Below are positions 1 to 42,858 of a stretch of 42,858 nucleotides of DNA, piece after piece; position 1 is the stretch's first letter, and the number at the start of each line of letters is the position of its first letter. The notes beneath the pieces are model-generated. The model was not told where the DNA came from. It did not search any database and saw only the letters and a program-made list of their open reading frames with translations. The translations under genes were made by a program, and so were the position numbers. Origin of the DNA: a candidate division WOR-3 bacterium (GTDB taxonomy: Bacteria > Hydrothermota > Tepidihabitantia > SM23-42 > JAOAFX01); assembly GCA_039802265.1 (NCBI GenBank), contig JBDRWI010000009.1, positions 1 to 42,858 on the forward strand, read 5' to 3'.

Positions 1-127
1 CCGTCTCTTTGTGCGGAGACCATTTTCATATCATCCTCCCCTGAATATCTTGTGGTTTTTTTTAACTATAATGAAAAATTTCATTACCATTGTATAGGAA
101 TTTTTCAAATTCCTATACAATAAATTA
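1..127. repeat. 127-bp exact direct repeat, copy 1 (truncated by window edge); identical to 9628..9754
   Basis: Base-by-base identity with 9628..9754, diverging after ...ACAATAAATTA. Contains inverted repeats TAATGAAA/TTTCATTA (69..86) and ATTGTATAGGAATTT/AAATTCCTATACAAT (89..121). Confidence 0.95.
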
Positions 128-182
128 TAGGTCAACCGCTACAAATTAAAAACCTTTTGAATTACGACGAATTCGCTAAAAC

Positions 183-211
183 AGAAAGCCCCGCATTAAG
201 CGGGGCTTTCT
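183..211 (-). terminator. Rho-independent terminator-like hairpin downstream of the Kelch gene
   Basis: AGAAAGCCCCGC-ATTAA-GCGGGGCTTTCT, 12-bp stem about 35 bp after the stop at 246; short T-run on the minus strand. Confidence 0.8.
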
Positions 212-245
212 TATCGTAGCGTCCGACTTCAGTTAGTAGGAAATA

Positions 246-3131
246 CTATTTCACCAGAATCAGTTTGTGGGTAGCAATCTTACCTTCAGCCTCAAGTCTC
301 AAGAAGTAAATACCACTGGAGAGATTCTTGGTATTCCAGTTAACAGTCTTTGTGCCTGCGGTCTGTCTGCCATCAACCAGTGTACTAATAAGTCTACCAG
401 AAGCATCATAGACCTTCAAAGAGACCCTGGCATCTTTGGTAATGGTATAGGTAATCACTGAACCCTTTGTTGGATTGGGCATATTCGGGGCAAAACCGAA
501 GGATGTAACAAGAGAGGCACCTTCCTTTTCTTCCACACCCGGACCTACAAACCAAGGCAGTTTCCAGACCTGATCAGTAGCTGTCCAGTCTCCATTGTCA
601 TCACCACCACAGACATATATCTCATTATGACCTTCACGGGCAATGAGGAAGTCGTTTCTGGCAAGAGCAAATGGCGTGTAATCAGGAAGGGCGGTCCAGA
701 CATTATTATCAATATCATATTCCCAGGCATGGGCAGTAGGCGGCAGAACTGCATTCTCAAATCCACCGACGATATAGAGATATCTATGGCCACTGCGATA
801 CATCTGTGTCGCCCCATTATTCATATTGGGTACCGGTAGTGGAGCACCTGTATACCAGGTTATCTGTTCACAGTTCGTTGGATTAATAATACCATAGTAG
901 AGATTAGAAAAGGCAGCACTTCCACTATATCCACCAACAATCCAGATTGTATCACCGGTCATTGCAACCCCACCCATCATAAAATTAGTTGGAAGGGACG
1001 TCCCGGTAGTCCAGGCATTTGTATAGGTATTGTATATCTGAACATTATTCGTAGGCGTAGAACCATTATAACCACCGAGCATATAGACGAGCGAGTCATT
1101 ATAAACCACCTGACCACCTGCTATTCTTGCCTGTGGCATATTTGCACCGGTTGTCCAGGAGTTATTGGTAACATCGTAAATCATATTGTAGTTATGAACA
1201 CTACCATCATAGAGACCGAAGATATAGAATTTTCCATTGACATAGGAGGCATCAATCCAGTCACCGGCATAGGGCATATTCGCCATTGTCTGCCAGGTGT
1301 TATTGACCGGGTCATACTGGAATGTATAATTATGGTAGGTGTAACCACCATCAGGTGTTCCGCCAAAGGAGTAGATTCGGTCATTTACCGGGTCATAGCC
1401 GGTTGCGTTTGAGAGTTCGGGACTGGGCATACTCGTGCACTGAATCCACTCACCAACAGTAGAAGTCAGGGTTGTTGAATGAACGGTATCATTGGCGGGA
1501 TTCATGTCTCCGGCAAGGGCAGTGAATGCGGTTAGATTATAAACAATTCCCTCGGCATTCGCCGGTGTCCAGGGGTTGAATGTAACCACGGTCTCGGCAC
1601 CCGCTGGTATTGAAGAAAGGTTTATTGTTGAGGTATAAACAACCACACCTGAAGAATCAATTACGAAACTGACATCAAAGGTCTCAGTATTTGCACCCGC
1701 ATTCCTGAATCGTGCCTGTGGATTGATGGCAACACCAGGGGGAACCCGTGAACCAGGGTTGACAATGGACATCGTCCGGGCATCATGCTGGAGGGTTGCA
1801 CTGCCCAGCAACTGAACATTATCAAATGCCCCGTACCACATCCAGCCACCACCATCATAATAATAGAAATAGACCTGAACACTCTCGGCACCTACATAGA
1901 GAGATACATCAGCTGAATCCCAGGCTGAAGTGATATCAGTGGTATAGGTTTTTAACGGAACCACGCTCCAGACACCACCGGTACGGTGCTTCAGACCAAC
2001 CTCAAGGTATTCAGGAGTACCAAGGTAGTTGTAGGTAATGCCCCATTTTAAGAGGTACATATTCAATGGTGGTCTAACAACTGGTGACTTTGCCGTATCA
2101 GACAGTGAAGGTGCACCACTTCCGGCTGCATCGTCATCAAACCACATTGATGAATCGCCATGGTCTGGGCACTGCCAGGAGCCGTGGAGCACTGCCGGTT
2201 GAACATCCCAGCCATTGGGAAAGGCATAGGCACCGGTCTTTGTCCAGCCCTGCCATCCTGTCTCAAAGTCCCAGATATAACTGGTAATATTGAAAAGCAC
2301 GCCGAATGCATCAAGCATCTTATAGACCATCAGTTCCCAGTCAGCCCAGACACTCGGACCACGACCATCAATTGCCCAGAATGAAGACATAAGATTACCC
2401 GAATTCGGATAGGCAACTGCGGGGTGGGTGCTGTAGCCATTGTCTAAAAGAACCCAGTGTGCCTGTGCGTCAGGAGTCAGGTTATCGCCATAGAATCCAT
2501 TACTGGCATAATCACAGGTCAAAGAGAGTGTAATACCAGCAATTTCACCAAGTCCTGAGACATTGGCAGTCGGGTCATTCCACTGATAGTCCTCACTATA
2601 TGATGCCACATGGAAGTTGCTTATAACGAATGAACCACTACCCGCATAGATGATGTCCTGCCCAATGAGCCAGACCTTGCCACCGCCACTCATATAAGAA
2701 GCAATATTATTCTGGTCGGTCGGAGTCAGGGCATCACCAGTCCACCAGTCATCATAACAATTCCAGATTACAAGTTGATATTGCTGCATCGTCGCAAGGT
2801 CCGGACCATTCTGTCCCTGGGCCGTTGTTGCATACCAGCCATAGTTGCCCGTACCCACAATATTATTTAAGAGCGTCTGCCAGTTTGGGTCAGGATAGGT
2901 TCCTGTACCAAATGTACCGCTATAGTCCTCAACAAAGAGGATGCTTGCCCGTTCTGAGCCAGGGATATAGATCGGTCCGGTTGTCTCCTTTCCCTTCTGG
3001 GAAATTTCCCGCTGGAGCGCATCTGCCTGGTTACTTCCTGCGGGAACACCCTTTGTTATTCCCGGGACCACATTGTAGCCATATAGTCCTACAACCAACA
3101 GTCCCAAGGCTATAAATGCAACTTTCCTCAT
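246..3131 (-). CDS. Secreted multidomain protein: CARDB/Ig-like domain, Kelch beta-propeller, C-terminal T9SS-type (FlgD-like) domain
   Basis: Start moved to ATG 3131 (MRKVAFIALGLL signal peptide, SD AAAGGAG). Kelch repeats (IYSFGG, VYMLGG, IWIVGG, LYIVGG), GDMNPAND CARDB motif, CTD PNP..KVYDASGRLI..SGIYFLRL..KLILVK. Confidence 0.85.
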   Translation of the reverse strand: MRKVAFIALGLLVVGLYGYNVVPGITKGVPAGSNQADALQREISQKGKETTGPIYIPGSERASILFVEDYSGTFGTGTYPDPNWQTLLNNIVGTGNYGWYATTAQGQNGPDLATMQQYQLVIWNCYDDWWTGDALTPTDQNNIASYMSGGGKVWLIGQDIIYAGSGSFVISNFHVASYSEDYQWNDPTANVSGLGEIAGITLSLTCDYASNGFYGDNLTPDAQAHWVLLDNGYSTHPAVAYPNSGNLMSSFWAIDGRGPSVWADWELMVYKMLDAFGVLFNITSYIWDFETGWQGWTKTGAYAFPNGWDVQPAVLHGSWQCPDHGDSSMWFDDDAAGSGAPSLSDTAKSPVVRPPLNMYLLKWGITYNYLGTPEYLEVGLKHRTGGVWSVVPLKTYTTDITSAWDSADVSLYVGAESVQVYFYYYDGGGWMWYGAFDNVQLLGSATLQHDARTMSIVNPGSRVPPGVAINPQARFRNAGANTETFDVSFVIDSSGVVVYTSTINLSSIPAGAETVVTFNPWTPANAEGIVYNLTAFTALAGDMNPANDTVHSTTLTSTVGEWIQCTSMPSPELSNATGYDPVNDRIYSFGGTPDGGYTYHNYTFQYDPVNNTWQTMANMPYAGDWIDASYVNGKFYIFGLYDGSVHNYNMIYDVTNNSWTTGANMPQARIAGGQVVYNDSLVYMLGGYNGSTPTNNVQIYNTYTNAWTTGTSLPTNFMMGGVAMTGDTIWIVGGYSGSAAFSNLYYGIINPTNCEQITWYTGAPLPVPNMNNGATQMYRSGHRYLYIVGGFENAVLPPTAHAWEYDIDNNVWTALPDYTPFALARNDFLIAREGHNEIYVCGGDDNGDWTATDQVWKLPWFVGPGVEEKEGASLVTSFGFAPNMPNPTKGSVITYTITKDARVSLKVYDASGRLISTLVDGRQTAGTKTVNWNTKNLSSGIYFLRLEAEGKIATHKLILVK

Positions 3132-3161
3132 TTCTTCTCCTTTCTCTGAATACAATTCAAT

Positions 3162-3277
3162 CTGCGGATAATCGCAGTTTGACACGGAGTTATTGCCGTG
3201 TCTTTTGGATTAAGATACCTAACCAGTATCTTAATCCTTTATCCTATTTGGTTTTTCTCCTGTGCATCACCCCCTTT
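3162..3277 (-). promoter_or_regulatory. Structured 5' leader with extended SD, 7-codon uORF and tandem hairpins
   Basis: AAAGGGGGTGAT at 3277..3266; uORF MHRRKTK* 3267..3244; stems 3207-3218/3226-3237 (12 bp), 3181-3187/3196-3202, 3162-3166/3173-3177. Confidence 0.55.
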
Positions 3278-3304
3278 CTTTTTATAATCGGTAAGTTATT
3301 ATAT

Positions 3305-3332
3305 ATTCTATTCATAATCTTTGACAAGTCAA
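3305..3332 (-). promoter_or_regulatory. sigma70-like promoter for Kelch gene
   Basis: TTGACT-N16-TAGAAT; TTGAC-AA-GTCAA inverted repeat (3321..3332) overlaps the -35. Confidence 0.65.
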
Positions 3333-3338
3333 GCCCTT

Positions 3339-3929
3339 TTAAAATGTCGGAAGTGGCCGATATGTTGCCATCATAATTCCACCTGCAATTGCACCAATGA
3401 TTATATTTATCACAAACATCACAATAATCGCAACAATCATATATCCAATCACCTTCTCTTTGGGTGTGTTCATCATCACCGGCATTCCCAGATACATAAG
3501 GTATAGTCCATAGAGTGAAGCCAGAAGCACGAGGATGCCCAAAACCGGAAAGATATAAAGTATTCCGGCGACAAAATACGGGGTCATTGAATATACCGCG
3601 AGTTTAAAGGCGCTATTAATGTCCTGGACCGAATCAAATGATGGGGCCAGGGCATTTATGACAATCCCCTCAATATAAAGCCCAATTAGGGTCAGGATGT
3701 AAAATACAATTGCCCAGACCAGCGCCGAGGCAATGGGATAACGAATTATGCCCATAAATCCCACATTCACCCCGATCAGGGCATTGCCAATGAGCCCGCA
3801 TACTGCAGGAATTAATGCCAGGGGCACAGCATAACCGGTTAGGACCTGCGCCATTGTCGTGGGTTCACTTTTTATCTTTTCCCACTCGGTCTTAGGGCTT
3901 AAGAGAATACCCTTGATTCTTTCAATCAT
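3339..3929 (-). CDS. Yip1-family (DUF1282-like) membrane protein
   Basis: N-terminal RIKGILLSPKTEWEKI, about five TM helices, LAVYSMTP and LYGLYLMYLGMP motifs; SD AGGAGG. Confidence 0.85.
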   Translation of the reverse strand: MIERIKGILLSPKTEWEKIKSEPTTMAQVLTGYAVPLALIPAVCGLIGNALIGVNVGFMGIIRYPIASALVWAIVFYILTLIGLYIEGIVINALAPSFDSVQDINSAFKLAVYSMTPYFVAGILYIFPVLGILVLLASLYGLYLMYLGMPVMMNTPKEKVIGYMIVAIIVMFVINIIIGAIAGGIMMATYRPLPTF

Positions 3930-3947
3930 TATTCCTCCTGATGATTG

Positions 3948-3975
3948 AGTATATATAAATCCAGCAGAATGTCAA
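3948..3975 (-). promoter_or_regulatory. sigma70-like promoter for Yip1 gene
   Basis: TTGACA-N16-TATACT. Confidence 0.7.
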
Positions 3976-3999
3976 GAAGGTGCAAGAATACAAAAACGC

Positions 4000-4027
4000 T
4001 TGACTTGCTATTATTTTTGAGTAGAAT
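4000..4027 (+). promoter_or_regulatory. sigma70-like promoter, probably leaderless, for SLT gene
   Basis: TTGACT-N16-TAGAAT, then 5 nt to ATG 4033; no SD. Confidence 0.65.
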
Positions 4028-4032
4028 TTTAT

Positions 4033-4593
4033 ATGTTTCTTTTATTGCTCTTTAGCCAATTGATTTCGTATCATAAATCGGATGGTGTATTTATCACGAA
4101 CATCCCTGTGCCGGGTACAAAAGAGAATATCCGTAATGAAACGGAAACCAGTGACTACGATGGCATAATCACACACTATTCTGCTTTATATGGAGTTGAC
4201 CCCGAACTGGTAAAATTGATAATTGAGAAGGAGTCAAAATTCAATCCCCGGGCAGTATCAAAGAGCGGGGCAATGGGATTGATGCAATTGATGCCGGAGA
4301 CAGCAAAAAGACTCGGGGTAAATGACCCATTTGATCCTGAAGAGAATATTGAAGGAGGCATAAGGTTTTTACGCTATCTCTTTGATGAGTTTGGCGGCGA
4401 CTTAAAACTTACCCTTGCTGCATACCATGCCGGTCCCGGGATAGTCAAGAGATTGAATAGGATTCCGCCTATCCCGGAGACGATTGCCTATGTTGACTAT
4501 ATCATCTCAAGGTACACCGGCTCTACACCCGCGCCCCTCTATTTTTTAATTGCTGAAGATGGTGTGCCATTATTAACAAATCGTCCTAAATAA
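4033..4593 (+). CDS. Soluble lytic transglycosylase (SLT domain) protein
   Basis: ESKFNPRAVS (catalytic Glu), GAMGLMQLMP, LAAYHAG, ETIAYV motifs. Confidence 0.9.
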   Translation: MFLLLLFSQLISYHKSDGVFITNIPVPGTKENIRNETETSDYDGIITHYSALYGVDPELVKLIIEKESKFNPRAVSKSGAMGLMQLMPETAKRLGVNDPFDPEENIEGGIRFLRYLFDEFGGDLKLTLAAYHAGPGIVKRLNRIPPIPETIAYVDYIISRYTGSTPAPLYFLIAEDGVPLLTNRPK

Positions 4594-4602
4594 CAAACTT
4601 TT

Positions 4603-7600
4603 TTAATCCTCAATCTTGCTCAAGAATTCATCCACCTTCTTCATTTTTACCTTATGTTGTAATTCTGAATAGACCGTTTTTGCCTGCCTAAGATAATTTA
4701 TCGCCGGTTTATTCTTTCCCTCAAGAGCCATTATTTCGGCGAGTGCAAAATACCCATCGGCCTGAAGACAACGAAGCCCGAATTCTTCAGCAATAGAAAT
4801 CGCCTTATTTATATTTTTTATGCCCGCTATTGAATTATTGATAAGCAGTGCCTGTGCCCGGCCTAAAATGATTAGGGCAGAGACTTGTTCATACTGCACC
4901 TGTGACTCCTGTGCCAATTCCAGACTCTTTTGGGCATATTGAATTGCCTGGCTATTGTTCTCCTCCAAACAAATTTCTGCCAGAACATTGAAGTGATGGG
5001 CAGAAAGTAATTTGAAATTTTTACTGGCGCTGAGCTCCAACACCTTTGTAATACATTCTCTCGCTCTTTTTATATCACCCAACTTCAAAAAATATCTGCT
5101 GTAATGACATAAAATCTCACAATTCATCCATTCTTCATTCTTTTGCCGTGCAAGTTCTTCAATTGACTTTAAGTATTGTAAGGCGTTGGGAAAGTCTTCG
5201 GTCTCAATTAAAATATTTGCGATCGCCAAAAGAGAGTTTGCCGTTACGCGCACCTCATTTATCTTTTGTGAAATTTTCAGGGCATGTTCATAAAACTCCC
5301 GCGCCTTATCAAACTCGCCAACTCTGCTTTTTAATGTTCCAATATTAAAATAACCGATTGCTCCTCCCCGTTCATCTCTTAATTTGTTTTTTATCTCTAA
5401 ACTTTTTTCGTAATATGCCAACCCTGTTTTTAAATCACCCATCAATTCATAGCATATTCCAAGATTATTATAGCCAAGGGCAAGTGACCGCTGGTCACCC
5501 ATCTTTTCACTTAATTCATTGGACCTGCGATAACACTCCATCGCCGCTGACTGATTCCCTGCAGACCGATATACTGCTCCCTTTAATAGAAAATAACTTA
5601 CCTTCGTTGGTAAATCTTCCGTCTTTTCAAAGAAATGTTCAATATCAAATAAATTTTTTAAAGCCTCCTCAATTAGGTTTCGGCGCCACAAAACTTGCGC
5701 CTTTCGTTGTAAACCCAAAATCTCTCCTTTTTGGTCTTTAATCCTTCTGGCAATTTTGATTCCATAATCAATGAGTTCTTCAGCCCTTTCTGTCTCCGAC
5801 TTTACCTCCAAGAGTAAATCGGCGAGTTGATATGCCAATTGTGGTATAATGCTTGACTCCTCATTTTCTATATCCTTAAGTGCTTGAGACATAATCTCAA
5901 TGCCCTTTTCCAACTGCCCGGTGCGAGCATATACCATCCCGACCTTTCTATCAATCCGCGCCTTTATCAGTTTATCTTTAGTCAGTCTCTTTGCCTGCTC
6001 ATACAAGTTCAAAATCTCATCAATTTCTGTTAATTTTATAAATTTCACATCAGCGAGTTTCTCAAGCCCTTCCCTTCTTTTATCTTCGTCTTCAGCGATA
6101 TCTATTGCCAGCTGATAATTTTTTATTGCCTCCGCGGTGGCAAATAGAGCTATTGCTTCATCGCCCGCCTTTATGGCATATTCACTTGCCTTTGAAAATT
6201 CTTCACAATTAAAATAATGATAGGCTAGTAGGCTGGCACTACCTTCTAAAATACCTAAAAATTTCGATTCAATTGCATCGGCAATTATCTTATGATAAAT
6301 CATTCTCTCACTCCTCAAGAGACTGCGATAGGTAACTTCTTGAAATATCGGATGGCGGAAGGTGTAGTAAAAAACATTACCCTGATTGACATGCACAAGC
6401 AACTCGGCATTTTCAAGTTCATCAAGATGTTTAAGCAGTTCCTTTTCTTTGATTATCTCTTTTAGTAGTTCCTCAGGAAAGGAACGGCCAATAATTGAAG
6501 CAATCTTCAGGAGATACTGTGCCTCTTTGGAAAGCAGATCTGTACGAGCAGTGACCACAGTTTCAATCGAACCAGGCAGTTGAATCTTGTCTAAATCAAT
6601 ACCGATACCTTTATTGAGCACCCCCAACTCAATTATTTGATGACAAATTTCTTCAATAAAGAAAGGATTGCCATTGCTCCTTAAAAAGATATCTTTCTTT
6701 AAAGCCTCTTCCACATCTTCACCCAGTAAGTTATTTATTAATATTAAACTCGCCTCGTAAGAAAGATTATCCAATTTTATTTCCTCTACAATTTCACTGT
6801 ATTCTGTGGCAATACGATTTAAAAAGTTCTTTATCTCTTTAGTTTCGCCGGTGCGATAACTCAGGCAGAAGACCATCTTTGATTTTTTTAAAATAGGCAA
6901 GAGAAAATTTATTATCTCCAGTGAGCCAGAATCAAGCCACTGGATATCATCAATTATTAAAACAATCGGATTATTCAAAGATATCTTTTCAAATAAAATT
7001 GCCACCGCCAGCAATATCTGGAGTTGTAGTGAATGAGTATCAAGATAGATAATTTTCTTCTCCTCTTCTTCATTAAGTTTTAAATTCAAAAGTTTTAAGA
7101 TATAGGCAGCAGTCTCTTCATATTCAGTATTTAAAATTGACTTTAATTTATCTGCCACCACCTCTTTTACCCTGTCCGTCTCCAATGCCACGGGAATAAA
7201 ATAGTTGCGCAAAGAATCGGCAAATGTTTTATAAGGAATGAGGCTTTCGTAAGAGACACCCCGTCCATCAAATAATATCACTTCAGGTGCAGATACAGCA
7301 ACAAATTTTTTTAACTCATATAGAAGGCGTGATTTCCCCACCCCAATCTCACCCTTAATGATAAAAATCCAGGATTTTTCTTTAATATTTTTTATCGCTG
7401 ACTTCAATTTATCCAATTCGTGTTCTCTTCCAACAAGTCGGGAGCGAAAAGGACCAAGACCATATTCAGCTCCCCATTTCTTACCCACCACCTCAAATGG
7501 TATTATCTTTTCTTCTTTTCCCTTTAACTTAATTGCATCAAGTTTTATAAAATCAAAGGCGTGTTTCGTCCTTTGATAAGTCTCGGGACCAACAAGAATT

Positions 7601-8202
7601 GTACCAGGCTTGGCAATATCCTTCAGACGCTGGGCAACATTTACGGTATCACCCATTACCGTATATTCCATCTGTAAATCTGAACCAATTTTACCGGCAA
7701 TCACCTCGCCAGTATTTATTCCAGTGTGAATCTCAAGTTTCGCAAATTTTCCGGCAAACTGCTCATTTATTTCTTCCAGCGCGGTCTGCATATCAAGGCT
7801 TGATAATATTGCCCGCTCCGGGTCATCCTCGTGTGACACAGGTGCACCAAATATTGCCATTATACAATCGCCAATAAATTTGTCAATGATTCCTTCATAA
7901 CGATAAACCATCATTCCCAATCTGCGAAAACATTCATTCATTATAAAAGTCAGTTCCTCGGGGTCAAGTTTTTCTGACAAAGGCGTAAAGCCTGAAATAT
8001 CTGCAAATACTACAGTTACATTTCTCCGTTCCTTCGTTGCTGTATCACGAATGCTTATTATCTTTTTCACTAAACTTTCAGGAATTGTTTTTTTAAGTAA
8101 ATCCATCCTCTGAATTGAGGTATAAGAAATGAGATTAAACCCACATTCACCACAGAATTTATTGCCCGAAGGCACATCTTTTCCACAATTTGGGCATTTC
8201 AT
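4603..8202 (-). CDS. Zinc-ribbon + class III adenylate/guanylate cyclase + AAA/STAND-like NTPase + TPR protein
   Basis: CPNC..CGEC ribbon; VFADISGFT, DKFIGDCIMA, YTVMGDTVNVAQRL cyclase motifs; Walker A GEIGVGKS, Walker B LIIDD; GNPFFIEE; C-terminal TPRs. Start placed at MKCPNC (8202). Confidence 0.9.
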   Translation of the reverse strand: MKCPNCGKDVPSGNKFCGECGFNLISYTSIQRMDLLKKTIPESLVKKIISIRDTATKERRNVTVVFADISGFTPLSEKLDPEELTFIMNECFRRLGMMVYRYEGIIDKFIGDCIMAIFGAPVSHEDDPERAILSSLDMQTALEEINEQFAGKFAKLEIHTGINTGEVIAGKIGSDLQMEYTVMGDTVNVAQRLKDIAKPGTILVGPETYQRTKHAFDFIKLDAIKLKGKEEKIIPFEVVGKKWGAEYGLGPFRSRLVGREHELDKLKSAIKNIKEKSWIFIIKGEIGVGKSRLLYELKKFVAVSAPEVILFDGRGVSYESLIPYKTFADSLRNYFIPVALETDRVKEVVADKLKSILNTEYEETAAYILKLLNLKLNEEEEKKIIYLDTHSLQLQILLAVAILFEKISLNNPIVLIIDDIQWLDSGSLEIINFLLPILKKSKMVFCLSYRTGETKEIKNFLNRIATEYSEIVEEIKLDNLSYEASLILINNLLGEDVEEALKKDIFLRSNGNPFFIEEICHQIIELGVLNKGIGIDLDKIQLPGSIETVVTARTDLLSKEAQYLLKIASIIGRSFPEELLKEIIKEKELLKHLDELENAELLVHVNQGNVFYYTFRHPIFQEVTYRSLLRSERMIYHKIIADAIESKFLGILEGSASLLAYHYFNCEEFSKASEYAIKAGDEAIALFATAEAIKNYQLAIDIAEDEDKRREGLEKLADVKFIKLTEIDEILNLYEQAKRLTKDKLIKARIDRKVGMVYARTGQLEKGIEIMSQALKDIENEESSIIPQLAYQLADLLLEVKSETERAEELIDYGIKIARRIKDQKGEILGLQRKAQVLWRRNLIEEALKNLFDIEHFFEKTEDLPTKVSYFLLKGAVYRSAGNQSAAMECYRRSNELSEKMGDQRSLALGYNNLGICYELMGDLKTGLAYYEKSLEIKNKLRDERGGAIGYFNIGTLKSRVGEFDKAREFYEHALKISQKINEVRVTANSLLAIANILIETEDFPNALQYLKSIEELARQKNEEWMNCEILCHYSRYFLKLGDIKRARECITKVLELSASKNFKLLSAHHFNVLAEICLEENNSQAIQYAQKSLELAQESQVQYEQVSALIILGRAQALLINNSIAGIKNINKAISIAEEFGLRCLQADGYFALAEIMALEGKNKPAINYLRQAKTVYSELQHKVKMKKVDEFLSKIED

Positions 8203-8209
8203 TAGATAT

Positions 8210-8237
8210 AATATAACCAAAAAATTATTGAAATCAA
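8210..8237 (-). promoter_or_regulatory. sigma70-like promoter, probably leaderless, for cyclase gene
   Basis: TTGATT-N16-TATATT, then 7 nt to ATG 8202. Confidence 0.5.
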
Positions 8238-8272
8238 GGGGAAACAAGTGGATTTTAATTTGCTGTCAAGAA

Positions 8273-8300
8273 TTGACATTGGATGAAATCTTGATATAAT
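8273..8300 (+). promoter_or_regulatory. sigma70-like promoter for Tat-protein gene
   Basis: Consensus TTGACA-N16-TATAAT. Confidence 0.75.
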
Positions 8301-8320
8301 ACCGGAACAGGAGAGTGAGA

Positions 8321-9175
8321 ATGACGAGAAGAAAATTTTTGAAGTTTCTGGGAATAATCCCAGCGCTATTCATTTCTATCAAAAGTCTCCCAAAGACATT
8401 ATGGGCTGGTAAACTGGAACATTCAAATAAAAATTTCTGGCAGGACTCAAGGTTCATCCAGAAGACAGTTGATATGGCTGGTTATAACAACAGTAAAATC
8501 AGGGCACACATTGATGGAAAATGGAAAGAATTTACGCTGGTTGAAGCGGGAAACGATTTTGCAGAGTGGAATCTCAAGAGAAGATTGGAGTTTATTGAAG
8601 GTATCAAAACCGGCCGAATGCCGGAATTAGGTGGACCGCACTCTGGGGTTGTGGCAACATACGGATTAAGGAGATTCGATTCCCATTTTACCTTAAATAA
8701 TACTGTAAAGGGTACCGGACTTGCACCCCGGGATGATAAACTTGATGTGGCAATCAAATTACTAAAAGACACATATGATAAACCGATGTCCGAAAAGATG
8801 GATGTGCTAAAATCGTTATATGAGAAAAAAGACTTCTTTGACTGGCGCAAACAGACATCACTTGAGTTATATACTACAAAAGACTTTGAAACCCACACAT
8901 TTTTGAATATAATGGAAAACCCCGTAGCGACAATCGTCTTTATGGATATCCCCACATACGAACTGCGCACAATCGCCCGCATTGTTCATCCCGATGACAA
9001 AACTGCCCTGCCCCAGGAGCAAAAATTATTAGAATTCGTAAATCTTGCCCATGAGTATATGCACGGTAAATTCTCTACGGTCTTCCCGGTTTTGATATTT
9101 TATATTATAGAAGTCTTTGACAATACCCCGGGGACAAAAAGAGGCGTGAGAATCGTCCCAGAACAGGGTGGATAA
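8321..9175 (+). CDS. Twin-arginine signal protein, probable FMN-binding split-barrel (pyridoxamine-phosphate oxidase-like) fold
   Basis: MTRRKFLK Tat motif after SD AGGAG; HTFLNIMENPVATIVF and IIEVFDNTPG resemble PNPOx-like barrels (fold is inference). Confidence 0.6.
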   Translation: MTRRKFLKFLGIIPALFISIKSLPKTLWAGKLEHSNKNFWQDSRFIQKTVDMAGYNNSKIRAHIDGKWKEFTLVEAGNDFAEWNLKRRLEFIEGIKTGRMPELGGPHSGVVATYGLRRFDSHFTLNNTVKGTGLAPRDDKLDVAIKLLKDTYDKPMSEKMDVLKSLYEKKDFFDWRKQTSLELYTTKDFETHTFLNIMENPVATIVFMDIPTYELRTIARIVHPDDKTALPQEQKLLEFVNLAHEYMHGKFSTVFPVLIFYIIEVFDNTPGTKRGVRIVPEQGG

Positions 9176-9754
9176 ATATTCATAATCTGTAAGTTTCTTT
9201 CCGAAAAGATCGGGCAGGGTTTTAGAGATTTCCCAATTTTCTTCAAAAATGTAGTATCCATATTTATCCCCAAATAAATTCAGGAGCGGTCTTTGACCGC
9301 AAAAACATCGTCATCAGAAGTCCGCCTGAAGGAAATGAGGAATGGACACGACAGCACTTTTTCAGCCTTTTACTTAATGCAAATAATATTTAGGGAAAAC
9401 TTACTGATTTTTCTTTGTTTCTTAAGAAACAAAGAAATCTGGTCAATATAAAGATTGAGCAGGAAATTATATTTTAGAGGGATTCTTTAGCTACGATTTG
9501 ATAATTGGTCAAATTTTTTATTTAACCAAACCGTTTTGAATTTCTAAATCGTAAAACGACGGACAATTTCCGGCATTAATAAGATATTCAGGGGGATACC
9601 CCCTGAAAACCCCCGCTATATAGCAAACCGTCTCTTTGTGCGGAGACCATTTTCATATCATCCTCCCCTGAATATCTTGTGGTTTTTTTTAACTATAATG
9701 AAAAATTTCATTACCATTGTATAGGAATTTTTCAAATTCCTATACAATAAATTA
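9176..9754. mobile_element. Candidate non-autonomous repeat element or structured ncRNA (~580 bp)
   Basis: No ORF of 60 aa or more; dense stems (9184-9196/9397-9409, 9286-9300, 28-bp perfect palindrome 9410-9437, 14-bp IR 9581-9594/9665-9678 region, 9696-9713, 9716-9748); right end repeated at 1..127. Left boundary not defined. Confidence 0.5.
9628..9754. repeat. 127-bp exact direct repeat, copy 2
   Basis: Identical to 1..127. Confidence 0.95.
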
Positions 9755-9898
9755 CCTCACCATCAAGCGGTATAAAAAGAATAAAAGGACAATCATTATT
9801 ATCAGTCCAATACCCACAAACCTCATGGGCTGGTAGCGCTTACGCGGCGGAATTATGCGCCTTGGCTCTTTAAAGATTTTACCCCTCTTGAATTTCAT
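9752..9898 (-). CDS. Small (48 aa) basic single-pass membrane protein, not in ORF track
   Basis: MKFKRGKIFKEPRRIIPPRKRYQPMRFVGIGLIIMIVLLFFLYRLMVR*; ATGA overlap with the dacB stop; basic N-terminus followed by a hydrophobic helix. Confidence 0.65.
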   Translation of the reverse strand: MKFKRGKIFKEPRRIIPPRKRYQPMRFVGIGLIIMIVLLFFLYRLMVR

Positions 9899-11268
9899 TT
9901 CTTAAGATGCATGTATTTACAGAATGCCTGAATAATTTCGTCCTGGATTTTCGAAATCCTTTTTGTTGAACAGGTGAAATTATTAAAAATCATGGAAAAG
10001 GCATAGTCAATACCATCTACCCTTAAATAACCGCTGAGTGCACTGACCGTATTTATTGTCCCGGTCTTTGCCCGCAATGTATCCTTCAATCCATTGAAGC
10101 GCGACCCAAGCGTTCCTTTGCCCGGTGTGGCAAGGGAATTATAAAATATTAAAAATAAAGGATTATGATACATAAACTTCAAGACCATCACCAGATCATA
10201 AGGTGCAATGAGATTATACCTTGAGAGTCCTGAACCATCGGTAAGAAAGATTCGAGAAGTATCTGCACCACAGACCCAGAGAAAATCTTTTAATGCTTTA
10301 ATACCCTCATTGAAACTACCTTTTTTATACCTTTCCACGCCCAGTGTCTTTAAAAGAATTTCTGCATAAAGATTCCTGCTCTCAGTATTTATTTCTTTAA
10401 TCATCTCTTTAAGGGAGGTGGATATCAACGAATCAAGAAGAATTATTGACGGGTCTTCGGAAATAATCAGTTCTTCCCTCACAACCCTTCCAGTAAAATT
10501 AATCCCTTCACCCAACAATCTTTCTCTGAATACCACACCTGTGAAGAAACTTGGGTCTTTGACTGCCACATCAATATCCCGGGCACTGCCCTTTTTTATC
10601 TTCCCATCAACATAGATAATATTTGCCTCAGGTTTACGATAGATTATAATGCTATCAGAATCATTTGAAGTGCGCATCCGGTTTATCAATTGAACATAAT
10701 CTGTTTCCGGTATCATCTTAACCTCGGCATATTCCTCAGGCATTGTACCCTTAATTCTTACCTTTACACAATTTTGATTTAGGGATAAAGCGCTTATCTC
10801 CGGTGCATAACGGGCATCAAGGTAATGCCAGGACCAGCCCATGGGCAGGCGCTCTGAGGTGAAGTAATTATCAACAACAATAATATTCCCGGTTATCTCT
10901 TTTATTCCCAAATTTTTTACTCTCCTGACAAACCTTTCCAGGTCGTTCAAACTAAATAAAGGGTCTCCCCCACCAATCAATAGAATATCTCCCAAAAGTC
11001 GTTCTTCTTTTAACGAACCCCTCAATGCAAGTCTTGTTTTAAAACAGAAATCCGGAGTCAGGTAATAAAGGCTTGCCGCAGTAGTAATCAATTTTACATT
11101 TGACGCCGGGGTTAATACCTTTTCGGCATTGAGACTGTAGATGATGCTGTCATTATCAAGTCGCAAAAAACATAAGCCATAGTGGGCTGGAGCCAGTTCC
11201 GGACAATTGAGGATTGAATCAATTGCAAAGATATTAAAGAACAGAAATACGATTGTAGTATTAATCAT
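9895..11268 (-). CDS. dacB: D-alanyl-D-alanine carboxypeptidase/endopeptidase (PBP4, peptidase S13)
   Basis: PASNVK (SxxK), ESRNLYAE (SxN), AKTGT (KTG), GGGDP, DGSGLSR. Start 11268 has an ATGA overlap with the upstream stop. Confidence 0.92.
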   Translation of the reverse strand: MINTTIVFLFFNIFAIDSILNCPELAPAHYGLCFLRLDNDSIIYSLNAEKVLTPASNVKLITTAASLYYLTPDFCFKTRLALRGSLKEERLLGDILLIGGGDPLFSLNDLERFVRRVKNLGIKEITGNIIVVDNYFTSERLPMGWSWHYLDARYAPEISALSLNQNCVKVRIKGTMPEEYAEVKMIPETDYVQLINRMRTSNDSDSIIIYRKPEANIIYVDGKIKKGSARDIDVAVKDPSFFTGVVFRERLLGEGINFTGRVVREELIISEDPSIILLDSLISTSLKEMIKEINTESRNLYAEILLKTLGVERYKKGSFNEGIKALKDFLWVCGADTSRIFLTDGSGLSRYNLIAPYDLVMVLKFMYHNPLFLIFYNSLATPGKGTLGSRFNGLKDTLRAKTGTINTVSALSGYLRVDGIDYAFSMIFNNFTCSTKRISKIQDEIIQAFCKYMHLKK

Positions 11269-11780
11269 TTTGGACGAAATAAGTCTGGTTTGAAAACCAC
11301 ACAACTACACTTTTTTTTATTCAAATCAATTCCGCAGACCGGACATAAGCCACGACAATCACTCTTGCATAATGGAGCAACCGGAATTGCCAATATTATC
11401 GGTTCCCGGATGCCTATGGAAAGGTCAATCGTCCGACCGGTATAATAGACACGGTCAATGTCACCCGATTTCAAATCAACCCGTGATTGGACAAGCAATG
11501 GGTCCTTACCTTCAATATACTCAAGATGGTACCTCTCATTGAATTCCCTATAAAACTGACTGAGACATCGGGAACAGGTGAGTTCAGCAAGAAAATGGAC
11601 GGTAAAGTTGGCATCAATCCCCATAGATTTTTTTATAAGATGGACCGTGGCGTGAATCTCTTTAAAGTTGCTAACGGTATCCATAGTAATATTCAAATCA
11701 CTACTACTGATGTTGTTGAATTCAAACGTCGCATTTTCCTTGAGTTCAGTGAGTTGAATCTGAAAGGTCTTCTGCTTTAT
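11265..11780 (-). CDS. yceD: DUF177/YceD family protein (probable ATA start at 11780; ORF-track start 11696)
   Basis: CSRCL and PLCKSDCRGLCPVCGIDLN..CSC motifs; frame is open upstream to ATA 11780, which lies 8 nt after AAGGAG. Confidence 0.85.
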   Translation of the reverse strand: MKQKTFQIQLTELKENATFEFNNISSSDLNITMDTVSNFKEIHATVHLIKKSMGIDANFTVHFLAELTCSRCLSQFYREFNERYHLEYIEGKDPLLVQSRVDLKSGDIDRVYYTGRTIDLSIGIREPIILAIPVAPLCKSDCRGLCPVCGIDLNKKKCSCVVFKPDLFRPK

Positions 11781-13102
11781 GTCTTCAACTCCTTCTTTCT
11801 TGCTGCCGGGAATAAGACATTATTCAAAATCAGACGATACCCCGGTGAATTCTTATGGTTTTTAAGTTCGGTTGGTGGGTCACCAACAAAATGCTGGTAG
11901 TCTTCGGGGTCATGCCCGGCAAGATAGGTAAATGTCCCCTTTCCAAAGTTACCGTGCAGATATTTTATCTCATCGGTTCCGGATACTTCGCCCAGGACCA
12001 GCACTGATGGTTTTAAGAAATTCCTTTTGAAGCCGGAACACTGCCCCAAAAATTCCTTGACCAGTGCGGTATGATTCTGCACCAGCATACTGGGAACCGG
12101 GTCAAACTTGGCACTGAAGTCAAATAAAGAAAAATAGGTATTCGGACCGCGCATCTGCGCCTCAATTGTTACATCTATATCGGAGTGCTCATAAATCATG
12201 GGGTCAAGAATAACATGAAAGTTTTCAAAAGCCAGGCATTGTGAATAGTCAAGTTTACGGTTTGCCTGCGGGTCAAACGGGTCATAATCAAAGACATTAT
12301 GGCAGATATCGGTAAACTGGGCAGCAAGGGCAATCTCCCAGGTATCACAGGCCGAACACATTGAGAATACAAAACCTCCGTTTCTTATATACTCCTTTAT
12401 CGCCTTGGCAACGGCAAGTTTCAATTTGGAGACCTTGTTAAATCCGAATCTCTTTGCCATCTCTTCATTTGTCTTAACTTCCTGTTTATACCAGTCGGCA
12501 TTGTGATATGCACCGTAAAACTTTCCATACTGTCCGGTAAAGTCCTCGTGGTGTACATGGAGCCAGTCGTATTTCGTCAATTTTCCCTTCAAGACATCAT
12601 CGTCCCAGATCTGGTCATAGGGAATCTTGGCATATTCCAAAGCAAGGGTTACTGCATCATCCCAGGGCTCAAAGTTATCGGGTATATAAACGGCGATCTT
12701 GGGTGCCTTTTCAAGAAGGACTGTCTCCATATTGTTTTCTTCAATTGTTCTATAGATCTCAAGAATCTGTGCCGGCTGGATAATCTCCCAGCGCACTCCT
12801 TCAAGGGCACATTCCCTTTCTGTCTTTGGTGAATAATCCATCATAAAAGAACCACCGCGAAAGTTTAATAGCCACTCCACATTCTCGCCCCGCTGAAGGG
12901 TATGAAAGGCAATACCGTATGCCTTCAAGTGGTCGGTCTGGGAAAGATCCATGGGAATTAGGATTTTGTTCGCATTAAGCAGCGTAATTATCAGAATGAT
13001 TGATATCAGAATCCTCAAAAATAGAGGTCTATTGGTTAACAGGTTGGGGTTGAGAGGCTGGACCGGCATCTCAACCTTAACCCACAAACTATCCTCGTTC
13101 AT
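11777..13102 (-). CDS. Conserved exported protein with class I glutamine-amidotransferase-like fold (family often labelled 'asparagine synthetase B' in Bacteroidota)
   Basis: ILIPMD..QTDHLKAYG, WLLNFRGGSF, PWDDAVTLALEYA, DWLHVHHEDFTGQYGKF, FSMCSA, GHDPEDYQH, SPGYRLILNNVLFP; hydrophobic signal-like segment; ATGA overlap with the upstream gene. True function uncertain. Confidence 0.7.
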   Translation of the reverse strand: MNEDSLWVKVEMPVQPLNPNLLTNRPLFLRILISIILIITLLNANKILIPMDLSQTDHLKAYGIAFHTLQRGENVEWLLNFRGGSFMMDYSPKTERECALEGVRWEIIQPAQILEIYRTIEENNMETVLLEKAPKIAVYIPDNFEPWDDAVTLALEYAKIPYDQIWDDDVLKGKLTKYDWLHVHHEDFTGQYGKFYGAYHNADWYKQEVKTNEEMAKRFGFNKVSKLKLAVAKAIKEYIRNGGFVFSMCSACDTWEIALAAQFTDICHNVFDYDPFDPQANRKLDYSQCLAFENFHVILDPMIYEHSDIDVTIEAQMRGPNTYFSLFDFSAKFDPVPSMLVQNHTALVKEFLGQCSGFKRNFLKPSVLVLGEVSGTDEIKYLHGNFGKGTFTYLAGHDPEDYQHFVGDPPTELKNHKNSPGYRLILNNVLFPAARKKELKT

Positions 13103-13560
13103 TCTTCATTCTTTTTGATTATCTCCAGAACCTCACCCGGGTTCTTCGCGTTCTTCAACTGTTCGCGCACCGAACTATGTCGGAGCAATCGGGAGAGTTT
13201 CGCCAGGGTCATTATATATTCGCTCTTCTTATTTTCGGGAGAGGCAATGAGAAATATAATATGCGATGGTTTGCCATCAAGGGCAGAAAAGTCTATGCCG
13301 CTTTTGGAGCGAGCAAACACCAGAACAACATCATCTACTGCATCAGTTCGGGCATGTGGTATTGCCACTCCCTCACCGATGCCGGTTGATTCAAGATTTT
13401 CTCTCTTTGCCAGGGCTTCAAAGAGCTGGTCGCGGTCCTTGGCAATCTTTTTTGTCACCATATATTCAACCAACTCCTTGATTGCTGAGAGTTTTTCTGT
13501 TGCACCCATCTCCATAATTATTGCCTCTGGCCTGAGGAAGTTTGAGATTCTTAAATCCAT
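13099..13560 (-). CDS. PTS EIIA (fructose/mannitol/Ntr-type) protein
   Basis: RENLESTGIGEGVAIPHAR with phospho-acceptor His; GIDFSALDGKP. Confidence 0.9.
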   Translation of the reverse strand: MDLRISNFLRPEAIIMEMGATEKLSAIKELVEYMVTKKIAKDRDQLFEALAKRENLESTGIGEGVAIPHARTDAVDDVVLVFARSKSGIDFSALDGKPSHIIFLIASPENKKSEYIMTLAKLSRLLRHSSVREQLKNAKNPGEVLEIIKKNEE

Positions 13561-13590
13561 TACACCCCCTTTACAGATGGTTTAAGGTTA

Positions 13591-13680
13591 TCAGGCATTG
13601 ATGCCCTTTCCGCTGTACTCTATCCAGCGGCTCTGATTAAATTCCATGCGGCGCTTATTGAGATGCAATTCCTGAAGCAT
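13591..13680 (-). CDS. Possible 29-aa small ORF between Usp and EIIA genes
   Basis: MLQELHLNKRRMEFNQSRWIEYSGKGINA*; TGATG overlap with the Usp stop. No recognisable motif. Confidence 0.25.
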   Translation of the reverse strand: MLQELHLNKRRMEFNQSRWIEYSGKGINA

Positions 13681-14078
13681 CACAGTCCCATTACCGGAAC
13701 CAATGATGAGACAAAGACCTTTTTTGTCTCATCACGCCGCCTTACCAACACCAAATCAATCTTGTAATTTTCTATATATTTTTTTATGACATTTGTTGCC
13801 AGTCCGTTTTCTAAATGGAGGGATGTCCTCACTCCATTCTCCACTGCCTCATCCTCCACCAGATATAGCATCTCCCAACCTTCTTCTTCTATTCTTTGAC
13901 GAACCGTCCTGATATCCTCTCGGGTCAAACTCGCTAATTTAGAAACCCGGTGTTCCTCAAGAACAAAGAGGACAAATAACTGACTTTTGAAAAATTTGCA
14001 GAATTGAATAGACTGTGAAAAGATTTTCTGGTCTGAATTATCAACAAGATAAAGCAGAGCCCTTGAAACATTCATCAT
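13680..14078 (-). CDS. Universal stress protein (Usp)-like
   Basis: About 130 aa alpha/beta pattern: LFVLFVLE, G-x-A..IKKYIENYKIDLVLV, terminal VPVM; SD AAGGAG. Confidence 0.7.
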   Translation of the reverse strand: MMNVSRALLYLVDNSDQKIFSQSIQFCKFFKSQLFVLFVLEEHRVSKLASLTREDIRTVRQRIEEEGWEMLYLVEDEAVENGVRTSLHLENGLATNVIKKYIENYKIDLVLVRRRDETKKVFVSSLVPVMGL

Positions 14079-14174
14079 TTATCTGCTCCTTTTAGTTTTC
14101 GCATCATGCTGGTTTATCTAATCTTTGTTAGATATTTAGACGATTTAGTCATTTAGGTATTTCTGTTTCTTTCC

Positions 14175-15097
14175 TCATTTCCCATCCCCCAGTCTCCCCG
14201 TCTCCTCAATCCCTGGTCCAGTATACCGACACACCCACGCCGTCTGATTGGAATCCGCGGCATAATTAGAAAACATCACCTCATCATAACCATCACCATT
14301 CACATCACCAGCCGAAGCCACCACCCAACCAATTTCAATTGGCATATTTTCTATTATATTCGCATCTTCAATCGAGTCAAGCGGTGCATCACCTAACCAA
14401 ACAACTCCTTTACCATAGCGTATTGCACCGATTGGTGCACCACCAAACAAATTCCTCAAACACATCACCAGATTCAAATCCTCCTGAAGAAGAAGCCATT
14501 CCCATGGAACTGGAATCATCTTCGCCATGCTTAAACCAGTCAACCAATTTATCCATTGGTGAGCCACCAAATAAAAAATATAACTTTCCGGGTGCGTAAG
14601 GCGGAAAAACCGTAAGGATACATAGGTGTTCCTGTTAAGGCATGACTAAAAGTTAATGCATTCCTAACCAAGTTTACTGGGAACCATTCCAAATAATGAT
14701 TCAGTCTCTCCCCATGCAACCGGCAATCAGGAATTTTATCCATCGGATTTCCCACCCAAGTATAAATAACACCTACCTCTTACCTCACCACTTGGCGAAC
14801 CAATTAGAATGTGATCAAAAACCATCATTATTTACATCACCTGCACTTGAAAGGGCTTGACCAGATCCCCTCATACCAAGTTGTTGGTTCGCGCGTCTTT
14901 TTAAAAATAATCTCTAAATTATAAGTCTCCTGGGCGAATGCGAAAGCACCAAGTAGCAAGTAGAGGGTAGAGAGAAAAAAAGTAGACAGTAAGCAGTAAG
15001 CAGGAGGCAAGAAAAAATAAGAAATAAATGAAAGTTTAAAATTCGTGATATTTGCTGTCATTTGATAAATCCGCGTTAAAAAACTTGTTAACATCAA
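14175..15097 (-). pseudogene. Degraded FG-GAP (integrin-like) repeat protein
   Basis: FG-GAP motifs in different frames: GQALSSAGDVNNDGFDHILIGSP (~14865-14795), YFLFGGSPMD, VASAGDVNGDGYDEVMFS. Several frameshifts and stops; ends just after the GPGIEE linker with no CTD. Confidence 0.8.
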
Positions 15098-15108
15098 AAC
15101 CTCATCAT

Positions 15109-15136
15109 ATTATACCACAAAAACAAAACCGGTCAA
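15109..15136 (-). promoter_or_regulatory. sigma70-like promoter upstream of FG-GAP pseudogene
   Basis: TTGACC-N16-TATAAT. Confidence 0.65.
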
Positions 15137-15277
15137 GTCAACATTTTTAACACAGAGTGAAAATTGTTGATTTTGCCATAACTCAAGGCAATCATTCCAT
15201 TATTCGGATTTGTAAAATCCACATCAAAGGAGCCGAGTTCCCTTGTTTCTAAGTCTCTCCTTCTTTTTGTCTTTATA

Positions 15278-16444
15278 TTAGGACATTATTTTCGGCGTTA
15301 TTAAGATATACTGATTCGTAAAATTTTTTATCCGTGACCAAGGTCTGAAAAGATATTTGATTAACGGAACATTAAAATAACAAGGCAAATTTTCTTTTGC
15401 TCCAGTTTCTGTTTCAATTCTCCTTGAAATTACCCCTGTCTCGCCATCCGAAAGAGTTATTTCAACTTCCGATTCATAAGTTGAAATAATCGGGCGACCA
15501 ACTAATGCTGCCGCACGATCAAGACTGCTCATCTCAAATTTCACATTAAGTTTTACCTTATCACCGGTAACCGAATGAGAGACAATAACAAGCTTGAAAC
15601 CGCTTGAATAGAATTGAATCACAGTGTTCCCTGCTAAATCTCTCATCGGAACACCAAACCTATCACCAACAGTAATAGAACCCTCGCAATTCTCCTGCAT
15701 CAATAAATATCCACCCGCGATTTCTTTAGTGTTGGATGTTTCTGAAAGCAAATTTAATTGAAAAAAGCTATCACCTACTGGCAAATATCCAATTTTGATC
15801 TGTGTATAACCAGCAATAGATGGTTCTTTATTGAGTGCTAAAAGACTCCTTATAATGGGGACCTGTAAAATAGGAAAATTCCATTTTTGCTCAAGTGCTT
15901 CATTGAGTACATTGGTTACATTAATTACCTTCACATTTACACCAATCTGTCTGACTGGTGTATCAAGACTTGCTATAAGGGCTTTTACCCTTTGTTGAAC
16001 ATCAATGTTATCAAAGACAACGACTTGCCCTGTCCTGTCATCGGAAAAAAATTTTCCTTTTGGTGATAGTAATGGCTCAATTTGTTTAGAAATTTCTTGA
16101 AGATTTTTGTCTCTAACTTTATAAGCAACAAAAGTTCTTAAACCGCCGGCTTCTTCGATGAGATTTTCTGGGGTATCAATGTAGATAATGTTGTCAAATT
16201 TTTTAGAGGCATAACCGGTTAATTTAAGCACTGTTTCTAATGCATATTGCCAGGAGACATCAAACATTTTTATTGTTAATGTACCTGAAACATCCTTGCC
16301 CAAGACGATATTGACTCCTGATGCTTTTGCAATATAATCAATTACATCTTTAATATTACCTTCTTCAAAATCAAGATTTACTGTGCTACTGAACGACATA
16401 CTTAAAATTAGAAAATAAAAATGTATCAACTGATACCCATACAT
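15278..16444 (-). CDS. Secretin-family outer-membrane protein (PilQ/GspD-like, short)
   Basis: VNLDFEEGNIKDVIDYIAKASGVNIV (N0/STN), LLSPKGK..DDRTGQVVVFD (N3), LDTPVRQI, DGETGVI, VPLIKYLF, YILITPKI. Start 16444 directly follows the hslU stop. Confidence 0.8.
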   Translation of the reverse strand: MYGYQLIHFYFLILSMSFSSTVNLDFEEGNIKDVIDYIAKASGVNIVLGKDVSGTLTIKMFDVSWQYALETVLKLTGYASKKFDNIIYIDTPENLIEEAGGLRTFVAYKVRDKNLQEISKQIEPLLSPKGKFFSDDRTGQVVVFDNIDVQQRVKALIASLDTPVRQIGVNVKVINVTNVLNEALEQKWNFPILQVPIIRSLLALNKEPSIAGYTQIKIGYLPVGDSFFQLNLLSETSNTKEIAGGYLLMQENCEGSITVGDRFGVPMRDLAGNTVIQFYSSGFKLVIVSHSVTGDKVKLNVKFEMSSLDRAAALVGRPIISTYESEVEITLSDGETGVISRRIETETGAKENLPCYFNVPLIKYLFRPWSRIKNFTNQYILITPKIMS

Positions 16445-16445
16445 T

Positions 16446-17816
16446 TTAAAGAATATACCTTGAGACATCCACATCACGCACAATCTTCCCCAATTTCTGA
16501 TGGACATAATTGCCGGTTATCTTTACCGTCCGCTCGCTGATTTTAGGGGCAGTATAAAGCAGGTCTTCAAGGAGTTTGGTCATAACCGTATGGAGCCGGC
16601 GTGCACCAATATTCTCGGTGGATTCATTGACCCGCGCCGCAATTTCGGCAATTGCATCAATGGCATCTGGCGTAAATTCAAGTCTTATACCTTCAGTCCC
16701 TAAAAGGGCAATATACTGTTTAATCAAGGAATTCTCTGGTTCAACAAGAATCCTCTTAAAATCTTCCTTCCCCAACGGGGATAATTCAACCCGTATGGGA
16801 AACCGCCCCTGAAGTTCGGGAATTAGATCTGAAGGTTTTTTATTATGAAAGGCACCGGCCGCAATAAATAGAATGTGGTCAGTCTTTACCATACCATATT
16901 TAGTCATTACACTTGAACCTTCTACAATTGGTAATAAATCACGCTGAACCCCCTCGCGCGATACATCAGGACCACTGGTAATTCCACCCCCCACAATCTT
17001 GTCAATCTCGTCAATGAAGATAATACCTGATTGCTCAGCCCGTTGTTTTGCCTCAGCAATTACCTCGTCCATATCAATCAACTTTTCGGTCTCTTCATTC
17101 TGAAGATAACGGAGTGCCTCCTTTACTGCCATCTTCTTCTTTTTCTTTCTCTTCGGTAATTTATTACCGATTGCCTCTTCTATTGCGATACTCAGGTCTT
17201 CAATACCAGCCTGACTGAATATCTCAACGAAGGGCATAATCTGCCGGGATACCTCAAGTTCCACAATGCGATTGTCAAGTTTGTGTTGCCGCAAAAGCTC
17301 CCTCATCTTCTCCCGGGTCAGTTGAACTGATTCACGCGAATTTTTTTCTGACCGCACCGGGGCAGGCAGGAGCACATCAAGGATCCTCTCCTCAGCAAAC
17401 TGTCTTGCCTTTTCTTCGACCTGCCGGTATTTCTCCTGGCGTACCATATTTACTGAGATCTCAACGAGGTCCCTTACCATTGACTCAACATCCCTGCCCA
17501 CATATCCAACTTCTGTGTAACGAGACGCCTCAACCTTTACAAAGGGTGCGCCCGCCAAATCGGCAAGCCTTCTTGCTATTTCAGTCTTTCCCACACCCGT
17601 GGGTCCAATAAGAATAATATTATTGGGATAGATTTCCTCTCTTATTCTCTCTGTTACCCGCTGTCTGCGCCAGCGATTCCTGAGTGCTATTGCCACTGCC
17701 TTCTTTGCCTCGGACTGTCCGATAATGTATTTGTCAAGGCGGGCGACAATCTCATCCGGTGTAAGGTATTCTTCCATTAAAGTTGACTTTTTTGTAGCCC
17801 TCTCCTCCATCATCAT
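16446..17816 (-). CDS. hslU: ATP-dependent protease ATPase subunit HslU
   Basis: [36 protein letters not shown] pore loop, [29 protein letters not shown]-terminal RYIL. Exact start ambiguous. Confidence 0.97.
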
Positions 17817-17817
17817 A

Positions 17818-17845
17818 ATTATAATGAATAATCTGAAAAAGTCAA
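17818..17845 (-). promoter_or_regulatory. sigma70-like promoter for hslU, probably leaderless
   Basis: TTGACT-N16-TATAAT followed by T-ATG-ATG-ATG. Confidence 0.7.
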
Positions 17846-17912
17846 CGGCTGATTCTCACACTGGCAGAAAGATTTGTCCTTCCGTGTGGAGTAAATTAAA
17901 GTCTCCTAAAAT

Positions 17913-19469
17913 TCAGTCTATTTTAAGCACCTTTTCTACTGAAACGGAATCCGATATCTTGAAAAATATGAAATAGATTCCGGCAGGAAGTTTTTGACCA
18001 CAGTTATCGTCGCCCGCCCAGAAGACCGTTGACCGCTCACCGTTTACCGTTAAACGAGGGAAATCCCTGACCAGTCTTCCGGTTGCATCATAGATACTTA
18101 ACGAGAATTGTGATTTGGAATTTGTTTGGTGATCGGGATTGGGAATTTGGAATTTAATCAAGCACTGATTCCTGAATGGATTTGGAGCAACTTTAAGTCT
18201 TTTGGTCATATCACAATTCTTTCTCTTTTCCTCTTCAATCGCCAGGGGTCGCATTTTGATGTTCAATGTTTCGGTTATGCCCGGTTCAACGACAACTCCC
18301 TCAACAATAAATGTATCATAGCCACTTTTTAGAAAATAAAGGGTATAGGTTCCCGGATTCAAAATCCGGCGATATCGCCCAAACATAGAATCGCTCAGCC
18401 GGGGGGGCAGTGTAGGATCATAATAACCAGCAACGCGGACTTCGGCGACAAGCGGAAGGTTGGTAACAGAATCGGTGATGATTCCAGTAATTCCTGAACC
18501 AAATGTCCTCTCAAGAAGGTAATATGCCCCGGGGAGATTTCTCTGGCAGATACCATCAACAAGATAACCTGGTGGATAGCAACTCCGGCTTACCTCAATT
18601 GTATAGGCAAATGTACCACATACACCATAAAGCCAGTTTCTTGCTGTGCCTTCGGTGGCATAACCATATATTGAGGCATATGTCCCATTGCCCGCATCGT
18701 TGATTATCTTTGCTGCAACGGTATCAGCAATCTTTTTGATAAATGGATAGTCTATACAGAACTGTGTTCCCCAGCGCCAGGGCCAGTAGACAAGTTCGCC
18801 CTGACCGGTGCGGACATTATGATAACAGACATCAAAGACAAAATGGTTTTCAAGTGCTAAATCCCGAATTATCCTTGTCTCATTTTCGGAAAAAGGAAAT
18901 GGACCACGATAGTATTCATTTGTCGGGTCCGGGCTTCCCCCGAGTTCCCAGTTAAAATCATAGTTTCTATTTAAATCTACGCCGTCGGATTCGGGCTCAA
19001 AGAAGCCACTATTATTATTATCCCGCTTATTCTTCCTCCAGATTGTATCAAGTCCTGAGGTTACTACATTGTGACCTTCGGGATTTAAAATTGGTATTAT
19101 CCAGATCTCTGTATTATCTATCCAGAAAGTGATGGCAGAATCTATACCATATTTACTAACGAGGTCGTTCAATAGATATAGTGCAACCTCACCACCGAGC
19201 AATTCTTCGGCGTGGTGGACACCGTTGAAAAGAATCGCCGGCTCATCTTCTTTAATTAAAGGATTGTCCGAAATCTTTATTGCTAAGATCGGCAAACTGT
19301 CTCGGGTTGAAACACCGAGCGTATCAAGTCGGGTAATTTCCGGATACATTGTCGCAATAGAATTGACCTCCTGAACCATCTCTAAATAAGTGTGGTAGCG
19401 GGGGTCAATTAAAACATTCTCAGAAGCAAAATGCAAAATGGAAACTAAAAAGATAAATTTTCCAATCAT
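17913..19469 (-). CDS. M14 zinc carboxypeptidase with carboxypeptidase-regulatory-like domain and T9SS-type CTD
   Basis: HHAEE (HxxE), NPEG, WRKN, GVDLNRNY, PFSENET, CYH, YTIEV; CTD PNPF..IYDATGRLVR..LPAGIYF. Confidence 0.9.
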   Translation of the reverse strand: MIGKFIFLVSILHFASENVLIDPRYHTYLEMVQEVNSIATMYPEITRLDTLGVSTRDSLPILAIKISDNPLIKEDEPAILFNGVHHAEELLGGEVALYLLNDLVSKYGIDSAITFWIDNTEIWIIPILNPEGHNVVTSGLDTIWRKNKRDNNNSGFFEPESDGVDLNRNYDFNWELGGSPDPTNEYYRGPFPFSENETRIIRDLALENHFVFDVCYHNVRTGQGELVYWPWRWGTQFCIDYPFIKKIADTVAAKIINDAGNGTYASIYGYATEGTARNWLYGVCGTFAYTIEVSRSCYPPGYLVDGICQRNLPGAYYLLERTFGSGITGIITDSVTNLPLVAEVRVAGYYDPTLPPRLSDSMFGRYRRILNPGTYTLYFLKSGYDTFIVEGVVVEPGITETLNIKMRPLAIEEEKRKNCDMTKRLKVAPNPFRNQCLIKFQIPNPDHQTNSKSQFSLSIYDATGRLVRDFPRLTVNGERSTVFWAGDDNCGQKLPAGIYFIFFKISDSVSVEKVLKID

Positions 19470-22400
19470 CGCAGAATCACCGCCTTTCTAACTGCCAGAA
19501 ATCCACGGGCTTCAACTGAAATAAAATAGATACCTGCGGATAGCTCGGCTTCTTTCAGATTGAATGTGTAGTATCCGGGTTCAACCAGTTTATTAACAAT
19601 GGTCTTTACAAGGCAACCGGTAATATCATAGAGGTGCACCTTTAATTGGGTTCTGATCGGAACCTGCAGTTGAATATTCAACCCTGAATAAGTGGGATTT
19701 GGTGACAAATCCGAAAATGAAAATTCTTTAGGTAGAATCTGATGGTTCTCGCTGATATTGAATTGACCAATTGTAAAACAACTATCACTGATATCAAAGC
19801 CGGTATTGTTTGCGGCATCGTAGGCACATACCTTAATCAGACATTTAGTAGAATTAACCTGGGGAATTGTCCAATCAAATATAGAATCGTTGGTATTAAA
19901 ATGGGCAACCAATAATGGAAAGGTCAATCCACTATCTGACGAGAGATAAATGTTCAAACTATCTATACCCAGATTATCAGTGGAATTCCATCTAATCTGG
20001 TGGACCTCATCCCAGTACCAGACTTCACCACCATTGGGTGAAAAGACCGTCACCACCGGTGCCTCCGGGTCATAGATTGCCCAATTTGAATCTGAGATAT
20101 CTTCACCCATGTTTTCATTACCATCAAATGCCTTGATGCGCATAAGACACTGATTGGAAGGAGTTTCGGGAACGGTCCAGGGGTAAGTTGAATCAGTGCC
20201 ATAAAACGAACCGATATAATTCCAGTTTAGCCCATTATCTGTGGAATATTCAATGACCACTGAATCAACCCTGACATTATCCTGGGCACGCCAGCGTATT
20301 GTATCAACCTCACCAATATTCCACACCTCTCCACCATTGGGAACTAACACAGAAACCTCCGGCGGAACCAAATCAGAGAATAGCCGGCTATAATAGATAT
20401 CCCAACTTCCATTCCTATTTGTCTGCCAGAAGACCCACACATAACCAGAATCATCGGCAATGGCACTGGGTAAAACATCCTTTGCACTGTGATTGCTTAT
20501 CAGAAAAGAATCCTGCCAGGCATTATCCTTGTAGTATTTAGCCCAGATTTCCCAGTCCCCGGTGCGGTCCGATTGCCATACACACCACAGATAGCCATCA
20601 CGGTCAACAGCCAGTGCCGGATGTTCATCCCGATTTGAATTCGTAGTTACCGGCCGGGCGTTTGACCAGGTGGTTCCATTGTAATGGCTCTCATAGATAT
20701 CGGTATTGCCGTTGCGCCAGGTTGTCCAGACAACCCAGACCGTTCCATCACCGGAAACTGCAATCTTTGGGTCCTGGTCCTGTGCCAGATTGCTGGTGAT
20801 TCGGCGCAACCCTTCCCAGTGACCGGAATTCGGATTGTAGTATTTTACATAAATATTCCGGTTATATTGATACCGTTCACTACACCAGGTCACCCAGGCA
20901 ATCCCATTACTATCAGTTGCCATTGCCGGACGATAATCATTTGCTGAATCAGTGGTTACTGCAAACATCGGCTGCCAGGTCGTTCCATCAAAATAACGGC
21001 AATAGATATCACCATTTAAATGGGTCCAGCGCTCCAGGCAGACCCAGAGCCGGCCATCACCATCTTTGGTCATTGCCGGGTACATATCATTTGATGCCTT
21101 TGAACTGAGTTGCTCTTCTGTCCCCCATTGATTCCCCACATACATACTGCCAAAGACATCATAATTTCTACCATAAGCCCGCTGCCAGGTTAAATATGGA
21201 TTCCCCTGATTATCGGTAGCCATCGCCGGAAAGAAATCCCAGTATAAATAGGGACGGACAATCTGGGCTTGAGACCATACTCCATTTGAGTAATAAGACG
21301 CACATATCTCGGTCCTTCCATTTGTGACCGAACGACCGGTTGTCCAGGCAGTCCATAATCTTCCTGAACCATCTATTGTCGTCGTAACAAAGGCATCAGT
21401 CTCAGGATGGGTGTCAACCGGTGCCGGGACTGACCAGTTCAAGGCAGCCAGACCGAGTATGGTATTGCCCCTTTTATTTGCAATCTTCGCCACTGATTGT
21501 TTCGGTCTTAAGGTCGGGTCGCCGAGAATACACATTCCATAGAACCAATCAATGTCATTTATTCCATATTGAGTGAACCACTGTTTGAATGCCTGTCCAA
21601 TTGTGATTCCGGTATTGAGAGGTCCATAGAATGCATTGAAATAGAGCATACTACCAACCTTTGTTGAACCGATTGCCAGAAGTCCGTTTGTAGTATTGAA
21701 GATATAACACCCGCCTTCAGAATTTTCCTCAATAAATCTTGTACCTGCACACTGGAAGAGATTCAAGAATAAAAACGGCGGGTCAGCAAACCATAGTTCA
21801 AAGTTAAAGACAGTACCTGCATAGCCGGAAGTATTCTTAAATGTATTACCCCAGGGTGATGAATGGCTGCAGATTTGAACCCATTCATAAGGGTCATCAA
21901 GGCGCATCCGAAAGTCAGCCGCGGTTGTAGTATTGTACTGCCTTATCACAACCACGGTATCATAGAGAAGGTCAAGATCGCAGTCATTAAAACTATACCA
22001 GTCATCATCAACATAGGCAAGTGCCTTCTGGGGAATTCCGTAACCACCGGTTCGGTATCGGTGAATCTTGGAGAGATAATTGTTTATTAACATTATCTCA
22101 TTACCCCAGGTCACTGGATTGGCATAAATTCTGCCCACATAGATCTCTGGTGCCTTGTTGCCTGAGTGTCCATCAAAGAGACCGTCCCCATCACTATCGG
22201 TCCAAGTGCCATTAAGGTCCATAAAGTATAATTCAATTGGAAATTCTTCCCTTCCCTCGGAAGATTCGTATTCATACCAGGCAATCGGAACACTGCCAAG
22301 AAATACTGCGCCTACAAGTTCGCTGTCAAGGAGTGCCGCAAGGTGGCTTCTCAACTCACCTGCCTGCCAGCCCCTAACTGTATCAATCCGAACATTATAA

Positions 22401-22690
22401 CCTTCCGCCTCAAGGTCAGTAATATATGTATTCAATGAATCGGAAATATATTCATAGATTGGGGCATAGACCACAATATCAATCATTGGTAGGCGATAGC
22501 CTCTTAATTTGGTTTTATACGCCTCGCCAATTGAGAATGGTTCCTTTGTAATCTTTGCCGACCAGACTTGGTATGTTGTCATTGGAACATCATAAGGGTC
22601 AACATACTCAAGTTTCTTCACTGCTGTAATACCGAAAAGAAAAATTGGTATTAGCAAGGATATTATCCTTTTATAATTTGAGGTTGTCAT
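19466..22690 (-). CDS. Secreted protein: C25/caspase-like domain, beta-propeller repeats, two Ig-like PNGGE repeats, T9SS-type CTD
   Basis: PEIYVGRI, CSHSS (His), LFQCAG (Cys), ILGDPTL; repeats P.(M/L)A.D..G..W..W....NGN.DIY; 2x PNGGEVW; CTD PNP..LYDITG..SAGIYF. Confidence 0.8.
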   Translation of the reverse strand: MTTSNYKRIISLLIPIFLFGITAVKKLEYVDPYDVPMTTYQVWSAKITKEPFSIGEAYKTKLRGYRLPMIDIVVYAPIYEYISDSLNTYITDLEAEGYNVRIDTVRGWQAGELRSHLAALLDSELVGAVFLGSVPIAWYEYESSEGREEFPIELYFMDLNGTWTDSDGDGLFDGHSGNKAPEIYVGRIYANPVTWGNEIMLINNYLSKIHRYRTGGYGIPQKALAYVDDDWYSFNDCDLDLLYDTVVVIRQYNTTTAADFRMRLDDPYEWVQICSHSSPWGNTFKNTSGYAGTVFNFELWFADPPFLFLNLFQCAGTRFIEENSEGGCYIFNTTNGLLAIGSTKVGSMLYFNAFYGPLNTGITIGQAFKQWFTQYGINDIDWFYGMCILGDPTLRPKQSVAKIANKRGNTILGLAALNWSVPAPVDTHPETDAFVTTTIDGSGRLWTAWTTGRSVTNGRTEICASYYSNGVWSQAQIVRPYLYWDFFPAMATDNQGNPYLTWQRAYGRNYDVFGSMYVGNQWGTEEQLSSKASNDMYPAMTKDGDGRLWVCLERWTHLNGDIYCRYFDGTTWQPMFAVTTDSANDYRPAMATDSNGIAWVTWCSERYQYNRNIYVKYYNPNSGHWEGLRRITSNLAQDQDPKIAVSGDGTVWVVWTTWRNGNTDIYESHYNGTTWSNARPVTTNSNRDEHPALAVDRDGYLWCVWQSDRTGDWEIWAKYYKDNAWQDSFLISNHSAKDVLPSAIADDSGYVWVFWQTNRNGSWDIYYSRLFSDLVPPEVSVLVPNGGEVWNIGEVDTIRWRAQDNVRVDSVVIEYSTDNGLNWNYIGSFYGTDSTYPWTVPETPSNQCLMRIKAFDGNENMGEDISDSNWAIYDPEAPVVTVFSPNGGEVWYWDEVHQIRWNSTDNLGIDSLNIYLSSDSGLTFPLLVAHFNTNDSIFDWTIPQVNSTKCLIKVCAYDAANNTGFDISDSCFTIGQFNISENHQILPKEFSFSDLSPNPTYSGLNIQLQVPIRTQLKVHLYDITGCLVKTIVNKLVEPGYYTFNLKEAELSAGIYFISVEARGFLAVRKAVILR

Positions 22691-22709
22691 AAAACCTCCC
22701 TTATCATTT

Positions 22710-25700
22710 CTATCTTAAAAGAACCGCCTTTTTAACAGTTTTAAAATCTTCAGTGGTTAATTGGATAAAATAGACACCGGCCGGAAGTCTCCGACCTAAA
22801 TCATCAGAACCATCCCAGGTCATTTCCGTATTTTGTAAATCATGGGTCGTAAGTCGGGAAAAATCACGGACAAGCCGACCCGTAATATCATAAATTCTCA
22901 ATCCAACTTCCTGCGCATTACGGCATACGGCATACGATATGCGCAATACGCTCCGGAATGGATTGGGATAAATATTCAGCGCTAACCTTTCACCTTCCAT
23001 TTTTAACTTTTCACCCTCGCCAATTCCGGTCTCATTGTGAATATGGAGGGTGAAGTAAACATAAGTTTCATAATTGCCATTATTTCCCGTAAAATAGACC
23101 CCCATTCCCACGAAAGTATCCACCGGATTATGGACAATTTGAATAAAATAGGGATCTAAAGAATTATTACCGGTTCCACCAACTTCTATATCACCAAAAC
23201 CCGCACTGCTGTCAATAAGCGAAATACTCGGAGAATTTTCTTTGAGAAATCCATTGAGACTAAAGACAGTGGTATCGCCATTATTTGCTACATTTATTAC
23301 AACCATTATTGTCTCATCAGGCTCGGGAATGCCATTGTTATTTCCACCCTGGGAGTCGTCAATTGTCCAGCCTATTAAATTTATCCATGGTGATGGCTGA
23401 CTTATTGGCGGCTTCGTTGTAACCAAAAGTGCCCTGCCATTTACCAGGGGTGCTGCGTTCGGGTCATAATTATCATCAAAGAGATATTGTAAACCACGGG
23501 TCTCGGTCTCATCTTCTATTCCAACGGTATTGCTTGTTGCATTGGATATCGTATTATAATAAAAAAGGATTTCTCCATCTCCGGTTGGGGTAGGATAATA
23601 ATTCGGGTCACGCAGGACAATCTGGAATGTCTGCCAGGCTCCACTGCCGTATCCAAGTGCTACTTGATAGAATTCTACATACCAGAGATGATGGGTCGGG
23701 TCATAATAATAGTATATATCACCATGTCCCGAAGAACTCGGGTCTAAATCATCCCAGTAAGGTGCAGCAAACCGCTTTGCCCTGCCCACAGTCGGGATTG
23801 GGTCATTATAACTATAAGGATATGTCGCCCCCCCAATCTCCACAAAGCCATTTGAACAAATCCCGATTGTGTTATAGTCTACACCATAGAATTTGAATGT
23901 GAATGGAAGAGTCAAGGTCACGGTATCGGCATCTTCATTGGTTATCTCCCATATAATTGTGCCCGGTCCCCCGGCCGAAGAGGCAATCTCAAACCAGGCA
24001 TAATTAGGCGCCCGACCGGTGAGTGTATCGGTATCGTCATAAATGTAGTATCCATAAGGGTCAGGTCCGGTTCCACTTCCACCCCCGCTAAGCCCGGTGG
24101 TCATCAGAGAAAAACTTGCATACCAGGTACTGTCGTTTGCATCCATCATTATTAAGTCAAATGGTATGAGATGGGCATAGGTCTTTGGTGCGACAGTAAA
24201 AACAAATGGATTTAATCCACTTGATATACTTCCCGGATTGAGGTTCCCATAAAAGGAAATACTATCACTGATTGCGACCAGGGTATCGGTAGTTCTCAAT
24301 ATTGCCCTGACATTTGGGGCAGCAACCCCACCTACATTCTTTATTGTTGCCCAGAGTAAAATAGTCTCGCCCGGGTCTACAATTCCATTATTATTGCCCA
24401 GAGAGTCCTCAATTGTGTTATAAAGATAACTAAGAGAAATATCACTGACTACAATTGAAACGGTGCCTTCAAATGGGTATAAATTTCTGCCGGTTACGGT
24501 AATATCCATAATTCCAGGCTGAGGTGCATTGAATACAAAGGTAATCATACCCGAAGAATTTGTCCAGCCAGTCTGGTATATGAGCGTATCAAACATAATA
24601 CAGACATAGGCAGACTCAATCGGGTTATTCTGATATTGAACATTCACTTCAAGTGTTTCTTCAATTCCCGCATAAAGGATGGAATCGTATGTCACCGTTA
24701 TCAACTTTGGTTTGGCAGTCCAGATGGTCATTGCCGGGTCACCAACTGTAGTAAATCCCTGATATTCGGTTGTAGAGCCCATATTATAAACCCTCAATCT
24801 ACCATCCTCACAGGCCTGGCCGAATGTCCTTCTTTTATATAAGAAGACACCATCAAAGAAACCCCGGGTGACTGCACTTCGATAATAAGCAAGACCGCTA
24901 CCGCTCGTCGTTGTTGCAAAATAACCTGACGCTCCCCTCAGGGTAGTTGGGGTTCCAGTCAAAAACCAACGCTCGGCGGTCGCTGGGTTTGAACCGGTCC
25001 CCAAAGTTCCGCAGGTTGCAGAGATCACTATCGGCAGTTTATTTCCATTGGCAAGGATATTAGGCTCAATATTAAAGGGCCAGTACCAGTTATTTGTTGC
25101 ACTTCCCCGATATAGTACAAATCCCCTGCCATTATTGGTGGCATTCCGAACTGAATCTGCGTTGTCGCCATTAAGGGCATAGAATGTATCAATCTTTGTG
25201 TAGCCATTGCTGACCATCAATCCGGCAACATACCAGGTATCCTGACGATAGAGTGCAGAATCATCATCAGGATACCCATTTTGCCCATAGGCATTGGCAA
25301 TCAAACATCCTTTCTTAAACCAGGTTGAGTCGGTAATGTCGGGATATCTCTCATACCTTAACATCTTTGCAACGACGGTCTGTGCCTCACTCACCTGTCT
25401 CACCGTCAATCTTCCCGAAAGAATCTCATTGCGTACATCTCCAGTTATATTCGTATAGTTATTATCACCAAACGGTGTACTACTAAAAGACCAGGGGATG
25501 TAGGGATTTCCACCAACGAATAGAATATATTCCGGCCTTATCTGCCAGTTGTTATATGCGTTGACAATATAATTTCTGATTGCTGTTGAATTCTGGGCAA
25601 GTTGTGAAGGGACCCTAACAATCTTTGTGCGCAGTCCCATCTTATGCTTCCACTGGGCATAGGGTAATATGGCGTCATAAAAATCGTCGTGAGTGATGAT

Positions 25701-25787
25701 TAAATATTTTGCTCCGATCTCCTGAGAATATCCTTGAGTATATAGAATCAAGATTGAGATAAGAAATGTCTTCATGAAATTATTCAT
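22710..25787 (-). CDS. C25 (gingipain-like) family protein A with Ig domains, GPDxYGY domain and T9SS-type CTD
   Basis: YLIITHD, QWKHKMG, PEYILFVG, SGRL, LPIVISATC, GDPAM; CTD IYPNPF..IYDITGRLVR..LPAGVYF. Confidence 0.85.
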   Translation of the reverse strand: MNNFMKTFLISILILYTQGYSQEIGAKYLIITHDDFYDAILPYAQWKHKMGLRTKIVRVPSQLAQNSTAIRNYIVNAYNNWQIRPEYILFVGGNPYIPWSFSSTPFGDNNYTNITGDVRNEILSGRLTVRQVSEAQTVVAKMLRYERYPDITDSTWFKKGCLIANAYGQNGYPDDDSALYRQDTWYVAGLMVSNGYTKIDTFYALNGDNADSVRNATNNGRGFVLYRGSATNNWYWPFNIEPNILANGNKLPIVISATCGTLGTGSNPATAERWFLTGTPTTLRGASGYFATTTSGSGLAYYRSAVTRGFFDGVFLYKRRTFGQACEDGRLRVYNMGSTTEYQGFTTVGDPAMTIWTAKPKLITVTYDSILYAGIEETLEVNVQYQNNPIESAYVCIMFDTLIYQTGWTNSSGMITFVFNAPQPGIMDITVTGRNLYPFEGTVSIVVSDISLSYLYNTIEDSLGNNNGIVDPGETILLWATIKNVGGVAAPNVRAILRTTDTLVAISDSISFYGNLNPGSISSGLNPFVFTVAPKTYAHLIPFDLIMMDANDSTWYASFSLMTTGLSGGGSGTGPDPYGYYIYDDTDTLTGRAPNYAWFEIASSAGGPGTIIWEITNEDADTVTLTLPFTFKFYGVDYNTIGICSNGFVEIGGATYPYSYNDPIPTVGRAKRFAAPYWDDLDPSSSGHGDIYYYYDPTHHLWYVEFYQVALGYGSGAWQTFQIVLRDPNYYPTPTGDGEILFYYNTISNATSNTVGIEDETETRGLQYLFDDNYDPNAAPLVNGRALLVTTKPPISQPSPWINLIGWTIDDSQGGNNNGIPEPDETIMVVINVANNGDTTVFSLNGFLKENSPSISLIDSSAGFGDIEVGGTGNNSLDPYFIQIVHNPVDTFVGMGVYFTGNNGNYETYVYFTLHIHNETGIGEGEKLKMEGERLALNIYPNPFRSVLRISYAVCRNAQEVGLRIYDITGRLVRDFSRLTTHDLQNTEMTWDGSDDLGRRLPAGVYFIQLTTEDFKTVKKAVLLR

Positions 25788-25795
25788 TATTATAT

Positions 25796-25823
25796 ATTAT
25801 ACTCATAATTAGACTTAAGTCAA
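25796..25823 (-). promoter_or_regulatory. Promoter of C25-A with palindrome over the -35
   Basis: TTGACT-N16-TATAAT; GACTTAAGTC palindrome 25812..25821; 8 nt to ATG 25787. Confidence 0.7.
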
Positions 25824-26013
25824 GAGGAGAGATTGGAATAAATATAATGATGAACCAATAGTGCCCATTTGTGGAAACATTAATCACAAAAAATTTGATT
25901 GGTTCAAGTTAACACTAATATAATTATTATTCGCTGTAAATTAAGGAACTGGTAATACTATATATTTAAAAACAAGACATAAAATAGATTAGATTATATA
26001 TTTGGGAGGTCTC

Positions 26014-27531
26014 ATGAAATTTCAGCGTTATTCTGTGCTGCTAATAATTGTGTTCTTGATTCAATATGGCCATTCTGCGCCAATCTGGCCCAACTGGAAA
26101 TACGACCGGCAGTTAACCGGCAGATGTCCTTATTATGGCCCAGACAGAGACATCTTATTGTGGTCTTTTTCTACCCCAGATACATTCTCTATCCGCAGTG
26201 CTTCCCCGGTTATCGGCGAGGATGGAACAGTCTATTTTAGCAGTCCGGATAGCTTTATCTTTGCAGTTAGACCGAACGGCACCGAAAAATGGCGCTATAA
26301 GATAGGGAACTGTGTCCCTGGGGGCTTTCCAGCAATAGACCAGCGGGGAAGGCTCTATTTCAACACCACTGATTCTCGGGTAGTCGCAATTGATGACTCT
26401 GGGACCTATGCAAAATTAGCCTGGCAGCGGGATTGTTCAGATAGCACTGTTCCAATTTTTAGTCTAACCCCTGTGGTTGTGGGTAGTGATAGAACCGTCT
26501 ATGTATCCCTTGATTCACTATATGCCATTGACAGCCTCGGTAATAGAAAATGGGCATATAACACCGGGTTAACTAATGGTTTTCCACCTGCAATATCCCT
26601 TGATGGTTCCTATTTATATTACGAATATTGCTCAGACCCTTTTACAAACAATATTGCAAAGAGACGAACTGATGGTACCTTGATTTGGACACATTATATT
26701 GGCGGTGCACCAGGAAGTCTGACCTGGGCAAGCCCCTGTATTGGTGCAGACAGCACGATATATTTTGCGGCCAATGATGCGTATCTCCATGCGATTATGC
26801 CTAACAATACCGACAAATGGGCGCCGGTAAGTCTTACAGGGGCATTTCTGTATGTTACGGTATCTCTTGGAATAAATGACACCATCTGGCTTATGAATCG
26901 TCAGAAAAGGCCAGTCTATTGGAAGTTTTCACCCACCAATGGTTCCGAGGTCCTTAAAGATTCCATTACCTACACCCCCTCGCGTTACAACCTTTATAAC
27001 TCATTTATTACTGATGTTTCGGGTAGGGCATTTATTGCCCTGATTGATTCGGGCACATATAACCTTACATTATATGTCTTTGAGAGTAATGGCACATTAA
27101 ACAGGACATACACCATTCCCCTTGAAGGTAGACGGACAAACCGGACCTTTCCGGCAATGGCACCAGGCAGATTTTATCTTGTGGGAGGAAACAAGTTATA
27201 TGCCTTTCAGGGTGGAAGTATTGGAGTTAAAGAAACTGAAATGAGCGATCTCCCGGTTTCAGTTAAAATCTTTCCCAATCCATTTTGCACGAAGGCAGAA
27301 ATTAAAATTACGCCTACCACTACATCTTTCTTCGTGAAGATTTATGACTCTGCCGGCAGGTTGGTGCGCGATTTTTCACGACTTACGACTTATGATAGAC
27401 GCGCTACGGAATTCATCTGGGATGGCACCGATAATTCTGGTATCCCGGTTAAATCCGGTGTTTATTTCTGCCGAGTAGAAGGACCTAAAATCATAAAAAC
27501 CGAAAAACTTGTGTTGATAAGAGAAAGATAG
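26014..27531 (+). CDS. PQQ-like (BamB-type) beta-propeller protein 1 with T9SS/FlgD-type CTD
   Basis: SD GGAGG, signal peptide; SPVIGEDGTVYF..IFAV.PNGTEKW repeats; CTD IFPNPF..IYDSAGRLVR..WDGTD..SGVYF. Confidence 0.85.
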   Translation: MKFQRYSVLLIIVFLIQYGHSAPIWPNWKYDRQLTGRCPYYGPDRDILLWSFSTPDTFSIRSASPVIGEDGTVYFSSPDSFIFAVRPNGTEKWRYKIGNCVPGGFPAIDQRGRLYFNTTDSRVVAIDDSGTYAKLAWQRDCSDSTVPIFSLTPVVVGSDRTVYVSLDSLYAIDSLGNRKWAYNTGLTNGFPPAISLDGSYLYYEYCSDPFTNNIAKRRTDGTLIWTHYIGGAPGSLTWASPCIGADSTIYFAANDAYLHAIMPNNTDKWAPVSLTGAFLYVTVSLGINDTIWLMNRQKRPVYWKFSPTNGSEVLKDSITYTPSRYNLYNSFITDVSGRAFIALIDSGTYNLTLYVFESNGTLNRTYTIPLEGRRTNRTFPAMAPGRFYLVGGNKLYAFQGGSIGVKETEMSDLPVSVKIFPNPFCTKAEIKITPTTTSFFVKIYDSAGRLVRDFSRLTTYDRRATEFIWDGTDNSGIPVKSGVYFCRVEGPKIIKTEKLVLIRER

Positions 27532-27547
27532 AAGATTAGGAGGTTAT

Positions 27548-28633
27548 ATGCAAAAGTATCTATTATTTATTGCATCATTGATTGGACTGGGATTTACAAC
27601 GATGACATATATGGATGGTGTGTTGGTTCGTACATCAGATAACTATATTTCAGCAGAGCGATTGCCGATAAGGCAGTTCAATGTCATTGATTCATTTCCA
27701 GCAGCAGCCAGCGGTTATTCAATGGGGCTTGCCTGTGATGGCAAATATCTCTGGAATAATGAGACATTTATCTATTGGTTCGCCCGGATGGATACGGTGA
27801 ATGGCAGTATCATAAACACCTTCACTCCGGTTTTAGGTAATCGCGATATGACATTTGATGGACAATACCTCTGGGCCTCGGATTGGCAGACTGGTTCTAT
27901 CAATAAATACGACACTTCAAACTGCTCTGTGATTGCAACCTATTATCCGCAATTTAGTGCAGGCAAACCAAATGGAATGGCCTGGGATGGTGCCTATCTC
28001 TGGGTGGGTGAAGAGTCAGGCAATATTTATAAAATGACCACCACCGGTGATATAGTTCGCTCAATTCCACCGCCGGTTTATTATTCCTATGAGCCACGAG
28101 GACTGGCATTTGATGGTCAATATCTGTGGGTTGGTTATCAGAGTTCCGGTTTGATTTATAAAGTTGATACAACAAATGGTGCGGTACTTGAAGTTTATTC
28201 AGCACCAGGGGCAGTTCCCGGCTGGAGATTTCAACAGGGACTTGATTGTGACGGCTACTTCCTCTGGTCAACTGTTGGTGGTAGCGTGCAGATGATTTAT
28301 CAGATTGACATTGGACTGCCCGGGGCCGAAGAGCATAAAAACAAGATAGCTCCACAACCGCGTGTCAAACTTATCGTAAATCCTAATCCCTTTGTTAAAA
28401 GTACAAACATATCGTTCATCCTCAAAAGTGGTGCAAATGTGAGGCTCTCCATCGTTGATGCCGGTGGCAGGGCTATCGCCACTCTAATAGAAAGAAAATT
28501 TTTACAACCGGGTTCTTATGAGTATACCTGGCAATCAACTCCCATTCAATCTGGTATCTATTTTATCTTGCTGGAAACAGACGATAGGATAACACTCCGT
28601 AAGATTGTACGCCTGCAATTAGGGCGCGAATAA
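27548..28633 (+). CDS. Beta-propeller protein (G(L/M)AxDGxYLW repeats; glutaminyl-cyclase/YncE-like) with T9SS-type CTD
   Basis: Five repeats: GLACDGKYLW, DMTFDGQYLW, GMAWDGAYLW, GLAFDGQYLW, GLDCDGYFLW; SD AGGAGG; CTD PNPF..SGIYF. Confidence 0.8.
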   Translation: MQKYLLFIASLIGLGFTTMTYMDGVLVRTSDNYISAERLPIRQFNVIDSFPAAASGYSMGLACDGKYLWNNETFIYWFARMDTVNGSIINTFTPVLGNRDMTFDGQYLWASDWQTGSINKYDTSNCSVIATYYPQFSAGKPNGMAWDGAYLWVGEESGNIYKMTTTGDIVRSIPPPVYYSYEPRGLAFDGQYLWVGYQSSGLIYKVDTTNGAVLEVYSAPGAVPGWRFQQGLDCDGYFLWSTVGGSVQMIYQIDIGLPGAEEHKNKIAPQPRVKLIVNPNPFVKSTNISFILKSGANVRLSIVDAGGRAIATLIERKFLQPGSYEYTWQSTPIQSGIYFILLETDDRITLRKIVRLQLGRE

Positions 28634-28660
28634 AAATACCCAAACATGAGTGAGGATAGA

Positions 28661-30169
28661 ATGAAGTTCTATTTTGATCGTAGATTATTATTAATACTTT
28701 TGGCAAGTTTAGCCATTTCTGCTCCGATCTGGCCAAACTGGAAATACGACCGGCAGTTAACCGGCCGATGCCCTTATATCGGTCCTGAACAACCCGAAAT
28801 CGACTGGACATTTGATACCGGTGATACATTCAGAATTCGCAACGCTTCTCCTGTAATAGCCGAAGATGGGACCATATATTTCAGCAGTCCTGATAGTTTT
28901 GTTTTCGCAATAAACCCTGATGGCACTCAGAAATGGTGCTACAAAACGCAAGGTGTACCTTATTACCCAACGTTAGATGATTGGGGCAGGATCTATGTTG
29001 GAGTAATGGGAGACAGCATCTGGGTTTTAGCACTTGATGATTCCGCCACCTATGCTAAATTAGTCTGGTCGTGGAGTCAGATAAATACAGAAAATTACTG
29101 GCTTCCCCCCTTAGTTATTGGACCAGATAGAACAGTCTATATCACCACCGATTCTTTGCGGGCAATTGATAGTACCGGACTTTTAAAGTGGAGCTACAAT
29201 CGGGGGATATATTGTGGCTATCCACCGGCAATGTCTCCGGATTATTCAAATCTATACTACGAGTCAGCAGATCAGTATACTGTTTGGCTTACAAGTAGAG
29301 ATACCAACGGAATCCTTAACTGGATAAGGGTTATAGGGCCTGCCCCTATGGCATTAACCTGGGGTAGCCCGGCAATTGGTACAGATAGTACGATATATTT
29401 GGTTACCGGTGACGGATGGTTGTATGGAATCCGACCCAATAATACTGACAAATGGCCTCCGCTCTGGAACCTCGGAGATTTGATATTTCAATCTGTTTCA
29501 CTTGGTTTAAATGATACCCTATGGTTGATGAATCGGGGCTATAGACCAATCTATCGCAAATTCTCGCCGGATGATGGTTCAATTACTTTTGAAGATACAA
29601 TTATAACCACACCCTCGCAAAGCAATATGTATGGCTCATTTATCATTGATGCCCTTGGCCATGCTTATATTGTGGTCCGTGATTCAGGCATTGTACAAAG
29701 CACTCTATATGCATTCAATCCTGATGGAACAATTAAATGGAGCTATGCACTGCCCGGTAGAATATACAGAAGTTATCCGGCTATTGGACCGAATAGATAC
29801 CTATATGTTGTCGCCGGCACAACCCTATATGCAATTCGTGATGGTTATAGTGTAACAGAAAAAGTTTCCGGGGATAAAGTGAATTTTGACATTCATATTT
29901 ATCCCAATCCATTTCGGAACCGGCTAAATATAAGATTCAGAATATTGGGTCAAGAAGCAGGAAATAAAAAAATTGTTGTATCAGTTTATGATGCCCTGGG
30001 TCGGAGAGTAAAATCCTTCAATCTTGAGTCCAGCAACAAGGATAAAATATCAAATGTTGCCTGGTTTGGGGATGATGATCTTGGTCATGAACTTCCAGCC
30101 GGTATTTACCTGTTAGAGTTTGTAGTGGATGGTTTCAAAAAAACCGAGAAAGTAGTATTGCTGAAATAA
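28661..30169 (+). CDS. PQQ-like beta-propeller protein 2 (paralog of 26014..27531) with T9SS-type CTD
   Basis: Shares SAPIWPNWKYDRQLTGRCPY and ASPVI.EDGT.YFSSPDSF; CTD IYPNPF..LPAGIY. Start is 28661 or 28646. Confidence 0.85.
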   Translation: MKFYFDRRLLLILLASLAISAPIWPNWKYDRQLTGRCPYIGPEQPEIDWTFDTGDTFRIRNASPVIAEDGTIYFSSPDSFVFAINPDGTQKWCYKTQGVPYYPTLDDWGRIYVGVMGDSIWVLALDDSATYAKLVWSWSQINTENYWLPPLVIGPDRTVYITTDSLRAIDSTGLLKWSYNRGIYCGYPPAMSPDYSNLYYESADQYTVWLTSRDTNGILNWIRVIGPAPMALTWGSPAIGTDSTIYLVTGDGWLYGIRPNNTDKWPPLWNLGDLIFQSVSLGLNDTLWLMNRGYRPIYRKFSPDDGSITFEDTIITTPSQSNMYGSFIIDALGHAYIVVRDSGIVQSTLYAFNPDGTIKWSYALPGRIYRSYPAIGPNRYLYVVAGTTLYAIRDGYSVTEKVSGDKVNFDIHIYPNPFRNRLNIRFRILGQEAGNKKIVVSVYDALGRRVKSFNLESSNKDKISNVAWFGDDDLGHELPAGIYLLEFVVDGFKKTEKVVLLK

Positions 30170-30201
30170 CAATACAGCTCAATAATAAAGTCACTTATCC
30201 T

Positions 30202-33200
30202 TTACCGGAGGAGAACAGCCTTCTCTACCTTGTTAAAATCTTTGGCTTCTAAGCGGACAAAATAGACGCCGGATGGCAATCTACGACCCATATCATCCTC
30301 GCCATACCATTCAACCGTTGAACGTTTACCGCTGACTGTTAACCGAGAAAAATCTTTAACCATCCTGCCAGTAACATCATATATCACAAGCCTAACGCCT
30401 TCCCCTACATCATCGTTAGGAATTGGGAATTTGGGATTTGTTTCGGATTTCGAATTTCGGATTTTATATTTTATCATTAGTTGATTTCGGAATGGGTTGG
30501 GATAAATGTTCAGTACCAACCTTACCCCTTCCATTGTTAACTTTTCACCCTCGCCAATTCCGGTTTCATCGTGAATATGGAGGGTAAAGTAAATATAAGT
30601 TTCGTAATTCCCATTATTCCCCATAACATAGACTTCCATGCCTGCTAATGTATCAACAGGATTGGAAGCAATTTGAATAAGATATGGCTCAGAAGAATTA
30701 TTTCCAACCGCCCCGACTTCTATATCGCCAAAACTGGCACTGCTATCAATGACTGAAACACTTGTGGAATTTGTCCGCAGCGTTCCGACAACACCGGTAA
30801 CACCCATATTACCATCATTTCTGATACAAAGTGTTATCTCCACAGTCTCACCAGGTTCAGGAATGCTGTTATTATTGCCCCCTGTCGAATCGTTTATTGT
30901 ATAATTTAAAAGATTTATCCAGGGTGAATGTTGACCCGCTGGTGGCTTTGTAGTAATCAAAAGTGCCCGACTATTGTTTAGGGGCACAGCATTCGGGTCA
31001 TAGTTATTGTTATAAACATATTGCAGCCCACGGGTTTGGGTTTCGTCTTCTATTCCAACACTATTTTCATTTGGGTTTGCCACTGTATTATATAAAAACA
31101 GAATTTCGCCATCACCGGTTGGGGTGGGATAATACTGGGGATCAAGTAAAATCGCCTGAAATGTCTCTCTTGTAGAAGTATTTCCATAGTGGCAACAATC
31201 CTTATATTCAACTATCCAGCGGTGATTTGTAGTATCATTGTAATAATAAATATCACCATATCCCTGGGGCTCAGGTCTCGGGTCAAGGTCGTCCCAGAAA
31301 GGCGCAAGAAGTCTTCTTGGGCCACCAATTAATGGAATCGCGGTATTTTCACCAAAACGGTAGGTGGAAGAGCCGAGTTCCAAAAAACCATTTGAACATA
31401 GACCAACAGTATTGTAATCTACCCCGTAGTACTTAAAGGTAAATGGTAGACTGTAAGTAACTGTATCAGCATCTTCGTCAGTAATTTCGCTAACGATCAG
31501 GCCGGGTCCGGGTGGAGCAATCTCAAACCAGTTATAAACTGGTGCATTACCGGTTAATGTATCGGTATCATCATAGATGTAATAACCATAAGGGTCTGGT
31601 CCAATTCCACCATTGGTTCCCGAGATTAGGATTGTAAAGTTATCAGACCAGGTATCACCCTGGGCATCAGTCATAACGACTTCAAATTGAACCGGATTGG
31701 TACTGGCAAAGGGCGAAACTGAAAAGACAAAAGGATTTAGGCCGAAAAGGGAAATATTGGGTGGAATTTCACCATAATGGGAAATGCTATCGGCAATAAA
31801 AATTGTACTGTCCGTTGTACGCAGAATTGCGTCCACATCTAAGGCTGTGCCCTGCCCACCATTTTGTAGATTTGCCCAGAGGAGTATTGTCTCCCCTGAA
31901 TTTACCTGTCCATTCTGGTTTCCCAAGGAATCGCTGAAGTAGTTGCCGAGGTAACTTATGTAGGCACTACCAGATGTTATCTGAACCACACCTTCATAAG
32001 GATAGAGATTCCTGCCAGTTACGGTAATGTCCATTGTCCCTGGTATAGGTGGAGTAAATATAAAAGAGACCGTTCCACTTGAATTTGTATAGCCTGTTTG
32101 ATAGATCAGTGTATCGAGGACGATGCAAACAAAGGCAGATTCAACAGGCATTCCCTGATGTTGAACCACGACATTAAGGGTCTCTTCAACACCTGCATTG
32201 AGCATTGTATCATAATATACTTCGATCCTCTTTGGCTTTGCAGTCCAGATCTGCATTGCCGGGTCACCAAGGGTTGTAAATCCACGATACTCTTGTGCAC
32301 TACCCCAGAGTTGATAAACATTTCTTCTACCCGCTTCACAGGCCTCACCAAATAGCATCTTTCGGTCGTTAAAGATGGCATTGAAGAATCCCTTACAGAC
32401 CGCGCTCCTCAAATATGCCTGTCCGATAACAATAGTAGTCGTGGCAAAATATCCTGCCCCACCTCGTGGTTGAGTTGGGGTTCCGGTCAATAGCCATCTC
32501 TCGGCAGTTGCCGGGTCGCCACTTGTCGCAATTGTCTTGCATGTAATAGAAAGGACGATGGGAAGTCTTACCCCATTCTGGGTCAGGTCTGGATTGACAT
32601 TAAATGGATCCCACCAATAACCCACCCCCTGACCCCTGTATAGCACAAATGCCCTTCCCTGATTTACCCTTGATATCACATCATTGGCATTATTACCCAG
32701 TTGGCTTGATAGTGTATCAATCGTATTGTATCCCCAGCCCGACATCAGTGCCTTGGCATGTCTTATATCACTCCAGTATATTGAATCATCGTAAGGGTCA
32801 TCATCTTCCCGCACAATGAGACAGGCATTTATAAGCCAGTCACCCGTCGTATCCGGATACCTTTCATAATAAAGCATTTTATTAACAACTGTCTGCGCCT
32901 GGGTTATATTGCGCACGGTCAAACGACCGGAAAGTATCTCGTTATAGATATCTGTGGTATCTATGTTTGTGTAATAATTATCGGTGTAAGTTCCAGAAAC
33001 CGTTGGAAATGCCAGAAAACTTGGGCCACCGACCAGGAGCAAAAACTCGGGTTTTATCGGCCAGTTATTATAGGCATTTCTGATATAATTTCTAATTGCA
33101 CCTGCATTATTACCACCAATCTCAGAGAGCTTTACAACCTTTGTGCGCAATCCCATCTTATGCTTCCACTGGGCATAGGGCAGGATTGAGTTATAAAATG

Positions 33201-33291
33201 TATCGGCGGTAATAATCAGATACCTTGCCCCTATTTCCTGGGCGGAAATTAAGGCATAAGAAAAAAGAATTAAAAGAAGAAACCTTTTCAC
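30202..33291 (-). CDS. C25 (gingipain-like) family protein B (paralog of 22710..25787) with T9SS-type CTD
   Basis: GTG start after SD AGAGGTG; same architecture; LPIVLSITC, LGDPAM, GPDPYGYYIYDDTD; CTD IYPNPF..LPSGVYF. Confidence 0.85.
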   Translation of the reverse strand: MKRFLLLILFSYALISAQEIGARYLIITADTFYNSILPYAQWKHKMGLRTKVVKLSEIGGNNAGAIRNYIRNAYNNWPIKPEFLLLVGGPSFLAFPTVSGTYTDNYYTNIDTTDIYNEILSGRLTVRNITQAQTVVNKMLYYERYPDTTGDWLINACLIVREDDDPYDDSIYWSDIRHAKALMSGWGYNTIDTLSSQLGNNANDVISRVNQGRAFVLYRGQGVGYWWDPFNVNPDLTQNGVRLPIVLSITCKTIATSGDPATAERWLLTGTPTQPRGGAGYFATTTIVIGQAYLRSAVCKGFFNAIFNDRKMLFGEACEAGRRNVYQLWGSAQEYRGFTTLGDPAMQIWTAKPKRIEVYYDTMLNAGVEETLNVVVQHQGMPVESAFVCIVLDTLIYQTGYTNSSGTVSFIFTPPIPGTMDITVTGRNLYPYEGVVQITSGSAYISYLGNYFSDSLGNQNGQVNSGETILLWANLQNGGQGTALDVDAILRTTDSTIFIADSISHYGEIPPNISLFGLNPFVFSVSPFASTNPVQFEVVMTDAQGDTWSDNFTILISGTNGGIGPDPYGYYIYDDTDTLTGNAPVYNWFEIAPPGPGLIVSEITDEDADTVTYSLPFTFKYYGVDYNTVGLCSNGFLELGSSTYRFGENTAIPLIGGPRRLLAPFWDDLDPRPEPQGYGDIYYYNDTTNHRWIVEYKDCCHYGNTSTRETFQAILLDPQYYPTPTGDGEILFLYNTVANPNENSVGIEDETQTRGLQYVYNNNYDPNAVPLNNSRALLITTKPPAGQHSPWINLLNYTINDSTGGNNNSIPEPGETVEITLCIRNDGNMGVTGVVGTLRTNSTSVSVIDSSASFGDIEVGAVGNNSSEPYLIQIASNPVDTLAGMEVYVMGNNGNYETYIYFTLHIHDETGIGEGEKLTMEGVRLVLNIYPNPFRNQLMIKYKIRNSKSETNPKFPIPNDDVGEGVRLVIYDVTGRMVKDFSRLTVSGKRSTVEWYGEDDMGRRLPSGVYFVRLEAKDFNKVEKAVLLR

Positions 33292-33311
33292 TTTTCACCT
33301 CTTTGTTCGCT

Positions 33312-33339
33312 ATTATATCCAAATCAAGACTTAAGTCAA
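33312..33339 (-). promoter_or_regulatory. Promoter of C25-B with palindrome over the -35
   Basis: TTGACT-N16-TATAAT; GACTTAAGTC 33328..33337. Confidence 0.7.
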
Positions 33340-33507
33340 TATTTATCTTACCGAATAAAAAAGTATATATACCCCATAACTTCCGGCACCTTTTTGGTCT
33401 TCCACTCCTTCAATTTTCAATATTAAAGGGTATAATTATTGAATCTTGGGCGCTAGCCCGAATTTAAAATCTATATTTGAGAAGGAATAATTGTAATACG
33501 CACTGAG

Positions 33508-33540
33508 AAGAAGAGGAGGGGTAATACCCCTCCTCTTCTT
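33508..33540. terminator. Strong hairpin 10 bp after the stop of 33551..35350
   Basis: AAGAAGAGGAGGGGTA-A-TACCCCTCCTCTTCTT. Confidence 0.8.
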
Positions 33541-33550
33541 ATTTTCATCA

Positions 33551-35350
33551 CTACTTTACCAGGATAATCTTTATCTTCTCCTGGTTATCTCCTATACAGA
33601 AGTATATACCCTGGTCAAGGCGGTTTCCTTTATCGTCGTAACCATTCCAGATGCCACTACCTTCTTCAAGATTTAGATTCTTCACGAGTCTTCCACTTAC
33701 ATCATATATCTTTGCCCTGTTAACATAGCCAGGGAAGTTAACTGCTGTGTAATTAGTGAAGGGATTGGGAGTTGCATAGGCAATCTTTGAATTATTCTTG
33801 GCTACCGGTCTAATCTCTTCCACTCCGGGTCCGGATTCAACACTTGCCCGAATCAAAATATCCATTGTAGCATTATCACGGTGTGGTGCCCAGGAACCCG
33901 TGTATTCATAGCCCCGCATTGAAAAGAGCGGGTCGGTATCCATTGAGAACCCTGGTTCAGCAGCATTCTCGCAGATACCGCCTACATAAAAGGCACCTTC
34001 GGTAATCACAAAATTGTGACCGCTGACATCTATATACCTCCATCCAGTATCAGTTACTACAATGAGTGTGTCAAATAACACAGTCCCTGGTTCTCCATTT
34101 GGACCATCGTCATCAATCAACTGACAATGGACCGGTGCATTTCCGCTCGTTACCGAACCAAAATGGAAAATCAACTGATTGACTTTCGCCGCATACTTCG
34201 GTGGGAAAAACTTATTCCCCCAACCTGAATTAGGACCATTCCATGCCATCACCTGTTCATAGGTATTATTGTCATACTGGAGTGTTACAGGGTATGTAAC
34301 GACTCTAGTCTCAACCATAACTGAATCATTTGATGGAGTCATATCGCCACTCAGTAACGATTTTACCTTCAGGGAATATTGACCATTAACTGTTGATGAC
34401 CAGGAAGGAGTAAAGACAATTGAATCGGTGGTGCCCGGCGTTAAACTGGGAACAGTAACCGTATCCGCAAACACAATCTGGTTGGACGGATTCCTTACCT
34501 GACAATAGACATTGAAATTGGACTCAGGTTGATTACCTGTATTCTTAACGACTGCCCAGAAATTTACCGGATCGCCATTATAGATAAATATACCGCCGGA
34601 GACATCATTCATTGCCTTCCAGACTGCAATATCATGCACCTCATAGGTCGTTGTTTCTGGTGGATAGAAACGAATGGCAAGATTTGCATGGATTGTATTC
34701 CCAGAAGGCACATTATCGTGATTATATTGAAGGCCGACCGTTCCTGAGACATTTTCAATACCCACAGTTAAGTAGTTTGTCCCTCCACCCGGAGTTCCAT
34801 TCTGAACAAGATACTGGAAGGTTATTGAACTATCGGGCTTTGAAAGTATGATCTGAAATGTATTTAGACTTGTACCAACATTCCAGAAACGGACACTATC
34901 ATACTGGATAATACAGGTATCTTGAGCAGCATTTGTCCAGTACCAGCATGTACCCTGCGGTGTGAAATCAATATCGCTCATCAGGGGAGCAAGGACATTA
35001 TTGGGCGTCTGAGGATTGGGAAGTGTCTGGAACGGATGAGCTTCAAGGGTCGGGTCCCCAAAGGCAATGTAGCCATTGGAGCCAACATAAAATGAGTTTA
35101 CCCGATACCAGTAGTATGGAAACTCAAATCCAATATTAAAAGGACCAACCACATTATCATCAGCCAGGCCAGTAATCTGAGTGCCGATTCCCTTTATATC
35201 AATCCACTGGAAGGTAGGTCCACCCGTTGTATCGCTATCAATCCAGCGATAGCCGTATGCATCAGGACCACCAGCACCACTAATTGTCGGTTCAGTAATA
35301 CTGAAGAAAGGTGAACCAACAACTTGAAACATTATTAATAGATATAGCAT
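33551..35350 (-). CDS. Secreted protein with GPDxYGY (nidogen-like) domain, CARDB domain and FlgD/T9SS-type CTD
   Basis: GGPDAYGYRWIDSD, IGFEFPYY, SNGYIAF, TVGIEN; VKNTG..GDMTPSND; CTD PNPF..IYDVSGRLVK..WNGYD..GIYF; SD AAGGAGG. Confidence 0.8.
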   Translation of the reverse strand: MLYLLIMFQVVGSPFFSITEPTISGAGGPDAYGYRWIDSDTTGGPTFQWIDIKGIGTQITGLADDNVVGPFNIGFEFPYYWYRVNSFYVGSNGYIAFGDPTLEAHPFQTLPNPQTPNNVLAPLMSDIDFTPQGTCWYWTNAAQDTCIIQYDSVRFWNVGTSLNTFQIILSKPDSSITFQYLVQNGTPGGGTNYLTVGIENVSGTVGLQYNHDNVPSGNTIHANLAIRFYPPETTTYEVHDIAVWKAMNDVSGGIFIYNGDPVNFWAVVKNTGNQPESNFNVYCQVRNPSNQIVFADTVTVPSLTPGTTDSIVFTPSWSSTVNGQYSLKVKSLLSGDMTPSNDSVMVETRVVTYPVTLQYDNNTYEQVMAWNGPNSGWGNKFFPPKYAAKVNQLIFHFGSVTSGNAPVHCQLIDDDGPNGEPGTVLFDTLIVVTDTGWRYIDVSGHNFVITEGAFYVGGICENAAEPGFSMDTDPLFSMRGYEYTGSWAPHRDNATMDILIRASVESGPGVEEIRPVAKNNSKIAYATPNPFTNYTAVNFPGYVNRAKIYDVSGRLVKNLNLEEGSGIWNGYDDKGNRLDQGIYFCIGDNQEKIKIILVK

Positions 35351-35486
35351 AGAACCTCCTTAATTAATTTCTTAACCTTTCAAACCATACTCCGCCAGTA
35401 TAGCGGATTATTTCCCACGAAACTTTTTGCTCCATAGGTTTTGGTCTCACCTTCATTTAGTTTCTTGGGCTATCTTTGAAATGTTT

Positions 35487-35498
35487 ATCACCTCCTTT
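35487..35498 (-). promoter_or_regulatory. Isolated extended Shine-Dalgarno (STAB-SD-like) in a long 5' leader
   Basis: AAAGGAGGTGAT about 137 nt upstream of ATG 35350, with no ATG at normal spacing. Confidence 0.55.
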
Positions 35499-35550
35499 CA
35501 AACCCAAGAACAGATACTCTTATCTGACCTTTTAAAACCCAACAATATCA

Positions 35551-35578
35551 ATTATAGCAATAAATTGAAGATTGTCAA
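35551..35578 (-). promoter_or_regulatory. sigma70-like promoter for 33551..35350
   Basis: TTGACA-N16-TATAAT. Confidence 0.75.
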
Positions 35579-35605
35579 GCAACCGATTTAAATAAAAAAT
35601 AGCCA

Positions 35606-35633
35606 TTGACATTTAACCAAAAATGTCTATAAT
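35606..35633 (+). promoter_or_regulatory. sigma70-like promoter for tmRNA
   Basis: TTGACA-N16-TATAAT. Confidence 0.75.
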
Positions 35634-35649
35634 TATCTAAAGTGAAAAA

Positions 35650-35999
35650 GGGGGCGATGGGTTTTGACGGAATGAATGAGGTGAATGAGGGCATACCGAG
35701 GGTCCTGGCCACCTCGTAAATCCGACCATGAGAAAAAAACATCCTGCAAACACAGGATACGCACTGGCTGCATAAAATAATGTAGCCACGCCTACCCAGG
35801 TTCAGCCCAACTTGGGATAGGTGTCATATAGGGCTAAACCTTGTCAACTCTGGCCTCAAGGGTTGGCATTGTAATCTCTGAGGCTTGCTCTAATCAACCT
35901 GTCCCTTGGTAAAGATTAGAGGAGAATTATAAAGGGAATAAGTATGTAGTCCTCTTCACTGAAGCATTCCGGACGCGGGTTCGATTCCCGCCGCCTCCA
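35650..35999 (+). ncRNA. ssrA: tmRNA (one-piece); tag peptide ANTGYALAA
   Basis: 5' GGGGGCG..TTTTGACGG pairs with 3' CGCCTCC-A with a G3.U wobble; T-arm GCGGGTTCGATTCCCGC; tag ORF GCA AAC ACA GGA TAC GCA CTG GCT GCA TAA at 35746..35775; CCA not encoded. Confidence 0.95.
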
Positions 36000-36066
36000 C
36001 TGGTAGCTTGTGGTAAGTGAAATTTTTCATTAATAAAAAGCAAGATTATGGCTTAAAATATTATAC

Positions 36067-36094
36067 TTGACAGGAATAAATTTTGGCGTATAAT
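36067..36094 (+). promoter_or_regulatory. sigma70-like promoter for the SBP-TonB gene
   Basis: TTGACA-N16-TATAAT; SD AAGGAGG before ATG 36137. Confidence 0.75.
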
Positions 36095-36136
36095 GTATAT
36101 TATAATAGTAACGCAACTTAGAAAAAGGAGGCAAAT

Positions 36137-38179
36137 ATGAAGAAATTTTTGCCCTTATTGTTTCTTCTGGTTATTATTATTAGTTGCGCCCAAAAAGTAG
36201 AACCAATAAAGGGTGAACGGGGCGGGAAAATGGTAATTGGAACAACAGACTTGCCAAGTATTATTTCGCCTCTTCAACCGTCGGTCTTCGGTTCAAATGA
36301 GATTCTTGACCTCTTATTTATGAAACTTCACAGCATTGACCCAAAGACGGGCAAGATGACACCGGAACTGGCAGCTTCCTGGGAATTTTCAGAAGACCTG
36401 ACTACCATCACTTACTATCTGCGTTCCGATATTAAATGGTGGGATGGTGAACCAGTTACTGCTGAAGATGTCCTTTACACATTTGAAAGGATGCAGGACC
36501 CCAAAACAAATTACCCAATGGTGAGTAGACTTCGATTCATCAAAAAGGCAGAGGTTGTAAATAAATATGCGATAAAATTCACCTTCAGTCAGGTTTATGC
36601 TGACCTTCTGACCGATTCAGATATTATGCCCATTCCCAAACATATCTATGAAAAATCACCCGATGATTTCGGTAAAAAGAAGATTATTGGTAACGGTCCT
36701 TATAAAGTCAAAGAATGGACTCCTGGTTCTGGACTGGTCTTGACCGCGAATGAAGATTATTATCGGGGTCGCCCACCACTTGATGAAATCTATATTAAGT
36801 ACTACACCGACTTTAGTGCGATGATTAACGACTTCGTACAAGGAAACCTTGATCTGGCATTAAATTTAACCCCCGAGGATGCGAAGAAACTATCTGAGAA
36901 TAAGAGTATTAATATTACTACAAACCCGGGGAATACTTATACCTACATTGGGTGGAATCTCAGTAACGAATTCTTAAAAGACAAAGAAATCCGCAAGGCA
37001 TTGAGCATGGCAATCGATAAATCCAAAATTTTAAACCAAGTTTTTTCGGGAATGGGTAAGATTTCGCTCGGACCACTTCCACCATCTTCCTGGGCATTTA
37101 ATGAGAACCTCGCACCCATAGAATATAATGTGTCAAAGGCAAAAGAGATTTTGACAAAAAAAGGATTTGAGGACCGCAATCGCAACAATGTATTGGATAT
37201 GAATGGTAGAGACCTTACCCTCACAATAATCACAAACATCGAAAGTCCAGTCCGTGTTGAGATTCTAAAGAATGTTACCGCTGACTTAGCCCAACTCGGG
37301 ATAAAAGTAAATGCCCAGACCCTTCCGGCAAATGAATTCATTACGGCCCTGATTAACAAACGTTTTGATGGTTTCATTATGGGATGGAGTGTCGGAGATA
37401 AGATTGACCCAACCCTCTACTGGCATTCTGAACCAACCAAGGGAAGATACAATTTTGTTGGATATAAGAGTAGCATTGTTGATTCACTCATTGAGATTGG
37501 TGTAACCATGCTCAACCGCAAAAAGGCAAAAGAAATCTGGAATGAATTTCAGAGGATTATTTATGAGGACCAGCCTTATACATTCCTTGTTGTTCCGGAT
37601 GTAATTGCCGCCTGCTATAAGAGACTGAAAGGAACAGATGATGGAATAAAACTTGCAAGTGCCTATACCTATTGGATTCCTGAATCGGAAAGGAGAATGG
37701 TTGTAGCAACGATAACCCAGCCTCTGCCCACGCCGACAACCGAGAAACCGAAATTAGAAGAGAAGAAACCGGAAGCACCCAAACCACCCCCCACTGTTGA
37801 ACCTGAAAAGTTGTTAGAGGCAGCAGCAGCGAAGAAAGAGACAACTGCGGTAGCGACGACACCCCCAACAGAAGTTACACCACCACCCCCTCCACCACCT
37901 AAACCCGCTGTCATTACCAAACCAATTCCCATAAAACAGGTATCACCAAAATATCCTGAGTCGGCAAAGGCAATTGGTGCCACGGGCCGGGTAGTAGTCA
38001 GGGTTGTGGTGGGCATTGATGGAAAGGTCAAGGCTGCGACAATCATCTCCAGTTTTGGAAATCCAGCCTGCGAGGAAGCTGCGCTTACTGCTGCAAAACA
38101 ATGGGAATTTAAACCCGCAACCAGAGACGGTGAACCGTTTGAACAGAATATCTCCATCCCTTTTGACTTTAAGCCCTAA
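36137..38179 (+). CDS. Lipoprotein: family-5 (OppA/DppA-like) solute-binding domain, Pro-rich linker, TonB C-terminal domain
   Basis: Lipobox IIISC; PELAASWEFSED, KWWDGEPVTAEDVLYTF, GNGPYKV, IRKALSMAIDK; linker ..PPPPPPPKP; TonB_C PKYPESAKAIGATGRVVVRVVVGIDGKV..AAKQWEFKPATRDGEP..IPFDF. Confidence 0.9.
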   Translation: MKKFLPLLFLLVIIISCAQKVEPIKGERGGKMVIGTTDLPSIISPLQPSVFGSNEILDLLFMKLHSIDPKTGKMTPELAASWEFSEDLTTITYYLRSDIKWWDGEPVTAEDVLYTFERMQDPKTNYPMVSRLRFIKKAEVVNKYAIKFTFSQVYADLLTDSDIMPIPKHIYEKSPDDFGKKKIIGNGPYKVKEWTPGSGLVLTANEDYYRGRPPLDEIYIKYYTDFSAMINDFVQGNLDLALNLTPEDAKKLSENKSINITTNPGNTYTYIGWNLSNEFLKDKEIRKALSMAIDKSKILNQVFSGMGKISLGPLPPSSWAFNENLAPIEYNVSKAKEILTKKGFEDRNRNNVLDMNGRDLTLTIITNIESPVRVEILKNVTADLAQLGIKVNAQTLPANEFITALINKRFDGFIMGWSVGDKIDPTLYWHSEPTKGRYNFVGYKSSIVDSLIEIGVTMLNRKKAKEIWNEFQRIIYEDQPYTFLVVPDVIAACYKRLKGTDDGIKLASAYTYWIPESERRMVVATITQPLPTPTTEKPKLEEKKPEAPKPPPTVEPEKLLEAAAAKKETTAVATTPPTEVTPPPPPPPKPAVITKPIPIKQVSPKYPESAKAIGATGRVVVRVVVGIDGKVKAATIISSFGNPACEEAALTAAKQWEFKPATRDGEPFEQNISIPFDFKP

Positions 38180-38346
38180 AGGATAGTGGAAAATTATTGG
38201 GAGAAACAAAATCGCCCAGATAACTAAAAGGTCTGCGCATTGACGGTGAATAGTGCACAACCTCCGGAAAACAGTATCCTCCGGTAATTTATGAGAAAAT
38301 TCCCGAAGAGATCTTTTTTATTGTAAACGCGTTCGCCAAATTACGC

Positions 38347-38374
38347 TTGACATTGATAAAAAATTGTGTAAAAT
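38347..38374 (+). promoter_or_regulatory. sigma70-like promoter, probably leaderless, for fab operon
   Basis: TTGACA-N16-TAAAAT, then 5 nt to ATG 38380. Confidence 0.7.
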
Positions 38375-38379
38375 TGACT

Positions 38380-39111
38380 ATGAATTTAAATGATAAGGTT
38401 GCCCTCGTAACAGGTGGCGCAGCGGGCATTGGCGCCGCAATTTGTAAAAAATTTGTTGAGAATGGTGCCAAGATAATTATCGGGGATATCGATGAGCAAA
38501 ATGGGAATCTGCTGGCAGAGAAACTCGGCAAGAACGCCTATTTTTACTTCCTAAATATTACGGACGAGAATAATGTGAATAAAGTGGTTGACGATATTGC
38601 GAAGACCCACGGCAAAATAGACATATTGGTCAATAATGCCGGTATTACAAACGATAAGTTACTACTGCGTATGACCAAAGAAGACTTCAATCAGGTGATT
38701 GAAGTCAATCTTACCGGTACTTTTTTAGTCACCCGGGCAGTTTCAAGGTATATGATAAAACAGCGCTTCGGCAGGATTATAAACATTGCCTCGGTTATCG
38801 GTTTAATCGGTAATATCGGACAGGCAAACTATGCAGCAAGCAAGGCCGGTATTATCGGACTCACAAAGTCCTGTGCCAAGGAATTTGCTCAAAGAAATAT
38901 CACCGTAAATGCCATTGCGCCGGGTTTTATTGAAACAAGAATGACTGAAGGTTTATCCTCCGAAGTGAAAGAGGCATATTTAAAACTTATCCCCTTGGGT
39001 CGCTTTGGTAGACCTGAGGATGTGGCTGAACTTGCATTGTTTCTATCCTCAGACCAGGCAGGGTACATTACCGGACAGGTAATTACCCTTGATGGTGGCA
39101 TGGTAATGTAA
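38380..39111 (+). CDS. fabG: 3-oxoacyl-ACP reductase
   Basis: TGGAAGIG, NNAGIT, GQANYAASK (YxxxK), IAPGFIET; followed by acpP and fabF. Confidence 0.93.
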   Translation: MNLNDKVALVTGGAAGIGAAICKKFVENGAKIIIGDIDEQNGNLLAEKLGKNAYFYFLNITDENNVNKVVDDIAKTHGKIDILVNNAGITNDKLLLRMTKEDFNQVIEVNLTGTFLVTRAVSRYMIKQRFGRIINIASVIGLIGNIGQANYAASKAGIIGLTKSCAKEFAQRNITVNAIAPGFIETRMTEGLSSEVKEAYLKLIPLGRFGRPEDVAELALFLSSDQAGYITGQVITLDGGMVM

Positions 39112-39136
39112 TTATAACTAATGAAAGGAGAGCAAA

Positions 39137-39376
39137 ATGACACTATTTGATGAGGTCAGAGATATAATTGTGAAAGAACTGGATGTTCCACCCGAAAAGG
39201 TAAATCCCGATGCAAAATTTATTGAACATCTCGGTGCAGATTCGCTTGCCATGGTGAACCTCATTATGGCATTTGAAGATAAATTCAAGATTAGCATTCC
39301 TAATGAGGATGCGCAGAAGTTGGATACCGTAGGCAAGGCAATCGCCTACCTTGAAGAAAAATTGAATAAAAAATGA
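39137..39376 (+). CDS. acpP: Acyl carrier protein
   Basis: LGADSL phosphopantetheine site, 79 aa, SD AAGGAG, context. Confidence 0.93.
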   Translation: MTLFDEVRDIIVKELDVPPEKVNPDAKFIEHLGADSLAMVNLIMAFEDKFKISIPNEDAQKLDTVGKAIAYLEEKLNKK

Positions 39377-40614
39377 AAAGGGTGGTCGTAACCGGACTTG
39401 GCGCAATTACGCCCCTGGGCAATGATTTAAAATCCACTTGGGAAAACATGCTCCAGGGCAAAAGTGGCATTGATTTGATAAAATCCTTTGATACATCAAA
39501 TCACACAGTAAAGATTGCTGGTGAGGTCAAAGATTTTCGCCCCGAGCAAAAAATTGATCCCAAAATACTGAAACGCCTTGACCGCTGTGTGCAACTCTGT
39601 CTCTGGGCAACGATAGAAGCAGTTGAGGATGCCAAAATTGACTTTGAAAAATTTGACAAAACGGATATCGGCGTTATCATTGGTTCTGGAATTGGAGGAC
39701 TTTTGACCTGGGAAGAACAACATATCAAATTTATGAGCCAAGGGCCGAGTCGGGTCTCACCATTTCTAATCCCGATGATGATTGCGGATATGACATCTGG
39801 TTATGTAGCAATATACTACGGTCTGAAAGGTCCAAATTATACTACTGTTTCAGCCTGTGCCTCGGGCGCCCATGCCATCGGAACTGCCTTTAGAGAAATT
39901 AAACTCGGCAATGCCACAATGGTTATTACCGGTGGGGCTGAAGCGCCAATCACCCCCTTTGCCCTTGCCGGCTTCAGCAATATGCGCGCCCTTTCCCGAA
40001 GAAATGACGAACCCCAGAAGGCATCCAGACCCTTTGACCGGGCACGCGATGGTTTTGTAATGGCTGAAGGCGCGGCTATCTTAATTCTGGAAGAACTGGA
40101 GTTTGCAAAAAAGAGAGGCGCAAAGATTTATGCAGAAATAGTCGGCTTTGGGGCTACCGGTGATGGTTATCATATAACTGCCCCATCACCGGATGGTGAA
40201 GGTGCACGACGTTCAATGGAAAGGGCAATAAGAGAGGCAGGCTGTCGAAAGGAGGAAATCCAGTACATCAATGCCCACGGTACCTCCACCGACTTAAATG
40301 ACAAGTTTGAAGCGAAGGCAATAAAGGATCTATTTGGTTCATATGCATCAAATATTGCAATAAACTCTACGAAATCAATGATTGGTCACGCATTGGGAGC
40401 CGCGGGTGCAATTGAATCGGCAGTCACGGTCCTTTCCATATATCACAAGATCATTCATCCGACAATAAATTTAGAAGACCCGGACCCAGAATGTGAGGGA
40501 CTTGACTTCGTTACCAAAACCGCAAGAAAGACCGAAATTAACTACGCCCTTTCCAACTCATTGGGTTTTGGCGGTCATAATGTATCACTATGTTTTAAAA
40601 AATTTGTTGAATGA
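39373..40614 (+). CDS. fabF: Beta-ketoacyl-ACP synthase II
   Basis: RVVVTGLG, SACASG (Cys), INAHGTST, GHALGAAG, NSLGFGGHN. Confidence 0.96.
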   Translation: MKRVVVTGLGAITPLGNDLKSTWENMLQGKSGIDLIKSFDTSNHTVKIAGEVKDFRPEQKIDPKILKRLDRCVQLCLWATIEAVEDAKIDFEKFDKTDIGVIIGSGIGGLLTWEEQHIKFMSQGPSRVSPFLIPMMIADMTSGYVAIYYGLKGPNYTTVSACASGAHAIGTAFREIKLGNATMVITGGAEAPITPFALAGFSNMRALSRRNDEPQKASRPFDRARDGFVMAEGAAILILEELEFAKKRGAKIYAEIVGFGATGDGYHITAPSPDGEGARRSMERAIREAGCRKEEIQYINAHGTSTDLNDKFEAKAIKDLFGSYASNIAINSTKSMIGHALGAAGAIESAVTVLSIYHKIIHPTINLEDPDPECEGLDFVTKTARKTEINYALSNSLGFGGHNVSLCFKKFVE

Positions 40615-41198
40615 GGAAAAAGATTGTGATTGGTATTTGCGGAAATATTGGTTCGGGGAAAACTACAGTTGCTCGGATATTTGCCAATTTAGGCGCGCGC
40701 TATCTCTCTGCCGATGAATTGGGCTGGAAGGTCTTGCCCAAAATTTCTGCTGGTCTAAAAAGGGAATTTGGCACAAATTTCTTTTCCGATGGTAAGGTCG
40801 ACAGAAAGAAACTGGCTGAAATCGTCTTTGCTAATAAAGAGAAACTGGATAGATTAAATCGCCTTTCCCATCCAATACTTATAAAAAGTCTTATTAGGGA
40901 ATTAGCAAAAATAAAATCCGGTATCGTTGTGGTTGATGGCGCCCTGCTCTTTGATTGGCCAAAAGTTTACAAAAAGATTGATTTTCCGATTCTGGTGGTT
41001 GCAAAAAGAAAATTGAAGAAAATGAGGACTATTAAACGCGGCATCTCTGAAAATCTATTTAATAAAATAATATCGGTCCAGAAAAGTGAAAAAGAGATGG
41101 CACAGATGGCTAAGGATATAATAAGAAATAATGGCACCCTTGCGTCATTAGAAAAAAGGTGCCGAAAGTTATTTGAGGAGTTGCGGAATGATTGTTGA
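40611..41198 (+). CDS. coaE: Dephospho-CoA kinase
   Basis: IGICGNIGSGKTTV, VDRKKLAEIVF, LNRLSHP, IIRNNGTL. Confidence 0.9.
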   Translation: MRKKIVIGICGNIGSGKTTVARIFANLGARYLSADELGWKVLPKISAGLKREFGTNFFSDGKVDRKKLAEIVFANKEKLDRLNRLSHPILIKSLIRELAKIKSGIVVVDGALLFDWPKVYKKIDFPILVVAKRKLKKMRTIKRGISENLFNKIISVQKSEKEMAQMAKDIIRNNGTLASLEKRCRKLFEELRNDC

Positions 41199-41787
41199 AT
41201 GCAGTGGTTGTCATACAAAATATAATGTTGATGATAACAAAATCCCTCCAGCCGGAATTAAAGTTCGCTGCCATAAGTGTGGAACGATTATCTTACTGAA
41301 AAAGGAAATACCACCGCCTCAGCCCGAAGTAAAGAAGGCAGAACCGACGATACCACCTCCTCCAGAGGTTAAACCACCTCCTTCTCCAGCACCAACTCCT
41401 CCTCCGCCGCCCCCTCCTACCCAACCCCCTGCACCTCCCACCCAACCGTCTTCTGAGGTAAAACCTCCGCCTGTGCAACCCGAAATTGAAGTTGTCTCAA
41501 AACCACCAACTCCACCAGTTGCTGAAATGAGTGAAGAGGACAAAAAGTGGCACGAAAGGGCACGACGGCTTGCCAAGGCACTTGCCTCAGACCTCGTTCT
41601 GTATAATCAGGAAAAAGTGGAACAGGGGTTGCGTGAAGGAACACTGGTTCAGCTGCTGGGTAGCGAAATCAGAAAATCCTGGGAGTACTACTGTCAGCAG
41701 ATTCCCAAGCATATTGTTGAAAGCACCGACTACTTTAAAGAACAGTTAAACAAAATCGTCGGCAAGGGAAAGGAAATTTTCAAGTAA
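41188..41787 (+). CDS. MJ0042-type zinc-ribbon protein with Pro-rich linker and helical C-terminal domain
   Basis: ATG 41188 after GAGGAG; CSGC..KVRCHKC; PPPPP linker; ARRLAKALASDLVLYN domain. Confidence 0.75.
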   Translation: MIVECSGCHTKYNVDDNKIPPAGIKVRCHKCGTIILLKKEIPPPQPEVKKAEPTIPPPPEVKPPPSPAPTPPPPPPPTQPPAPPTQPSSEVKPPPVQPEIEVVSKPPTPPVAEMSEEDKKWHERARRLAKALASDLVLYNQEKVEQGLREGTLVQLLGSEIRKSWEYYCQQIPKHIVESTDYFKEQLNKIVGKGKEIFK

Positions 41788-41929
41788 AGAGCTCTCAGTA
41801 AAAACAAAAGAACCTTCTCCCACGCCCCATACTACTCTGTATCTTGGGGTTAGCTCATAACTTGAAAAACGCATGAAGCTGAAGGTATTAGGTTGGACCT
41901 TAATTTTTAAAGCATTTTAAATATAATCC

Positions 41930-42148
41930 ATGATGGAAATTACGGAAAAGACATCGGTTGAGGAGTTACTATCTATCTACCCCCAACTTACCAATGTTTT
42001 TATTAAACTTGGTTTATCCTGCTATGTCTGTGGTGAGGCATTCTGGGGAACAATTGGGGAACTGGCGCAGAAATATAATGTGAATGTAAATAAGATTATC
42101 AGAATATTGAATGAAGAAAAAAGCAAGTTAAACCAAAGGGAGGTTTGA
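41930..42148 (+). CDS. DUF1858-like small protein
   Basis: ITEKTSVEELLSIYP..VFIKLGLSCYVC..TIGELA; TATAAT lies immediately upstream. Confidence 0.75.
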   Translation: MMEITEKTSVEELLSIYPQLTNVFIKLGLSCYVCGEAFWGTIGELAQKYNVNVNKIIRILNEEKSKLNQREV

Positions 42149-42295
42149 GTGAAAGATAGCGTGAAAAAATATCTAATTCTATGTCTCTTTTCTATTTCGG
42201 GTTTATTACCAAAAAGACGATAAAATTATCCTTAAAAATTCATCCGTCATAAAAAGGGGTTGAAAGGCATTTTTGAGAAAATTGAAATTTTGAAG

Positions 42296-42858
42296 TTAAT
42301 CGTCTTTTTTACTCGTTCCCTTCCATTTATGTAGTATTTCGTTAATTCTTTTTAAACTATTTTTGTTTGCAAGAAAAAGTAATGTATCTCCAGGCTCTAA
42401 AATAGTGCCACCACTTGGCACAATAAAATTTTCACCACGAACAATGAGAACAATAAGACAATCCTGGGGAAAACCAATTTCTACTATTGGTTTGTTTACT
42501 ACTTCAGACTCAAAAGGTACGATCAATTCTATTAATTCAGTGTCCACACCAGGCGGTGGTTCAAATTCAATTGGTGATGCACGCTTGTTTTCTAATGGTG
42601 CACTTACCCCTAAAATTTTTGAAATAATTGGAATAGACCAACCCTGGAAAAGTGCAGAGGTTAGGACAATAAAGAAAACAAGGTTGAAAATTAATTCAGC
42701 ATTCTGAATTCCTGCAAGCAGTGGGAATGTAGCAAGAATTATAGGAACCGCTCCACGCAGTCCTACCCAGGCCACAAATAATCGCTCTCGTAAACTATAT
42801 TTACTCAGAAACAGTGATAGAAAAACGCTTATCGGTCGGGCAACAAACATTAAAAATA
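42296..42858 (-). CDS. K+/H+ antiporter (CvrA/NhaP2-like), C-terminal part with TrkA_C/RCK_C domain; runs off the window
   Basis: FVARP, WVGLRGAVPIILATFP, LIVLIVRGENFIVPSGGTILEPGD. Confidence 0.9.
   Translation of the reverse strand, partial: FLMFVARPISVFLSLFLSKYSLRERLFVAWVGLRGAVPIILATFPLLAGIQNAELIFNLVFFIVLTSALFQGWSIPIISKILGVSAPLENKRASPIEFEPPPGVDTELIELIVPFESEVVNKPIVEIGFPQDCLIVLIVRGENFIVPSGGTILEPGDTLLFLANKNSLKRINEILHKWKGTSKKDD

Follow-up and report, generated by a model that had tools for sequence, protein, structure and literature searches.

TonB reportedly interacts physically with the periplasmic binding protein FhuD, as Carter et al. are said to have described in 2006. Multi-domain proteins that carry a TonB C-terminal domain (TonB_C) occur in Bacteroides thetaiotaomicron and are functionally uncharacterised according to the authors (PMC10350073, in the text available). 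Family 5 of the solute-binding proteins is described as promiscuous, with no clear ligand preference, and solute-binding proteins also serve receptors, some of their roles being poorly understood (available text of PMC10443332). The protein analysed here, P0001, joins a family-5 domain to a TonB_C domain in one chain. Its gene comes from a candidate division WOR-3 bacterium (Hydrothermota; assembly GCA_039802265.1, contig JBDRWI010000009.1, positions 1-42,858), and this whole stretch of 42,858 nucleotides is referred to as the window. The fusion is a real, conserved and uncharacterised joining of two known modules, and its putative role is probably to catch or sense solutes admitted by outer-membrane transporters rather than to feed an Opp importer.

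Architecture, integrity and range of the fusion

P0001 is encoded by a stop-free ORF of 680 residues that comprises SBP_bac_5, a linker and TonB_C (Table 1). A preliminary description of this DNA had proposed an uninterrupted ORF with a lipobox, a family-5 domain, a linker and a TonB_C domain, and this reading holds: both Pfam domains score above cut-off, and the AlphaFold2 model (118 sequences, mean pLDDT 87.5) agrees, with a binding domain complete to approximately residue 520, a confident TonB domain and a disordered linker between them. The N-terminus consists of a short hydrophobic stretch followed by the lipobox cysteine, Cys17, which is invariant in 48/48 close and 27/27 diverse orthologues, and from this sequence pattern we infer lipid anchoring of the fusion protein via Cys17. 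The lipobox with its invariant cysteine, followed by the binding domain, supports the earlier proposal that a lipid-anchored binding protein has taken the place of the TM helix.

Table 1. Features of the fusion gene and its upstream neighbour, in window coordinates.
Feature	Position	Strand	Basis
P0001 ORF, fusion of SBP_bac_5, linker and TonB_C	36137..38179	+	ORF, Pfam, contigs of other runs
Candidate lipoprotein signal peptide, lipobox ending at Cys17	36137..36187	+	Sequence reading; Cys conservation
Family-5 (cluster C) solute-binding domain, residues ~27-518; AppA (1xoc) nearest solved structure	36215..37690	+	Pfam, structure match
Linker island 1, residues 519-527	37691..37717	+	Alignment of 27 diverse members
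Disordered low-complexity linker (Pro/Thr/Glu/Lys/Ala); length and composition differ among the family	37703..37909	+	AlphaFold2, alignment
Linker island 2, residues 555-564, short helix	37799..37828	+	Alignment, AlphaFold2
TonB C-terminal domain, residues ~592-680	37910..38176	+	Pfam, TIGR01352, alignment, Foldseek
Putative sigma70-type promoter, -35/-10 match 12/12, 16-nt spacer	36067..36094	+	Consensus match only
Shine-Dalgarno-like site, 5 nt ahead of the ATG	36126..36131	+	Sequence reading
tmRNA gene, upstream neighbour outside the fusion system; own promoter match at 35606-35633	35650..36002	+	Rfam

The promoter of its own that had been attributed to the gene corresponds to a full consensus match 42 nt upstream of the ORF; the next gene also has a promoter match, and a scan of the window finds 16 sites versus 7.3 ± 2.4 in shuffles. 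The neighbours are the tmRNA gene, a divergent gene for a secreted protein and a gene for a short-chain dehydrogenase, the last of which reads as fabG-like from its position beside a ketoacyl-synthase-like gene. No permease, ATPase, exbBD or receptor gene adjoins the fusion gene in the window, as the preliminary description had also stated.

Several other features of the window were recorded. The tmRNA gene is detected by Rfam and missed by ARAGORN, and at 35967-36003 many unrelated contigs share just its 3' end, a conserved stretch and a frequent integration site; no genomic island is visible in the window. Positions 17913-35350 encode a series of secreted proteins that carry type IX sorting tails, among them two gingipain-like C25 peptidases, an M14 carboxypeptidase and beta-propellers. 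A zinc-ribbon protein whose short C-terminal domain is preceded by a long Pro-rich linker is encoded at 41173-41787, after a dephospho-CoA-kinase-like gene.

The junction between the two modules is intact in contigs of two other assemblies. Contigs of runs X1 and X2 each cover 36003-38400 with 0 gaps, and one contig of run X4 crosses the linker; the sole indel listed across the four runs, one of which may be the source sample of this genome, is at position 36121, upstream of the ORF. A misassembly or split-gene origin is ruled out by the gap-free X1 and X2 contigs and by the intact fusion in relatives, which encode a single fused gene rather than two. All 120 listed of the 353 homologues have both Pfam domains, and those with an organism in the source name are from WOR-3 or TA06. 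Among 201 genomes of the phylum, 92 give a match at 1e-20 and 71, from 13 of 40 families, carry the full fusion in one frame, a count from which five fragmentary cases are omitted, as are G077 and G121, where the gene is truncated by the start of a contig; in G181, the two halves lie on two contigs, both at contig ends. The fusion is intact at 30-88% identity across the 13 families.

A profile search of 1.84 billion representatives returned 15 matches to the whole profile among the 150 proteins listed. On inspection, P0135 is also a fusion and one further protein is a fused fragment, and the rest are nearly all binding-domain-only proteins or binding-domain repeats, with one TonB_C repeat protein. 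The most distant fusion cluster includes TA06 records, and a search from that cluster gives one further fusion among 56 matches. The fusion is an old, compact family of the WOR-3/TA06 lineage that is patchily retained. It is dispensable, since 130 of the 201 genomes are not counted as carriers of an intact fusion though most of them still keep Ton genes. A close-looking relative, the 515-residue binding protein P0136, stops just past the first linker island and has no TonB_C domain; it is either a natural unfused form or a truncation.

The fusion sequence is present in hot-spring metagenomes, and the protein is thus probably thermostable. No RNA dataset is listed among those that contain the sequence, and the single run with a metatranscriptomic label, represented by contigs only, probably consists of DNA. 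Automatic database labels call the fusion either "TonB family protein" or "peptide/nickel substrate-binding protein". The literature searched, which covers few subscription journals, yielded no description of the fusion and no paper joining WOR-3 and TonB, in agreement with the earlier remark that the architecture is not recognised as a characterised one. The word "solute" is absent from the main text of PMC12204202, whose supplements may list TonB architectures.

An AppA-like binding domain and the peptide importer

Pfam places SBP_bac_5 at residues 73-429 (E 8.6e-88, above cut-off). AppA (PDB 1xoc) is the best match both by sequence (E 2.8e-66) and in a Foldseek search with the whole model (E 1.3e-47, TM 0.85 by target), so that the profile and the cluster C fold agree on a complete family-5 domain; the protein scores under every NCBIfam cut-off for named family-5 members. 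Asp160, Arg373 and Trp417, which we take to be residues that anchor peptide termini, are invariant in the 48 close orthologues and are kept in 19/27, 14/27 and 24/27 of the diverse set, respectively. Arg373 of the fusion aligns with Arg373 of the AppA chain, which presumably holds the peptide end. The positions that line the pocket vary across the phylum, and the ligand may therefore not be one peptide class.

The preliminary description had suggested that the protein docks on the TonB box of a receptor and hands peptides directly over to an ABC importer. The AppA-like fold, the lipobox and the precedent of the TonB-FhuD interaction speak for such a hand-off, but its importer is not found in most carriers. 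In this genome (89% complete), the Opp/Dpp permease N-domain and ATPase tail are not found, the only two type-I permeases are both of the sugar type, and OppB and OppC profiles built from WOR-3 have no match among its 4344 ORFs. The two Opp markers, permease and ATPase, occur in 17 and 24 of the 201 phylum genomes versus 11 of 14 control genomes, and 59 of the 71 carriers, this genome included, have neither; the genomes are incomplete and related ones are not independent, and the pattern nevertheless recurs in 13 families. In the single-contig genomes G149 and G187, the fusion is the sole family-5 match, and all 14 type-I permeases of G149 (6), G187 (4) and the two-contig G084 (4) cluster with phosphate or sugar permeases. 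None of the loci around most of the 90 permease matches exceeds 20 bits on the Opp profiles, and the OPT and PTR2 peptide transporters are not found in 5/5 genomes tested.

The 12 carriers that do have Opp markers, which count in favour of the hand-off, are 11 members of family f19 plus G108; in the three Opp-bearing genomes checked by coordinates (G077, G107 and G108), however, a separate family-5 gene lies near Opp on the same contig. Taken together, delivery through Opp/Dpp is already largely refuted, and hand-off to an ABC importer in general is very unlikely. The binding domain of the fusion is mostly an orphan without a cognate Opp importer, because the pattern holds in 13 families.

The scarcity of an importer for the ligand in most carriers is equally what would be expected of a ligand-controlled regulator or sensor of TonB-dependent uptake, whose tail would occupy TonB boxes in competition with the real TonB and whose ligand, once bound, would alter the availability of that tail or signal to a receptor. 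The lineage uses the family-5 domain for sensing: besides the fusion, this genome has five family-5 matches, of which two are MCP fusions, two lie beside a histidine kinase with a response regulator and an EAL protein, and one is cut at a contig end. The stand-alone gene with its consensus promoter also fits a regulator, and the two conserved linker islands described below could relay its state. Neither a receptor nor a kinase is a conserved neighbour, however, and the models separate the two domains by approximately 70 disordered residues, with no confident contact between them or with the islands and thus no visible coupling path. A regulatory role is rather unlikely on this balance.

The sensing-type genes were themselves recorded. 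Two proteins of ~1100 residues (L054:5828-9139 on contig C17 of this genome, G000, and L055:5592-8885 on contig C4) combine MCP signalling domains with a C-terminal SBP_bac_5, and inspection by eye gives no obvious sign of a signal peptide or TM helix; the gene on C17 heads a cheW-cheA-cheC-TPR cluster, and family-5 matches in frames of 1040-1140 residues recur in many WOR-3 families. At L056 (C25:3630-9849), two stand-alone SBP_bac_5 lipoproteins are encoded directly upstream of a HAMP histidine kinase, a response regulator and an EAL protein, likely a two-component system fed by binding proteins.

The TonB tail, the linker and the Ton machinery

Pfam assigns residues 603-679 to TonB_C (E 3.3e-20, above cut-off), and TIGR01352 is also above cut-off. 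The top Foldseek matches of the tail model are TonB C-terminal domains, several of them in transporter complexes (E 6e-6 to 2e-4), and TolA III appears at E 0.14 or worse; among ESM Atlas clusters under 0.8, residues 500-680 retrieve only generic TonB_C clusters. Tyr606, Pro607, Gly617, Gly629 and Pro660 are invariant in 41/41 fusions and 32/32 canonical TonB domains, whereas the region ahead of the last strand differs from the canonical one in most fusions (Glu669 in 31/41 versus Arg, Ala or Lys).

In genus g43, the tail has a different history from the rest of the protein. The binding domains of this genus group with their own family (SH-aLRT 100), but in a 32-row tree, built from 16 of the 43 fusion tails, 14 of the 32 canonical ones and two added adjacent TonBs, their tails fall among the canonical TonBs and form a group with TM-anchored ones (100/97). 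The AU test rejects a common origin for the whole set of fusion tails (p-AU 0.0026, 89 columns). The g43 tail is 61-67% identical to two TM-anchored TonB tails, 56% to an operon TonB and 31-38% to sister fusion tails, and at two g43 loci a TM-anchored tonB lies directly upstream of the fusion. We read these sequence relationships as a probable replacement of the g43 tail by a copy of a canonical TonB domain. A canonical TonB domain thus appears able to serve as a fusion tail, and because of this single replacement event the fusion tail is suggested to dock on TonB boxes; the docking proposed in the preliminary description is plausible given the TonB-type fold and the g43 replacement. Genus g43 (L111-L113) is also the main carrier lineage with an Opp system.

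The fusion tails mostly form a branch of their own with a different last-strand region, which could instead point to a target other than a receptor, such as a component of the envelope or of type IX secretion, a Tol-like protein or peptidoglycan, with the binding domain sensing or holding envelope-derived peptides. Models of the Myxococcus Glt complex place TonB-CTD-like domains on partners that are not receptors (available text of PMC11761067), and this genome encodes another lipoprotein-like TonB_C protein as well as many secreted proteins that bear type IX sorting domains. The fold is nevertheless TonB-like and not TolA-like, a canonical TonB tail is tolerated as a replacement in g43, and no tolB, pal or secretion gene recurs near the fusion in 41 loci. 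A non-receptor target is unlikely overall.

The linker spans ~80-120 residues between the domains across 27 diverse members, and in P0001 the pLDDT falls below 50 at residues 523-553 and 563-588, which agrees with the linker position of 37700-37915 given earlier. The "proline rod" seen there applies to P0001, with 26% Pro in residues 516-605, and not to the family: the Pro content ranges from 4 to 26% in the 27 diverse members, so that a rigid rod is no common feature. Two short islands are conserved within it. Island 1 follows the pattern hydrophobic-polar-hydrophobic-Ala-x-hydrophobic, with hydrophobic residues at 521, 523 and 526 in 81-85% and Ala524 in 21/27 of the diverse members. Island 2 is a helix at 556-563 in the model with Leu560 invariant (27/27), and its pattern occurs in 33/41 fusions versus 0/34 canonical TonBs, the 33/41 being partly by construction, as the pattern was derived from fusions. 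Neither island is placed on a domain in the two models (full-length; residues 514-680). Island 1 was considered as an internal TonB box that folds onto its own tail; neither model places it so, which is a weak negative.

The start of the linker is also the place of the D-box in TonB, whose pattern has been published (PMC10907165, in the text available), and island 1 resembles this pattern by eye, the pattern being short and degenerate and the match in P0001 imperfect. Island 1 could accordingly be imagined as a D-box that binds the ExbD dimer and couples a lipid-anchored, energised TonB to the motor without a TM helix. Island 1 is unstructured in both monomer models, ExbD is present in 199 of the 201 phylum genomes, and the TM helix may serve only to localise TonB according to the available text of PMC10907165. 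However, P0136 ends in a similar stretch with the binding protein only, so island 1 may belong to the binding domain; the bulky binding domain would keep the strand off the membrane, the rigidity of the linker is not conserved, and current models require contact of the TM helix with ExbB for activation (PMC12905483, in the text available). A complex prediction with the periplasmic domains of ExbD1 and ExbD2 and residues 512-545 gave a score of 0.02 and a mark of 0.32, with controls not folded, and speaks neither for nor against the coupling. Energised coupling of this kind is quite improbable.

The preliminary description had alternatively suggested a ligand-gated, ExbBD-independent TonB; such a protein would be driven by its ligand and would open receptors by itself. 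The architecture alone favours this idea, but no energy source is visible, the linker is variable and disordered, with no conserved rod, and all carriers examined retain ExbD alongside a TM-anchored TonB or TolA-like gene; it is extremely unlikely. The ordinary machinery is abundant: this genome has 6 TonB_C, 3 ExbB, 6 ExbD and 6 receptor-barrel matches, plug domains are present in 20/20 carriers tested (28/28 genomes tested), and neither the ExbD profile nor that of the plug domain distinguishes carriers from the other genomes. Carrier G149 has a separate tolQRAB-type operon.

The fusion is genetically apart from this machinery. In 41 loci of up to 18 kb, no ABC, exbBD or receptor neighbour recurs, and the gene is never within an exbBD operon; a receptor adjoins it in 3 loci, all of one family, a Ton operon lies a few genes away in 1 (G149), and a TM-anchored tonB is adjacent in 2. 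Two candidate partners were rejected. A 423-residue multi-TM protein with no Pfam family (L227:5303-6574, contig C13), which adjoins the fusion in 8/41 loci from four families and has look-alikes in Fidelibacterota and Planctomycetota, is ruled out as a specific inner-membrane partner, as it is present in single copy in 191/201 phylum genomes with or without the fusion. The second TM-less TonB_C protein (L055:2639-3373, contig C4), which has a lipoprotein-like signal, TonB_C just after the Cys and then a helical domain, is ruled out as a co-occurring partner, being found in only 12/201 genomes, all of the same order as this genome. As separate observations, L001 and L002 (contigs C34 and C63) are near-duplicate operons with the order exbB-exbD-exbD-tonB-lipoprotein-receptor-secreted protein-barrel, with an identical set of small genes, roadblock-like and membrane, ahead of both, and the TM helices of WOR-3 TonBs have no SHLS motif by eye.

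The best explanation, which we hold tentatively and at less than an even chance, is an unenergised TonB-type tether that would keep a ligand trap beneath TonB-dependent transporters and be followed by a step other than ABC import. The protein would be exported and lipid-anchored via Cys17, as its lipobox suggests, and TonB_C would add a strand to the TonB box of these transporters and so bind them, as its fold and the domain swap suggest. The flexible linker would keep the AppA-like domain near the periplasmic exit of the transporter, where it may capture the incoming solute, most likely an oligopeptide, while the force would still come from the ordinary TonB-ExbBD present in carriers. Because most carriers have no Opp permease at the marker level, the bound ligand is proposed to pass to a non-ABC acceptor, possibly a periplasmic hydrolase, an unrecognised secondary carrier or a receptor. 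The TonB-like fold of the tail, the residues invariant in both fusion and canonical tails, the g43 replacement, the plug domains in carriers, the intact fusion in 13 families, the missing Opp, OPT and PTR2 and the receptor-serving role of some solute-binding proteins all support the tether.

Its main weakness is the competition with the real TonB to be expected of a passive TonB_C that occupies TonB boxes, a behaviour that fits a regulator better than a helper; soluble TonB fragments have a dominant-negative effect. Against the tether also stand the rarity of transporter neighbours (a receptor at 3/41 loci, none conserved), the variable pocket-lining positions, which may mean more than one peptide class, the last strands of the tail, which differ in most lineages and may mean another target, the dispensability of the fusion, and a downstream acceptor that the searches did not find. 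A bolder possibility, which we consider doubtful, is that WOR-3/TA06 cells without a recognised oligopeptide importer use a lipid-anchored, TM-less TonB with a built-in ligand-binding domain that sets its action on outer-membrane transporters, either via a D-box-like contact with ExbD or by gating TonB boxes in step with the periplasmic ligand load; if true, this would add a further layer of control to the Ton system.

Added here to the preliminary description are the mostly absent Opp importer, the g43 tail replacement and the two linker islands. The fusion touches two open questions, namely the hand-over of substrates past TonB-dependent transporters and the role of TM-less TonB_C domains, and its combination of TonB_C and a binding protein in one soluble chain makes both halves directly testable. 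Additionally, the missing Opp, OPT and PTR2 in protease-rich genomes suggest that periplasmic peptides have an unrecognised route or use in this uncultured phylum.

Comparison with known systems

The fusion shares the family-5 fold, the lipoprotein signal and the aligned Arg373 with AppA and other cluster C proteins, to which it adds the linker and TonB_C, whereas most genomes with the fusion have no cognate Opp permease or ATPase. With the TonB of E. coli and Pseudomonas (PF03544), it shares the CTD fold, the Tyr-Pro motif and a preceding disordered linker, which has 26% Pro in P0001 and 4-26% across the 27 diverse members; however, it has a 500-residue binding domain in place of the TM helix for ExbB coupling, it is not genetically linked to exbBD, and its D-box is uncertain. 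It differs from TolA in the absence of a TolA III fold match, of a TM anchor and of the tolQR-tolB-pal context. In Bacteroides thetaiotaomicron, TonB1 and TonB7-11 likewise join TonB_C to unrelated domains; the partners are an M56 peptidase, a carboxypeptidase-regulatory domain, DUF4488 and a second TonB_C, with no solute-binding domain in the rows compared (PMC10350073, in the text available). The Myxococcus proteins GltG and GltJ also carry TonB-CTD-like domains on long disordered tethers outside nutrient uptake, but they are TM-anchored parts of a motility operon (available text of PMC11761067). FhuD delivers to FhuBC, whereas the ABC step is mostly missing with the fusion, which by analogy could be a covalent form of the TonB-FhuD link. 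By the features tested, the fusion belongs neither to the TonB energisers nor to the Opp importers.
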